Positions 1 to 64,000 of a stretch of 64,000 nt of DNA are shown here, in pieces. The position numbers were made by a program, and so were the translations under genes. How positions within the stretch are numbered: the first letter of the stretch is position 1; every line of letters begins with the position of its first letter. The notes beneath the pieces are model-generated. The model was not told the DNA's origin and ran no database searches. It saw only the letters and a list, made by a program, of their open reading frames with translations. Where the stretch lies: contig CAVURN010000002.1 of the NCBI GenBank assembly GCA_963743915.1, positions 672,001 through 736,000 on the forward strand. Direction: 5' to 3'. The DNA is from an uncultured Actinomycetota bacterium. GTDB taxonomy: Bacteria; Actinomycetota; Actinomycetes; JAHEKZ01.

Positions 1-5
1 CCAGG

Positions 6-1274
6 GTGCACCTACGTTCCCGACTTACCGTTGCGGCCTCGATTCCTGTCCTGATCGGGGCAAGCCTCGTCGTCGCACCCGCTACTGCAGCGCCGCCCAC
101 GCCCCCGCCCAATACCACGGTCGTTACCTGGGACGCCGTCGCCCAGCAGGCGATATCCGCCGTGCCACTGTCTGCACCTGATGGCCATGTGCTCTTCGCG
201 TACGTCGGCATCGCGATGTACGACGCGGCCATGGCGGTCAACCCCACTCACAAGTCCTTCACCACTGACGTTCAGGCCGCCCCCGGAGCGTCCGCTGAAG
301 CAGCCGTGGCCACCGCGGCCCATGACGTCCTCGTCCACTTCCTGCCGGCCCAGGCTGCAACGATCATCGACCCGGCATACGCCAATTCACTTGCCGCCAT
401 TCCGGATGGACCGGCCGAGACCGCAGGAATAGAGGCGGGGGCGGAGGTCACCGAACAGTTGCTGGAGGAACGTGGCGGCGACGGGTTCCTCGCGCCAACG
501 ACACCACCGCCGATCGGCACCGCTCCTGGTGAGTGGATCCCCACCGCGACGACGCCTCCGCTGGGCCTGTCGTTGGTAAACATGCGCCCGTTCACCCTCA
601 AGTCGAATGACCAGTTCCGTCCGGCCGGCCCACCCTCGCTCGACAGCGACCGATGGGCTCGGGACTTCAACGAGACCAAGACCATGGGAGTCGCAAGTGG
701 CGGTCCGCGGGACGAGTATCAGACGCTGGTAGCCCGCTTCTGGGGAGAGCCACCGGTGCCGCAGGCGCATGCGGCACTCCGGCTGTTCGTCCAGCAGCAC
801 GACCTCGACCTTTTCGAGGCAGCCCGCTTCATGGCCATGGCCGACGTGACGGTGGGTGACGCGTTCATCGCCTGCTTCGACGCCAAGTACCACTTCCGGT
901 TCTGGCGCCCGATAACCGCGATTCGTGCCGGTGACAGCGATGGCAACGCTGACACCGCTGGTGATCCGGCGTGGACTCCCCTGCTCGGGACGCCGAACCA
1001 TCCTGAGTACCCGAGCGCCCACTCGTGCATCACGCCTTCGATAGGGCTGGTTGTGGCACGGTTCCTCGGAACGCAGCAGATCGATTTCACCATTCCGAGC
1101 GTCACCGGACTCGGCAGCCGGACGTTTGCTACGCCACGTGCGCTGACCGCGGACGTAGGCAACGGTCGCGTCTGGGCAGGAATCCACTTCCGCAGCGCCA
1201 CCGACGACGGAGCGGTCATCGCCAAGCGGAGTGCCAACTGGGTGCTCGCGCACAACTTCCAGCCGCTCGACTAG
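6..1274 (+). CDS. Secreted vanadium-dependent haloperoxidase / PAP2-superfamily protein
   Basis: N-terminal signal peptide (…APATA-A); vanadate-binding motifs KYHFRFWRP, HPEYPSAH and RVWAGIHF. Confidence 0.85.
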   Translation: MHLRSRLTVAASIPVLIGASLVVAPATAAPPTPPPNTTVVTWDAVAQQAISAVPLSAPDGHVLFAYVGIAMYDAAMAVNPTHKSFTTDVQAAPGASAEAAVATAAHDVLVHFLPAQAATIIDPAYANSLAAIPDGPAETAGIEAGAEVTEQLLEERGGDGFLAPTTPPPIGTAPGEWIPTATTPPLGLSLVNMRPFTLKSNDQFRPAGPPSLDSDRWARDFNETKTMGVASGGPRDEYQTLVARFWGEPPVPQAHAALRLFVQQHDLDLFEAARFMAMADVTVGDAFIACFDAKYHFRFWRPITAIRAGDSDGNADTAGDPAWTPLLGTPNHPEYPSAHSCITPSIGLVVARFLGTQQIDFTIPSVTGLGSRTFATPRALTADVGNGRVWAGIHFRSATDDGAVIAKRSANWVLAHNFQPLD

Positions 1275-1283
1275 TCAGGGCAG

Positions 1284-1319
1284 CGTCCCGGGTCCTCGAG
1301 CAGTCGAGGACCCGGGACG
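1284..1319. terminator. Bidirectional hairpin terminator between convergent genes
   Basis: Perfect 16-bp inverted repeat CGTCCCGGGTCCTCGA-gcag-TCGAGGACCCGGGACG. Confidence 0.75.
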
Positions 1320-1327
1320 TTCGCGAA

Positions 1328-1954
1328 TCACGGGACAGCGACGCGGCACACGACTCCGACACAGGGAGACGTCTCCTCGCCCGCGGGCATCGACTCGTAC
1401 GGGGGCGTGACCTCGACCGGCACGACGACGCCCTCGTGCTCACCTGTGCGCAGGAATTCCTCGACCCCCGACTCCCACACCGTGACCTTGACCGACAGCA
1501 CAATCAGACCACCTGGCCGGACCACCCGGAACAGCTCCGGAAGTCCCTCTACCCCGACATGTCCAGCAGTGAAGACCCCTGTACTCACAGCTGCCGCATA
1601 GCGAGCACTCTCGAAGGGGAGCGGTTCACCGAGGAAACCGTGGTGCAGCTCGCGGTACGCGCGTTTTCGGCTGGCCACCGCCAGCATCCCCTCGGATGCA
1701 TCGAGGGCATCGACCTCGGGATAGCCCACCGTGCCGAGGAGCTCACCCACGAGCCCGGTGCCCGCGCCCGCGTCCAGGATCGGCGCCGACCCCGCGGGCA
1801 GGTGCCGGCACAGCAGGGCCAAGGCGATAGCCGGGTGGCGATACCCGACTTCCGCCATGTCGGAGTCATAGGACGCTGCCCACGCGTCGTACGCGTCCGA
1901 CAGCTCGTCCCTGCTGCTGGCCCCGTAGACCGCCTCCAAGCGCGACTGCGTCAT
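1328..1954 (-). CDS. Class I SAM-dependent methyltransferase
   Basis: Motif I ILDAGAGTG, DASEGML; ATG at 1954 preceded by a GGAGG RBS. Confidence 0.85.
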   Translation of the reverse strand: MTQSRLEAVYGASSRDELSDAYDAWAASYDSDMAEVGYRHPAIALALLCRHLPAGSAPILDAGAGTGLVGELLGTVGYPEVDALDASEGMLAVASRKRAYRELHHGFLGEPLPFESARYAAAVSTGVFTAGHVGVEGLPELFRVVRPGGLIVLSVKVTVWESGVEEFLRTGEHEGVVVPVEVTPPYESMPAGEETSPCVGVVCRVAVP

Positions 1955-2065
1955 CTCGCCTCCTGTGAGATGTGCCCCACCCTCTCGCACGAGGTTCCCA
2001 CCGGGCAATGGTGAGCTCCTACGACGAGGTCTCGACGGACCTCATCAGGGCGACATACTGAGGCG

Positions 2066-2800
2066 ATGACGACATTCTCCGACACGACAGAGTTTGAAGG
2101 CGCGACGTTCATCAAGACCAGCTTCAAGGGCGCCACCATACGGTTCTCCGACGTCGGTGGTCTGACGATGCGCAGCGTCGACGTAGGCGGTCTGGACATC
2201 GACAGCCACGACCTGTTCTTCGGCAGCCTCTACGTCAACGGCGTCGACGTGGTTCCGCTGGTGGACGCCGAGCTCAACCGGCAGTTCCCCGGCCGCGAGC
2301 TGCAGAAGGCCCAGACACCCGAGGGTCTGCGCGAGGGCTGGACAGCCGTGCAGGCCGCGTGGGCCGAGACGGTGCAACAGACACCGCCACACCTGGTCGA
2401 CGCCCACGTCAAGGACGAGTGGTCATTGGCCCAGACCCTGCGACACCTCGTGCTCGCGACCGATGCTTGGCTTCGCGGCGCCATCCTGCGGATGGACGAG
2501 CCCTTCCATGAGATCGGCCAGGTCTTCACCGGCGCCGGGGCGATGGGATTCGACATGAGCATCTTCCGCGTCGACGCACCGTCCTATGACGAGGTTCTGG
2601 CCGTCCGCGCGGAACGTCAGCGAATGGTGACGGACTTTCTGCAGACCGTCACCCCGGATGTACTGGCCGAGGAACGCGACGACCCGTGGGCGGGTGACTG
2701 GCAGCCCACCGTTGGCGACTGTGTTCGGGTGATCTTGGAGGAGGAGTGGGCCCACCTACGCTATGTCCGCCGAGACCTGACCCTGCTCAGCGACACGTGA
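2066..2800 (+). CDS. DinB family protein with N-terminal pentapeptide-like repeats
   Basis: WSLAQTLRHL and EEWAH DinB motifs; FEGAT/FKGAT repeats. Confidence 0.8.
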   Translation: MTTFSDTTEFEGATFIKTSFKGATIRFSDVGGLTMRSVDVGGLDIDSHDLFFGSLYVNGVDVVPLVDAELNRQFPGRELQKAQTPEGLREGWTAVQAAWAETVQQTPPHLVDAHVKDEWSLAQTLRHLVLATDAWLRGAILRMDEPFHEIGQVFTGAGAMGFDMSIFRVDAPSYDEVLAVRAERQRMVTDFLQTVTPDVLAEERDDPWAGDWQPTVGDCVRVILEEEWAHLRYVRRDLTLLSDT

Positions 2801-2891
2801 CGAGCCATCCCCGATCGTCGCCCAATGGCGAAGCCACGTCACCGGACAGCCGGAACCAAACGTCACGCATCAGCCGGGAAATACGCCGCAG

Positions 2892-2966
2892 TGGGGCGGG
2901 TGGGACTCGAACCCACGACCTGACGGATTATGAGTCCGCTGCTCTAACCAGCTGAGCTACCGCCCC
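2892..2966 (-). tRNA. tRNA with CAU anticodon, probably tRNA-Ile2 (lysidine); not the initiator
   Basis: GGGGCGG acceptor stem, anticodon arm GCGGA-CTCATAA-TCCGT, T loop TTCGAGT; a paired G1-C72 excludes fMet. Confidence 0.9.
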
Positions 2967-3037
2967 GGCACATCTTTGGGGAACTTCCTCCGCCCCGTGA
3001 CCCGTGAAAGTTACCCCAAAGGTGTTGGATCAGAGGT

Positions 3038-3730
3038 ATGCGCCTCACCCCGACCGAGCGAGACCGACTCCTCGTCTTCACCGCTGCCGAGCTCGCCCGC
3101 AGTCGCCGTGGTCGCGGCCTCCAGCTCAATGCGCCAGAGGCCACGGCACTCATCGCGGCCACGGTCATCGAAGCGGCTCGCGACGGACAGCGTCTGCGGG
3201 ACGCCGTTGATGCCGGCTGCAATGTGCTCCAGCCGGACGACGTCCTGCCCGGTGTGGCGGCGCTGGTGCCCGAGGTCTGGGTGGAGGCGGTCTTCGACGA
3301 CGGGACGCGCCTGGTCGTCGTTCCTCAGCCCCTCGGTCCGCCCCATGGGGAGGCAGCGCCGGGTTCTCTCGAACCCGCCCAGGACGAGGTCCCCGCGGCC
3401 ACTGCGCCGACCGCGACGCTCGAGGTGCACAACACCTCTGACGTCCCGATCAGCGTCACCTCACACTTCCACTTCTTCGAGGTCAACCCGCGGCTGCGCT
3501 TCGACCGGGCTGCGGCGTACGGCCGGCGTCTGGCAGTGCCGGCCGGCGAGGCCATCAGGTTCGACCCCCACACCACCACCGCTGTTCCCCTGGCGCCGAT
3601 CGGGGGTGAGCGGGTCGTCGTCGGAGCCGCTGGACTGGTCGACGGCCCTCTGGATGCCCCGGGAGCCAAGGAGGCCGCACTCGAGAAGGCACGCGCCACC
3701 GGCTACCTCGACGCCGGGACCGAGTCGTGA
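3038..3730 (+). CDS. ureAB: Fused urease gamma/beta-like subunit
   Basis: MRLTPTERDRL start, VEAVFDDGTRLV (gamma) and SHFHFFEVNPRL…RRLAVPAG (beta). Confidence 0.9.
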   Translation: MRLTPTERDRLLVFTAAELARSRRGRGLQLNAPEATALIAATVIEAARDGQRLRDAVDAGCNVLQPDDVLPGVAALVPEVWVEAVFDDGTRLVVVPQPLGPPHGEAAPGSLEPAQDEVPAATAPTATLEVHNTSDVPISVTSHFHFFEVNPRLRFDRAAAYGRRLAVPAGEAIRFDPHTTTAVPLAPIGGERVVVGAAGLVDGPLDAPGAKEAALEKARATGYLDAGTES

Positions 3731-5404
3731 GGAGCGACGACTACGCCGCGATCTACGGCGCGACGACCGGTGACCGCATCCACCTCGGCGACACCGGACT
3801 GATCATCGAGATCGAATCCGACTCGCAGCTGCACGGCGACGAGTTCCTCATGGGATTTGGCAAGACGGCCCGCGACGGGCTGCACCTTCAGGCGCTGGCC
3901 GCGACGGAGTCCTGCGACGTGGTCGTGTCGAACGTCCTCATCGTGGACGCCGTGCTGGGCGTCCGTAAAGCCTCGATCGGGATCCGCGAGGGGCGCATCA
4001 GTTCCATCGGTCGGGCCGGCAATCCCCACACTCTGGACGGTGTGGACGTCGTCGTCGGCAACGGCACGTCGATCGTGAGCGGAGAAGGTCTGATCGCCAC
4101 AGCGGGGGCGATCGACACCCACGTCCATCTGATGTCGCCCCGCATCATGGAGGCGGCGCTGTCCTCCGGGGTGACCACCATCATCGGTCAGGAGTTCGGC
4201 CCGGTCTGGGGAGTCGGCGTCAACTCACCGTGGGCACTGCGTCACGCGTTTCGAGCCTTCGACGACTGGCCGGTCAACATCGGCTTCCTGGGGCGCGGTT
4301 CGTCGTCGGGAGACTCCCCCCTTCGTGAGGCTCTCGAGCGCGGAGGCGTCTGCGGGTTCAAGGTGCACGAAGACACCGGCGCTCATGCCCGCGCCCTCGA
4401 CACCGCCCTCCGGATAGCCGACGAGTACGACGTCCAGGTGGCCTTGCACACCGACGGCCTCAACGAGAGCCTCTCCGTGACCGACACGCTCGCTGTCCTT
4501 GACGGGCGTACCATCCACGCCTTCCACGTCGAGGGCTGCGGTGGGGGCCATGTTCCAGACGTGCTGCAGCTCGCGGGCGTCCCCAATGTCATCGGCTCGT
4601 CGACCAACCCCACGCTCCCCTACGGACGCGACGCGGTGCACGAGCACCTGGACATGATCATCGCCAGTCATGGGTTGAAGCCCGACCTGCCAGGGGACGT
4701 GCAGATGGCGGCCGACCGCATCCGCGGGGCCACGATGGCGGGTGAGAACGTGCTGCACGACCTCGGGGCGATCCCCATCACCTCCTCGGACGCGCAGGGT
4801 ATGGGACGGGCCGGGTGAGACTTTTGCGCGCACGTTTGCACTCGCCGCGCAGAACAAGCGCGCCCTCGGTCCGATGGCCGGCCACGAGGACGACGGCCAC
4901 GACAACGCGCGGGTCCTGCGGTACCTCGCCAAGCTCACCATCAACCCGGCGATCGCACACGGCTTCAGCCACGAGCTCGGATCGCTCGAGGTCGGAAAGC
5001 TCGCCGACATCGTGCTGTGGGACCCCGCCTGGTTCGGAGCCAAGCCGTCACTGGTGCTGAAAGCCGGGTACCCGGCGTGGGGCGTCACTGGTGACCCCAA
5101 TGCCTCCGTCGATCGAGCCGATCCTCTGGTCTTCGGCCCGCAGTTCGGCGGCCACGGGGCCACGCCTGCCGACCTCTCCGTCGCACTCGTCAGCGAAGCC
5201 TGCGACGTGGCCGGCCTGGGGACCCGCCGCCGGGCAGTTCCCGTCCGAGGATGTCGCCAGGTCGGCCTGGGCGCGATGGTGCGGAACGCCACGACGGGGA
5301 CAACGCGCGTCGATCCCGACGGTGCGCGGGTGACCTTCGACGACCGAGCGCTCACAGCCGATCCGGTCGACTCGGTGAGTCTCAGTCGGCTCTACTTCCT
5401 CTGA
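3727..5404 (+). CDS. ureC: Divergent urease alpha-like subunit (one-base frameshift near 4815, probably a sequence error)
   Basis: DTHVH, FKVHED, HTD, HAFH and SSDAQGMGR metal/catalytic motifs; continues in the 4742..5404 frame with [11 protein letters not shown] and SRLYFL. Confidence 0.85.
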
Positions 5405-5709
5405 CCCGTGAGGGTGTCACTCACAGGCTCGTGTCGTTCGGTGAGGTCGGGGCCCTCGAGGGAAGTGTCGGCGGGTGCCTGCACCTCGTAGCTCGGCATG
5501 GCACCCATCCCCGCCATCGACAGGAGCTTCCCGGCGAAGACACCGAGCGCTGCGACGCCCAAGCCGAGCCAGAAGACCACCGGCTCGGCGGCGACGACCG
5601 CGACCCCTGAGGTCAGGAACCCCACGAGCACGATCGTCACGGTCGTCCAGGCCGCGACGGTGTGTCCGTGGGCGGGACCGCTGTCGTGCCGGGTGGCGTG
5701 ATGGCTCAT
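5392..5709 (-). CDS. HGxxPAAW-like small membrane protein
   Basis: HGHTVAAWT motif followed by two TM helices; ATG at 5709 with purine-rich RBS. Confidence 0.75.
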
Positions 5710-5760
5710 CTCTCTCTCCCAAGGTCGACTGTGGGGCTGCACTGGTCCGATGCCGGTGAC

Positions 5761-5786
5761 ATTCCCCACGGTCCCTCGACCGAAAC
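5761..5786 (-). promoter_or_regulatory. SigB/SigF-type promoter
   Basis: GTTT-N16-GGGAAT on the minus strand, ahead of the HGxxPAAW gene. Confidence 0.5.
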
Positions 5787-5796
5787 CCCGGTGCAT

Positions 5797-5821
5797 GATT
5801 GACGGCAGGGCGAACGGGTAT
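5797..5821 (+). promoter_or_regulatory. SigB/SigF-type promoter
   Basis: GATT-N15-GGGTAT ahead of the ORF at 5858. Confidence 0.5.
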
Positions 5822-5857
5822 GTGTCGGAGAACACCTGATCCTCTGAGGAGGCCCCC

Positions 5858-6109
5858 ATGCAGTACCCATCGGCCACCACGCACGTCGAGATCGAGGCGA
5901 TCGTGGACGGCGTCCGACGTCGTCACGGACGGTGCCGGCCTGCTCACCCTCGCGGAGATCTGCCAGCGAGAGCTCGCACTCCACTCCTCGTGCGCGGCCG
6001 ACCCCCGAGACTGGTCGACAGCGACCGTCCCTGGTGGGCTCCTGACGGCCAGCGAGCGGAGCGGGCAGACGTTTCTCCGCGCGGCCTCCGGGTATTCAGC
6101 CCTCCATGA
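5858..6109 (+). CDS. Small hypothetical protein, probably frameshifted near 5930
   Basis: GAGGAGG RBS and ATG; the helical-looking sequence continues in another frame (AGLLTLAEICQRELAL); true end uncertain. Confidence 0.35.
   Translation: MQYPSATTHVEIEAIVDGVRRRHGRCRPAHPRGDLPARARTPLLVRGRPPRLVDSDRPWWAPDGQRAERADVSPRGLRVFSPP
6071..6095 (+). promoter_or_regulatory. SigB/SigF-type promoter
   Basis: GTTT-N15-GGGTAT ending 10 nt before the ATG at 6106. Confidence 0.65.
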
Positions 6110-6348
6110 CCACCACAGCGCATCGTCTCGTCCGATTCGACGGCGTCAGCTGGGTCGTCGTGGCACCAGGTGCCGAGCGCGTCTCGTTCCGCAGCGATGA
6201 CCGGGGGGAGGCCGTCGCGCGTGCCCGACGCATCGTCCGCAACCTCGGGGGCGGGCAGGTCGAGATATGCGGCGAACACGGAACCGTCGAGCGGGTGGTC
6301 ACGGTGACGCGCTCCCTGGCGCAAGAGCCGGACCTTCGGCCGCGATGA
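6106..6348 (+). CDS. DUF2188-like small protein
   Basis: WVVVAPGAERVS…EAVARARRIVRNLGGGQVEI pattern. Confidence 0.65.
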   Translation: MTTTAHRLVRFDGVSWVVVAPGAERVSFRSDDRGEAVARARRIVRNLGGGQVEICGEHGTVERVVTVTRSLAQEPDLRPR

Positions 6349-6382
6349 GCGGCCCCATCCCTACGTACCTTGAGGAGACGTC

Positions 6383-6910
6383 ATGACCGTTGCTGACCTC
6401 ATCCGGACCGACCACCGCGAGATGGAGCGGCTCTTCTCCGAGCTCGAGAGCCCGGAGAAGCGGCCCCTCGTGGCTCCGACCATCGTCGCGCTGCTCGCCG
6501 CGCACAGCCGGGCCGAGGAGTCTGAGGTCTATCCGGCAGTGCGGGAGCAGACGGACGCGTCCGATGAGGTGGCCCACTCCCAGAAGGAGCACGTCGAGGC
6601 AGACCGGCTCGCCGCGCGCCTCGTCGACACCGACCTCGACAGCGACACCTTCGACCGACTCTTGAAGGAGCTGGTGGACGCCGTCTCCCACCACATCGAG
6701 GAGGAGGAGTCGGACGTGCTGCCCGCTCTCGACAAGCTGCCGGAGCAGGTCCAGGCGACCCTGGGGTCAGCTTTCCTGCGGGTACGCGCGGAGCACCTCA
6801 TGGCCGGAACGACGTCGATGACTCGCAGCGAGCTCGAGACCCAGGCGCGCAACGAAGGCATCGACGGCACCTCCTCCATGAGCAAGAACGAGCTGGCCGA
6901 CAAGGTCTGA
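6383..6910 (+). CDS. Hemerythrin (HHE) domain protein with C-terminal Rho-N/HeH-like tail
   Basis: DH, HSRAEE, EH and HHIEEEE motifs; tail MTRSELETQARNEGIDGTSSMSKNEL. Confidence 0.85.
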   Translation: MTVADLIRTDHREMERLFSELESPEKRPLVAPTIVALLAAHSRAEESEVYPAVREQTDASDEVAHSQKEHVEADRLAARLVDTDLDSDTFDRLLKELVDAVSHHIEEEESDVLPALDKLPEQVQATLGSAFLRVRAEHLMAGTTSMTRSELETQARNEGIDGTSSMSKNELADKV

Positions 6911-6921
6911 GCCTGACGGTC

Positions 6922-6945
6922 GTTTCACCCGACGACCACCGGGTA
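6922..6945 (+). promoter_or_regulatory. SigB/SigF-type promoter
   Basis: GTTT-N15-GGGTA ahead of the SRPBCC gene. Confidence 0.65.
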
Positions 6946-6975
6946 GTCGCGACGTACCATCGAAGGGAGAAACAG

Positions 6976-7422
6976 ATGACCACCATCGAGCAGGCCGTCG
7001 ACGTCCGTGCCCCGTTGCAGCGGGTCTACAACCAATGGACGCAGTTCGAGGACTTCCCCCAGTTCATGGAGGGTGTCGAGAGCGTTCAACAGCTCGACGA
7101 CAGCCACCTGCACTGGCGCACCAGCATCGCCGGCGTCACGCGTGAGTTCGACGCCCGCGTCGTCGAGCAGGAGCCCGACCAGATCATCGCCTGGCAGAGC
7201 CTCGACCAGCCGCACCAGGCCGGCCGGGTCACCTTCCAGCCGCTCGACACCGCCACGACGCGGGTCGGGCTCCGGATGGACTTCGAGCCTGAGGGACTTG
7301 CGGAAAAGACAGGCGACAAGCTCGGCATCGTCGAGGCGCGCGTGCGAGGTGACCTCGAGCGGTTCAAGCACTTCATCGAGGAGCGAGGCACCGAGACCGG
7401 TGCCTGGCGAGGCACCGTCTGA
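6976..7422 (+). CDS. SRPBCC / cyclase-dehydrase family protein
   Basis: VYNQWTQFEDFPQFMEGV and ETGAWRG signatures. Confidence 0.9.
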   Translation: MTTIEQAVDVRAPLQRVYNQWTQFEDFPQFMEGVESVQQLDDSHLHWRTSIAGVTREFDARVVEQEPDQIIAWQSLDQPHQAGRVTFQPLDTATTRVGLRMDFEPEGLAEKTGDKLGIVEARVRGDLERFKHFIEERGTETGAWRGTV

Positions 7423-7431
7423 GCTGCGGCT

Positions 7432-7472
7432 GATGGGCCGGTCCGGGGCGTTCGCTCCTGGACCGGCCCATC
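7432..7472. terminator. Hairpin terminator between convergent genes
   Basis: Inverted repeat GATGGGCCGGTCC…GGACCGGCCCATC. Confidence 0.7.
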
Positions 7473-7473
7473 G

Positions 7474-7944
7474 TCATGCCGGACCCTCGCTGCGCAGTCG
7501 AGAGGGCCAGACGAACCAAAGGCCGATGAAGAGCACCATCGCTCCCGCCCCTGCGACGAACGAGAAGGGCCGCCCGATGCTCACGTCCAGGGCGAGGAAC
7601 ACCGCACCTGTCATCGATGCGGCCAGGAAGAGGAGACCGGTCGACGCCATGAGATGGGCGGACCTGATGACCTCCTCCTTCATGTGGTGCCCGAACAGCA
7701 TGCGGTGCAGGGCAACAGGAGCGATCATCAGGGCTGCAGCGACCAGCGCGGACAGCAGCGAGAACGCGTACACGCTCTTCAGCGTGGTGGACAGCCCGGC
7801 AAAGCCGCCCTGGAACGGCAGCACGAGCAGGAAGGCGAAGAGGATCTGAACTCCGGCCTGCGCCACTCGAAGCTCTTGCAGGAGCTCGCTCAGCTGACGG
7901 TCGGCACGCTCGTCCGGGGTCTCGGACGGGCGTGAGGAGCTCAC
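7474..7944 (-). CDS. DUF6328-like membrane protein
   Basis: ELLQELRVAQAGVQILFAFLL signature; four TM segments. Confidence 0.8.
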   Translation of the reverse strand: MSSSRPSETPDERADRQLSELLQELRVAQAGVQILFAFLLVLPFQGGFAGLSTTLKSVYAFSLLSALVAAALMIAPVALHRMLFGHHMKEEVIRSAHLMASTGLLFLAASMTGAVFLALDVSIGRPFSFVAGAGAMVLFIGLWFVWPSRLRSEGPA

Positions 7945-7945
7945 C

Positions 7946-8812
7946 TCAGCCGGTGCCGGTCATCGTCGCCGCGATGTCCGAGCTCGAGTCACCACCGCGT
8001 CGCAGGACCAGACCGACGAGCCCGATGGCGATGATGGTCAGCAAGAACATGAGTGCCGAGATCGAGGCGATCTCCGGACGCAGTGACGCCTTGACGGAGG
8101 AGAAGACGTAGACCGGCCAGGGTGTGCTTCCCTGCACGAAGACGAACGACGAGATGACCGTGTTGTCCAGGCTGAGAGTGAAGGCGAGCAATCCACCGGC
8201 CAGCACCGCAGGGAGCATCAGCGGGAAGGTGATCTGGCTGAACCGCTTGAAGGGGGTCGCATAGAGGTCGCCGGCTGCCTCCTCGAGGGACTCGTCGATG
8301 CCGGAGAGCCGAGCGCGGACGATCAGTGTGACGACGGCGGTGCTGAAGACCGAGTGACTGACGATCAGGCGCACGTAGCCGCTGTTGAAGGCGAGGATGT
8401 TGAAGTCCTGGCCCAGCAGCACGTACCACGGCAGCAGGGCGATCGCGTCCACGATCTCCGGGGTCACGAGGACCAGCGCCACCAGGATGAGGAACCCGGC
8501 CGTCCACTTGCCAGGCCTCCTGGCCAGCGCGACACCCGCCAGGGATCCGAGGAAGGTCGCGATCAACGCGGAGAGGACGGCCACGATCAGGGAGACCCGC
8601 ACGGCTGCTCGAGGTGCGGGGTTCTCGAAGAACGCCCGGTAGCCGTCGAGACCGAAACCATTCCAGTCGGTGAGGATGCGTCCGGTGTTGAACGAGTAGA
8701 CCAGGATCCAGACGATCGGCAGGAAGAGGAAGATGAAGACCACGACGCCCCAGACCGTGAGCCCGACCTTGGGCCAGTCGAAGCGGGTCTTGGTGACCGT
8801 CGCGCCGCTCAT
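7946..8812 (-). CDS. Polyamine-type ABC permease (PotC-like)
   Basis: ATG at 8812; EEAAGDLYA EAA loop; FTLSLDN. Confidence 0.85.
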   Translation of the reverse strand: MSGATVTKTRFDWPKVGLTVWGVVVFIFLFLPIVWILVYSFNTGRILTDWNGFGLDGYRAFFENPAPRAAVRVSLIVAVLSALIATFLGSLAGVALARRPGKWTAGFLILVALVLVTPEIVDAIALLPWYVLLGQDFNILAFNSGYVRLIVSHSVFSTAVVTLIVRARLSGIDESLEEAAGDLYATPFKRFSQITFPLMLPAVLAGGLLAFTLSLDNTVISSFVFVQGSTPWPVYVFSSVKASLRPEIASISALMFLLTIIAIGLVGLVLRRGGDSSSDIAATMTGTG

Positions 8813-9790
8813 GCGTCCGCTCCCGCCGGGAGGGTGATGCGCCGACGTGGCACGGAGCGCTGCACGGATGAGCAGACCCAGGATGGCGAAGACGATCAGC
8901 GCGGCGAGAATGAACCCGATCATGATCACCGCCATGGCTGCGCCACGTGACCAGTTGAAGGTGTTGAGGAACTGCTCGGCCACGAGCACACCGGCCATGC
9001 TTCCCTTCGCGCCTCCGAGCAGCTGCGGGGTGATGTAGTCACCCATCAACGGGATGAACACCAACAACATGCCGGCGATGGCCCCTGGCATGGCCAGTGG
9101 CAGTGTCACCTGGAGGAAAGTCTTCACCTTGTTGGCGCCCAGGTCTTTGCTCGCCTCGCGGAGCGCCGGATCGATCCGCTCGAACGCCACGTAGAGCGGC
9201 AGGATCATCAGCGGCAGGTAGTTGTAGACGACACCGATCTGGACGCCGGTCTGGGTGTAGAGGAGCGCAAGCGGCGAGTTGGTGATCCCGAAGTCCTGCA
9301 GCTTGTCCGAGACGACGCCGTTGGGCGCGAGGATCAGCTGCCAGCCGATGGTCCGGACCAGGAAGTTCGTCCAGAACGGCACCAGGACGAGGCCGAGCAG
9401 GAAGCCTCGCCAGCGCGGGCTGACCTTGGTCGCCAGCCAGTAGGAGAAGGGCAGCGAGACGATCAGGCAGATGAAGGTGCCGGTGATGGCGATGCGGAGC
9501 GTCCGCCAGAAGATGGGGGTATAGGCGGGGTCGAAGGCCTCGCTGAAGTTGTTCAGCGACCACACGGACGGGCTGACGTCGGGCTTCTGGATGAAGGTGC
9601 TGACCTGCTCGCCGAGGCTGTAGAGCAGCACAAGACCGACCGGCAGCGCGAAGAACAGGATGAACCACGTCCACGCCGGCAGGGCCAGCAGGAACTTGGG
9701 CGAGCGCCATCGCCGCTTGGCCCGTGGGGCGCTCGAGGTGCCGGGAGCTGCCGAACCGGTGTCGGCAGTCTCCTGCGTGTCCGTGGTCAT
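8809..9790 (-). CDS. Polyamine-type ABC permease (PotB-like); apparent fusion to the next permease is due to a 1-nt indel
   Basis: PFWTNFLVR, YLPLMILPLY and REASKDLGA; a TGA overlaps the PotC-like ATG (ATGA) one base out of frame. Confidence 0.8.
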
Positions 9791-9797
9791 CGAGCCG

Positions 9798-10973
9798 TCA
9801 GCCGCCGGCCGCCGACTTGAACTTGTTGTAGATCTCGACGCGACGGTCCTGCGCGGCGTTGAGCTCGCCCGACTCCATGGTGGCGACCTGCTCCTCGGTG
9901 AAGAACACGATGTCGAGGCGCTCGATCCCGGCCTCCTCCGCCAGCGGCTGGATGTCCTTCACCCCCGTGTGGTAGCCGATGTACTCGAGCTCCAGCAGCG
10001 ACACCTCTGGCTGCAGCAGGTAGTCCATCCACGCGTAGGCGGCGTTGGGGTGCGGCGCACCGACCGGGATGGCGTAGGTGTCCATCCAGATCTCGGTACG
10101 TGGTGTGGGGAGCACCCACTTCCACTGGTCGGGGTCGTCGGCGCCGAGGATCCCCTGGCGAGCGTCCCCGTTCCACGCGTGCACCAAGGCGAAGTTGCCG
10201 TTCTGCATGTCGCCACCACCGGGGTACGACACGAACGCCTTGACATGCGGAGCCAGCTCATTGAGCAGGAACTCTTCGCAGGCGTCCAGCTCGGCGGTGT
10301 CCTCGGTCATCCAGTTGAGGTCGTTGGCCCAGAGCCAGAGCCCGACCACGTTGTCGGGGCTGTCGAGGATCGAGAAGTTGCCGCTGGCGTCGGTCATCGC
10401 AACATCGATGAAGTCCTGCCAAGTCGCCATCTCACGGTCGATCTTGGTGGTGTCGTACGCATACCCGGTCGTGCCCCAGTCCTTGCAGATGGAGTACTTG
10501 TTGCCCGGGTCCCACGGCTGGTCCTTGTACTGCTCCTCGAGGTTGCCGAAGTTCTTCAGTCGGCTCAGGTCGAGCTCCTGCACCAGCTCGTTCTCGACCA
10601 ACGCAGGAATGAACGGACCGGTCGGGACGATGAGGTCGTAGCCGGACGTTCCCTGTGCCGCGCTCAGCTTCGCGATCAGCTGCTCGTTGGAGTTGTACGA
10701 GTCGAGGGTGAACTTCAGGTCGTTCGCGGTCTCGAACGACTTGATCACCTTCGGGGCGTTGTACTCGCCCCAGGTGAACATGTTCAGCTCACTCTCGATC
10801 TCGCCGGCGGGCGCCGCCTGGGTGTCCGGAGTGGACTCTTCTCCACACGCCGCGAGCAGCGCCGAGCCGCCCACCGCGGCACCGGCGGCGCCGCCCATGA
10901 AGAGTCGACGGGAGATGCGCTGGGCTGCCTCCGGCGGGGCGAGAATCTTGATCGGTTCGTTCAGGTCACTCAT
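9798..10973 (-). CDS. Spermidine/putrescine-type substrate-binding lipoprotein (Tat signal)
   Basis: SRRLF twin-arginine motif plus LAAC lipobox; FTWGEY, YDLIVPT, WGTTG, WNGD. Confidence 0.88.
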   Translation of the reverse strand: MSDLNEPIKILAPPEAAQRISRRLFMGGAAGAAVGGSALLAACGEESTPDTQAAPAGEIESELNMFTWGEYNAPKVIKSFETANDLKFTLDSYNSNEQLIAKLSAAQGTSGYDLIVPTGPFIPALVENELVQELDLSRLKNFGNLEEQYKDQPWDPGNKYSICKDWGTTGYAYDTTKIDREMATWQDFIDVAMTDASGNFSILDSPDNVVGLWLWANDLNWMTEDTAELDACEEFLLNELAPHVKAFVSYPGGGDMQNGNFALVHAWNGDARQGILGADDPDQWKWVLPTPRTEIWMDTYAIPVGAPHPNAAYAWMDYLLQPEVSLLELEYIGYHTGVKDIQPLAEEAGIERLDIVFFTEEQVATMESGELNAAQDRRVEIYNKFKSAAGG

Positions 10974-10998
10974 GTGCTTCCTTATCTCTCGTCCCGGC

Positions 10999-12156
10999 TC
11001 AGTTGCCGGCCAGCACTTCTGCTTTGTCGGACGCCGGGTCGGCCAGTACGAGGTCGGCCTGATCGGCGGTGAACAGGTACGTGTGGTCGGCGTTCCACGA
11101 GCACCAGACCGACTGTCCCGTCTCCAGACGGGGCGCCCGGGTCCTCGGGAGGCGAGCCAGGATCTCCCGGCCCTCCCCGGCGGACACCACGAACTGGATG
11201 ACGTCGCCGAGGTGCGAGATGCCGGCCAGCTCGCCGCGGAGCACGTTCACCGTGGCGCCCGGATCGGTCTCACTGACCGTGATCGCCTCGGGGCGGACGG
11301 CAGCCAGCGCCGCAGAGCCCACCGTGAGCGAGTCCGCCGGTCGGCTCGAGGTCAGCGTCGCGCCGTCTGACTTGATGGACGCGCCCCCCTCGAGGGCCCG
11401 GCCGCGGAAGAAGTTCTGCTGGCCGATGAATCCCGCCACGAAGGCTGACGAGGGGTGCTCGTAGATCGTGTAGGGGTCACCGAGCTGCTCGATGCGGCCG
11501 TCGAGCATGACCGCGATGCGGTCACTCATCGACAGGGCTTCTTCCTGGTCGTGCGTGACGAAGATGAAGGTGATGCCCAGCTGGGACTGCAGCAGCTTCA
11601 GCTCGATCTGCATCTCTTCGCGCAGCTTGCGGTCAAGGGCGCCGAGCGGTTCGTCGAGAAGCAGCAGGCTCGGTCGGTTGACGAGTGCTCGCGCCAGCGC
11701 GACTCGCTGCTGCTGTCCACCGGAGAGCTGCTTCGGCTTGCGCTCGGCCAGCGGGCGCATCTTGACCATGTCGAGAGCCTCGGCCACCCGCTGGCCCATG
11801 TCGGCCTTGCCGACACCGCGCTGACGCAGCCCGTAGGCCACGTTCTCGGCCACGGTCATGTGCGGGAAGAGGGCATAGGCCTGGAAGACGGTGTTCACGT
11901 CACGCTTGTGGGGCGGCGTCCCGGCGATGGGCTGGCCCGAGATGCGCATCTCACCGGAGGTCGGTTCCTCGAAGCCGGCGAGCATCCGCAGCGTGGTGGT
12001 CTTGCCGCACCCACTCGGTCCGAGCAGGGAGATGAACTCACCCGGCTGGACGCTGAGATTCATCGTGTCGACAGCGGTGAAGTCGCCGAACTTCTTGACG
12101 ACGTCGATGAGCTCGACGGCTCCCGTCACCTCGCTGGAGCGAACTGCTTCTGTCAC
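10999..12156 (-). CDS. Polyamine-type ABC ATPase (PotA-like)
   Basis: [15 protein letters not shown] and LLDEP motifs; TOBE-like C-terminus. Confidence 0.9.
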
Positions 12157-12274
12157 TCCTCGCTACCTCCTCGAGTCGTGCCACGGGTGCTGTTCGCCAT
12201 CGACCACAGTCAACCGCATGCTGGCGGCATCCAATCAGACGCCCGACGTCCACGGGCAGCATTGCGACCTATTC

Positions 12275-12290
12275 GTGACCTCCGTGTCAC
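12275..12290. promoter_or_regulatory. GTNAC-N6-GTNAC candidate operator (GlnR/MtrA-like)
   Basis: GTGAC-CTCCGT-GTCAC upstream of the ABC ATPase. Confidence 0.35.
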
Positions 12291-12300
12291 TCTCCGTGGC

Positions 12301-13943
12301 CTACCGACGGAAGACCACCGATCCTGATGCCACGGTCAGGTCCACCGCAGGCGTCCGCGATGGTGCCCTCGGGGAGCGCGAAGATGTCCCGGTCGAGCAC
12401 CGCCAGGTCGGCCCGCATGCCCGGCTCGAGGCGGCCGGCGTCCTCGTCGTGGTTCACGTGGGCGGTACCTGAGGTGAAGGCGGTCAGCGCCACCTCCAGC
12501 GACACCCGCTCCTCCGGGAGGAAGGCCGGCGCGTCCGGCGTCAGAGTGGCCGCGCCGGTTGACCATCACGTCGATCTCCTCGAGCGGGTTCGCAGACGTC
12601 ACCGACCAGTCGCTTCCTCCGGCCAGCTGCGCCCCGGACCGCAGCAGCGACCCGAACGGATACATGAGCTCCACGCGCTCGCGCCCGAGGAACGGGACCG
12701 TCAGCTCCTCCATCTGGGGGTCGCTCTGGGCCCACAGCGGCTGGCAGTTGGCGATCACGCCCAGCTCGGCGAAGCGCGGGATGTCGTCCGGCTGCACGAT
12801 CTGGATGTGTGCGATGTGGTGGCGATGGTCGCTCATGCCATTGGCCGCCCGGGCCGCACCGACCGCATCGAGTGCATTCCGCACCGCGCGGTCACCGATC
12901 GCGTGCATGTGCACCTGGAACCCGAGACGGTCGAGCTCGGTGACGGCGGCTCCGAGCAGGTCTGGCTCGACGTAGCTGAGTCCGTGGTTGTCGGTGTGGC
13001 CGCCGCAGCCGTCGCAGTAGGGCTCGAGGAGCGCTCCGGTGTAGTTCTCGAGGACGCCGTCGGTCATGATCTTCACGCTCGTCGCGTGGAAGTTGCCGAT
13101 CACGCCGCTCTCCCGTTGTTCCTGGAACTGCGGGATCTGGTCGAGGCCCTGGTGGCGGTCCCACCACAGGGCTCCGGTCACCCGCGCGGTCAGGCCACCG
13201 TTCTCGGCCAGGGACCGGTAGGCGGCGTGCGTCCCGGGGGTCACCCAGGCGTCCTGCCAGGCGGTGATCCCGAGCGCGTGCAGGTGCTCCTGCGCGTTCA
13301 GGATCGCCGCCTCCCACTCGGCGCGTCCCGGCGTCGGGACCAGCGTGTCGTTGAAGGTGTAGGCCGCACCCTCGTGGAGCATGCCCGTCGGCTCGCCCGT
13401 CTCGGGGTCGCGCTCGATCCGTCCGTCGGACGGGTCCGGCGTGTCCTTCGTGATTCCCGCTCGCTCGAGCGCGACCGAGTTCACCCAGGCTCCGTGCACG
13501 TCCTTGTTGAACAGGAAGACCGGACGGTCCGGGACGATGGCGTCGAGGTCCTCCTTGCGCGGCAGTCCTCCGGGGAAGCACTCCATCGCCCAGCCGCCCC
13601 CGACGACCCACGGCTCATCGGGGTTCGCACGGGCGTAGGCGGCGATCGCCTCGAGGTAGTCCGAGCGGCCCTGCAGATCGTTCAGCCAGACCCGCAACCG
13701 GTTGCGTCCTGCAAAAGGTGCGTGGACGTGCGCGTCCTGGAAACCGGGGACAGCAAGCCGGCCCGGCAGGGAGAGCACCTCGGTGCCCGGGCCACGCAGG
13801 TCCGACAGCTCGCCGGGCTCGCGCCCCACGGCGAGGATCCGACCGTCCTTGAGGGCGATCTCTCGTCCGCGCGACCCGGACGCGTCGTTCGTGTACACGG
13901 TGAGGTCGGTGAGCAGCAGGTCAGCGGTGGGTGTCGACGGCAT
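12301..13943 (-). CDS. Amidohydrolase 3 family (YtcJ/NfdA-like), with two frameshifts near the 3' end
   Basis: PGFQDAHVH, HAIGD, HIAH and GSDW motifs; C-terminus (LEPGMRADLAVLD; VDLTVASG) lies in shifted frames near 12550 and 12345. Confidence 0.85.
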
Positions 13944-14011
13944 GCGAGGCATCTTTGACTGCCCGGGCCGTCGGAGCAAGTGACCGGGGCGGCGCTCCGT
14001 ACCGTGGACCC

Positions 14012-14596
14012 ATGGAGGAGCCGAAGCTGGCGGATCGGGGAGACGCAGGGCGCCTCGCCCGCACCTTCGCCCGGGCCATGCTGCACGACCCGATGATCCG
14101 CTGGCCGCTCCTGGGTGACGTGGACGTCGGACGGCTCGAGCACATGACGGGCCCTCTGGTCGACATGTACCTCGAGGTCTCGGCCGCCTGGCTTCTGCAG
14201 AGCGGGACGGCGATGGCCGCTTGGATCCCCCCGGATGCGGCCTCACGCTTCGAGGCTCTGGAGCAGCCCACCCGGCGAGCCATCGCTCCGTGGACCGGGG
14301 ACGACGGCGTCCGCTACGGGCGCTTCTGGGACTGGTTGGCGGCGCACATCCCCGATGAGCCCGCGTGGTTCCTCGACCTGGTCGCCGTCGACCCGAGCGT
14401 GCAGGGACGTGGCCTCGGCACTCGGCTGATCCGGCACGGTCTCGAGCTTGCTCGCGGCACGTCGCTGCCGGCGTTCCTCGAGACCGGCCAGGAGCGCAAC
14501 GTGAGCCTCTACGAGCGGTTCGGCTTCCATGTCGTCGCGCGCGAGTCGGCTCCCGATGGCGGGCCAACGATCTGGTTCATGAGCACAGACCCCTGA
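14012..14596 (+). CDS. GNAT N-acetyltransferase
   Basis: VAVDPSVQGRGLG acetyl-CoA motif; NVSLYERFGF. Confidence 0.85.
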   Translation: MEEPKLADRGDAGRLARTFARAMLHDPMIRWPLLGDVDVGRLEHMTGPLVDMYLEVSAAWLLQSGTAMAAWIPPDAASRFEALEQPTRRAIAPWTGDDGVRYGRFWDWLAAHIPDEPAWFLDLVAVDPSVQGRGLGTRLIRHGLELARGTSLPAFLETGQERNVSLYERFGFHVVARESAPDGGPTIWFMSTDP

Positions 14597-14638
14597 GCGC
14601 AGCGTGAGCGCACCACCGCCTCTCCTAGGATCGGCCCT

Positions 14639-15961
14639 GTGACGGACTTCGCCCCCGCCGACTACTCCCTGACGGCGTCGCCGGGACGCACACTGCCGGT
14701 GGCGGTGCGGGCCAAGGGCATGCGCATCTGGGACCGCGACGGGCAGGAGTGGCTGGACGCGTGCGGCGGTGCCATGGTGATGAGCCTCGGGCACTGTCAC
14801 CCGCGTCTGGTCGAGGCGGCACAGAGGCAGCTGGAGAAGATCACCTTCACCTACCGCTTCTCCTTCTCGAACGAGCCCATGATCGAGCTGGCTGCGCTGA
14901 TCCGTGAGATCGCGCCCATGGAGCGGGGCTGGGCCTTCTTCAACTCGTCCGGCTCGGAGTCGATCGAGTCGGCCATTCATCTCGCCCTCCTGTACTGGCA
15001 GCACCAGGGACGCACCGGCAAGACCGAGCTCATCTCGCGCTACCCCAGCTTCCACGGCTCGACCCTCGGTGCCCTCGGTCTGTCCGGCTCCCGTTGGCGA
15101 CAGGCCTTCGACCATGTGCTCGAGGACAACCCCGTCGCCGAGGCGCCGAACGCCGACATCCGGTCCGGCCGCACAGCCGACGAAGAGCTGACCTTCGGGC
15201 TGCGGCAGATCGAGGACGCCTTGGTCGCCCGCGGGCCCGAGAACGTGGCCGCGGTGTTCCTCGAGCCGATCTCGGGTGCCAGCACCGCCGCCGTCGTGCC
15301 ACCGGAGGGCTACCTCGAAGGCGTCCGCGCCCTCTGCGACCGGTACGACGTGCTGATGATCTGCGACGAGACCGTCACCAGCTTCGGCCGCACCGGCACG
15401 TGGTGGGCCGTCGACCACTGGAACGTCACGCCCGACATCGTCACGTTCGCCAAGGGGGTGAGCAGCGGTGTCGTCCCCTTCTCGGGGTTGGCGATCGCCG
15501 GACGGGTCGCGGATGTCTTCGCCGCCGCACCGGAGGGATTCCCCTTCGGCCACACGTACTCAGGCAACCCGGTCGGCTGCGCGGTCGCGTCCGAGGTCAT
15601 CCGGGTCATCCGCGACGACGGGCTGCTCGAGCACAGCACGGTGATGGGTGAGCGCCTGAGGCAGGGCCTGCTGGAGATCGCGGACGCCTCGCCACATGTC
15701 GGCCAGGTGCGGGGACGCGGCCTGCTGCAGGGCGTCGAGCTGGTGACCGACAAAGGTTCCCTGACTCCATTGGCGGGCGCCGCGTCTCGGTTGACCGGCC
15801 TCGCCCACGACCGGAACCTGATGATCTACAGCTGCCCCACCCCGCTTCATGACACGGTGATCGAGGCGGTGATGCTCGCGCCTCCGCTGAACCTCGACGA
15901 AGCTGACGTCGACGAGATCGTCAACCGCTTCGGCGACGCGGTGGCCGGACTCGCCCTCTGA
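14639..15961 (+). CDS. Class III PLP-dependent aminotransferase
   Basis: SGSES, FHG, EPI, DETVTSFGRTG, PLP lysine in TFAKG, GHTY. Confidence 0.9.
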   Translation: MTDFAPADYSLTASPGRTLPVAVRAKGMRIWDRDGQEWLDACGGAMVMSLGHCHPRLVEAAQRQLEKITFTYRFSFSNEPMIELAALIREIAPMERGWAFFNSSGSESIESAIHLALLYWQHQGRTGKTELISRYPSFHGSTLGALGLSGSRWRQAFDHVLEDNPVAEAPNADIRSGRTADEELTFGLRQIEDALVARGPENVAAVFLEPISGASTAAVVPPEGYLEGVRALCDRYDVLMICDETVTSFGRTGTWWAVDHWNVTPDIVTFAKGVSSGVVPFSGLAIAGRVADVFAAAPEGFPFGHTYSGNPVGCAVASEVIRVIRDDGLLEHSTVMGERLRQGLLEIADASPHVGQVRGRGLLQGVELVTDKGSLTPLAGAASRLTGLAHDRNLMIYSCPTPLHDTVIEAVMLAPPLNLDEADVDEIVNRFGDAVAGLAL

Positions 15962-15967
15962 GCCGGT

Positions 15968-16903
15968 TCAGGGCGTGAGCACGATCTTTCCCCCGGCTTC
16001 GCCGGAGTCGAGCAGTCGGTGCGCCTCGGCAGCTTCCTCGAGCGGCAGACGGTGCGTGACGTGTGTGCGCAGGCGTCCGGTGCCGTAGAGGTCGGCCAGC
16101 TCTCGGGTGCGATCGCCGTCGTCGCGGATGAGAACCCCGTGGAAGGTCTGGTTGGCGTCGATCATCTGGTCGACGTCGAGCTCGGGGGTGGCGATCGCCA
16201 CGATCAATCCGTCATCGCGAAGGTGTGGCTGCACCTGGCGGATCATGGGTCCCCCCACCAGGTCGGCGACCGCGTCGAAGGAACCGCCGGCGATCTCAGC
16301 AGCCCTGTCCATGGCGTCGGGACGGGTGTAGTCGACGCAGCCGATCGCCCCGAGGTCGTGCATCACCGCGTGGCTCCGCTGCCGTCCGACTCCCACCACC
16401 CGCAGGCCGGCGGCCGCTGCCAGCTGCACGAGGAACAGCCCCACGCCTCCACTGGCACCCAGGACGAGCACCGACGACCCGGCCGGATGCAGACGATCGA
16501 GCACTTCCAGCGCCGTCCCGGCCGCCAGCGGGATGGACGCCGCGTCGACCAGGTCGACGCTCTCGGGCAACGCTGCGACCAGGGTCGTGTCCACCACCAC
16601 GTACTCGGCGTAGCCGCCCTGCCCTCGGGGGAACGCCGTCATCGCCATCACCGGCTGTCCCCGCTGCAGCTCGTCGACCCCGTCTCCGAGAGAGTGCACC
16701 CGCCCGGCCACGTCGTACCCGAGCACGCAGGGAGCGGTAAGGCCGGCCCACGACGGATCCACACGGTTGAAGGTGTCGACGGGGTTGACGCCCGCACCCG
16801 CCACCGCGATCAGTACCCGTCCAGGGCCGGGGTCGGGGGTGGGCACCTCACGCACCCGCATCCCCTCCGGGCTCCCGAACTGCTCGACGACCACGGCTCT
16901 CAT
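15968..16903 (-). CDS. NADPH:quinone oxidoreductase-like MDR protein
   Basis: GVNPVD, LGYDVAG, GASGGVG and GKIVL motifs. Confidence 0.85.
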   Translation of the reverse strand: MRAVVVEQFGSPEGMRVREVPTPDPGPGRVLIAVAGAGVNPVDTFNRVDPSWAGLTAPCVLGYDVAGRVHSLGDGVDELQRGQPVMAMTAFPRGQGGYAEYVVVDTTLVAALPESVDLVDAASIPLAAGTALEVLDRLHPAGSSVLVLGASGGVGLFLVQLAAAAGLRVVGVGRQRSHAVMHDLGAIGCVDYTRPDAMDRAAEIAGGSFDAVADLVGGPMIRQVQPHLRDDGLIVAIATPELDVDQMIDANQTFHGVLIRDDGDRTRELADLYGTGRLRTHVTHRLPLEEAAEAHRLLDSGEAGGKIVLTP

Positions 16904-17415
16904 GGGCTCGGTGTGACAGTGCCGCTGATCAGGACCTGGTGAGTCGCGATCCGCGCCGGGGTGCGCCAACGTCCGTCGACGTTCACCTCCAACGAGAAGC
17001 GATAGGTGCCAGGGGGAACGTCGGCCACGAGGTACTGAAGCGTGGTCGAGTCGCGATGCGCCGTCGGTCGGATCCGGCGTGCGCCTGGGGTGGCGTCACG
17101 GGGGCTGTCGTTCGGCCCTTGCACCCGCAGACTGGCCGCGAACGGGTCCTGCGAAGCCCGGTACCCGAACGAGAAGGACACGACCACGTCAGCGCGTTCC
17201 GTGAGGGCAACAGCGACCGGACGCATCAGACCGATGGCGCCGACATCACCGCTGTAGTCAGCTGAGGGACCCTGCTGACGATAGGCGTGGAACTCGGCAG
17301 CGGCGGCCGGCTCGACGACGGTCATCCGAACGGCTCCGGCATGCGCGACGGCTCCGAGCGCGACCAGGCCGGCCACCGTCACGACCGCCACCGCCGCTTT
17401 CACCGCACGAGACAT
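16900..17415 (-). CDS. Hypothetical secreted/membrane-anchored beta-rich protein
   Basis: Signal-like N-terminus; stop overlaps the next start (ATGA). Confidence 0.55.
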   Translation of the reverse strand: MSRAVKAAVAVVTVAGLVALGAVAHAGAVRMTVVEPAAAAEFHAYRQQGPSADYSGDVGAIGLMRPVAVALTERADVVVSFSFGYRASQDPFAASLRVQGPNDSPRDATPGARRIRPTAHRDSTTLQYLVADVPPGTYRFSLEVNVDGRWRTPARIATHQVLISGTVTPSP

Positions 17416-17439
17416 GTGGGTACCCGCGATCCGGGCGAC

Positions 17440-17628
17440 TCAGGCAACTCCCCGGACCTGCGTCGGTGCCTCGACGACGGGCTCGAACGCCTCGATGTAG
17501 GCCGCTCCACAGGTGATGCAGGCCCACTCCCGCGGACGGGTGTCGCTGTCGACGAGCACCATCTCGAAGGAGACGTCGCCGGCGCAGTCGCTGCACCACA
17601 GCTCGACGATCTCGATGCTGGTCGCCAT
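17440..17628 (-). CDS. 62-aa zinc-ribbon protein
   Basis: CSDC…CITC; GAGGAGG RBS before the ATG at 17628. Confidence 0.7.
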   Translation of the reverse strand: MATSIEIVELWCSDCAGDVSFEMVLVDSDTRPREWACITCGAAYIEAFEPVVEAPTQVRGVA

Positions 17629-17709
17629 GATCGATTCCTCCTCGGGGGCTTCTCTCCGTACTGAGTCCACGCTGACACGGGGGTCTGACAGCACCCTGGA
17701 TTCGCGCCG

Positions 17710-17734
17710 GTGTGTCGCCCCGGAATCGGGGTAT
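17710..17734 (+). promoter_or_regulatory. SigB/SigF-type promoter of ku
   Basis: GTGT-N15-GGGTAT. Confidence 0.5.
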
Positions 17735-17829
17735 GTCCGGGAAAAGGGCCAGATCACCGGGTCAGATGGCGCTGGGCTGCGTCATCATGGGGTGACTGCT
17801 GCCGCGCCACCACCCCAGGGGAGCATCCG

Positions 17830-18780
17830 ATGCAGACTGTCTGGAAGGGCTCGATCGCGTTCGGCCTGGTGTCGATCCCGGTCCGCCTGGTCTCTGCGAC
17901 CGAGGAGAAGGACGTCCCCCTCCGACAGGTGCACGAGGCTGACGGTGGGCGGATCAAGTACAAGCGCTTCTGCTCCGTGGACGGTGAGGAGGTCCCCTAC
18001 CCGGAGATCGCCAAGGGGTACGAGATCGAGGACGACAACGTCGTCGTCCTCACCGACAAGGACCTCGCCAACCTGCCCATAGCGTCCACGAAGTCGGTCG
18101 AGGTCGTGAGCTTCGCCGAGCAGGACGAGATCAACCCGGTGGCGTTGTCGAAGGCGTACTACGCCGAGCCCACGGGCGACGCGAAGCCCTACGTCCTCCT
18201 GTACGAGGCACTCGTGGCCACTGGCAAGGTGGCGATCGTCAAGCTGGCGCTCCGGCAGCGCGAGCGGCTGGCGACGATTCGCGCGCAGGACGGCGTCCTC
18301 GTGGTGCAGACGATGTTGTGGCCCGACGAGGTCCGCAAGCCGCACTTCTCGTTCATGGACGACGGCGTGGAAGTCCGACCGCAGGAGCTCGAGATGGCAT
18401 CGATGTTCGTGGGCGCGCACGAACAGGGCTACGAGCCGAGCCAGTTCCACGACCGGTACCGCGAGGCCTTGCGCGAGCTGGTCGATGCCAAGATCGCCGG
18501 GCAGGAGATCGCCCGTCCGGTCGAGGCAGCCCCGGACTCGAACGTGATCGACCTGATGGAGGCGTTGCGCGCCAGCGTCGCCGCCGCCGAGGGCCGACCC
18601 GTCCCGGCGCAGAAGACCGTGGCCAAGAAGGCAGCCCCGAAGAAGGCAGCCAAGTCACCCGCGAAGAAGACCACTGCCAAGAAGGCAGCCCCGAAGAAGG
18701 CAGCCAAGTCACCCGCGAAGAAGACCGCCACCAAGAAGTCCACCACCAAGAAGACAGCCGCCAGACGCAAGACCGCCTAG
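17830..18780 (+). CDS. ku: NHEJ DNA end-binding protein Ku with Lys/Ala-rich tail
   Basis: WKGSIAFGLVSIPV, IAKGYE, DLMEALRAS; basic C-terminal repeats. Confidence 0.95.
   Translation: MQTVWKGSIAFGLVSIPVRLVSATEEKDVPLRQVHEADGGRIKYKRFCSVDGEEVPYPEIAKGYEIEDDNVVVLTDKDLANLPIASTKSVEVVSFAEQDEINPVALSKAYYAEPTGDAKPYVLLYEALVATGKVAIVKLALRQRERLATIRAQDGVLVVQTMLWPDEVRKPHFSFMDDGVEVRPQELEMASMFVGAHEQGYEPSQFHDRYREALRELVDAKIAGQEIARPVEAAPDSNVIDLMEALRASVAAAEGRPVPAQKTVAKKAAPKKAAKSPAKKTTAKKAAPKKAAKSPAKKTATKKSTTKKTAARRKTA
18622..18726 (+). repeat. Tandem repeat in the Ku tail (51-nt identical unit, 54-nt period)
   Basis: GCCAAGAAGGCAGCCCCGAAGAAGGCAGCCAAGTCACCCGCGAAGAAGACC occurs at 18622 and 18676. Confidence 0.9.
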
Positions 18781-18792
18781 TCGCCTCTCCGG

Positions 18793-19653
18793 CTACAGCA
18801 GCCCCATCATCGGATCCGGTTCGGCGAGCCGCTCGAGCACCTCGCCGATCATCAGGTGGCGAAGGTCGTCCCGCCCCAGCTCCGCCCAGCCGCGGGGCGC
18901 CGCGACGAAGGGATGTGCTCTGCCCCGCAGCGAGTAGGGCGTGATGGTGGTCTTGTTGAGGTTGTTCTGGCTCCAGTCGATGAAGACTCTTCCTCCGCGC
19001 TCGGCCCGGGCCATGGACGCCGTCGCCCGCCGAGGAAAGGCCTTCACCGCGGCGTCCGCCAGGGCTTTGGCGTACTCACTTGTGGTCCCCGACCGCTCGG
19101 AGGCGCGCCAGCGGGCGTAGACGTGGATGCCCTTGCTGCCGCTGGTGACCGGGACGCAGTCGAGTCCGTCCCCCTCCAGCTGCTCCTTCATCCAGAGCGC
19201 GATCTCCGCGCACTCGGGGAGCCCGGTCCGCGGTCCTGGATCGAGGTCCAGTACCAACCGGTCGACCCGCTGGCCCCCACCGTGCCAACGCCACTGCGGG
19301 ACGTGCAGCTCGAGCGCGTTCTGCTGGGCGAACCACGCCAACGTCGCGGCGTCGTGAGCGATCGGGTAGGTCACGGGTCCGCCGGAGTGCTCGAGGGTGA
19401 GGGTCTCGATCCAGTCGGGGGCTCCGCGGGGCATCTGCTTCTCGAAGAACCGCGCCTCGGTCACTCCTGCCGGCCACCGGATACGCGTCACTGGACGGCG
19501 CCGCAGGTGCGGCAGCATGCGCTCGGACATCTGCACGTAGTACCCGATCACAGCCGCCTTGGTGACGCCGTCCTCGGGGTAGACGACGCGGGCGGGGCTG
19601 GTGACGCGCAGGGTGCGTCCGCCCACGACGATCGAGCCCGCGTCTTCTCCCAC
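18793..19653 (-). CDS. Stand-alone LigD-type primase-polymerase domain
   Basis: RWPAG, FFEK, LDLDP, TSGSKGIH, FIDWSQN, PYSLR; no ligase or phosphoesterase domain. Confidence 0.9.
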   Translation of the reverse strand: MGEDAGSIVVGGRTLRVTSPARVVYPEDGVTKAAVIGYYVQMSERMLPHLRRRPVTRIRWPAGVTEARFFEKQMPRGAPDWIETLTLEHSGGPVTYPIAHDAATLAWFAQQNALELHVPQWRWHGGGQRVDRLVLDLDPGPRTGLPECAEIALWMKEQLEGDGLDCVPVTSGSKGIHVYARWRASERSGTTSEYAKALADAAVKAFPRRATASMARAERGGRVFIDWSQNNLNKTTITPYSLRGRAHPFVAAPRGWAELGRDDLRHLMIGEVLERLAEPDPMMGLL

Positions 19654-19719
19654 ACGGTGATTGTCTACCCGACCTGACCCCTTTGGTGGCACGCTGCGAT
19701 CGACAACCGGGAGGGCTCG

Positions 19720-19911
19720 ATGGGTAGGAACAACGGCAACAACGGGGCGGCCGCGGGTAGCGGCGCCATCTACGGCCTCGGGATCTTCGGGGCGTGGGTC
19801 TGGTTCTGGCAGCAGGCGGATGGCTTCTGGGAGTACGTGGGAGCGATCCTGCAGGGCATCGTCTGGCCGGCGTTCATGGTCTACGAAGGATTCAAGGCGC
19901 TGGCGGGCTGA
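19720..19911 (+). CDS. 63-aa small membrane protein
   Basis: Two hydrophobic/aromatic segments (YGLGIFGAWVWFW; ILQGIVWPAFMVY); GGAGG RBS. Confidence 0.75.
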   Translation: MGRNNGNNGAAAGSGAIYGLGIFGAWVWFWQQADGFWEYVGAILQGIVWPAFMVYEGFKALAG

Positions 19912-19933
19912 GCTCGCTGGGCCTCCGGTCGAG

Positions 19934-19958
19934 GTTTCCGCACCAGCGCCGGCGGGTA
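19934..19958 (+). promoter_or_regulatory. SigB/SigF-type promoter of the topoisomerase IB gene
   Basis: GTTT-N16-GGGTA. Confidence 0.6.
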
Positions 19959-20003
19959 GCACCGCACCATGAAGCGGGTCAAGCTGTGTATCGAGGCGAT
20001 CTC

Positions 20004-21008
20004 ATGCCACGGCTGAGGCGTAGCGACCCGTCAGGACAGGGATTCACCCGGCGCAAGGCAGGGCGTGGCTTCACCCTTCTCGACGAGCGCGGCGCGCGCA
20101 TCACCGACGAGGAGACCCTGCGTCGGATCAGAGCTCTGGTCATTCCACCGGCCTGGACGGATGTGTGGATCTGCCCAGCTCCGAACGGACACATCCAGGC
20201 GGTCGGGACCGATGACGCCGGACGCCGCCAGTACCTCTACCACCCCCACTGGCAGGAGGTCCGGAGCGAAGTCAAGTTCGAGCGCGCCCGCGGACTGGGC
20301 AGCTGCCTCCCCACCCTGCGCCGACGACTGCGCCAGGAGCTGGACGGATCGCACCTGAGCCAGGAGCGCGTGATGGCCTGCGCAGTCCGCCTGCTCGATC
20401 TCGGCGCCTTCCGCGTCGGCAGCGAGGCCTACGCCAAGCAGAACGCCTCGTTCGGCTTGGCCACGCTGCGCCGAGACCACGTGCACCTGGTCCGTGAGGG
20501 TGTCGCCTTCGAGTTCCCCGCCAAGTCGGGTCAGCTGGGGCAGGTGGTGGTCACCGACCCGTACATCCGCGAGATCGTGGCACGTCTGCTCAGGCGGCGC
20601 GACGACTCTCCTGACCTGCTCGCGTGGTGGGACCGCTCGCGCCGAGAGTGGGTGGACGTCAAGAGCACCCACATCAACGAGCACCTGCGCACTTTGACCC
20701 GGCAGGACCTCACGGCCAAGGACTTCCGGACCTGGCACGGCTCTGTGCTGATGGCGATGAACCTCGCCGTCCACGCCGCCCGCGGGGAGAGCCTGACGAA
20801 GCGTCGCCTGGCCGAGTCCTACCGGGAGGTGTCGCTGGAGCTGGGCAACACGCCCGCCGTGGTGCGTAGCTCGTACGTCGACCCGCGCGTCGTCGACCTC
20901 GCAGAGCGTGGACGCACCATTCCGCGATTTCGCGCGCACCGTCACGAACTGGTTCCCACGAAGGCCTCGACCTCGCTGCACGAGCTCCTGGGCGCGGAAC
21001 AGGGTTGA
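20004..21008 (+). CDS. DNA topoisomerase IB (poxvirus-like)
   Basis: IPPAWTDVWIC, GRRQYLYH, FRVG, AKSG, AKDFRTW, LGNT and catalytic SYVDP. Confidence 0.92.
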   Translation: MPRLRRSDPSGQGFTRRKAGRGFTLLDERGARITDEETLRRIRALVIPPAWTDVWICPAPNGHIQAVGTDDAGRRQYLYHPHWQEVRSEVKFERARGLGSCLPTLRRRLRQELDGSHLSQERVMACAVRLLDLGAFRVGSEAYAKQNASFGLATLRRDHVHLVREGVAFEFPAKSGQLGQVVVTDPYIREIVARLLRRRDDSPDLLAWWDRSRREWVDVKSTHINEHLRTLTRQDLTAKDFRTWHGSVLMAMNLAVHAARGESLTKRRLAESYREVSLELGNTPAVVRSSYVDPRVVDLAERGRTIPRFRAHRHELVPTKASTSLHELLGAEQG

Positions 21009-21027
21009 GCCACCGAACGTCGGGTAT
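21003..21027 (+). promoter_or_regulatory. SigB/SigF-type promoter of the CBS gene
   Basis: GGTT-N15-GGGTAT. Confidence 0.5.
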
Positions 21028-21058
21028 CCCGGACCTGTCCCGACGAGAGGAAGACGAC

Positions 21059-21472
21059 ATGACCCAGATCAGTGCGGTAATGACCGGCCCCGTGGTGACG
21101 GTGGCACCGGAGACCTCCACGGTCGAGGCCGCCCGGCAGATGGCGGAAAGTGACACCGGCGACGTGGTCATCACCGAGAACGGCCGCCTGTATGGCATCT
21201 TGACCGATCGTGACATCGCGATCCGCGTCGTGGCTGAGGGTCTCGACCCGGACATCCCCGTGAGCGAGGTGTGCTCCGGGAACCCTGTGACGGTCACGCC
21301 TGACGATGAGTTGACCACCGCGTCCCAGCTGATGCGTGAACACTCCATCCGTCGGCTGCCGGTGTGCGAAGGCAGTGAGGTCGTCGGCTTCATCAGCCTT
21401 GGTGACCTGTCTCAGTTCAGCGACGCGGACGCGACCTTGTCGGACATCAGCTCCGCACCCGCCCAGCGCTGA
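21059..21472 (+). CDS. CBS-pair domain protein
   Basis: GILTDRDI, IRRLPV and GFISLGD motifs; GAGGA RBS. Confidence 0.9.
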   Translation: MTQISAVMTGPVVTVAPETSTVEAARQMAESDTGDVVITENGRLYGILTDRDIAIRVVAEGLDPDIPVSEVCSGNPVTVTPDDELTTASQLMREHSIRRLPVCEGSEVVGFISLGDLSQFSDADATLSDISSAPAQR

Positions 21473-21497
21473 AGGATCGCCCTACCGAGAGGCAGCC

Positions 21498-21671
21498 ATG
21501 GAGAAACCAGGCGAACGTCACCAAGACCCCGCCGACCGCGCCGAGTCCCACATGGTCCAGCGCTCGGACGCCGCCGGCGTCCCACGCTCCAACCGTGCCG
21601 GCAACGCGGGAGGAACCATGAGCGAGACGAGCAGGTCGCGCGATCCCGACCTTGATGACGAGGTCGGGTGA
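21498..21671 (+). CDS. 57-aa hydrophilic hypothetical protein
   Basis: GAGAGG RBS and ATG directly after the CBS gene; composition suggests disorder. Confidence 0.4.
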   Translation: MEKPGERHQDPADRAESHMVQRSDAAGVPRSNRAGNAGGTMSETSRSRDPDLDDEVG

Positions 21672-21675
21672 TCCG

Positions 21676-21930
21676 TCACCGCCGTAGCGCCCGCTGCATC
21701 TCCTTCTCCACGTCGGCCTCGGTGATGGGCTTGCGGCCGTAGACGTCCCACGCGTTCAGCACCAAGCCGATGCCCCATCCGGCCATCACCCAGCCGGGCC
21801 AGAAGTAGCCGGCTCCGCTGAGCAGCCAGGTGGCGACCAGGAAGCTGTTGATCACGAGGTAGACGATCAGGTGCGCGGTGGAGTCTCTCTTGGCCTTGAC
21901 GCGCTTGAGGGCCAGGGGCAGATCCAGAGG
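21676..21930 (-). CDS. 2TM-domain protein with no canonical start (5'-truncated or CTG start)
   Basis: Read manually: LKRVKAKRDSTAHLIVYLVINSFLVATWLLSGAGYFWPGWVMAGWGIGLVLNAWDVYGRKPITEADVEKEMQR; absent from the ORF track. Confidence 0.7.
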   Translation of the reverse strand, partial: PLDLPLALKRVKAKRDSTAHLIVYLVINSFLVATWLLSGAGYFWPGWVMAGWGIGLVLNAWDVYGRKPITEADVEKEMQRALRR

Positions 21931-21941
21931 TCCTGTGAGTG

Positions 21942-23321
21942 TCAGATCAGACGGGCGAGCAGCTGCTCGTAGGCGGGGAACAGCGCCTCACTGACGGCTG
22001 GAAAAGGCTGCACGGTGTCCACCAGCGTCGCCACTGGCACCTTCGCCCGGATCGCGAGCGTGACCTGCGAGATCCACTCATCAGCCCGGGGACCGATCGC
22101 TGAGGCGCTGATCAGCGTTCCGGTATCGGCGTCGGCGTTCATCACCAGAACGCCGGACTCGGACTCCAACCAGGCTCGGGCGGTGCCACCCACGTCTACC
22201 GTCACGCTGACGACGCTCCGGCCGTCCCGTCGTGCTTGGTCGGCGGAAGGACCGACGCCCGCCACTGGAGGGTCGATGAAGACACCGCGTGGGATGGCCG
22301 TGACGTCCATGCGCGCATCGCCCCCCAGGATGTTGGTGGCGATGATGCGTCCGGCGTAGTTGGCCATGTGCGTGAAGGGCAGGCGTCCGGTCACGTCCCC
22401 TGCGGCATAGACGCCAGGCAGACCGGGGATCTGTCCGTCGTCCTGGACCGGGATGGCGCCCGACGACACGTCCACGTCGAGGTGCTCGAGGCCGTACCCC
22501 TTCAGGCGTGGACGCCGCCCGGTGGCTACCAGCAACCGATCGCCGGTGATCTCGGTGCCGTCCTCGAGGTGCAGGACGGGCCGCCCACCTCTCTGCGAGA
22601 CGCGATTGACCGCGACTCCGACGCTGACGCGCACGTCTGTCTCGGCCAACACGCCGGCAACCGCCGCCGACACCTCAGGCTCCTCGCCGGGCAGCAACCG
22701 GTCGAGGGCTTCGACGACGGTGACGGCCGCACCGAACGTGGAGTACACCTGGGCGAGCTCGACGCCGATCGCGCCACCACCGAGGATCACCAGAGACACC
22801 GGCAGCTCATCACTCGTGAGCGCGTCCTCGCTCGTCCAGGGCTTGGCGTCAGCGAGGCCGGGGATGGGGGGTAGCGCCGCATCGGCACCGACGCAGATGA
22901 GCAGCTTGTCGTAGGTCAGCTCGCTCCCACCGACCGCGACCTCTCCTGGAGCCACGATGGTGCCTTCGCCGCGGACGATGTGGACGCCGGCCTGCTCCAG
23001 CCGGCGCACTGCTCCGGAGTCGTCCAGGTGCTCAGCGCGCTCGTCCCGCAGGCGAACGGCCCGCGCCCACGCTGCGCGGGCGTCACCGAGGTCGAGCGGC
23101 ACATCAACCGCTCCCAGGCGATGAGCCAGCGCCGCCTGTCGGCGGCGCGACGCAGCGATCAACAGCGCCTTGCTGGGGACACACCCCCAGTAGGGGCACT
23201 CGCCTCCGACCAGCCGCGACTCGATCAGTGCGACCCGGAGGCCACCCCTGGCGACCCGCTCCGCCACTGTCTCCCCGGCCGAGCCTCCTCCGAGAACGAC
23301 GAGGTCGTACGCGTCCGTCAT
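21942..23321 (-). CDS. Pyridine nucleotide-disulfide oxidoreductase (LpdA/MerA-like family)
   Basis: GGGSAG, redox GGECPYWGCVPSK, GGGAIG and AAGD motifs; no C-terminal CC. Confidence 0.88.
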   Translation of the reverse strand: MTDAYDLVVLGGGSAGETVAERVARGGLRVALIESRLVGGECPYWGCVPSKALLIAASRRRQAALAHRLGAVDVPLDLGDARAAWARAVRLRDERAEHLDDSGAVRRLEQAGVHIVRGEGTIVAPGEVAVGGSELTYDKLLICVGADAALPPIPGLADAKPWTSEDALTSDELPVSLVILGGGAIGVELAQVYSTFGAAVTVVEALDRLLPGEEPEVSAAVAGVLAETDVRVSVGVAVNRVSQRGGRPVLHLEDGTEITGDRLLVATGRRPRLKGYGLEHLDVDVSSGAIPVQDDGQIPGLPGVYAAGDVTGRLPFTHMANYAGRIIATNILGGDARMDVTAIPRGVFIDPPVAGVGPSADQARRDGRSVVSVTVDVGGTARAWLESESGVLVMNADADTGTLISASAIGPRADEWISQVTLAIRAKVPVATLVDTVQPFPAVSEALFPAYEQLLARLI

Positions 23322-23550
23322 CCATGCCGCCTTCCTGAGGGTCCAAGGACCGCTTGGATTCTCGTCCGAAACCTCAGGTTCAGCCAGATGCCCGTTCAGC
23401 CGTGAACGCAGCAGCCAAGCAGAGGCCACCCGGCGAACACTCATGGACATTTGGCGGTAAATCGGTCGAGCCCCTGACGACGCCGGACCGGGGAAGGTAC
23501 CGTCGGGGGAAGGCGCCGGTGAAGGCCGGCTGAGGCGGGGAACACATTTC

Positions 23551-25419
23551 ATGGGAAATCACGTACATCAGGACGCGGCGAGAGAGATCTCTCGCCGTTC
23601 GTTCCTGGCCGGAAGCGCGAGCATCGTGGCGCTGGGCGCCTCGGCCGGCGTCCTCCGTCCGCAGACGGCGTTCGCGGCCACTTCCGCCCTCGCCTCTCCC
23701 CTGTCGACGGTGTCGATGGCCATGCACCTGCACGCCTCGTTCAGCGAGGGCATCGGCTCCATGGGCGGGCACCTCTCCCAGGCTGTCGCCACCGGCGTCG
23801 ACGTCGTCTGGTGGACCGAGCACGACTGGCGCATGCAGAGCCGAGGGTTCGTCACCTCCATCGGTTTCGACGGCCTGAGCGAGACGCGTGCCGGCCAGCC
23901 GAAGGTGACGCTGAAGACGGAGAACTCCGGCAGTCTGTCAGCGTTCTCCGGGTCCTTCGTGTCGAGTCCCGTGTCCGGCAACGACCCTGGTCGGGCGAGT
24001 GCGCTGCGGATCACCGCCACCTCGTCGGGCACGGCTCGCGCGTCACGCCGCTACACCTTCGCGGCCAACAACAAGCGCCTGGTGGGCAATCTCGACGGGA
24101 CGACGCTGCAGCTGGACGTGCTCTGCCTGAAGACCGGGGCCAACGCCTGGGCCGAGCTGCGGATCAGGACGTCCTACCTGCCGGCCACGAACGGCCGCTC
24201 GGAGGGCCAGTACGAGATCGTCTACCTGATCGGCGGCAACGAGCCGGACGGCACGATCACCACGTCCGGTCGCAACGCCACCATGTTCCGGTCGGCTCCG
24301 GCGGGCCAGTGGGCCACGCTCACCTTCGATCCCGTCGCCGATCTCAACCGGGCCTTCAGCGGGATCGACTTCCGCGACTCTGCAGGCGTCGTGCTCCAGG
24401 TGGGTGCTGCCAGCAGCAACCGCGTGCAGGCGGAGGCGGTCTTCGACTACCTGCGGATCAACCGCGTGCGCAAGTCCGGGAACCAGCCTCTCGCCGTCCA
24501 ACGAGAGCTCATGGACAGCTACGCCGTGCGGTACCCCGGCGTGCTGCAGATGCCGGGGCTGGAGATCTCGTCAAAGTCTCCGCATGTCAATGGGTTCGGC
24601 TCGAACCTCAACATCCCGGCGGAGGGCACCGCCGCCGCCACAGACCCTGCTGCGATGGTGGCGGCCGTGCACTCGGTCGACGGTGTCGCTTCGTACAACC
24701 ACCCGTTCGGTACGTCCGGGCCCAACCGTTCCACCACCGAGCAGGACGCCCAGCGGCGCAAGGTCGCGACGGCCATGCTCAACCAGGACTTCTACGCAGC
24801 GGACGTCCTCGAGGTCGGCTTCCCAGGCGGGAAGGCCGGTATGTCGGCCGCCCAGTACTACGCACTCTGGGACACCCTGTCGCGCAACCTGCTGTTCGCC
24901 ACCGGCGTCGGCACCAGCGACAACCACACCGGACGTTCCTGGGCCACCCAGCAGTGGAACCACGTCACCAGGGTCTGGGCCGACTTGAACGAGGCCTCCA
25001 TGCTCGACGGCCTGCGCGGTGGCCGCGCCTGGTTCGGCCCACCCACCGGCTACCCCGGTGACCTCGACCTCGAGGCGGACGACGGCGCTCCCATGGGCTC
25101 GGTCAGCGTCTCCACCGCCAATCAGCGGACGGTGCGGGTTCTGGCGGACGCCGTCCCGAACGGCGGGTCTGTGACCGTCGTCCGCGGGGCCGTCGACTCC
25201 GCCGGGACGTCGGACCCCAACCCCTCTGTCACGCGTCAGCAGTACTCCGCTTCGGCTGTGCAGAACGGTGAGCTGGCCATCCAGGTGGACACCTCCTCGC
25301 CGGCCTTCGTGCGCGTCGAGGTCGCCAACTCCTCCGGGACCCAGGTCGCCTGCTCGAACCCGATCTGGCTGCTCCGCGACCTGCCGAACGGCGTGCCCGC
25401 TCCTCGCTCCCCCGCCTGA
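23551..25419 (+). CDS. Tat-exported PHP-like (CehA/McbA-type) metallohydrolase
   Basis: SRRSFL Tat motif; HLH, TEHD, HVNG, NHP, SDNH; C-terminal VRVEV…SNPIW. Confidence 0.75.
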   Translation: MGNHVHQDAAREISRRSFLAGSASIVALGASAGVLRPQTAFAATSALASPLSTVSMAMHLHASFSEGIGSMGGHLSQAVATGVDVVWWTEHDWRMQSRGFVTSIGFDGLSETRAGQPKVTLKTENSGSLSAFSGSFVSSPVSGNDPGRASALRITATSSGTARASRRYTFAANNKRLVGNLDGTTLQLDVLCLKTGANAWAELRIRTSYLPATNGRSEGQYEIVYLIGGNEPDGTITTSGRNATMFRSAPAGQWATLTFDPVADLNRAFSGIDFRDSAGVVLQVGAASSNRVQAEAVFDYLRINRVRKSGNQPLAVQRELMDSYAVRYPGVLQMPGLEISSKSPHVNGFGSNLNIPAEGTAAATDPAAMVAAVHSVDGVASYNHPFGTSGPNRSTTEQDAQRRKVATAMLNQDFYAADVLEVGFPGGKAGMSAAQYYALWDTLSRNLLFATGVGTSDNHTGRSWATQQWNHVTRVWADLNEASMLDGLRGGRAWFGPPTGYPGDLDLEADDGAPMGSVSVSTANQRTVRVLADAVPNGGSVTVVRGAVDSAGTSDPNPSVTRQQYSASAVQNGELAIQVDTSSPAFVRVEVANSSGTQVACSNPIWLLRDLPNGVPAPRSPA

Positions 25420-25499
25420 CCAGCGGCGGGCTCACCCGCCCTCAAGGTCCTCGGCCGCCCTGACGATACGTCAGCAAGATAATCGGCCGAAGGAGTGAA

Positions 25500-25982
25500 A
25501 TGGCGTCCAGTGGCGACCGCCCCGTCGGAACGCCAAGCTCGCGCCCAGCCGGAGTTCGGCTCGGTGAGGGGCTCCTGCACGTGCTCCGGTCGGCCACCCA
25601 TGGTCAGCCGCCCAGCGCTGACGACCAGAGCGACGGCAGTGCGGTGCCTCCGGGAGCTCCCCAGGCCCCCGAAGCCGCGTCCTACTCCGAGGCACATGCG
25701 GAGCGCGATGCGACCGTAGCCATCCGCTACCTGGTCGCCGCGGTGGTCGTCTCGACCCTCGCGACCTGCCTCGGTCTGGCAGCCCCCTCTGGCAAGGGTG
25801 GCGTGCTGTGGGTCGGCGGCTTCGTCGTGACGGTGCTGCTGGGAGTGCTGGGATGGCAAGCAGCGATGCGTGCCCAGCACCTGGCCTACGCCATTCCCCG
25901 TGACCTGATGACGAAGGTGCTGACGTTGCTGGGGCTGTCGGTGCTCATGATGGTGCCGTACGTGCTGTCCGTCCTGAACTAG
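25500..25982 (+). CDS. Hypothetical membrane protein
   Basis: AAGGAG RBS; disordered N-terminus followed by three TM segments. Confidence 0.55.
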   Translation: MASSGDRPVGTPSSRPAGVRLGEGLLHVLRSATHGQPPSADDQSDGSAVPPGAPQAPEAASYSEAHAERDATVAIRYLVAAVVVSTLATCLGLAAPSGKGGVLWVGGFVVTVLLGVLGWQAAMRAQHLAYAIPRDLMTKVLTLLGLSVLMMVPYVLSVLN

Positions 25983-27343
25983 CCACCGCTCCAGGGTTTC
26001 TCAATGCGCACCCAGTCGATGTCACCGTTGAAGTAGTCGCACGTCGTGGATGCCCTGGCGGGGTCGCACCGCAGCTTGCCGCCGATGGACAACGGCCACT
26101 TGTTGTCGATCCGTCCGATGCTGCCCTTGATACACCGGCTCATCGCAGAAGGCGTGCCCTCGTCGAGGTAGACGCAGACGTTGGTCAGGTTCCTGACACA
26201 GCGCAGCGTGTGCCACTGACCGTCATCGACCTTCGCATCGGGATTCGGCGACTTGTTGAAGCCGATCGCCTTGGTGTTGTGGTTCTCGTCCCGGTAGTGG
26301 CACCGCGGCCATCCGGTGTGGACCACCAGCTTCCAGTAGCCGCCGCGGTCCTCCGACTGGCCCTTCTGCAGGATGTTGGGCCGCGATCCGTTCGTCTTGA
26401 ATCGAACGGCCACCGAGTAGGTGCCGGTTCCTGGGTCCAGCATCGGGGTGTCGTCGACCAGCGCCAGACGCTCACGGTTCTGCACGTTCGACGGACCGTC
26501 GAAGTGGTACCCCTTGCCGGTGGGCGTCGGCCAGTTGATGCGTACCGAGCTGCCGATGTACCCATTCAGGCCGTTGCCGGAGGAGTCCACCATGGTCTGC
26601 CCGGACGTCTCGTTCATCTGCCAGTCGCCCACCACCACGGGCCCGACGGGCTGCAGGTCGATCTTTGCGCGTACCGGTTCGATGATCGTGCGATCGTCGC
26701 AGCGACGGATCAGCGTGCGGAGTGTCGACCGCTCGTCCGGATCCACCTGGAGGTCCCACCGGTACTTCACTGCTGCGTACTGCTTCGCGTAGTTGCATTG
26801 GAACTGCCTCCGGGGCAGCCACTCGGTGGGTTCCCCCCCGGCCCTGGCGGTCTGGCTCTTCCTGCTCACCGCGTTCAGAGAGAACCGGTAGCCCAGGTCG
26901 TTGGCAAAGCGGTCGCGCGTTCCCGAGGTCCACAGCTTGGCGCCGGAGCTCCACGCTTCGGCCAACGAGACGAGGGGGTCGATCCCCATGTCCCGCGCGC
27001 GTGTGAGGCGCTGACCGTCGTAGCGCGACAGCCACGTACCCCGGCGGACTCGACAGCCCTCCGAGGTGACCACCGGCCCCTTGGACTCGGAGATGAGGAC
27101 CTCTGCACGCGTGTTGCAGCCATCACCGTCCCGGTCCAGCCACGCGGCAAACTCACTCCGGACAAAACCGTCACCGTCCTCGGTACCGGTCTCGAGCTGC
27201 CCCAGCAGCTCAAGGGCATCCACCTTCACATTCCCTGCCCGCTGATCGGCGGCATCTACGGACGCAGGCGCTGCCGCCACGAGCAGGCCGACAACAATCC
27301 CTGCAGCGGCGATCGACCGCACAGTTCCCACGAATCCCCCCAC
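25979..27343 (-). CDS. Secreted DUF1524/HNH-like domain (degenerate) fused to a LamG/concanavalin-like domain
   Basis: Signal peptide; DGDGCNTRAEVL, LAEAWSSGA, FAND, EWLP, VKYRW; then WQMNE..DSSGNG, DGQWH, YFNGDID. Confidence 0.8.
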   Translation of the reverse strand: MGGFVGTVRSIAAAGIVVGLLVAAAPASVDAADQRAGNVKVDALELLGQLETGTEDGDGFVRSEFAAWLDRDGDGCNTRAEVLISESKGPVVTSEGCRVRRGTWLSRYDGQRLTRARDMGIDPLVSLAEAWSSGAKLWTSGTRDRFANDLGYRFSLNAVSRKSQTARAGGEPTEWLPRRQFQCNYAKQYAAVKYRWDLQVDPDERSTLRTLIRRCDDRTIIEPVRAKIDLQPVGPVVVGDWQMNETSGQTMVDSSGNGLNGYIGSSVRINWPTPTGKGYHFDGPSNVQNRERLALVDDTPMLDPGTGTYSVAVRFKTNGSRPNILQKGQSEDRGGYWKLVVHTGWPRCHYRDENHNTKAIGFNKSPNPDAKVDDGQWHTLRCVRNLTNVCVYLDEGTPSAMSRCIKGSIGRIDNKWPLSIGGKLRCDPARASTTCDYFNGDIDWVRIEKPWSGG

Positions 27344-27410
27344 ATGACAATGACTGTTCAACGCGCATCACCCTAGGTCGACATCGACTGACGCGTGGAG
27401 AGACGACGAA

Positions 27411-27432
27411 ATTGTGACGCGCTAGTCACAAT
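27411..27432. promoter_or_regulatory. Palindromic operator candidate
   Basis: Perfect ATTGTGAC-N6-GTCACAAT between divergent genes. Confidence 0.5.
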
Positions 27433-27514
27433 CGGAGGAGGGACCTGGGCCCGAGTGCCGCAGAACACATTCCGTGACAGGTGTAGGTCGCTCGGTCATG
27501 GGAATGTGTTCCGC

Positions 27515-28597
27515 ATGGACTGGCAGATCATGGTGGACGACATCCTCAAGACCTATGCCCCGATGGTGGACACCACGCTGTGGTGGCCGCCGCCGGCAGC
27601 GCAGGATGCCCCTCGGCACCTCCCCCCGGCGAGCAGCCTTCATCTCCGCGCTCTCGACACCCGTGATCCGGGCGCCCTGAAGGGCGTCTTCGACGAGTAC
27701 TGGCCCGCCTATCGTCGATGGTTCGAACGCCCAGAGCCCCGCCCCCGGGCGTCGCTGGCTCAGAGCCGCCGTGCGCTGGCCGAGCACATGCCCGAGCTGC
27801 TCCCCGTGTGGGAGGACCTGGTGCAGGAGCTCGATCCCACGGACGACGTCGCCGCTCGGTTCCTGTCCGAGTGGGATCCGCCGCCCTTGACGAGCAACTG
27901 CTCTCAGGCCGTCCTGCGGGACGGCCGTCTCGTGCGCAACTACGACTACGACCCTGCCCTCTTCGACGCGGTCGTGCTCCGCTCGCACTGGCTTCGTCCG
28001 GTGATCGGGACTGCCGACCAGGTGTGGGGGCTGCTCGACGGCATGAACGACGCAGGGTTGATCGTCTCGTTCACCTTCGGGGGACGTCCCGACGTGGGAG
28101 TCGGATTCGGCATTCCACTGGTGGTCCGTTACGTCCTGGAGACCTGCACCACGACCCGACAGGCCACTGACGTGCTGCGGCGGATTCCGATTCACGTGGC
28201 ATACAACGTGACGGTCACCGATGCCTCCGGCGACAGTGCCACCGTGTTCGTAGGACCGTCCCGCCCGGTACGGGTGACGTCCCACCGGGCGACGACCAAC
28301 CACCAGGAGCAGGTCGACTGGCCCGAGCACGCCACCCGTTTCCTCAGTGTGGAACGCCTGGATGAGCTCGAGCGAGCCGTCGAGAGCGGCGACGACGTGG
28401 TGGACGTCATGCTCCGTCCGCCCATGCGTGCTGACCGCTTCGCCGACGGTTTCGTCACCCTGTTCACGGCCGAGTACGACCGGCGCGTCCTGGAGGTGAC
28501 GTACCACTGGCCCGGCCAGCGCTGGACCCAGCCCTTGGAAGGACCACTTGATCGCACGATCTCGGTGGACCTGGCCGCGGTTCCGGTCGCGGCCTGA
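27515..28597 (+). CDS. C45 family (Ntn-hydrolase/acyltransferase) peptidase
   Basis: HMPEL, autoproteolytic CSQ, RNYD, LDGMNDAGL, TNH; start uncertain. Confidence 0.82.
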   Translation: MDWQIMVDDILKTYAPMVDTTLWWPPPAAQDAPRHLPPASSLHLRALDTRDPGALKGVFDEYWPAYRRWFERPEPRPRASLAQSRRALAEHMPELLPVWEDLVQELDPTDDVAARFLSEWDPPPLTSNCSQAVLRDGRLVRNYDYDPALFDAVVLRSHWLRPVIGTADQVWGLLDGMNDAGLIVSFTFGGRPDVGVGFGIPLVVRYVLETCTTTRQATDVLRRIPIHVAYNVTVTDASGDSATVFVGPSRPVRVTSHRATTNHQEQVDWPEHATRFLSVERLDELERAVESGDDVVDVMLRPPMRADRFADGFVTLFTAEYDRRVLEVTYHWPGQRWTQPLEGPLDRTISVDLAAVPVAA

Positions 28598-28607
28598 GCA
28601 GGACGTG

Positions 28608-28949
28608 TCAGCGTCCGGTTCGCATCCGCCACGCGTCCGTCACCAGCTCGCGCAGCCTCGCGACGCTCACCTGATCGAGACGGAGCAGGACCAGTGGCCA
28701 TCCGTCGTACTCCGGCGTGCTGAAGAAGACGTCCGGCTCACCGAGAACCAGCGCCTGCTTCTCCGCCTCGTCGCCGACGTAGACGACGGCGATGTCACTG
28801 CGGATGATCCGCGGCTTGCCTGGTCGACGCTCGGGATACGACCACACGAACCCCTTGCCGAGCACACGGAAGTCGAACCCGTCGCTGTCGATCTCCACGA
28901 CGTCCTCCAGGGCCAGAGCGAGCCGCCGGACGTCGTCCGCGTCAGCCAT
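28608..28949 (-). CDS. MmcQ/YjbR family protein
   Basis: FRVLGKGF, YDGWPLVLLRL, ELVTDAW. Confidence 0.82.
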   Translation of the reverse strand: MADADDVRRLALALEDVVEIDSDGFDFRVLGKGFVWSYPERRPGKPRIIRSDIAVVYVGDEAEKQALVLGEPDVFFSTPEYDGWPLVLLRLDQVSVARLRELVTDAWRMRTGR

Positions 28950-29111
28950 GGCACTTGCTCGGTCGTCTGTGGGTCACGTCGCCCAGGCTATTCAGCCGCA
29001 GCACCCAAGGGAGCCAGTCGGCCGTGACTTCGTGAACAACCGATTGCGGGTTCAGCTCACCGAATAGGCTCCGGCTATCGACCCCTGCGAGATAGGGCAG
29101 GTCAGCGCCCC

Positions 29112-31692
29112 GTGACAACGCCACCGGAGATCCACATCCGGACGCCTGACCAGCGTCTGCGTGTCTTCGTGTCCTCCGCCTTGGGTGAGCTCGCCGACGA
29201 ACGGCTCGCCGTGCGACGCGCCATCGAGGCGCTCCGGCTCACGCCCTGTCATGTTCGAGATGGGAGCTCGGCCGTACCCGCCAAGGGCCCTGTATCGCGC
29301 GTATCTCGAGCAGAGCCACGTCTTCCTAGGCATCTACTGGCAGTCGTACGGCTGGGTGGCTCCGGATGAAGAGGTCTCCGGACTCGAGGACGAGTACCGG
29401 CTCTCGGGCGAGCACCCGAGGTTGGTGTACATCCGGCGACCCGCCGCAGAACGGCAGGAGCGCCTCGATCTCCTGCTTCGGCTCATCGAGGCCGACGACC
29501 AGGCGTCCTACCGCCAGTTCTCCAGCTCCGACGAGCTCGAGCGGCTGGTCCAGGACGACCTGATGGTGCTGTTGACCGAGCGCTTCGAGGCGGTCAAGTC
29601 ACCCTCACCTGCCCCGCAGCGGACCGTGACTGAGCCGCCGGTCCCATTGACCCCGATCCTCGGTAGAGACACCGAGGTCGACGAGATCCGACGTCTCCTC
29701 GGGGACGGATGTCGCGTGCTCACGCTCCTGGGCCCCGGCGGTGTCGGCAAGAGCCGGCTGGCACTCGAAGCGTGTCGGCCGCCGAGTCTGACGACGTTCG
29801 ACTCCGTCGCGTTCGTCTCACTGGAGACAGTTGACGATCCGTCAGACGTCATTCGGGTGGTGGCACGGAGCATCGGCGCCACGATCGAGGGCGCTCAAAG
29901 CCCACTGGATGCCGTGATCCAGTCACTGGCGGGTCAGCGAATGCTGTTGCTCGTGGACAACTTCGAGCAGGTTGTGGAGGCCAGCGCTGAACTGACCAGC
30001 CTGCTCGAAGCCTGCCCTGGGGTGAGTGCGGTCGTGACGAGCCGCAGACCGTTGAGGGTGCGAGGGGAGCACCAGTTCATGGTCCAGCCCCTGGCCCTTC
30101 CTCATCTGCCATCCGCCACGACAATCCCCGAACCCGACCCCAGAGCAGCGTCAGAATCGCCGGCAGTCGCCCTCTTCGTCGAACGCGCGCAGCGGGTGAG
30201 CCCAGGTTTTCTACTGGAGGAAGGCAACGTAGGAACGGTGGCCGCTCTGGTGCATCGACTGGACGGGCTCCCCCTCGCCATCGAGCTCGCCGCTGCCAGG
30301 GTGAAGATGCTCGAACCCCGCCAGATGCTTGAGCGTCTCGAGCGTGGCATCGAGGTGTCCATGACGGCTGGCACTGATGTGCCCGAAAGACAGCGCACCC
30401 TGCGGGCGACGCTCGAGTGGAGCTGTGCTCTGCTGACTCCCGCACAGCAGACTCTGCTGGCACGACTGAGCGTCTTCGCAGACGGAGCGACGCTCGAGGC
30501 CATCGAGTCCGTCTGTTCGGGCGTCCCAGTGGTGGACGTGCTGGACGACCTGTCGGCGCTCCTGGACAACGGGCTCCTACGTGCCGACCGGGAACGTATC
30601 GACGGTCAGCCACGGTTCACGTTGCTGTTGACTGTCCGGGAGTTCGCCGCCGACCAGCTCTCGAGCAGCGGCGAAGCAGCAGCGGTGACCACGCGCTTCC
30701 TCGACTGGGCGCTGCAGACCGCCACCCTGGGCGATCCTGTCGTGTATCGCGATGCACCCGGTCGCTGGCCGGAGCTTCTGGTGGAGGCGCGCAACCTGCA
30801 GAAGGCAGCTCGCCTGCTGTTGGAGACCGGTGACTGGCGAGGTTTCACCGTGCTGGCGTGGGGAACCTTCCACTGGATCTACCGCTTCGGGGACATGAGG
30901 GTCTTTGCGAGTTGGGCAGAGCAGGCCCTGGCCCAGGCCGGCGATCCTCAGAGCGACGGTGACCGAGCCGCGGCGGCACGCTTGCGCTCGGGCGTGTCCT
31001 GGGCACGCTTCCTGCTCGGGGACGTCGCCGGCTCGCTGGCCGTCCAAGAGCCGCTTGACCTCGACGTGGTCGCCGCATCAGACCCCGCGTGTGCCGCACT
31101 GCTGCTGAACTCGCGTGCACTTGGTCTGCTCCAGGCGGACGGTGGGGCAGAGGCTCGCGATGCCGCCCTTCGATCACTCGCTCTGGCCGAGCTCTCGGGT
31201 TTCGACGCAGTGAGCGCCTACGTCCACTCGTTCCTGGCCAACCTGGAGCTGATCAGTGGCGACTTCACCTCCGCTGAGCAGCACTGCTTGCGGTGTGTGT
31301 CCATTGCGCATGACATCGGGTTACCAGCCCTAGCCGGGCAGCAGTACGGCGTTCTGGCGCTGGTCGAGATCGCGCAGGGCCGCCTCGCTGACGGACGGGC
31401 ACACCTCGCCACTGCCTTCGATGCTGCCCGGATCGAAGCGAGCCTGGTCGATGCCGCGGTACTCCTGGCGAACGTAGCCGTTCTGGCGGCAGTGGAAGGC
31501 AGGGAGAACGACGCAATCCGCCTTCGGCGGGTGGCGGACGCGACGATGGCTCGATTGGGGCTCGCCCACTGGCCCATGCTCGAAGACGCACGGCGGGCAG
31601 CGATGGGAGGAGAGATGCCCGAAGACGCGGGGACCGACGGTGCGGCTGACCCTCATCCTTGGGACGAGCTCGCGAGGGAATTGCGTCAGTGA
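29112..31692 (+). CDS. DUF4062 - STAND (NB-ARC/AfsR-like) ATPase - TPR-like protein (frameshift near 29245)
   Basis: RVFVSS…ELADER, then MFEMGARP…YWQSYG…GLEDEY (DUF4062); GPGGVGKS, LLLVDNFE, GLPLAIELAA; helical C-terminus. Confidence 0.85.
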
Positions 31693-31717
31693 CGTGGCCG
31701 GTGAGCAGGCACCGTGA

Positions 31718-33064
31718 CTACCAGTTGAAGCCGGGTGGCACCGGAGAGCACAGCTGCTGAGCCAGAGAGCGCAACTCCGCTCGTACGTCCTGGTATGACG
31801 GGTCATTGGTCACATTGGTCAGCTCGTTCGGGTCGACGACATAGTCGTACAGCTCAGATCCGGCGTCGTCGTCGTACTCGACGAACATGTAGCGCTGGGT
31901 ACGGACACCGCAGTAGGCAGGATGTCCGACATTCGCTGTGCTCGACTCCCGAGCCATCTGCTCGAGCAACGTCTCTGTCCGGTCACCGTCGAACACCGAG
32001 ATCCCGTCGCCAGGTAGCTGAGCACCAGCCGCATCCAGGATGGTCTGCGTGAGGTCGACGTTGGTGGTGACCCGCTGCGATACCCCCGGCGTGAGGTGCC
32101 CAGGCCACGAGATCGCCATCGGCACCCTGGCCGAGCGGTCGTACGGGACATCCTTGCCGTAGAAGCGGTGTGAGCCGTTCATGAGCCCGTTGTCGGACAG
32201 GTACACGAAGATGGTGTCCTCGCCCGCGAGGGTGTTCACAAGCCGCGCCACCATCTCGTCAATGGCCATCAACGCCTCGTGCTGGTTGGTCAGCAAGTTG
32301 CGCTGGGTGGACGCCGAGACCTTGGCCCGCTGCGCCCATGCGGGTTTGTCGGACACATCTGCTTCGTTGAACGCCGGCACTTCCGAGGCGGGAACCAGTG
32401 GCCAGGTTCCGTCGTGACGAGGTGCGGGAGTGGCGGGCTGGTGCGGCGCGTATGGCGCGATGTACGCGAACACCGGCTCATCGGACTGCACGAAGTTGAC
32501 GGCCAGATTCGCGATCACGTCGGTCGAGTAGTCGGCCGGGCTGCTGCCATACGTGACGGCGGGGCCGATCCCCTTCAGCGTGTAGTCGTAGTACTTCATC
32601 TTGGTGAAGGAACGGAACGCATCCCAACCGGGTGGCACGGTACGCCCGCCCCAACCGTTCAGGTACTTGCCGAACAGTCCCGTCCGGTACCCCATCGCGT
32701 TCAGGGCCGTGGCCAGCGTCTGGGTCTCATAGGGGCGGAATGCGGTCCAGCCACCGAAGACGCCAGAGACGTTCGTGTAGACGCCCGTCGTGTGCGCCAG
32801 CTTCCCCGACAGCAGTGCAGCGCGCGACGGACAGCAGAGTGACGTGGGGATGATGCCATTCCTGAACTCGACACCCTGGTCGAACAGCAGCCGTTGGGTC
32901 TGCGGCATCGCGTCCATCGTGCCTTGAGGTTGGTCGTCAGAGATGATGACCACCACGTTCGGTGGGGTGGCTTCCACCCCCTGAGCGCTGGAGGGTGCGA
33001 CCTGTGGTGACGCGAGAGCAGCAGCTGCGACGGCAGCGATACCGATGAGAACGCGTGTCTTCAT
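31718..33064 (-). CDS. Secreted sulfatase (formylglycine-dependent)
   Basis: Signal peptide; ISDDQ, CCPSR, GKYLN, APH, SDNG, ELYD…DPNEL. Confidence 0.92.
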   Translation of the reverse strand: MKTRVLIGIAAVAAAALASPQVAPSSAQGVEATPPNVVVIISDDQPQGTMDAMPQTQRLLFDQGVEFRNGIIPTSLCCPSRAALLSGKLAHTTGVYTNVSGVFGGWTAFRPYETQTLATALNAMGYRTGLFGKYLNGWGGRTVPPGWDAFRSFTKMKYYDYTLKGIGPAVTYGSSPADYSTDVIANLAVNFVQSDEPVFAYIAPYAPHQPATPAPRHDGTWPLVPASEVPAFNEADVSDKPAWAQRAKVSASTQRNLLTNQHEALMAIDEMVARLVNTLAGEDTIFVYLSDNGLMNGSHRFYGKDVPYDRSARVPMAISWPGHLTPGVSQRVTTNVDLTQTILDAAGAQLPGDGISVFDGDRTETLLEQMARESSTANVGHPAYCGVRTQRYMFVEYDDDAGSELYDYVVDPNELTNVTNDPSYQDVRAELRSLAQQLCSPVPPGFNW

Positions 33065-33388
33065 GTACTTCCCCCGCAATCACCCATGCGCAGAAGCCAT
33101 GAAAGTCGTCTTCCGCGGCAACGTTCCCCGAACTTGAGCGTCACGGTACCGCTGTTCGCGCCCGGTGGGTCAGAAATCATCAGCCCAATGACTCAGGGCG
33201 CCCAACTCCAGGTCGATCATCGTCGCCCGTCAGGTCATGGGCACTCGTCGAGAAGAGCAGCGTCGAGGTCGATGCGCGGTCGGCCAGGGGCCCCACGAGG
33301 AGGCCACCGCTCGGGCATCTGTGGCCGAGGAAGTGTCAAGGTATCCCAAACGTGCGCCGCCTACGCTCTTCAAGCACTCGGACCCTGA

Positions 33389-33610
33389 CTACCACGGGGG
33401 CCCCAATGTGACAGAGGATCGAACCGCGGGGTAACGCAGGCATCCGCCGAGCTGGTCGTCGACGAGTGACTGTGCCTCCTCGGTGATCGTGTAGCCCGCT
33501 GCCTCTGCGCCGCAGAACGGGACGGACCAGTCGACGGCGTGTGGGATTAGGTAGAGCCAGGCGAGGCGTCCGGGGCTGATGGGATCGATGCGCCACGTCT
33601 GCCTCGTCAT
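33389..33610 (-). CDS. Hypothetical protein
   Basis: 73-aa ORF with plausible composition; no recognised motif. Confidence 0.3.
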   Translation of the reverse strand: MTRQTWRIDPISPGRLAWLYLIPHAVDWSVPFCGAEAAGYTITEEAQSLVDDQLGGCLRYPAVRSSVTLGPPW

Positions 33611-33655
33611 GGATGGACCGTAGGGCAGTTCAAGGACAGAGTTGCTGCCCGTACG

Positions 33656-33907
33656 TTAGGTCGTTTCGAGCTGCATCGTCTCGAGAGCCTGTCGTATTGC
33701 TGGGGGTATGTGGACGCCCCCATCGAACTCTGGCGCCTCCATCGGGCTGATCGGTCCCCGCTTGAGCAGAGTCACGACATCGGACGGCAGATTGCGTTCG
33801 TCGAGATGATCCATCAGGAGCTGTCGCTCCTGCGCGGTCAACGATCGCAGCCAGTCCTCCGCAACGGGGAGGCTGGCGGCTAGCTCTTTGTCACGGCTGA
33901 TCGTCAT
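33656..33907 (-). CDS. Hypothetical protein
   Basis: GGAGGT RBS before the ATG at 33907; 83-aa helical ORF. Confidence 0.55.
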   Translation of the reverse strand: MTISRDKELAASLPVAEDWLRSLTAQERQLLMDHLDERNLPSDVVTLLKRGPISPMEAPEFDGGVHIPPAIRQALETMQLETT

Positions 33908-34250
33908 GTCGTACCTCCCGAGTGCGTCACCATCCGGGGCCCACAATCTGCGCAGAATTCTGAGCGAGACGCGGCCGTTTCCGCAAGCCGCTCCCGCCAG
34001 GAAACCGCTCAGTGATGACGGTGCCCGACCCCGGCCGTGTGGCCGCCCCCGTGCGGGCGGTGGTGGTGCTCATGAGTCGCTCGGGGTCAGTTGAATGTGG
34101 GTTCAGGTTGAGCGCGCGCCCCCCGGCCACGACGGGGTGCGATGACGCGGCACGTGCTCGGAGCCTCAGCCCAGCCGTCTCGAGGGGGTGAAGCGGGCCT
34201 CGGGGGCTCGGCACCCACGTTGGAGATCACAGGAGGCGCGACTAAGGCCG

Positions 34251-34565
34251 TTAGTCCCGAGCTGTAGCTGATTTGCTCTCTTCGCTTCCTTGCTCGTAGA
34301 GCCACTTGGTCAGCAGCACGACCAAGATCACGCCGTAGGTGTCAGCGACGAGTGAGACGTTGTACTCCCACGACCACCAGATCCAGAAGTCGAGCGGCCA
34401 CCCTGCGGCGAGGTCGCCATGAGTTTGCGACTCGCTGATCCAGACGCGGTGACCCGCCCAGACGGCGTGGATTGTTTGCAAGGTCAGGATCACCGCGAGC
34501 GCGATGGAGAGGCCGTGGCGGTAGAACCAGTTGTGGTCTTTGCGACCAGGAGGGAAGAGCGGCAT
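34251..34565 (-). CDS. DUF6766-like membrane protein
   Basis: HGLSIAL TM segment; C-terminal LTKWLYEQGSEESK. Confidence 0.65.
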   Translation of the reverse strand: MPLFPPGRKDHNWFYRHGLSIALAVILTLQTIHAVWAGHRVWISESQTHGDLAAGWPLDFWIWWSWEYNVSLVADTYGVILVVLLTKWLYEQGSEESKSATARD

Positions 34566-34607
34566 GTCTCTGGCCTCTCAGTGCGCGTGAACTTTCTGCT
34601 TGGGTAA

Positions 34608-34705
34608 GCGGCCCTGACCGCGATGGAGGTAACGACCAGGACCGCCCCGCGAGGCGGGGTTAGGGGAAACCACTGATGCCTCGCGGTACCGCGCCCCCTG
34701 AGGAA
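34608..34705 (-). ncRNA. 6C-like two-hairpin small RNA (candidate)
   Basis: Stem CCGCGAGGC/GCCTCGCGG capped by GGTT-TCCCCT-AACC, adjacent to a 13-bp stem with loop TTACCTCCATCG; own promoter. Confidence 0.55.
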
Positions 34706-34711
34706 GCGTTC

Positions 34712-34735
34712 TACCCGCAGGGACGTCGACCAAAC
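34712..34735 (-). promoter_or_regulatory. SigB/SigF-type promoter
   Basis: GTTT-N15-GGGTA on the minus strand, just upstream of the hairpin RNA. Confidence 0.65.
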
Positions 34736-35135
34736 ATGGAGGAGAACCGGCCGTGACGGGGGATGCACGGGCGAGGCAGCTCAACTCAACAAACGCCAGG
34801 GCGATGCCTGGCTGCTCCGTGGCGGTTTGCGAGTGGCGTGACTCACACGCACTCGGAATCCGAACTTCTACGTCGCGGTCGCAGTGCTCCGAAGGCACGC
34901 CAGGTATGCGCGGTTGCTGTAGGGGGCGCGCCACCGGTCGTCCATAGCCGCCCCACGAGTCCATCGGCACGCTGGCCCGAATTGTCGTGATGACCGTTTC
35001 AACGTGCCCGCCGTCGACGTGCTCGACGCACCAGCCCAGGCCTTGGGCTATATCTGTGTCAAGCACTGCTATTGGCCTTCCGTTGCCATTGTTGAGGCAA
35101 CGGGCCTTCGCTCAGGGCTCTGACTGCGGCTTTTG

Positions 35136-35212
35136 TGGCTCCCGCGACTGGACTCGAACCAGTAACCTGCCGGTTAACAGCCGGACGCTCTGCCGAATTG
35201 AGCTACGCGGGA
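35136..35212 (-). tRNA. tRNA-Asn (GTT)
   Basis: TCCCGCG acceptor, anticodon loop CTGTTAA, TTCGAGT, encoded CCA. Confidence 0.97.
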
Positions 35213-35269
35213 TGGTGCCGTGCGGCTCGGAGAGAATATCAGCCGGTCAGCGGCCGGCCCGAACCCGAC

Positions 35270-35767
35270 TCAGGCTTCCCCCACCTCGGCCCGCACCTCT
35301 GCCAGGGCGATCGCCGCCTCCCCTTGGGCGGTGGCATCCCCCGCCAGCGCCGCGTCCAGCTCGGACCGCCACAGCACCTCGCCGTTCTCCTGCCTTCGCC
35401 CCACGATTCGGACGCCGGCGTCACCCCGCAGCGGTACGAAGCGGTTGACCAGGACGCTCGCCGTGACACGGTCGCGCACCACCACAGGCAGCTCGCGCCC
35501 CTCCCCGACCGGGATCCGGAGGGTCGCCGACCCCAGCTCCGGAGTGAGCACCACGGTGAGCGTTCCCGAGTCGTAGGACGCCCGCTCCACCTGCTCCCAG
35601 GCAAGCCTCGCGTATTCGGGGGGTGTCCGCTGCAGGTGCAGAGCGGTCTCGGACGCGACGACGACGCGTCCGGAGCCGTCGTCGACCCAAGCCAGGATCT
35701 TCTCCCTGGGACGCAGTTCGAGTTGTCCCTTCACGGCAGGATCGAGCGGGGTCCTCCGCCACTTCAT
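35270..35767 (-). CDS. Hypothetical protein downstream of dnaG
   Basis: WEQVERASYD and VRDRVTASV pattern resembling an actinobacterial family. Confidence 0.75.
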   Translation of the reverse strand: MKWRRTPLDPAVKGQLELRPREKILAWVDDGSGRVVVASETALHLQRTPPEYARLAWEQVERASYDSGTLTVVLTPELGSATLRIPVGEGRELPVVVRDRVTASVLVNRFVPLRGDAGVRIVGRRQENGEVLWRSELDAALAGDATAQGEAAIALAEVRAEVGEA

Positions 35768-35779
35768 CTGATGCGCCGC

Positions 35780-37660
35780 TCAGTCCCCACCGAACGACTC
35801 CTCGCGAATCTGACGACGTTGCGCCTCGAGCTTCACGAGCTCCGCGAACACCTCGCCGTGCGCCTGTGGGTCCTCGGACTCCAGGCGTTGCATCCGCGAG
35901 CGCAGCTCGTCGATCTTCAGAGACAACACCCGCTCACGTGCGCGTCCGAGCTGTTCGCGCGCGTACCGGTCCAGAGCCGACTCCGCCACCTGGATCGGTT
36001 CCACCGCGAGCTCGTTGAGGATCGACCGCACCGAGTCGTCAGGAGCGGCGTCGGTGAGACGATGCATCCATGCGTCGTCGGCGGTCGCGACTCCCCCGGC
36101 CGTGGCGATGGTCGTGCGTACCTGCACGTAGGCGGGGTGACTGAACATCCCCGCTGGCAGCTCGTCGAACGACGCGTCCAGGCGTTCCGGGTACTGCACC
36201 GCGAGCTTCAGCAGTTCCCTGGGGCCGGCGAGGCCACGTTCGTGCGGGTCCGGACGCGGCACGGCCTGAACCTGACCCGCCTCGACAGGTGGCGCGGGGG
36301 TCGTGGCGCCGGACGCCGTCTGCCGCTGCTTCTGAGCACGGTGCGCCTGTCCCACCGCGTCGATGACGGGTTTGACCTCCATGCCCAGCCACCCGGCCAG
36401 TGAGCGCGCGTACTCGGGGCGCAGCGAGTGGTCGCGGATCTGTGCCACCACCGGGGCGGCAGCGCGCAGCGCAGCGACGCGTCCGGCGGGCTGGTTGAGG
36501 TCGTGCCCGGACAGCACGCTGCGGATCGCGAACTCGAAGAGCGGAACCGGGTTGTCCACGAGGTTCTTGACTGCCTCGTCCCCATGCTGCTGACGGAGCT
36601 CGCACGGGTCGAGGCCGTACGGCTCGACGGCGACAAACGTCTGAGCGACGAACCGCTGGTCGTCCTCGAACGCGCGCATCGCGGCCTTCTGCCCCGCGGC
36701 GTCGCCGTCGAAGGTGAACACGACCTGACCGCCGAAGGTGTCGTTGTCCATCAGCAGCCGGCGCAGCACCTTGATGTGGTCGGAGCCGAACGCCGTGCCG
36801 CAGGTCGCGACCGCCGTCTCCACGCCGGCCAGGTGACACGCCATCACGTCGGTGTACCCCTCGACGATCACGGCTCGCCGCTGCTGCGAGATCGCCCGCT
36901 TGGCGAGGTCGATGCCGTACAGGACCTGGCTCTTGCGGTAGATCGGCGTCTCTGGGGTGTTGAGGTACTTCGGTCCCTGGTCCTCGTCCAGCAGCTTGCG
37001 CGCCCCGAAGCCGATCACGTCACCGCTGATGTCGCGGATCGGCCAGACCAGGCGACCCCGGAAGCGGTCGATCAGGCCCCGCTGTCCTTCCTTCGACAGG
37101 CCACCGACGGTGAGCTCGCGGTCGGTGAACCCCTTCGTCCGCAAGTGGCGGGTGAGGGCGTCCCACGAGTTGGGGGCGAAGCCCACACCGAAGTGCGCGG
37201 CTGCTGCGGCGTCGAACCCGCGCTCGTCGAGAAAGCGTCGCCCGACGACCGCCTCGGGGCCACTCAGCTGCTCGGCGTAGAACGCGGCGGCCGCGCGGTG
37301 TGCCTCGAGCAGCCGCGTGCGCTCCCCCTGCGGACGCCGCGGGCCACCGCCGGTCTCCTCGTAGTGCAGCTCGACGCCGAACCGCGCCGCCAGCTTCTCG
37401 ACCGCCTCCTGGAACGTGAGGTGCTCGATGCGCTCGAGGAAGTCGATCACGTCGCCGCCGACCTGACAGCCGAAGCAGTGGTACAGCCCCTTGGCGGGCG
37501 TGACGTGGAAGCTCGGGCTGCGCTCCTCGTGGAAGGGACAGAGCCCCTTCAGGCTGCCGCCTCCGGCAGGCCGCAGGGTGACGTGGTCGCCGACCACCTC
37601 GGCGATCCCGGCCATGTCGCGCACCCGTGCGACGTCGTCGTTACGGATGCGCCCGGCCAT
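35780..37660 (-). CDS. dnaG: DNA primase
   Basis: CPFH zinc finger, KYLNTPET, VEGYTD, FDGD. Confidence 0.97.
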   Translation of the reverse strand: MAGRIRNDDVARVRDMAGIAEVVGDHVTLRPAGGGSLKGLCPFHEERSPSFHVTPAKGLYHCFGCQVGGDVIDFLERIEHLTFQEAVEKLAARFGVELHYEETGGGPRRPQGERTRLLEAHRAAAAFYAEQLSGPEAVVGRRFLDERGFDAAAAAHFGVGFAPNSWDALTRHLRTKGFTDRELTVGGLSKEGQRGLIDRFRGRLVWPIRDISGDVIGFGARKLLDEDQGPKYLNTPETPIYRKSQVLYGIDLAKRAISQQRRAVIVEGYTDVMACHLAGVETAVATCGTAFGSDHIKVLRRLLMDNDTFGGQVVFTFDGDAAGQKAAMRAFEDDQRFVAQTFVAVEPYGLDPCELRQQHGDEAVKNLVDNPVPLFEFAIRSVLSGHDLNQPAGRVAALRAAAPVVAQIRDHSLRPEYARSLAGWLGMEVKPVIDAVGQAHRAQKQRQTASGATTPAPPVEAGQVQAVPRPDPHERGLAGPRELLKLAVQYPERLDASFDELPAGMFSHPAYVQVRTTIATAGGVATADDAWMHRLTDAAPDDSVRSILNELAVEPIQVAESALDRYAREQLGRARERVLSLKIDELRSRMQRLESEDPQAHGEVFAELVKLEAQRRQIREESFGGD

Positions 37661-37701
37661 GCGGCGAGTCTAGGTGGCGACGCCGGACCGGTGAGCAGGC
37701 C

Positions 37702-38768
37702 ATGATGGACCCTGTGGATCTCATGATCATCGACGCCGCCGGCAGCCCCCGCGAGCGGGGCCGTGCCCACGGCGAGCAGGCACGCGACCTCATCGCCACC
37801 GGGCTGGAGCAGTGGCGGGCCGAGCTGGCGGCGTCCGGCAGGGACGCCGACGAGCTGTGGAAGGGCCTCTCCCGCGTCTCGGGCTTCCGGGACGCGGCCG
37901 CGCGCTGGGCGCCGGACCTGCTGGAGGAGGTCGAGGGCATCGCCGAGGGTTCGGGCGCCGACCCCGACGCCGTTTTCGCGACCAACTGCCTCGACGAGGC
38001 CTGGTGGTGGCATGAGAAGGGTCCGGGCTGCAGCGCCGTGGCCCTCGCCGACCTCGACGGTCGCCCGGTGATCGGCCAGAACATGGACCTCGACACCTGG
38101 ATGGACGGCACGCAGGTGGCGCTGCGACTGGCTCCCGATGACGGGCCGGAGCAGGTGCTGCTCAGCCGCGCCGGCGTCCTCGGCCTGTGCGGTGCCAACG
38201 ACGCAGGCGTAGGGCTCGTCGTCAACGCGCTCGACCAGCTGCCGGTGGCGATGGACGGGCTGCCCGTCGCATTCGTGCTGCGGCTGCTGGTCGGCCAGAC
38301 CTCGCTCGATGACGTGGAGCCGCTGCTGCGCGAGATCCGCCATGCCTCGGGCCAGGCCTACACGCTGGCGTCCGCGAACGGGGTCGTCGGGTTTCGAGGC
38401 GGGGGGTGACTACGTCGCTTCCTACAGCCAACGACGCCGAGCGACCCGGTGCGCGATGGCACACGAACCACCCACTGGCGACCGACGCGCCCCGCGAGCA
38501 CGTCGGTGACCCACACGACTGGGCGACCGGGTCGTCCAAGCCACGGCTCGACCGCGTCGACGGAGCGGTCAAGGAGATCAGCTCGGCTGACGACCTGGCC
38601 GAGCTGCTGTCGGACTCTGACGCGGGCATCTGCATGTACCCGGGTCGCTGGCGCGACGACGGCTTCACCTTCGGGTCCCTGGTCGTCGAGATCGACGCTC
38701 CCCCACGCGTGCGCATGACGGCCGGCCCTCCGGACCGCTCTCCGTGGGTGGAGGTGCCGTTCCGCTGA
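37702..38768 (+). CDS. C45 family peptidase (frameshifts near 38392 and 38425)
   Basis: RGRAHG, GCS nucleophile, GQNMD, GANDAG, HASG; HTNH lies in a shifted frame. Confidence 0.8.
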
Positions 38769-38792
38769 CGCCACCGTCGGGCGAGGGTGCTG

Positions 38793-39629
38793 CTACAGCT
38801 CCTCGTTCGTCAGCGGATCGCCGCCCCAGAGTCGACCGTCGGGGCGACCCAGCGCCGTGATCGCGGCCATCTCTGCCTCGGTGAGCACGAAGTCGAAGAT
38901 GCCCGCGTTCTCCCGCTGGCGGTCGGGATGCGTCGCCTTGGGGATGGGGATGGCGCCCAGCTGGAGGTGCCACCGCAGCACCACCTGCGCCGGCGTCTTT
39001 CCGTGGCTTCGAGCCGGCTCGATGACGGCCGGGTGGCCGAACGCCTGGGCCTCGCCAAGAGGGGTCCAGCTCTCGGTCACGATGCCGAGATCTGCGTGCA
39101 CCTTGCGCAGCTCCTGCTGTGGGAAGTGGGGGTGCAGCTCGACCTGGTTCACCGCGGGAACGACGCCTGTCGCGTCGATGACGTCGTGCAGGTGCTGCTC
39201 GGTGAAGTTCGACACGCCGATCGACCGCACGCGCCCCTGGCGTTGCAGCTCCACCATGGCCCGCCACGTGGGCACGTATCCACCTCGACGCGGGTTCGGC
39301 CAGTGAATGAGGTAGAGGTCTACCCGCCCCAGCCGTTCCAGCGAGCCCTCGAACGAGCGCATGGTCTCTTCGTAGCCGTGATCGCGTCCCGGCACCTTGG
39401 TGGTCACGACGAGCGAGTCGACGAGACCGGCAGCATCCGCGACGGCGCGTCCGACCTCGTCCTCGTTGCGGTAGTTCACCGCTGAGTCGATCAGGCGGTA
39501 GCCGGCATCCAGGGCACTGGCGACCGACCGGGTCGCCTGGGGACCTCGCAGGTCCCACGTGCCGAAGCCCAGAGCGGGCAGTGTCGTTCCGTCGTTGAGG
39601 GCGAGATCGGGGAAGGTGGCGTCAGGCAC
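38793..39629 (-). CDS. Aldo/keto reductase (2,5-DKG reductase-like)
   Basis: GYRLIDSA..Y, TTK, DLYLIHWP, IGVSNF, IPK. Confidence 0.92.
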   Translation of the reverse strand: MPDATFPDLALNDGTTLPALGFGTWDLRGPQATRSVASALDAGYRLIDSAVNYRNEDEVGRAVADAAGLVDSLVVTTKVPGRDHGYEETMRSFEGSLERLGRVDLYLIHWPNPRRGGYVPTWRAMVELQRQGRVRSIGVSNFTEQHLHDVIDATGVVPAVNQVELHPHFPQQELRKVHADLGIVTESWTPLGEAQAFGHPAVIEPARSHGKTPAQVVLRWHLQLGAIPIPKATHPDRQRENAGIFDFVLTEAEMAAITALGRPDGRLWGGDPLTNEEL

Positions 39630-39703
39630 GGGGCGACCCTAGCGCCGGCACATGCGCGACAGGCTGTGGGACCGGCCACGTCCCCGGTCCCACAGCCACG
39701 AAG

Positions 39704-39853
39704 TCAGCTTGCGACACTGCTCTCGATGTTCCTCGCCGCTTCCTCAGGTGAGATCCCCGCCGCGTTTGCAGCGGCTTCCACCTGGGAGAGGGTGATGTGG
39801 GCACTGTCCCCGTGCTGCTCGTTGGGCTCTCCACATCCACATGACGCGCACAT
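39704..39853 (-). CDS. 49-aa Cys/His-rich small protein
   Basis: MCASCGCGEPNEQHGD; AAGGAGG RBS. Confidence 0.75.
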   Translation of the reverse strand: MCASCGCGEPNEQHGDSAHITLSQVEAAANAAGISPEEAARNIESSVAS

Positions 39854-39892
39854 ACGGCCCTCCTTCGCTCGGCTGTTCGGGCAACCCCGTGC

Positions 39893-39916
39893 TACCCGGG
39901 ACCGCGGCGGCGAAAC
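39893..39916 (-). promoter_or_regulatory. SigB/SigF-type promoter
   Basis: GTTT-N15-GGGTA ahead of the 49-aa protein. Confidence 0.65.
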
Positions 39917-39935
39917 CACCCCGGTGAACCACCTG

Positions 39936-40385
39936 CTAGTCGAGCCTGAGCAGGGCCACGTAGTGCGGGATGCTTTCAGCGACGAGGAACTCCTCGCCCA
40001 CGGTCGTGAAACCGTGACGCAGGTAGAACGGCAACGCCACCGTCCGGGCGTTGCACCACAGCAGGTGGACGTCCCGCGCCGTCAGCTCGGACTTCACGCG
40101 CTCCATCACCTTGGCGCCGATGCCGCGACCCTGATGCCCCTCGGCGACTGCCATGCCCCGCAGCCGCCACGCGTCCGGCTCCCCCTCGTAGGGCTCGGGG
40201 AACACGGTCGCGCAACCGACGACCTGGTCGCCCACAACCGCGGCGAGGTGGAGAGTCTCGGGAAGTTGGTCGTAGGGGTAGATCGACTCCGGAGCCGGAC
40301 GCCCTGCCCGCAGCACCCTCATGCGCAGCGGACGCACCTCGGCTGCCGAGGCGAGCCGCACCTCGACTTCCTGAGCTTCCGTCAT
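39936..40385 (-). CDS. GNAT N-acetyltransferase
   Basis: LRGMAV..HQGRGIG, WCNAR, FYLRHGF. Confidence 0.88.
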   Translation of the reverse strand: MTEAQEVEVRLASAAEVRPLRMRVLRAGRPAPESIYPYDQLPETLHLAAVVGDQVVGCATVFPEPYEGEPDAWRLRGMAVAEGHQGRGIGAKVMERVKSELTARDVHLLWCNARTVALPFYLRHGFTTVGEEFLVAESIPHYVALLRLD

Positions 40386-41617
40386 CAGGTGTTCAGCCGC
40401 CCGTACAGGTTGAGCGCCGCGGTGTCGGTCAGCGACGCCACCTGGTCGATCACCACCCGGAGCCGTCCCGCGTCCTCCGCTGCGGCCTCGAACCATTGGG
40501 CGAACATCGGCTCGAGGGTCTGGGGCGCGCCCAGCAGCACGCGGTGGGTGAGCTCGGTGACCAGCTCGCGTTGCTGTGCGTACCGTTCTGGCGCTCCCCT
40601 GCGCAGCATCACGTACTGCGCAGTGATCGCCTTGAGGACCGCACACTCGGCGCGCACCTCCGCGGGCACGACGAGGTCTGCCTCGTAGCGACGGTGCGGG
40701 CCGGCCCCGTAGGCGTCCTGTGTGGCCGTCTCCGCGGCCAGGCAGAACCGACCGATCAGCTGACTGGTGGTGCGCTTCAGCGCCGCCATCGCTCGGTGTG
40801 ACTCGTCGTACTGATGCGGCCAGTACGGCAGCGCGAGGAGCCGATCGAGTGCCGCCTCCAGCTGGGACCAGTCGAACGACGGTGCGTAGCGCTCCTGCGT
40901 GAGGTCGAGCAGAGCCTTGCGCTCGACCCGGTCGTGCAAGGCGTCGAGAGTGAGGTGACCGGCGTGGATGGCGTCCTCGAAGTCGTGCACCGAGTAGGCG
41001 ATGTCGTCGGCCCAGTCCATCACCTGTGCCTCGAAGCAGCGTCGGTCGTCCGGCGCACCCTCGCGCAGCCAGTCGAAGACGGCGAGGTCGTCGGCGTAGA
41101 CGCCGTACTTGCGTCGATCCGCCGAGCGTTGCCACGGGTACTTGGTAGCGGCGTCGAGGGCGGCACGCGTGAGGTTGAGTCCACCACTGCGGCCGTCGGC
41201 ATCCAGGACCTTGGTCTCGAGCCGGGTCAGGATCCGCAGACTCTGTGCGTTGCCCTCGAATCCCCCGCATGCCTGGGCGACCTCATCGAGCGCCTGCTCG
41301 CCGTTGTGTCCGAACGGGGGGTGACCGAGGTCGTGGGCCAGCCCGGCGGTCTCGACCAGGTCGGGATCGCACCCCAGCGCCTGGCCGAGCTCGCGTCCGA
41401 TCTGAGCGACTTCCAGTGAGTGTGTGAGCCGGGTGCGGGGAAAGTCGCTCTCCCACGGGACGACGACCTGCGTCTTCGCCGCCAACCGGCGGAGCGACCA
41501 CGAGTGGAGGACGCGCGCACGGTCACGGGCGAAGGCATGGCGACGGCTGCTCTTCTCACCCTCGGGGACACGTCGCTGCAGCGCGTGCGCGTCGTACCCC
41601 ACCACCTCTTCGCTCAC
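40385..41617 (-). CDS. dgt: dGTP triphosphohydrolase
   Basis: [32 protein letters not shown]. Confidence 0.95.
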
Positions 41618-41642
41618 CCCGCGAGGCTACGCGACGCGTCCG

Positions 41643-44333
41643 TCAACGGGTGTCGCTGGCGTCCACCTTCACTGCCGCACGTCCAGCCTCGAGTCGGGCG
41701 ATCGGCACCCGGAACGGCGAGCAGGAGACGTAGTCCAGCCCCCACTGGTGGAAGTAGTGGATCGACTCAGGGTCTCCGCCATGCTCGCCGCAGACCCCGA
41801 GGCTGATGTCCGGACGGGTCTTGCGCCCTGCTGCCACCGCCATCTGGATGAGAGCGCCGACCCCGTCGACGTCGATCGTCTCGAACGGGGACACGGCGAA
41901 GATGCTGGCATTGAGGTAGTCGGTGAAGAACGCACCTTCGACGTCGTCCCGGCTGAAGCCCCACGTCGTCTGGGTCAGGTCGTTGCTGCCGAACGAGAAG
42001 AAGTCGGCCACCTCGGCGAGCTCACCGGCGCGTACCGCCGCTCGAGGAAGCTCGATCATCGTGCCGATCGGGATGGGCCGGTCCAGTCCCCGCTCGGTGG
42101 CCACGGCCGCGATCACGCGCTCCGCCTCGTCGCGGACCAGGTGCAGCTCGGCTCGCGTCGCCACCAGCGGAACCATGACCTCTGGTCGCGGGTCACCGCC
42201 CGCAGCGAGACGATCCGCCGCCGCTTCGGCCAGGGCGCGCACCTGCAGTCCGTACAGACCGGGAAGCACCAGACCTAGCCGCACCCCGCGCATACCCATC
42301 ATCGGGTTCGCCTCGTGCATCGTGCGCACAGCCTCGAGCAGCTTGTGGTGCTCACTGTCGCGGTTGCCCCGGATGTCCTCGAGCGCCACCTTTACCGAAA
42401 GCTCGGTGATGTCCGGGAGGAACTCGTGCAGCGGCGGGTCGAGCAGCCGCACGATCACCGGCAGCCCGTCCATCTCGCGGAGCAGGTCGGTGAAGTCCTG
42501 GCGCTGCAACGGCAGCAGCTCCTCGTACACGAGGGCACGTTCGGCGTCAGACTTGGCCAGCACCAGCCGCACCACCAGCTGCTTGCGCTCGCCGAGGAAC
42601 ATGTGCTCGGTGCGCGCCAGCCCGATTCCGGACGCCCCCATGCGTCGCGCCCGGGCAGCGTCCTCACCTGTGTCAGCGTTGGCGCGGACGCCGAGTGAGC
42701 GTCGCGTGTCTGCGTGCTCGATGATGCGCGCGACGGCGACGACCACGGGGTCGCTCGAGGTGCGCGCGTCGACAGGGCGCTCCATCGCCGTCATCACGGG
42801 CGAGTCAGCAACAGCCACCTCACCGCGGTAGAGCCCACCGGACAAGCCGTCCAGCGAGATCGGGTCGCCCTCCTTGAGGACGTTGCCGTCGGGGTCGGTG
42901 GCCGTCCGCGCGTCCTCGTCGACGGTCAGGTTCTCGACGCCCACCACGCAGGGCTTGCCCATCCCGCGCGCCACGACCGCGGCGTGCGACGTCTTGCCGC
43001 CACGACTCGTGACGATTCCTTGGGCCGCGATCATGCCGCCGAGGTCGTCGGGGTTCGTCTCACGCCGGACGAGCACGACCTTGTCCCCCGCCGCTGCCCG
43101 CACCGCCGCACGCTTGGAGTCGAACACGGCGCGTCCGACCGCCGCACCCGGTGACGCGGGAACACCTGTCATCCAGGGGTCTCCCGCGACCTCGACGTCG
43201 ACCTGCGGGAACATCAGGCGGGCAAGCTGCGCACCGGACACCCGGGTGAGAGCCTCGTCGAGGTCGATCAGCCCCTCGTCGACCAGCTGAACGGCGATCC
43301 GGAACGCCGCCTCCGGTGTGCGCTTGCCCACCCGCGTCTGCAGCATCCAGAGCTTGCCCTGCTCGATCGTGAACTCGATGTCGCACAGGTCGCGGTAGTG
43401 CTGCTCCAGGCGCCCCATGATGTCGAGCAGCTCGGCGTGCTGGTGGGCGTGACGCGCCGCCAGGTCGTCGAGCGTCATGGTGTTTCGGATGCCCGCAACG
43501 ACGTCCTCGCCCTGCGCGTTCGGCAGGTAGTCGCCGTAGGCGCCAGGTGCGCCCGAGGCCGGGTCCCGGGTGAAGGCGACGCCGGTTCCGCTGTCCTCCC
43601 CGCGGTTGCCGAAGACCATCGCCATGACGTTGACGGCGGTCCCGAGGTCGTCGTCGATGCGCTCCTGACGTCGGTACAGCCGGGCCCGCTCGCCGTCCCA
43701 CGATCGGAACACAGCCAGGACAGCTGCGTCGAGCTGCGCGAACGGGTCCTGCGGGAACGGGTTGCCCGTGACCTCGGCGATGACCTCCTCGTACCGCTTC
43801 ACGATGTCGCGCAGCGCCTGGGGCGACAGATCTGTGTCACGGACGACGGCTGCGTCGTTCTTGGCATCCTCCAGGACGCTGTCGAAACGGGACGCGGGGA
43901 CGTCGAGCACGGTGCGACCGAACATCTGCAGCAGGCGCCGGTACGAGTCCCACGCGAACCGCTCGTCGCCGGTCTCGGCCGCGAGCGCCTCGACCGTCTG
44001 GTCGTTGAGCCCGATGTTGAGGACGGTCTCCATCATTCCTGGCATCGAGAACTTCGCGCCCGAACGCACGGACACCAGCAGGGGGGCGGCCGGGTCGCCG
44101 AGTCGCCGCCCCATCGCCTGCTCGACGGTGGCCAAGTGCTGGCGCACCTCCTGGGGCAGTCCCTCCGGCTCCGCGCCGGCAGCACGATACGCGCGGCAGG
44201 CGTCCGTCGTGATCGTGAACCCCGGGGGCACGGGGAGCCCCAGGGACGTCATCTCCGCAAGGTTGGCGCCCTTGCCGCCCAGCAGGTCCTTGTCGTCCTT
44301 GCTGCCTTCGGCGAACGCGTAGACATAGCGCAT
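41643..44333 (-). CDS. ppdK: Pyruvate, phosphate dikinase
   Basis: LGGKGANL, SMPGMM, TSHAAVVARG, RTEHMF, CGEHGG. Confidence 0.97.
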   Translation of the reverse strand: MRYVYAFAEGSKDDKDLLGGKGANLAEMTSLGLPVPPGFTITTDACRAYRAAGAEPEGLPQEVRQHLATVEQAMGRRLGDPAAPLLVSVRSGAKFSMPGMMETVLNIGLNDQTVEALAAETGDERFAWDSYRRLLQMFGRTVLDVPASRFDSVLEDAKNDAAVVRDTDLSPQALRDIVKRYEEVIAEVTGNPFPQDPFAQLDAAVLAVFRSWDGERARLYRRQERIDDDLGTAVNVMAMVFGNRGEDSGTGVAFTRDPASGAPGAYGDYLPNAQGEDVVAGIRNTMTLDDLAARHAHQHAELLDIMGRLEQHYRDLCDIEFTIEQGKLWMLQTRVGKRTPEAAFRIAVQLVDEGLIDLDEALTRVSGAQLARLMFPQVDVEVAGDPWMTGVPASPGAAVGRAVFDSKRAAVRAAAGDKVVLVRRETNPDDLGGMIAAQGIVTSRGGKTSHAAVVARGMGKPCVVGVENLTVDEDARTATDPDGNVLKEGDPISLDGLSGGLYRGEVAVADSPVMTAMERPVDARTSSDPVVVAVARIIEHADTRRSLGVRANADTGEDAARARRMGASGIGLARTEHMFLGERKQLVVRLVLAKSDAERALVYEELLPLQRQDFTDLLREMDGLPVIVRLLDPPLHEFLPDITELSVKVALEDIRGNRDSEHHKLLEAVRTMHEANPMMGMRGVRLGLVLPGLYGLQVRALAEAAADRLAAGGDPRPEVMVPLVATRAELHLVRDEAERVIAAVATERGLDRPIPIGTMIELPRAAVRAGELAEVADFFSFGSNDLTQTTWGFSRDDVEGAFFTDYLNASIFAVSPFETIDVDGVGALIQMAVAAGRKTRPDISLGVCGEHGGDPESIHYFHQWGLDYVSCSPFRVPIARLEAGRAAVKVDASDTR

Positions 44334-44356
44334 GAGGACCTCCTTGGGCCACGCAG

Positions 44357-44372
44357 GTGACCCCACGGTAAC
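44357..44372. promoter_or_regulatory. GTNAC-N6-GTNAC candidate operator upstream of ppdK
   Basis: GTGAC-CCCACG-GTAAC. Confidence 0.3.
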
Positions 44373-44548
44373 CGCCCACAGGGGCCGGCCGGAGGGGCTG
44401 AAAGACCTATGCCCACAGTGGGCTGGGCCACACTCCAAGCAGTCCGTCCTCAGTGGCTCTGGACGAGGCCGGTCGGCCATGAACTCGCGCTAGGTTGGGG
44501 TGCAAACCACCCGCCGGGAGGCGGCCGTCGTCGACCCGTGGAGGGGCG

Positions 44549-45223
44549 ATGGACGAAGACCTCGTCGAACACGTCCGACTGGCCATCTACCGCGAGTTCG
44601 CTCGCACCGGTCACGCGCCCGACCCCATCCACATCGCAGCACTGGCAGACGTCGATCCGGCTGAGCTCTCCGAGGCGCTCGCAAGGCTTGCGGCGATGCG
44701 TCACCTCGCACTCGATGCGAACGGCAGCATCGTCATGGCTCACCCGTTCACCTCCCTCAACCTCGGGTTCTCCGTCATGGGAAGGGATCGGCTGTGGTGG
44801 GGAGGCTGCGCGTGGGACAGCTTCGCCATCCCGAACCTCGTTGCGGACGAGCCACGTGTCCTGGTCGCGACGGCCTGCCCAGGTTGTGACAGACCACTGG
44901 CATGGCATGTCTCCAACACCGGGCCGCCCACCGGTGAAGAGGTTGCCCATTTCCTGGTGCCCATGAGTCATGTCTGGGATGACGTCGTCCAGACGTGCAG
45001 AAACCAACGTCTCTTCTGCACTGAGGGATGCGTCGATTCCTGGCTCACCGCCACGGGCCGGAGCAAGGGCTATGTCATGGACCTTTCGACGCTCTGGCGT
45101 CTCGCTCAGGACTGGTACACGGGTCGGTTGGAGAGCCCGTACGTCCGGCGCGATCCAGAAGCCGCCAAGGAGTACTTCCGCTCCGTCGGGCTCCGGGGGT
45201 CCTTCTGGGGTATCGATCCTTGA
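44549..45223 (+). CDS. Organomercurial lyase MerB-like protein
   Basis: N-terminal HTH, MAHPF, CAWD (MerB CxxD), CPGC, TC…FC. Confidence 0.8.
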   Translation: MDEDLVEHVRLAIYREFARTGHAPDPIHIAALADVDPAELSEALARLAAMRHLALDANGSIVMAHPFTSLNLGFSVMGRDRLWWGGCAWDSFAIPNLVADEPRVLVATACPGCDRPLAWHVSNTGPPTGEEVAHFLVPMSHVWDDVVQTCRNQRLFCTEGCVDSWLTATGRSKGYVMDLSTLWRLAQDWYTGRLESPYVRRDPEAAKEYFRSVGLRGSFWGIDP

Positions 45224-45249
45224 GCTGGTCCTTCGCGCCCGTCCGGCCG

Positions 45250-46398
45250 CTATCCGCCGCTCACGTCGAGCTCGGCGTCGGCACCGAGGACGTCGCACCG
45301 CTGGTCGTCCAGCCAGCCCTCCGGCAGCACCACCCGACGCGGCGAGCCCTGTCGCCCCCGCGGGACGCCGAGCTCGGACTCGGGGAAGGACTGGTCCGCA
45401 TCGATCTGCAGCAGCAGTGCGTCGAGCTCGGCAAGCGATGAGACCAGGCCCAGTGCGGTCCGCGTCTCGCTGCCGACGACGAACCCCTTCAGGTACCAGG
45501 CCATGTGCTTGCGCAGGTCGGCCAGACCGCGGGGCTCGCCCATCAGCTCGGCCAGCAGCTCACCGTGCCGGCGCAGCACCCGGAGCACTTCCCCGAGGTT
45601 CGGAGGTTCGGGCACGGGTTGACCGGTGAAGGCAGCGGCGAGATCGCGGAAGAGCCACGGTCGTCCCAGGCAACCGCGACCGACCACCACACCGTCGCAG
45701 CCGGTCTCGTCCATCATCCGCACCGCGTCGGTGGCCTCCCAGATGTCTCCGTTGCCGAGCACCGGAATGCCCACGCTCTGCTTCAACGTGGCGATCGTCG
45801 ACCAGTCAGCCTCACCGGAGTAGTGCTGGTCGGCGGTGCGTCCGTGCAAGGCGATGGCCGCGCAACCGACGTCCTCAGCGATGCGTCCGGCGTCCAGGTA
45901 GGTGAGGTGCTGCGGGTCGATCCCCAGCCGTGTCTTGATCGTGACCGGGACGCCGTAAGGATCGGCGGCACGTACCGCTTCGGTCAGAATGGCGCGCAGC
46001 AGGTCACGTTTCCAGGGCAGCGCGGCGCCACCGCCCTTGCGGGTGATCTTGGGCACCGGACAGCCGAAGTTGAAGTCGACGTGGTGCACACCGAACTCCC
46101 CGACCAGGATGCGCACGGCCTCGCCGACGTAGCGGGGGTCGACGCCGTAGAGCTGGACCGAGCGGGTGGTCTCCATCGGGTCGAAGGTGAGCATCGACAG
46201 CGTCTTGGCCTGCCGCTCCACCAACCCACGGCTGGTGATCATCTCGCACACGTAGAGGCCGGCGCCCTGCTCAGCAGCGAGCCGGCGGAAGGCCGCGTTC
46301 GTGATCCCCGCCATCGGCGCCAGCACCACTGGCACCGGCAGCTCGACCGACCCGATCTGCAAGCCCTTCACGCCGGACGCCGGCTCGTCATGAGTCAC
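45250..46398 (-). CDS. dusB: tRNA dihydrouridine synthase B
   Basis: LAPMAG, NFGCP, HGRT, GNGD, GRG; start uncertain. Confidence 0.93.
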   Translation of the reverse strand: MTHDEPASGVKGLQIGSVELPVPVVLAPMAGITNAAFRRLAAEQGAGLYVCEMITSRGLVERQAKTLSMLTFDPMETTRSVQLYGVDPRYVGEAVRILVGEFGVHHVDFNFGCPVPKITRKGGGAALPWKRDLLRAILTEAVRAADPYGVPVTIKTRLGIDPQHLTYLDAGRIAEDVGCAAIALHGRTADQHYSGEADWSTIATLKQSVGIPVLGNGDIWEATDAVRMMDETGCDGVVVGRGCLGRPWLFRDLAAAFTGQPVPEPPNLGEVLRVLRRHGELLAELMGEPRGLADLRKHMAWYLKGFVVGSETRTALGLVSSLAELDALLLQIDADQSFPESELGVPRGRQGSPRRVVLPEGWLDDQRCDVLGADAELDVSGG

Positions 46399-46509
46399 TC
46401 TCCAGGGCAGGGACCCCTGCATTGGAGGATCGCGTGCGGTTTCGTCGGCTCATCCGGTCAGGAACCGCAAGGAATCCGCCACTGCCCGTTGGGGCTCCCA
46501 CGCGTGGCC

Positions 46510-47889
46510 TCAGTAGGCCGGGAGGTGGGGCGTGAGGTACTCGACGAGAGCGTCGATGCCGATGCGCTCCTGCTTCATGGTGTCGCGCTCGCGCACGGTT
46601 ACGGCCTGGTCCTCCAACGAGTCGAAATCGACGGTGACGCAGTACGGCGTGCCGATCTCGTCCTGCCGGCGGTAGCGGCGTCCGATGGCTCCTGCGTCGT
46701 CAAAATCCACGTTCCAGCGCTTGCGCAGAGCCGACGCGACATCGCGCGCCTTCGGCGACAGGTCGGTGTTGCGGGAGAGCGGAAGCACCGCGACCTTCAC
46801 CGGCGCCAGGCGCGCGTCCAGCCGCAGCACCGTGCGCTTGTCGACGCCCCCCTTGGCATTGGGCGCCTCGTCCTCGGCGTACGCGTCGAGGAGGAACGCG
46901 AGCATGGCCCGGTTGACGCCGGCCGCCGGCTCGATGACGTACGGGTACCAGCGCTCTTCGGACTCCTGGTCGAAGAACGAGAGGTCCTGCCCGGACGCCT
47001 CGGCGTGGGCCTTGAGGTCGTAGTCGGTGCGGTTCGCGATGCCCTCCAGCTCACTGAACTCCTGACCGCCGACCCGGAAGCGGTACTCGATGTCGACGGT
47101 CCGCTTCGCATAGTGCGACAGCTTGGCTTCTGGGTGCTCGAAGATCCGCAGGTTGTCCGGATCGATGCCGAGGTCGGTGTACCAGGCCATTCGGGCGTCG
47201 ATCCACCGCTGATGCCATTCCTCGTCGGTGCCGGGCCGCACGAAGTACTCCAGCTCCATCTGCTCGAACTCTCGCGTGCGGAAGATGAAGTTGCCCGGCG
47301 TGATCTCGTTGCGGAAGGACTTGCCGATGTTGGCGATGCCGAACGGTACCTTGCGTCGCGACACCTGTTGCACCTGGGCGAAGGAGATGAACAGGCCCTG
47401 CGCCGTCTCGGGCCGCAGGTAGGTGGTCCCGGAGCCGTCGTCGACCGGGCCGAGGTGCGTCTTCAGCAGACCGTTGAAGAGCCGGGGCTCGGTGAACTGG
47501 CCCTTGTTCCCGCAGTTGGGGCAGTTCACCTCGGCGAGCGACTCCGGCAGACGCTTGTGCTTGGCCTCGAAAGCCTCCTCGAGATGGTCGGCCCTGAACC
47601 GCTTGTGGCACGAGGTGCACTCGGTCAGCGGGTCCACGAAGGCGGTCACGTGACCTGACGCCTGCCACACCTCAGGCGCAAGGATCACCGAGGTGTCCAC
47701 GCCGACGACGTCGTCGCGCTCGCGCACGGTCGACTGCCACCACTGGCGCTTGACGTTCTCCTTCAGCTCGACGCCGAGGGGACCGTAGTCCCACGCCGAA
47801 CGCTGACCGCCGTAGATCTCCGAGCTCGGGTACACGAACCCGCGGCGCTTGCTCAAGGAGACGACGCTGTCGAAGAGGTCGGCGGCCAC
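46510..47889 (-). CDS. glyQS: Glycine--tRNA ligase (homodimeric type)
   Basis: [26 protein letters not shown]. Confidence 0.97.
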
Positions 47890-47948
47890 GGGGTTTCCTG
47901 CTCTCTGGGTCAGTCCATCCGGCTGGCGGTCGGCGGTGAGCCCCCAGG

Positions 47949-48311
47949 CTATCGGGCGCGCTCAACCGTCCCGGCGTCGCCCGCGAGGTCGCCGGAGGCA
48001 ACCCGTTCCCCCGTGGCGTCCACGCCGAACAGCACCTCATACGCAGTGGGCTCGTCGACGGCGCGTGACAGGAAGGGCACCGCCCGCGTCTTCACCTGGA
48101 AGTCCCCGAGTGCCCTGCGGTAGTGGCCGACAGTCCCCCATCGCGCTGTCAGGGACCAGAGGGTCGGGTCGTCCGACGCCCGTCCAACGTCCACGCCGGC
48201 GCACCCGGGGAACGACGCGAGCAACCGCGCCACCTCGGCGGCCTCGACGCCGAACGCGTCGGCAGAGTCCACCGGGACGACGAACCGCATCACCACCACC
48301 CAGTCGGTCAC
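47949..48311 (-). CDS. Antibiotic biosynthesis monooxygenase-like protein
   Basis: [26 protein letters not shown]. Confidence 0.75.
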
Positions 48312-48374
48312 CCGCCCATCCTGGCGCAACGCCCCGGCCGCGCTCGCTCGCCGCCCATCGGCCACCATGGACCC

Positions 48375-48662
48375 ATGTCCGACGACCACACCCCGTCCGC
48401 CCTCGAACGCGCGAGCCTGCCGCTGCTGCTGGCCCTGCACCGGCTTCCGCGGTGGGCCTTCTTCCTCGTCATCGGCGGACTGCTGCTCGCCGGCCTGTTC
48501 CTCGAGAACGCGGTGGGCGGCGTCCTCCTGCTCGTGCTGGCGGTGCTCCTCGGCTGGCTCGGGGCCGTGGGCTGGTCGCACCTCACCGCGGCAGGGCGGC
48601 TGCTCCGCCTGCTCACGGTCGGACTGCTCGTCTTCGCCGGGGTGACCCGGATCGTCGCCTGA
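48375..48662 (+). CDS. DUF6703-like membrane protein
   Basis: ERASLPLLLALHRLPRW; three TM segments. Confidence 0.7.
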   Translation: MSDDHTPSALERASLPLLLALHRLPRWAFFLVIGGLLLAGLFLENAVGGVLLLVLAVLLGWLGAVGWSHLTAAGRLLRLLTVGLLVFAGVTRIVA

Positions 48663-48668
48663 CCCCAT

Positions 48669-48686
48669 TTGACAATGATTCCCATT
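48669..48686 (+). promoter_or_regulatory. Zur box
   Basis: TTGACAATGATTCCCATT just upstream of znuA, in an operon ending in zur. Confidence 0.7.
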
Positions 48687-48703
48687 CCCGTGAGGGTGGG
48701 GTC

Positions 48704-49591
48704 ATGTTCCCCCCTCGCGCGGTCACGGCGCTGGCTGCCGGCGCGCTCGCGAGTGCGCTGGCCCTGACCGCCTGCAGCCAGGACGGCGCTGACGCCTCCC
48801 CGTCGGTCGTGGTCAGCTTCTACCCCCTGCAGTTCGTGGTCGAGAACCTGGTCGGGGACGCCGCCACCGTCACCAACCTGACCGCGCCGGGAGTCGAGCC
48901 GCACGACCTCGAGCTGACCCCTCAGTCGGTCGGTGACGTGGCCGACGCCGACCTTGTGGTGTACCTGTCCGGGTTCCAGCCCGCCGTCGACGACGCCGTC
49001 GACGGACAGGCCACGGCTTCGCTCGACGTCGCCGATGCGGCAGACCTCAGCCTCACCACGGCGGGCGGCACCCTCGACCCCCACTTCTGGCTGGACCCGA
49101 ACCGTCTGGCCGCAGTGGCGGACGCCACTGCGACCAGCCTCGTGGACCAGGGCATCCTCGACGCCGACACCGCGAGAGCCAACCTGGTTGCGCTCACCGA
49201 CGATCTCGACCGGCTCGACAAGGAGTTCAGCAACGGTCTGGCCGACTGCACGTCGCGCGACCTGGTGACCAGCCATGAGGCGTTCGGCTACCTCGCCGAC
49301 ACCTACGACCTGACGCAGGTCGGGATCACCGGCCTCACTCCGGAAGCCGAGCCCGACCCGCAGGACCTGGCCGCCGTCACGGCCTTCGTGAAGGAGAACG
49401 ACGTCCGCACGATCTACTACGAGACCTTGGTCAGCCCGGACGTCGCCGAGACGGTCGCCCGGGAGACCGGTGCCGACGTCGCCGTCCTCGACCCGCTCGA
49501 GGGACTGGCCGCCGACGCCGCAGGGGACGACTATCTGACGGTCATGGCGACCAACCTCACCACCTTGCGTGCCGGCCAGGACTGCCGATGA
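48704..49591 (+). CDS. znuA: Zinc ABC substrate-binding lipoprotein
   Basis: LTAC lipobox; EPHD, DPHFW, SHEAF, DPLE. Confidence 0.9.
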   Translation: MFPPRAVTALAAGALASALALTACSQDGADASPSVVVSFYPLQFVVENLVGDAATVTNLTAPGVEPHDLELTPQSVGDVADADLVVYLSGFQPAVDDAVDGQATASLDVADAADLSLTTAGGTLDPHFWLDPNRLAAVADATATSLVDQGILDADTARANLVALTDDLDRLDKEFSNGLADCTSRDLVTSHEAFGYLADTYDLTQVGITGLTPEAEPDPQDLAAVTAFVKENDVRTIYYETLVSPDVAETVARETGADVAVLDPLEGLAADAAGDDYLTVMATNLTTLRAGQDCR

Positions 49592-50373
49592 GCGTCATCG
49601 AGGTGCGAGAGGCGTCCTTCGGCTACGGCGCCGAACCCATCGTCAAAGGCGCCACCGTCACCGTCGAACGAGGCACGCTCACCGTCGTGCTGGGTGAGAA
49701 CGGTTCGGGCAAGTCCACCCTGGTCAAGGGCATGCTCGAGCTCATCCCGTTGCTGTCGGGAAGTCTTCAGCTCTTCGGCCACGAGGCGACCACGGCGGAC
49801 CGCCGACGCATCGGCTACGTGCCGCAGCGGACGACCGTCGCTGGTGGCATCCCGGTGACGGTGCGTGAACTTGTGACGTCGGGGCGGACCGCGAGCCGAC
49901 GACCCTTCGCACCGCTGCGTGCGAGCGAACGTGCTGCGGTCGACGCGGCGCTGGACGCGGTGCGGCTGCGTGACCGGGCACATGACCCGGTGTCCGCATT
50001 GAGTGGAGGGCAGCAGCGACGCGCGCTCATCGCCCGCGCTCTGGCCGGGCAGCCGGAGCTGCTCGTCATGGACGAGCCGATGGCCGGAGTCGACGCCACC
50101 AACGTCGAGCTGCTGGCCGGCGCGATGGTCGACTGGAAGCAGAGCGGAATGACCCTCGTCGTCGTGGCGCATGGGGCCGGCCCCCTCAAGCCGCTGGTCG
50201 ACCATGCCGTGGTGATGCGTCGTGGGCGGGTGGGCTACGAAGGTCCCCTCACGGACGAGCTCGACGCCGAGTACGCCGATCACATCCTCGAGGACCACCG
50301 AGACGTCCCCGGACGAATCGGCCGAGTCCCTGAAGAGCCCCACCTCGCCCCCTCGTCGAGGCGCGAGCAATGA
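49588..50373 (+). CDS. znuC: Zinc ABC ATPase
   Basis: GENGSGKS, IGYVPQ, LSGGQ, DEP. Confidence 0.9.
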   Translation: MSVIEVREASFGYGAEPIVKGATVTVERGTLTVVLGENGSGKSTLVKGMLELIPLLSGSLQLFGHEATTADRRRIGYVPQRTTVAGGIPVTVRELVTSGRTASRRPFAPLRASERAAVDAALDAVRLRDRAHDPVSALSGGQQRRALIARALAGQPELLVMDEPMAGVDATNVELLAGAMVDWKQSGMTLVVVAHGAGPLKPLVDHAVVMRRGRVGYEGPLTDELDAEYADHILEDHRDVPGRIGRVPEEPHLAPSSRREQ

Positions 50374-51326
50374 CCATTCTCGACTACGACTTCATGCAGC
50401 GCGCCCTGCTGGCCGCTCTTCTCGTGGGCATCGCGGCGCCCTCGGTCGGCGTCTACCTCGTGCAGCGCCGACTTGCGCTGATCGGTGACGGCATGGGTCA
50501 CGTGGCGCTCACTGGCGTGGCGGTCGGGGTCCTCACGGGCACCTCCCCCGTCATCACCGCTCTCATCGCTGCGGTGGCAGGTGCCGTGGTCATCGAGTGG
50601 GTGCGGCTGCGCGGCCGGACCAGCGGGGACGTGGCGCTGGCCATCCTGTTCTACGGCGGGATCGCGGGTGGGGTCGTGTTGATCGGCCTGTCCGACGGTG
50701 GCGGGTCGGCGAACCTCAACGCGTTCCTCTTCGGGTCGATCACCACGACGACACCGCAGGACCTGGTGGCCTTCGGAGTGCTCACGATCGCAGTGCTCGT
50801 GATCACGGTGGGCCTGCTGCCTCAGCTCTTCACCGCGAGCTACGACGAGGAGTTCGCCCGTGCCTCGGGACTGCCTGTCACGTGGCTCAACATGGCGCTC
50901 GCTGTGGTGGTCGCCACGACGACGGTGTTGTCCATGCGCGTCGTCGGCCTGCTGCTGTTCAGCGCGTTGATGATCGTGCCGACCGCCACGGCTCAGCTGG
51001 TGGCCCGCAGCTTCGGGAGCACGCTGGCACTGGCGATGGGGATCGGAACCGTGGTCGCCGTGACCGGGGTGGTCACGTCGTTCTACGCGAACACGCCCTC
51101 CGGCGGCACGATCGTTCTGCTCGCGATCGGGTTGTTCGCACTCACCGTGGCCGGCACCGGCATCCTGACCCGGTGGCGACGCCACGCGCGGCCGCTCGCC
51201 GAAGACCATCCGCACGAGCACGGACCGGGCTGCGGCCACGAGGCCGTTCCGCACGACGACCACGTGGACTACCTGCACGGCGACCATCGACACGCCGCGC
51301 ACGGGCCGCACTACGACGAGCACTGA
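50370..51326 (+). CDS. znuB: Zinc ABC permease with His-rich C-terminal domain
   Basis: GDGMGH, FLFGSI, VGLLL; tail HPHEHGPGCGH…HDDHVDYLH. Confidence 0.9.
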   Translation: MTILDYDFMQRALLAALLVGIAAPSVGVYLVQRRLALIGDGMGHVALTGVAVGVLTGTSPVITALIAAVAGAVVIEWVRLRGRTSGDVALAILFYGGIAGGVVLIGLSDGGGSANLNAFLFGSITTTTPQDLVAFGVLTIAVLVITVGLLPQLFTASYDEEFARASGLPVTWLNMALAVVVATTTVLSMRVVGLLLFSALMIVPTATAQLVARSFGSTLALAMGIGTVVAVTGVVTSFYANTPSGGTIVLLAIGLFALTVAGTGILTRWRRHARPLAEDHPHEHGPGCGHEAVPHDDHVDYLHGDHRHAAHGPHYDEH

Positions 51327-51340
51327 CGAGGACAGAGTTG

Positions 51341-51736
51341 ATGAGCACCTACCGACCCACACCGCAGCGCGCCGCCGTCTCGGCTGCGATGGCCGAGGTC
51401 GACGGGTTCGCCAGCGCCCAGGACGTCCACCTCGCCATGCGTGCCCAGGGATCGGCCATCGGACTCAGCACGGTCTACCGGGCGCTCCAGACGCTCGCCG
51501 ACGCCGGCGAGCTGGACGTGCTGCGCAGCGGCGACGGAGAGACGCTCTACCGACGGTGTGGACGGTCCCACCACCACCACCTGGTCTGCAGGCGTTGCGG
51601 TCGGACCAAGGAGGTCGAGGGCCCGGAGGTCGAGAGGTGGGCCGAGCACGTGGCGTCCACCCACGGCTACACCGAGGTGAGCCACACCGTGGAGGTCTTC
51701 GGCGTGTGCGGGGACTGCAGCGGTACCGTCTCGTAG
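51341..51736 (+). CDS. zur: Zinc uptake regulator (Fur family)
   Basis: GLSTVYR, HHHHLVCRRC, CGDC. Confidence 0.92.
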   Translation: MSTYRPTPQRAAVSAAMAEVDGFASAQDVHLAMRAQGSAIGLSTVYRALQTLADAGELDVLRSGDGETLYRRCGRSHHHHLVCRRCGRTKEVEGPEVERWAEHVASTHGYTEVSHTVEVFGVCGDCSGTVS

Positions 51737-51752
51737 CGTGCGAGCCCCCTCA

Positions 51753-51820
51753 TGATCGGAGCACTTCAGTCACCTACGCGCGCCGAAGATACCTCTCAAG
51801 TGACTGAGATGCTCCGATCA
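51753..51820. repeat. REP-like imperfect palindrome
   Basis: TGATCGGAGCA-CTTCAGTCAC … GTGACTGAGA-TGCTCCGATCA. Confidence 0.55.
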
Positions 51821-51834
51821 CCGGAAGGGCGGCG

Positions 51835-52623
51835 CTAGGTCAGCGGAGTCGGATCGGCTCCGCCGTAGCGGCGGTCACGGGACGCGTACTGCTCGATGGC
51901 GTTCCACAGGTGGCGGCGATCGACGTCGGGCCAGAGCACGTCCATGAAGACCAGCTCGGCGTAGGCGGACTGCCACAGCAGGAAGTTGGAGATGCGCTGC
52001 TCTCCCGAGGTGCGCACGAACAGATCGACGTCCGGCAGGTCGGGCTCGTCGAGGAACCGCGCCACCGTGCGCTCATCGACGCGTGAAGGGTCGAGACGGC
52101 CCTCGGACGCCGCCCACGCGATGGACGCGGCAGCATCGGCGATCTCGGCGCGCCCTCCGTAGTTGACGCACATCGTCAGGGTGAGGACGCTGTTGGCCCG
52201 CGTCAGACGTTCGGCTTCCTCGAGCTCGTCGATGACGCTCTTCCAGAGCCGACGCCGACGCCCCGCCCAGCGCACGCGCACGCCCATCTCGTGCATCTCG
52301 TCGCGGCGCCGCCGGATGACATCCCGATTGAAGCCCATGAGGAAGCGCACCTCGTCCGGCGAACGCTTCCAGTTCTCGGTGCTGAACGCGTAGGCGGAGA
52401 TGTGTTTGACACCGATCTCGATGGCTCCCTCGACGACGTCGAAGAGCGCCGCCTCCCCCGCCTTGTGCCCCTCCGTGCGCGGCAGACCCTTTCCCTTCGC
52501 CCAGCGACCGTTGCCGTCCATCACCACGGCGACGTGACGCGGCACGAACTCGGCGGGGATGGCCGGCGGTCTGACCCCACTGGGATGGGGGTTCGGGGGC
52601 CGTACCGGGGGCCGACGACTCAC
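51835..52623 (-). CDS. uppS: Isoprenyl (cis-prenyl) diphosphate synthase
   Basis: [34 protein letters not shown]. Confidence 0.95.
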
Positions 52624-53351
52624 GCCCGCTCCACCAGCCGCAACGAGCGCAGTCCCCGCTCGAGGTGCCACTGGGTGTAGGCGGCCACGATGCCCGTGCT
52701 CTGCCTCAGGTGCCGCGGATCGGCGGCGTCGACGAGCTCCCAGTCACCCGTCAGAAGCGCCGACAGGACGCCCAGCGCCTCGGCGCTCACGGTGACCGAT
52801 CCCGGCGGTCGGTCGTCGCTGCAGACCGATCCTCCGGCCTCGACCGACAACCACCGGTGCGGGCCGGAGGCTCCGCATCGGGTGCAGTCCTCGAAACTGG
52901 CCGCGTATCCGGCGACGGCCAAGGAGCGCAGCAGGTAGGCGTCCAGAACGGCACCAGGCTGGTGCTCACCGGCTGCAAGGGCGCGCAGCCCACCCACCAG
53001 CAGCAGGTACTGCTGCACCGCAGGCTCCTTCTCGGCGTCAGTGAGCCGCTCCGCGGTCTCGAGCATCGCCGTACCCGCGGTGTAACGGCCGTAGTCGGAC
53101 GCGATGTCCGCGCCGTAGGCGTCCAGCGACTCGACCTGCGTGACGATGTCGAGCGACCGGCCGGTGTGGAACTGCACGTCGATGCGTGTGAAAGGTTCGA
53201 GACGCGACCCGAACTTCGAGGTGGTGCGGCGTACCCCTTTGCCCACCGCGCGCACGCGGCCGTGGTTGCGCGTGAGCACCGTGACGATGCGGTCCGCCTC
53301 ACCCAGCTTCTGGGTGCGCAGCACCACGCCCTCGTCCCGGTACAGGCTCAC
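52620..53351 (-). CDS. recO: DNA repair protein RecO
   Basis: LGEADRI, KGVRR.SKFG.RLEP; zinc-finger remnant. Confidence 0.95.
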
Positions 53352-53418
53352 CGGAACATTCTCCCCCGAAGGGGGGCCGGGTGTGGCCGTCGGCCCGGCG
53401 AGTCGACAAGATCGTGCC

Positions 53419-54225
53419 GTGACCACTGAGTTGATGCACCGGATCGAGCAGTACCTCGACGCCGTTCCCCGTGCTCGCGCCGATGCAGAGCAGGTCGGCC
53501 CGTTCACCCTCTTCCGCAGCCGGATCCGCTGGCCGTTCTATGCCCGCCCCTCCCTGGGGTGGACCCCGGGCCACGTGACGGCCGACGACGTCAAGGCCAT
53601 CCGCGACTACCAGTGCGAGCTCGGCCTGCCCGAGAACTTCGAGTGGGTCGCAGAGATCGCGCCCGACCTGGCCACCGCCTGCCGTGACGCCGGCCTGCAG
53701 GTCACCGAGCACCCTCTTCTCGTGCACCACGACCCGCTCGCCGTGCCGGTCCCGGATGGGATCCGTATCCGGCGACTCGACGCTGACGACGACGCCGTTC
53801 CCGCCGGCCAGGTGGTCGCGCAGCTCGGGTTCGCGGCGTCCGGCACTGACGTCGGAGACGCCGGCCCGGCCGAGCGGGACGCCGCACTGCGAGAGCGGCC
53901 GCGAGAGGCGGCCGACGACCTGCGCAGCCTGATCCGCGACGGCTTGTCGGTGTACGTGGTCGCGGAGGACGAGCACGGGGTCCTCTGCGCGGGGGGCCAC
54001 AACCCGGTCGGCGCCGTCACCGAGATCGTCGGGATCGCCACCCTGCCCAGCGCCCGGCGAAGGGGGCTCGGCGCTGCCGTCACGGACACCCTCGTGGCGG
54101 ACGCCGTGCGGCGCGGCATCGAGGTGATCTTCCTCAGCGCCGACGACGAGACGGTCGCCCGGGTGTACGAACGCGTCGGATTCCGTCGGATCGGGACCGC
54201 CTGCGCCGCCGAGCCGCCGGACTAG
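53419..54225 (+). CDS. GNAT N-acetyltransferase
   Basis: [20 protein letters not shown]. Confidence 0.85.
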
Positions 54226-54274
54226 TTCCCGCCGAATGCGTGCCTGCTGGACGCACTCTGCCCGGTGTGAGCAG

Positions 54275-56116
<1,842 letters not shown>

Positions 56117-56188
56117 CCCGACGAGTGTACCCCAGCGGCTCCGGCGCGCATCGACCCTCGGCACGCCGTCCTGGGCTACCGTCGGCGC

Positions 56189-57388
56189 ATGAGTGGTTCG
56201 ACCAGGTCGGCGGACGCCACCGCGCCGCGCGACACCTCCGCCCGCCGCACCGCGCGTGTGGTGGCGGCCACTGTCAGCGACCCCCGGCTGATCCGCACCG
56301 TCGCGTTGGCCGTCATCGGGGTCGTGCTGTTCCTCGAGGTCTTCCACTGGCTCTTCTTCGGCATCCGGCACCTGCTCTTCCTCCTGCTGCTGGCCTGGCT
56401 GTTCGCGATCGCCATGGAGCCGGCTGTCGGCTGGCTCGCCCGCCGAGGGATGCGCCGAGGCGGAGCCACCGGGCTGGTGATGCTCGGCCTGTTCCTGGCG
56501 GTGGTCGCGTTCTCGGCCGTCTTCGGGGCGATCTTCATCGAGCAGGTGGTCAACCTGGTGCAGGCGCTGCCGAGCAACCTCGAGATCCTGATCAACTGGG
56601 TGAACCGGACGTTCAGCACCAACTTCGACCCCACCCAGCTCATCGACGGACTCGAGATCACGCAGGAGCGGGTCGCCGACTGGGCGTCCAAGATCGGTCT
56701 GGGTCTCTTCGGGATCTTCACCTCGCTCGTCGGCGTGGTGTTCGACCTGTTCACGGTGCTGCTCTTCGCCTTCTACTTCTCGGCTCAGGGTCCGGCTCTG
56801 CGGCGCACGGTGGCGTCCTGGGTGCCGCAGAAGAGCCAGCGCGTCGTCAACAAGGTGTGGGAGATCGCGATCGAGAAGACCGGCGGCTACGTCGTGTCGC
56901 GCCTGCTGCTGGCCCTCTTCTCGGCGTTCTTCACCTCGCTCTTCCTGCTCATCCTCGACGTCCCCTTCTGGCTGCCGCTCGGCATCTTCTGTGGTGTGGT
57001 GTCGCAGTTCATCCCCACTCTCGGCACCTACATCGGTGGCGCACTGCCGGCGCTGTTCGCCTTCAGCAGCTCGGTGGTGGACGGGATCCTCGTCATCGTC
57101 TTCGTCATCGTCTACCAGCAGATCGAGAACTACTTCTTCTCGCCTCGCATCAGCAACCGCACGATGAACATCCACCCGGCAGTCGCCTTCGGAGCCGTGA
57201 TCGTCGGTGGAGCACTCGCAGGCGCACTCGGCGCACTGATCGCCATCCCGATCGTCGCCAGCATCCAGGCGATCATCGAGACCTACGGTCGCCGGTACGA
57301 GCTCATCCCCGAGATCGTGCACCACCCCGACGACCCGGACGCGCCTCCCCCACCCGAGGGGATGGTGGACGAGCCCACTCCCGCGTGA
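56189..57388 (+). CDS. AI-2E family transporter
   Basis: QFIPTLG, YQQIENY..PRI, IHP, GALIAIP. Confidence 0.9.
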   Translation: MSGSTRSADATAPRDTSARRTARVVAATVSDPRLIRTVALAVIGVVLFLEVFHWLFFGIRHLLFLLLLAWLFAIAMEPAVGWLARRGMRRGGATGLVMLGLFLAVVAFSAVFGAIFIEQVVNLVQALPSNLEILINWVNRTFSTNFDPTQLIDGLEITQERVADWASKIGLGLFGIFTSLVGVVFDLFTVLLFAFYFSAQGPALRRTVASWVPQKSQRVVNKVWEIAIEKTGGYVVSRLLLALFSAFFTSLFLLILDVPFWLPLGIFCGVVSQFIPTLGTYIGGALPALFAFSSSVVDGILVIVFVIVYQQIENYFFSPRISNRTMNIHPAVAFGAVIVGGALAGALGALIAIPIVASIQAIIETYGRRYELIPEIVHHPDDPDAPPPPEGMVDEPTPA

Positions 57389-57395
57389 CCGTGGG

Positions 57396-58313
57396 TCAGT
57401 CGAAGCCGAGGCGGCGTAGCTGCTTGGGGTCGCGCTGCCAGTCCTTGGCCACCTTCACGTGCAGGTCGAGGAAGATCGGGACGCCGAGCAGCTGCTCGAT
57501 GTTCCGTCGCGCGGTCTTGCCGACGTCTCGCAGCCGTGATCCCTTGTGCCCGATGATGATCGCCTTCTGACTGGATCGTTCGACGTACACGGTGGCGCGC
57601 ACGTCGGTCAGGGGTCTGTCGGCGGGACGTCCTTCACGCGGCACCATCTCGTCGACGACGACGGCGATCGAGTGGGGCAGCTCGTCGCGGACGCCCTCCA
57701 GAGCCGCCTCACGGATGAGCTCGGCCACCCGGATGTCCTCCGGCTCGTCGGTCACCTGCCCCTCCGGGAAGAACGCCTCGCCCTCCGGCAGCAGGCCGAT
57801 CAGCAGGTCGATGAGCAGATCGACCTGGTCACCGGTCAGGGCGGAGACGGGGACCACCTCGTCCCACGTGAAGCCGTTCTGTTCAGCGAGTTCCGCCACC
57901 GCGGCGAGGTGGGCGAGCATCTGCTCAGGACGCACGAGGTCCGCCTTGGTGACGACTGCCACCTTCGGCGCGCGCTGCATGCGCGCCGCCTCAGCGGTGA
58001 CACGTCGGTCGCCTGGACCGATCTCCTCGTCGGCAGGCAGGGTCACGGCGATCACGTCGACGTCGGTCAGGGCATGCCGCACCTCGTCGTTGAGACGTTG
58101 GCCGAGCAAGGTGCGGGGCTTGTGCAGGCCCGGCGTGTCCACCAGGACGAGCTGCCCACCCGCGCGATGGACCACTCCGCGGATGACGTGCCGCGTGGTC
58201 TGGGGGCGACTCGAGGTGATGGCCACCTTCTCGCCAGTCAGGGCGTTGACCAACGTCGACTTGCCGGTGTTCGGGCGTCCCACCACCGAGACCAGCCCCG
58301 ACCGATAGCTCAC
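57396..58313 (-). CDS. era: GTPase Era
   Basis: GRPNTGKS, PQTTR, DTPG, TKAD; KH domain. Confidence 0.97.
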   Translation of the reverse strand: MSYRSGLVSVVGRPNTGKSTLVNALTGEKVAITSSRPQTTRHVIRGVVHRAGGQLVLVDTPGLHKPRTLLGQRLNDEVRHALTDVDVIAVTLPADEEIGPGDRRVTAEAARMQRAPKVAVVTKADLVRPEQMLAHLAAVAELAEQNGFTWDEVVPVSALTGDQVDLLIDLLIGLLPEGEAFFPEGQVTDEPEDIRVAELIREAALEGVRDELPHSIAVVVDEMVPREGRPADRPLTDVRATVYVERSSQKAIIIGHKGSRLRDVGKTARRNIEQLLGVPIFLDLHVKVAKDWQRDPKQLRRLGFD

Positions 58314-58335
58314 CGGGTGATCCTAGGCTGCCCCC

Positions 58336-58824
58336 ATGCAGATCCGTCCCGCCACCGCCGCCGACTGGCCGGCCATCTTCCCGATCTTCCACGCCATCGT
58401 CGAGGCCGGTGAGACGTACGCCTACCCCACCGGGCTCAGCTCGGACGCGGCACGGGACCTGTGGCTGGAGCCTGCCCCCTGGCACGTCGTGGTCGCCGTC
58501 GATGACGACGGAAGGGTCCTCGGGACGGCCAAGGCAGGTCCCAACCGCCCGGCGCGGGGATCCCACGTCGCCACGGCGAGCTTCATGGTCGATCCCGGTG
58601 CACAGGGCGGCGGGGTGGGCCGCACCTTGGCGGTCCACGTCGTCGACTGGGCCACCCGAGCCGGGTACCACGGGATGCAGTTCAACGCGGTCGTCGAGAC
58701 GAACACGGCCGCGGTGGCACTCTGGCAGTCGCTCGGCTTCGAGGTCATCGGCACCGTGCCCGAGGCCTTCGACCACCCGACGGCTGGCCTCGTCGGGCTG
58801 CACGTCATGTATCTGCGGCTCTAG
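58336..58824 (+). CDS. GNAT N-acetyltransferase
   Basis: SHVATASFMV, MQFNAVVETN, LWQSLGF. Confidence 0.88.
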   Translation: MQIRPATAADWPAIFPIFHAIVEAGETYAYPTGLSSDAARDLWLEPAPWHVVVAVDDDGRVLGTAKAGPNRPARGSHVATASFMVDPGAQGGGVGRTLAVHVVDWATRAGYHGMQFNAVVETNTAAVALWQSLGFEVIGTVPEAFDHPTAGLVGLHVMYLRL

Positions 58825-58878
58825 CCATCGGTCGAACCGGTCCTGGTGCAGACGCGGACGCACCGGGCGGGCGTGGTG

Positions 58879-59217
58879 TCATGTCCGGGACGCGTGCACC
58901 GCACCCTGAGCGTCCACGGCGAGCACGCGCACCCCGACGCCCCCCAGGTCACGGACCGCCGCCGCCCCGTCGGCGTCCACTCCACCGTCGTCGACGACGA
59001 GAAGGGCTGCCTCCACCCCCCGCGCTCCAGCGGCGACGGCCTGCGCGACCGCCGCCTGCAGGGCCGACAGGTGGAGCGAGGGCAGCGTCACCGAGGCGGA
59101 CGCGTAGGTGCGCCCGGTCTCGTCACGGAGCGCAGCACCCTCAGGAGCACCGACGCGACCGCGCGCGCCCCGGGCCAGCGTGAGCAGCTTCTCGTCCTCG
59201 GCGTCCAGCTCAGTCAT
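58879..59217 (-). CDS. Cytidine deaminase-like protein lacking zinc motifs
   Basis: GAALRDETGRTY; position between the CBS/hemolysin gene and era; no CAE or PCxxC. Confidence 0.75.
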   Translation of the reverse strand: MTELDAEDEKLLTLARGARGRVGAPEGAALRDETGRTYASASVTLPSLHLSALQAAVAQAVAAGARGVEAALLVVDDGGVDADGAAAVRDLGGVGVRVLAVDAQGAVHASRT

Positions 59218-60526
59218 CGCCGTCTCCCTCCGGGCCTTCCTGCGGCGGCAGCTCCAGCGGCGTCACCAGCACCGTCCCGACCCGGTTACGTCGTCCGGTG
59301 GCTGACTCGGCGACAAGACGCAGACCCGACACGTCGACCGTGGCTCCGGGGATCGGCACCCGGCCGAGCCGCTTGGCCAACAGCCCGCCCACGGTGTCGA
59401 CGTCCTCGAGGTCCTCGGGGTCGAGCACCAGGTCGTAGTGGTCGGCCAGCTCGTCGACGTGCACCCGCGAGCTGACCCGCAGCGCTCCGTCGGGGAGCTC
59501 CTCGATGGCGGGACGCTCAGTGACGTCGTACTCGTCGGCGATCTCGCCCACGATCTCCTCGAGGATGTCTTCGATGGTGACGAGTCCGGCAACACCCCCG
59601 TACTCGTCGACCACCACAGCGATGTGGGTGCGTCTTGCCTGCATGTCACGCAGCAGGTCGTCGGCGGAGCGACTGTCAGGGACGAAGAAGGCCGATCGCA
59701 TGACGGATTCGACCTTCTCGGTCGACTCCGCGTCACGGTGGTCGAACGCCCGCTTGGCGACGTCCTTGAGGTAGACGATCCCCACGACATCGTCCTCGTT
59801 GTCACCGATGACGGGGATGCGGCTGAACCCGCTGCGCAACCCGAGGGAGAGTGCCTGACGCAAGGTCTTGTGGCGCTCGATGAAGACCATGTCGGTCCGC
59901 GGCACCATCACCTCTCGGGCCAGCGTCTCTCCCAGCTCGAACACCGAGTGGATCATCTCGCGTTCGTCCGCGGCGATCAGCGACCGCTCCTCGGCCAGGT
60001 CGACCAGGTCCCGCAGCTCAGCCTCACTGGCGAACGGTCCGTCGCGGAAGCCACGCCCCGGCGTCAGGGCGTTGCCGATCAGGATCAGCAGCTTGGTGAG
60101 TGGCGCAAGCACCGTGGCAAGTCGGTAGACGGTCGGCGCGGTGACCAGGGCGATGCGCGCGGCATGCTGGCGACCCAAGGTCCTGGGTGCCACGTTGACC
60201 ACGACGTAGTCGACGACGACCATCACCGATGCCGAGACGAGCACCGCCTGCCAACGGTCAGCAAAGGCATCAAGTGCGACGAGCGTCACGAGAATGGTCG
60301 CGGTGATGCGCGCGACCGCCCGCAGGAAGAGCGCGACGTTGATGTAGCGCGCGGGGTCGAGAACCACGCGTCGCAACGCCTCGGCACCGCGCCGCTCCGC
60401 ACGTTCGTAGGCCTCGACGCTCACCCTCGACACCCGGTTGATCGCCACGTCGGCAGCGGACAGCACACCTGCCACCGCCACCAGCGCCGTGGCAGCGACC
60501 AGCAGCCAGAAGTCGGTGGCCGTCAC
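59210..60526 (-). CDS. HlyC/CorC (CNNM-CBS) family protein
   Basis: [31 protein letters not shown]. Confidence 0.92.
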
Positions 60527-60972
60527 CGAGCCGCCCACCCACTCAGCAGACGTGCCTGGAGCCCGAACATCTCGCGCTCCTCCTCCGGCTCGTGGTGGTC
60601 GTAGCCCAACAGGTGGAGAACGCCGTGCGCGCAGAGCAGTCGCAGCTCGGCGGCAGTGTCGTGGCCGGCATCCCGCGCTTGGGACGTCGCGATCGTCGGG
60701 CACAGGACGACGTCACCCAAGAGCCCGGGCTCCGATCCGTCCTCGTCCTCGAGCGGGCGAAGGTCGTCCATGGGGAAGGCCAGGACGTCGGTCGGACCGG
60801 GCTCGCCCATGAACTTCTCGTGCAGAGAGGTCATCGTTCCCTCGTCCACGAGCATCACCGACAGCTCGGCTTGAGGATGGATCCCCATCTCGTCGAGCAC
60901 GTACTGGGCGAGGGCAGAGAGCTCGAGCTCGTCGACTGCGGACCCCGACTCGTTGTTGACCGCCACCGTCAT
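60523..60972 (-). CDS. ybeY: rRNA maturation RNase YbeY
   Basis: [18 protein letters not shown]. Confidence 0.95.
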
Positions 60973-62033
60973 CGGGAGCCTCGCGGATGCCGCGGCTTCG
61001 GCTCGGGGGCGGTCTCGTCGAACCGCTGATAGGCCTCGACGATGTCACTGACCAGTCGGTGCCGGACGACATCGCGCGCGGTCAGCTGGGTGAAGTGCAC
61101 GTCGTCGATGCCCTCGAGAATCCCGCGGACGACCTTCAGTCCGCTGGCAGTACCGCCCGGAAGGTCGATCTGGGTGATGTCACCGGTCACGACCATCTTC
61201 GAGCCGAAACCCAGCCGGGTGAGGAACATCTTCATCTGCTCGGGCGAGGTGTTCTGAGCCTCGTCCAAGATGATGAACGCGTCGTTGAGGGTCCGTCCCC
61301 GCATGTACGCCAGCGGCGCGACCTCGATGGTGCCCTCGGTCATGAGCCGCGGGATCGACGACGGCTCCATCATGTCGTGCAAGGCGTCGTAGAGCGGGCG
61401 GAGATACGGGTCGATCTTCTCCGACAGGGTTCCCGGCAGGAACCCGAGCCGCTCACCGGCCTCGACGGCGGGTCGCGTCAGGATGATCCGGGTGATCTCC
61501 TTGGCCTGCAGCGCCTGCACGGCCTTCGCGACTGCCAGGTAGGTCTTGCCGGTTCCTGCCGGACCGACCGAGAACGTGATCGTGTTCTTGTCGATGGCGT
61601 CCACGTACCGCTTCTGGTTGAGCGTCTTGGCCGTGATGGTCTTGCCGCGGTTGCTCAGGATGTTGTGGGTGAGCACCTCCGCGGGTCGCTCCTCCTCACG
61701 GTCGCGGAGCATCGCCACCGAGCGACCCACTGCCTCGACGGTCAGGCCCTGGCCCGTCCGGAGCACCGCGACCATCTCGTCGATGAGCTGCTCGACGAGT
61801 GCGACCTCCGACGACGGACCGGAGAACCGCATCTCGTTGCCGCGGACGTGGATCTCGACCTCGGGGAACTGTGACTCGACCTCGCGGAGCAGCATGTCGC
61901 CGGAGCCCAACAGGCTGACCATGTCGAGGCTGCTCGGCACCACCACTCGGTGCTCGGTCTGCGTGCTGTCTGCCATGGGGGACCCGGTACTCGGGTGCGC
62001 CACCTCTCGGTCTCGGGGCTCGGTCGACTCCAT
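60969..62033 (-). CDS. phoH: PhoH family ATPase
   Basis: [27 protein letters not shown]; start may be 61976. Confidence 0.93.
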
Positions 62034-62042
62034 GCTAGGCGG

Positions 62043-62387
62043 TCACCCCGGGGGCCAGCCCAGATCGCGTCCCGCGAGCACGTGCACGTGCACGTGGAAG
62101 ACCGACTGCCCGGCGGATGCCCCGGTGTTGAGCACCAGACGGAACTGTTCATGTCCCAGGTCGGCCGCCACGGCGGCCGCGTCCGCCATCAGCCGTCCCG
62201 CCAGGGCGGGGTCGTCCGCGCTGAGCGTGGCGATGTCGCGGTGGTGCTGCTTCGGCACGACGAGCACGTGGGTCGGCGCCTGGGGGTCGATGTCGCGCAG
62301 AGCCAGCGTGTCGTCGGTCGTCCGCACGACGTCCGCGGGGATGGTTCCCGCCACGATCCGGCAGAACAGGCAGTCAGGGTCGGTCAT
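62043..62387 (-). CDS. HIT family protein
   Basis: CLFC, GQSVFHVHVH. Confidence 0.93.
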   Translation of the reverse strand: MTDPDCLFCRIVAGTIPADVVRTTDDTLALRDIDPQAPTHVLVVPKQHHRDIATLSADDPALAGRLMADAAAVAADLGHEQFRLVLNTGASAGQSVFHVHVHVLAGRDLGWPPG

Positions 62388-62417
62388 CGGCAGTCCTCCT
62401 CGTGGTCCAACCCGAGC

Positions 62418-63167
62418 CTAGGCCCGCCAGGACGCCGTGCGCCCCAGTACCAGCGATGCCGCGACGACGCCCGCCGTCGACGTGCGGAGCACGGTGGGCC
62501 CCAGTCGGACGCCGGGCGCACCGGCCGCGGCGAAGCGTGCGAGCTCGTCGTCACTGAGCCCACCCTCGGGGCCGACGACCAGGACGACCGACCCGACGTC
62601 GGGGAGCGCTGCCCCGTCCGTCGCGGTGGCCAGCGTGACCGACGCCCCCTCGTGCAGCACCCAGGCGACGTCTGCGTCGGCCAGCAGCTTCACCACGGTC
62701 TTGGTGTCCGCAACATCGGAGACCTGCGGCCACCAGGTGCGGCGCGACTGCTTCGCGGCCTCGCGGGCGACCGACGCCCACTTGGTGCGACCTCGCTCGA
62801 TCTTGTCACCCTTCCAGCGGCTGACGCACCGCTCGGCCTGCCAGGGCACCACGATGTCCACCCCTACCTCGGTGAGCAGCTCGACAGCCAGCTCACCGCG
62901 GTCGCCCTTGGGCAGGGCCTGCACGACGGTCAGCGACAGCCCCCGTGAGGGTTCACGTCGAACGTCGAGCACCGCACAGGTGACCGCACCGCGTCCGACC
63001 TCACGGACCTCTGCCTCCAGCGCCGTACCGCGTCCATCGGTCAGGACGATCCGCTCGCCCACCCGCACCCGCCGTACGTCAGCAGCGTGGTGGCCCTCAG
63101 CCCCGGACAACGTGCAGGTGGAACCGACGGAGGCGGCGTCGGCCAGGTAGAAGACGGGGCGGCTCAC
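62418..63167 (-). CDS. rsmE: 16S rRNA m3U1498 methyltransferase
   Basis: HAADVRR, EAAKQSRR, VGPEGG, LRTSTA. Confidence 0.93.
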   Translation of the reverse strand: MSRPVFYLADAASVGSTCTLSGAEGHHAADVRRVRVGERIVLTDGRGTALEAEVREVGRGAVTCAVLDVRREPSRGLSLTVVQALPKGDRGELAVELLTEVGVDIVVPWQAERCVSRWKGDKIERGRTKWASVAREAAKQSRRTWWPQVSDVADTKTVVKLLADADVAWVLHEGASVTLATATDGAALPDVGSVVLVVGPEGGLSDDELARFAAAGAPGVRLGPTVLRTSTAGVVAASLVLGRTASWRA

Positions 63168-64000
63168 CGGCCGTTGAACGCGTCCTTCAGGCGCGAGAAG
63201 AGTCCTTGCTGACCCGCGGCGAACTGGCCGGCCGGCTTCTCCTCCCCCCGCAGGTGCGCGAGCTCGGTGAGCAGCTGCTGCTGCTGCTCGTCGAGCTTGG
63301 TGGGTGTCTCGACGCTCACGTGGACGATCACGTCGCCGCGCGAACCGCCCCGCGCAGCTGCGGGACACCTTGGCCGAGCAGGGGGATCTGCTGACCGGAC
63401 TGCGTGCCGGGGCGGATGTCGACCTCGGTGACGACGCCGTCGAGCAGCTCGAGCGGGATGCTCGCACCGAGGGCGGCCGCGGTCATCGGGACCGTCACCG
63501 TGCAGTGCAGGTCGTCGCCACGGCGGGCGAACGTGGGGTGGTCGAGCACCAGCACCTCGAGGTAGAGGTCGCCCGGGTCTCCCCCGCCGAAGCCGACCTC
63601 GCCCTCTCCGGCGAGCTGGATGCGGGTGCCGGTGTCGACACCGGGTGGGACCTTGACGGTGAGCGTGCGACGCGTCTGGACGCGGCCGTCACCGGAGCAC
63701 TCCGGACACGGGTGCGGGATGGTGATGCCGAACCCGTGGCACTGAGGGCAGGGGCGGGACGTCATGACCTGGCCGAGGAACGACCGCTGGACCTGCTGGA
63801 TGTCTCCGCGCCCGCCGCACATGTCACACGTGACCGGCTGCGTGCCGGCCGCTGTCCCGGCACCCTCGCAGGTGCTGCACCGAACGGCGGTGTCGAGGGT
63901 GAGCTCACGGCTCGCGCCGAACGCCGCCTCTGCCAGCTCGAGGTCGATCTGGATGAGCGCGTCCTGACCCCGACGGCGACGGGGACGAGGCCCACGCTGC
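63164..64000 (-). CDS. dnaJ: Chaperone DnaJ (5' part outside the window; frameshift near 63340)
   Basis: CxxCxGxG repeats, PPGVDTG, GDLYL; C-terminal GDVIVHVSVETPTKL lies in a shifted frame. Confidence 0.92.

Follow-up and report, generated by a model that had tools for sequence, protein, structure and literature searches.

An accessory-less urease-like locus of an uncultured actinomycete and its candidate role in N-carbamoyl-amine hydrolysis

Two adjoining genes, one for a urease gamma/beta fusion and one for an alpha subunit (positions 3038-5404 of the analysed DNA), very probably represent an actinomycete ure(AB)C-only clade of urease-like proteins that mature independently of the urease helper proteins. 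Our fuller proposal, that the product is a helper-independent hydrolase of N-carbamoyl-amines, is tentative and, with the substrate included, falls a little short of even odds; it is drawn from sequence and gene context. The DNA comes from an uncultured Actinomycetota bacterium (assembly GCA_963743915.1; genome of 2.9 Mb, 90% complete). Below, "the window" is the whole stretch of 64,000 nt on contig CAVURN010000002.1 (672,001-736,000, forward strand), "the clade" is the actinomycete ure(AB)C-only clade, and "the host order" is the order of the source bacterium.

Gene layout and the frame break in ureC

3038..3730, + strand: ureAB, fused urease gamma/beta subunit, 230 aa (PF00547 at residues 1-98, PF00699 at residues 121-203)
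3727..4818, + strand: first 363 codons of ureC, Urease_alpha N-domain with the larger part of the TIM barrel (PF00449 and PF01979)
4813..4815, + strand: frame break, a GGG run with one extra G (GCC GGG TGA here, GCC GGY GAG in relatives)
4817..5404, + strand: last 195 codons of ureC in the +1 frame, open up to the natural stop

The gamma, beta and alpha domains of urease are all found (PF00547, PF00699, PF00449 and PF01979). Fusion of gamma and beta, noted in the preliminary description of this locus and characteristic of the clade, is borne out by the model for bifunctional urease subunit gamma/beta (NF009671, 308 bits with a cut-off of 243). The two genes overlap by 4 nt (GTGA, 3727-3730). 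The first piece of ureC ends at a TGA (4816-4818) created by the frame break; it matches positions 7-370 of profile NF009686 with 500 bits and is 95% identical to an intact 558-aa homologue, P0002. The second piece matches positions 371-568 with 195 bits and is 86% identical to residues 364-558 of P0002. Together the pieces span both parts of the profile, so that nothing is lost except the frame. A search of 1-17000 against Rfam at gathering scores gave tRNA-Met only, with no riboswitch ahead of ureAB, and a promoter and terminator scan of 2700-6000 found none.

The preliminary description raised the worry that the frameshifted gene is dead. We consider it probable that ureC is intact in the host and that the break is a sequence error, on the grounds that relatives lack the extra base, that the region downstream has not decayed, and that similar breaks occur in other genes. 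In a DNA alignment the extra G is absent from all 11 relatives, and a metagenome contig that is 93% alike (X3 record 22) also spans the site without it. The 195 codons past the break match the profile end to end with no excess divergence; the ratio of divergence in the second part of ureC to that in the first is 1.3-2.7, inside the range of 1.3-3.7 seen between intact proteins. When ORFs of 28 relatives (11,315 aa) were compared with the host genome, six frame junctions appeared in five genes, and the amidohydrolase gene near ureC accounts for two of these; the control for this count is imperfect, as other few-contig genomes of the host order give 0-3 junctions per comparison and some of these are true gene boundaries, such as PotB/PotC.

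If, on the other hand, the extra G is genuine, the alpha protein is cut off behind residue 363, leaving the host strain with a dead enzyme. This is the unlikely reading, given the points above, and it does have the assembly itself on its side, as well as the fact that this is the sole broken alpha copy in 19 clade-bearing genomes of the host order (18 of the 19 have open frames of at least 557 aa, and the copy in G001 is cut by a contig end). Read set X1 contains pieces identical to 3038-3623 and has zero cover over 4776-4854; a public read search returned no run with more than half of the sampled words, no RNA run was listed, and no strain-matching read set covers the site of the break.

Active site and substrate loop

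4120..4128, + strand: HxH metal ligands H132 and H134 (sequence read and alignment column check)
4186..4233, + strand: remodelled substrate loop of 16 residues, 4 residues shorter than in long-loop ureases
4360..4374, + strand: KVHED, with K212 at the carbamylated-lysine position, plus H214 and D216
4654..4677, + strand: flap MIIASHGL, with S314 for the flap Cys, H315 kept, and G316 for the second His
4789..4791, + strand: D355, the last metal ligand (SSD)

All six metal ligands are kept, as had been claimed: H132/H134, K212 (in FKVHED), H241 (in HTD), H267 (in HAFH) and D355 (in SSD) were read in the window, and HHKHHD stands at the ligand columns of clade members. The catalytic set H214, D216, H315 and R333 is also present; these residues presumably correspond to the catalytic His219, Asp221, flap His320 and Arg336 of the K. 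aerogenes enzyme.

The flap, which reads M(L/I)MVCH(H/N)L in long-loop ureases, was described earlier as having lost its Cys and second His. This is correct for the window protein, but the first His, H315, which we take to be the catalytic one, is retained, and within the clade the Cys position is variable: it may hold S, C or A, and the Thermobispora protein reads SCH. Two further observations of the preliminary description, a changed substrate loop and a replaced KFGGGKVIRDG segment, hold up. Alignment to the Yersinia urease chain 6yl3_C and a table of representatives place a 4-residue deletion in the loop, the counterpart of which in long-loop ureases is GGGxGPxxGTNxTTxTPGPW; the full-length motif GGGxGPxxGTxATTxTPGPW expected of a urease is lacking in the window protein. 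The remodelled motif is near-invariant: of 120 close homologues, at least 107 have it. In ureases this loop carries a backbone carbonyl that contacts urea. In place of the KFGGGKVIRDG of long-loop ureases there is a different stretch of 12 residues.

These features have to be weighed against the possibility of a true urease (EC 3.5.1.5) capable of self-activation in the absence of UreDEFG, with nickel inserted unaided or with another metal, in a nickel-sparing or housekeeping role such as disposal of urea from agmatinases or from the neighbouring hydrolase. We regard this as a serious contender, at roughly one chance in three. Every ligand and catalytic residue for urea chemistry is there, and the top matches of solved structure, at E 1e-159 to 1e-142, are active ureases, among them the Helicobacter mustelae chain 3qga_C, 'Urease subunit beta 2'; the loop, shorter by 4 residues, speaks against it.

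Family placement and independence from accessory proteins

Alpha-subunit identities are bimodal, at least 63% within the clade and at most 54% outside it, and the window protein falls on the clade side. A UreC phylogeny, which the preliminary description had called for, recovers the clade with support of 96/96 and with P0121 as sister (92/90); four long-loop representatives form one clade (100/98), and 16 short-loop rows lie across that branch. The urease equivalog model TIGR01792 has a cut-off of 680 bits, and all four intact clade members scored fall below it (628-647), which counts against a genuine urease; the two window pieces score 433.5 and 173.9. Two long-loop controls reach 966 and 981, and a third, P0150, scores 642 with a match over its first 396 residues only. 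Among NCBIfam models the clade passes the one at subfamily level and not the equivalog, while annotation pipelines name its proteins 'urease subunit alpha'.

Other short-loop alpha subunits (P0121, P0122, P0124-P0126, P0130, P0131, P0133, P0134 and P0136) have the full set of ligands and a shortened loop, and are 45-61% identical to the clade. One of their types (f37/g41) has a larger loop deletion, with 11 gap columns in the look-alike P0136, and also occurs without UreG. Beside it lies an ORF of about 341 aa that is putatively deiminase-like by motif only.

The earlier remark that no ureD, ureE, ureF or ureG lies nearby understated the case. The genome search for ureDFG that was suggested with it found no UreD, UreF or UreG anywhere in the 2.9-Mb, 90%-complete host genome. 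Across the host order the clade gene occurs in 19 of 20 genomes, at 76-88% identity, and neither UreF nor UreG scores above cut-off in any of the 20. In a sample of 301 Actinomycetes genomes, 44 carry the clade, among them 15 of 20 genomes of the sample's largest genus, which we take to be Streptomyces. UreG is present in 0 of 28 genomes with the clade type only, in 16 of 16 with both alpha types and in 66 of 69 with the other type only, although related genomes are not independent and such cross-tabulations overstate the case. The three exceptions in the last group carry a still shorter loop type. The occurrence of UreG tracks the other alpha types, not the clade, whose members have no adjoining accessory genes, and the host order keeps the gene without UreF or UreG. 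Maturation without dedicated chaperones, as first surmised in the preliminary description, is strongly supported by these counts. The 16 genomes with both types all keep the clade protein beside a second alpha type and UreG, which we read as non-redundancy.

The ure(AB)C-only arrangement in Streptomyces was already in print in 2008. In S. coelicolor and S. avermitilis (SCO5525-SCO5526, SAV2715) the same fused gamma/beta and alpha genes stand without accessory genes; Streptomyces 'urease subunit alpha' proteins, which may include SCO5525 itself, are 78-80% identical to the first 363 residues of the window protein. In the literature searched, with subscription-only papers and supplements outside its scope, we found no functional test of the clade, no functional study of N-carbamoylputrescine with urease-like proteins, and none of the clade in work on iron or nickel-independent urease. 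Papers on ureAB or ureC2 dealt solely with Brucella, Yersinia and Helicobacter. Locus tags of the SCO5525/SCO5526 type led to no functional test; one paper has the tag for another gene and another gives it in a bare listing.

The canonical UreABC with UreDEFG (Klebsiella aerogenes, Sporosarcina pasteurii, Yersinia enterocolitica 6YL3/4Z42) has the same three domains and shares the six ligands and the His, Asp, flap His and Arg residues at about 50% identity (E 1e-159). It differs in separate gamma and beta subunits, a loop longer by 4 residues, a CH(H/N) flap, the accompanying UreG, and a score that reaches the TIGR01792 equivalog. A parallel for helper independence may be UreA2B2 of Helicobacter mustelae (PDB 3QGA; match E 4.5e-146), a second urease beside the standard one. 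It is reportedly an iron enzyme of the Helicobacter urease lineage that is active without accessory proteins and still hydrolyses urea. Bacillus subtilis UreABC, too, is said to work without accessory genes, and both cases favour the helper-free urease alternative.

Partner genes and the candidate substrate

7946..9790, - strand: Pot-type ABC permease, a single 614-aa ORF combining PotB and PotC (PF00528, two stretches)
9798..10973, - strand: PotD/PotF-like substrate-binding protein (PF13416; NF007048 at 120 bits, far under the cut-off of 582)
10999..12156, - strand: PotA-like ABC ATPase (PF00005 and TOBE_2)
12304..13955, - strand: YtcJ-type (Amidohydro_3) amidohydrolase heading the Pot operon (PF07969, 233 bits)

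In the host order, ure(AB)C has a second C-N hydrolase and a transporter beside it: in five of five relatives ureAB-ureC is adjacent to, and convergent with, genes for a YtcJ-type amidohydrolase, PotA, PotD, PotB and PotC. In the window five small ORFs intervene: the Pot genes begin 2.5 kb downstream and the amidohydrolase gene 6.9 kb downstream. PotB and PotC are separate genes in relative G006, and the PotA orthologue of relative G016 scores 383 bits with TIGR01187 (cut-off 355.6). In the host assembly the amidohydrolase gene changes frame twice close to its 3' end: tblastn of the intact 558-aa protein of G006 gives three pieces in three frames, and G016 has an intact 557-aa orthologue.

Outside the host order the usual partner belongs to the deiminase family. 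By a hand tally of gene coordinates, 25 of the 31 clade-bearing genomes there, from seven families, have an agmatine-deiminase-like gene no more than 5 kb away. In the survey of neighbourhoods for agmatine deiminase proposed at the outset, 46 of 80 loci have a PAD_porph gene as the next gene downstream of ureC (41 from Streptomyces, the rest from Actinocrinis, Kitasatospora, Kineosporia, Nonomuraea and one MAG). PAD_porph is found in 41 of 44 clade-bearing genomes as compared with 27 of the 257 others. All three ureC-adjoining proteins tested score below the agmatine deiminase equivalog (295-320 bits, cut-off 381.8), and the partners are to be called putative, not proven, agmatine deiminases. 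In Streptomyces the deiminase-like gene comes after ureC, and a TetR gene and an NCS1 permease are frequent companions, whereas the window has the YtcJ-type amidohydrolase and the Pot importer.

The fold, ligands, catalytic residues, loop deletion, UreDFG independence and gene neighbourhoods are shown by the analysis; what the enzyme acts on, what the shortened loop does and which metal it uses are inferred. The protein would be a carbamylated-lysine dimetal amidohydrolase of the urease fold whose metal centre is assembled without UreD, UreE, UreF and UreG, and it would act on the terminal carbamoyl nitrogen of a mono-substituted urea, N-carbamoylputrescine or the like, and not on free urea. 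The chemistry would be that of urease, with the carbonyl oxygen on metal 1, the bridging hydroxide as the attacking group, and flap His315 protonating the leaving NH3; the 4-residue deletion (4186-4233) may give the substituent the space it needs. The source of the ureido compound would be a partner C-N hydrolase that works on a nitrogen-rich amine taken up by the cell, the partner being the agmatine-deiminase-like enzyme in most genera and, in the host order, the YtcJ-type amidohydrolase with the Pot-type importer.

The larger ureido substrate foreseen in the preliminary description, with N-carbamoylputrescine as an example, thus fares well outside the host order (25 of 31 genomes, 46 of 80 loci) and less well within the host. 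There the only agmatine deiminase to reach equivalog level (565 bits) is encoded away from the ure locus. Its operon also contains genes for an APC antiporter and a putrescine-carbamoyltransferase-like protein (452 bits, cut-off 500), and so already accounts for the host's N-carbamoylputrescine. An argument that the urease-like enzyme fills a pathway hole in the host is weakened accordingly, as the true AguA has its own carbamoyltransferase partner.

The known enzyme for the proposed reaction, as the second step after agmatine deiminase, is AguB of the nitrilase superfamily. It has an unrelated fold and a Cys-Glu-Lys mechanism; the window protein has the urease fold in place of the CN_hydrolase fold of TIGR03381, and would be a functional analogue at most. 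No AguB above the TIGR03381 equivalog cut-off was found in the 20 genomes of the host order or in the 301-genome class sample. An AguB-like nitrilase at 218-336 bits occurs in 77 of the 301, including 20 of 20 of the largest genus, and for this reason the AguB gap is not firm there.

The host genome also bears on the helper-free urease alternative. Its two agmatinases at equivalog level (scores of 238 and 186 bits against a cut-off of 174) would provide a source of plain urea, no urea carboxylase or second urease was found in the genome, and the presence of Ni-SOD indicates that the cell handles nickel. The constancy of the loop across differing partner enzymes and transporters would likewise suit one small common substrate. 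Against this, the urea importer UrtA was not found in the host genome, known products of the deiminase family that usually neighbours ureC are substituted ureas and not urea, and the clade protein is retained where a second alpha type with UreG is at hand.

Gene contexts differ by genus (NCS1 permease with deiminase, APC permease with YtcJ-type enzyme, Pot ABC transporter with YtcJ-type enzyme), and the partner enzymes score under their equivalog cut-offs. Both facts would fit a different small amide or ureide outside polyamine and agmatine metabolism; methylurea, biuret, formamide and a product of the YtcJ-type enzyme are examples. We think this improbable, as nothing points to a specific alternative and the deiminase link is the only pattern that extends over many families.

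Returning to N-carbamoyl-amine hydrolysis, a switch from urea to an N-carbamoyl-amine within the urease fold, combined with a UreDEFG-free and possibly non-nickel metal centre, is a plausible outcome to which we give somewhat less than even odds. If true, it would add a third, non-homologous end to the agmatine/guanidino-deiminase route, beside the nitrilase-type AguB and putrescine carbamoyltransferase. Should the enzyme act on something other than urea, counts of ureC in soil, lake and freshwater samples would inflate the inference of urea use, and a step in the recycling of guanidino and polyamine nitrogen would lack its assigned enzyme. The question is directly testable with a Streptomyces orthologue, and a UreDFG-free carbamylated dimetal centre in at least 28 genomes would be a natural system for asking what the urease chaperones do.

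Gene structure and the frame break in ureC

The urease-like region of the window consists of a tRNA gene, a fused gamma/beta gene, and an alpha gene split between two frames:

2891-2966, minus strand: tRNA-Met (CAT), 71 bases upstream of ureAB
3038-3730, plus strand: ureAB, gamma/beta fusion, 230 aa, with PF00547 and PF00699
3727-4818, plus strand: ureC part 1, 363 aa, closing at TGA; NF009686 profile positions 7-370
4817-5404, plus strand: ureC part 2, next frame, 195 aa; NF009686 profile positions 371-568

The proposed fusion of gamma and beta subunits is borne out by the two Pfam domains and by NF009671, which scores 308 bits on the fused protein (cut-off 243). The stop codon of ureAB and the GTG start of ureC share four bases (GTGA, 3727-3730). 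Because the two pieces of ureC match consecutive stretches of the NF009686 profile, no residues are missing and the frame alone is lost.

In a DNA alignment, GCC GGG TGA of the window corresponds to GCC GGY GAG in 11 of 11 relatives, which places one G too many at 4813-4815. Every full-length alpha copy in the other genomes of the order is an open frame of at least 557 aa, in a tally that also took in the unpublished genome G033, on which none of the conclusions depends; the copy in G001 ends at a contig edge. One metagenome contig (record 22 of sequence set X3), 93% alike, spans the site without the extra base. Past the break, the 195 codons stay open; identity to P0002, an intact relative of 558 aa, is 86% there and 95% in the first part. 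The divergence ratio of the two parts is 1.3-2.7, and 1.3-3.7 among intact proteins. When 28 ORFs of relatives (11,315 aa) were placed on the genome, six frame junctions were seen in five genes, and the nearby amidohydrolase gene accounted for two of the six, though the control is imperfect, as the order's other few-contig genomes give 0-3 junctions per comparison. The extra G is quite likely a sequence error, and ureC of the strain is, judging from these alignments, probably intact.

Active site and clade membership

Motifs were read from an alignment with solved ureases and representative proteins. As the preliminary description held, the metal ligands are retained (H132/H134, K212 in FKVHED, H241, H267, D355), and the flap reads MIIASHGL, with Cys substituted and the second His gone. 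H214, D216, R333 and the first flap His, His315, which is the catalytic His, are likewise conserved; at the flap Cys position, representatives of the clade have S, C or A. The loop after HxH, also described as altered, indeed lacks four residues relative to the solved enzymes (GGGxGPxxGTNxTTxTPGPW), and of 120 close homologues at least 107 have the shortened motif. In the structures from K. aerogenes and S. pasteurii, a backbone carbonyl of this loop contacts urea.

The nearest matches come from uncultured Actinomycetes, are 557-558 aa long and bear the name 'urease subunit alpha' (83-95% identity); they are followed, at 78-80%, by proteins from Thermobispora (named 'urease subunit alpha 2'), Streptomyces, Kitasatospora and Microbispora. 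Identity to the alpha protein of the window has two peaks across 301 genomes of Actinomycetes: at least 63% in 44 genomes and at most 54% in 85. Four of four intact clade members score below the cut-off of 680 with the urease equivalog TIGR01792 (628-647 bits); two of three long-loop controls reach 966 and 981, and the third, P0150, scores 642 with a match confined to its first 396 residues. A maximum-likelihood tree built from 20 ligand-complete sequences, unrooted and with a sample biased towards the query, groups the four long-loop rows in a single clade (100/98) and puts every one of the 16 short-loop rows on the far side of its branch.

A 2008 paper (PMC2492869) states that S. coelicolor and S. 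avermitilis possess clusters that 'consist of only ure(AB)C genes', and a 2012 paper (PMC3293853) mentions SCO5525-5526 only in a list, as unaffected by ArgR. Our literature search found no functional study of the ure(AB)C-only clade; its existence is already in print, its function is not.

Accessory genes

The observation of a divergent, accessory-less urease-like enzyme is confirmed, and it extends to the whole genome (2.9 Mb, five contigs, 90% complete), in which UreD, UreF and UreG were not found and the single alpha gene is the window's. The clade occurs in 19 of the 20 genomes of the order, the remaining one being 69% complete; neither UreG over cut-off nor UreF was found in any of the 20. 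Among the 301 sampled genomes of the class, UreG is found in 0/28 genomes with the clade only, 16/16 with both types, and 66/69 with only another type; kin are not independent in these counts, yet the pattern covers more than 10 families. The suggested maturation without dedicated chaperones is strongly supported by these distributions. The three UreG-less exceptions have a further alpha type with a still shorter loop, TTLITAGFEEPP.

This further type, with its larger loop deletion and the flap AVHGG, lies at loci L126, L127 and L128 (genomes G149, G099 and G133, UreG not found); at two of the three, a motif match alone suggests that an upstream ORF of ~341 aa, on the opposite strand, is deiminase-like. 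In G160, of the largest genus (G160:C1:447856-448932), another ureC, 46% identical, has an in-frame TAG, and UreG was not found; the ure(AB)C-type gene is retained together with the deiminase gene beside it, which looks like a standard urease decaying while its paralogue persists. The 50% representative library includes many full-length urease-alpha-like proteins without most or all metal ligands (P0145, P0161, P0163, P0165, P0172, P0174, P0175, P0177, P0179, P0206, P0209, P0246, P0264), which look like non-catalytic urease relatives.

Gene neighbourhoods and the substrate

On the 3' side of ureC the window has five small ORFs (DUF6704, an unnamed 80-aa ORF, hemerythrin, SRPBCC, DUF6328), then, on the other strand, a Pot-type permease, binding protein, ATPase and a YtcJ-type Amidohydro_3 gene, followed by a class-III aminotransferase (plus strand). 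The string amidohydrolase-PotA-PotD-PotB-PotC stands tail to tail with ureC in five of five relatives examined (G006, G003, G019, G016, G017), ~20 bases away in G016.

Compared with the intact G006 orthologue of 558 aa, the YtcJ-type gene (12304-13955, minus strand) changes frame twice towards its 3' end, at ~12540 and ~12349; the G003 copy has one frame junction too. PotB and PotC form a single 614-aa ORF (7946-9790, minus strand), which is a genuine fusion or else results from a further indel; in G006 they are separate genes of 324 and 292 aa that overlap.

Over plain urea hydrolysis we tentatively favour hydrolysis of an N-carbamoyl-amine passed on by a partner hydrolase. In a survey of 80 loci from named genomes, PAD_porph (agmatine deiminase family) lies directly 3' of ureC in 46 (41 Streptomyces, with Actinocrinis, Kitasatospora, Kineosporia, Nonomuraea and one MAG), and a YtcJ-type gene lies near ureC in 11 (seven MAGs of the order, Sphaerimonospora, two Nonomuraea, and Pedococcus, there with an APC permease). 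Within the class sample, PAD_porph is present in 41/44 clade-bearing versus 27/257 other genomes, and outside the order 25 of the 31 clade-bearing genomes, from seven families, have it at most 5 kb from ureC by a hand tally of coordinates. The AguB equivalog was not found over cut-off in the 20 genomes of the order or the 301 of the class sample.

Plain urea hydrolysis is a credible, if less probable, reading, and several observations count against the favoured one. PAD_porph is present in 20/20 genomes of the order and was not seen adjoining ureC in its 13 genomes within the class sample; in three other genera, the deiminase-like genes adjoining ureC fall short of the agmatine deiminase cut-off of 381.8, at 295-320 bits; and an AguB-like nitrilase (218-336 bits) is found in 77/301 genomes. 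The window's own genome has, at L111 (G000:C3:290001-306000; 7242-10971, minus strand), a putrescine-carbamoyltransferase-like gene scoring 452 bits with TIGR04384 (cut-off 500), an APC antiporter and an equivalog-level agmatine deiminase (TIGR03380, 565 bits), by its profile matches a classical agmatine deiminase operon that would already use up N-carbamoylputrescine. Two agmatinase equivalogs in the same genome would release urea, and urea carboxylase and UrtA were not found there. The pocket, invariant despite differing partner enzymes, would fit one small common substrate. Nickel use is neither excluded nor indicated, since a Ni-superoxide dismutase is present (L125, G000:C1:526749-527111, 150 bits) and a NicO-type transporter was not found in the whole genome.

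The window enzyme belongs to a urease-fold clade that is large, conserved and independent of chaperones; if the N-carbamoyl-amine reading holds, a partner hydrolase would hand such a compound to this enzyme, which would hydrolyse it.
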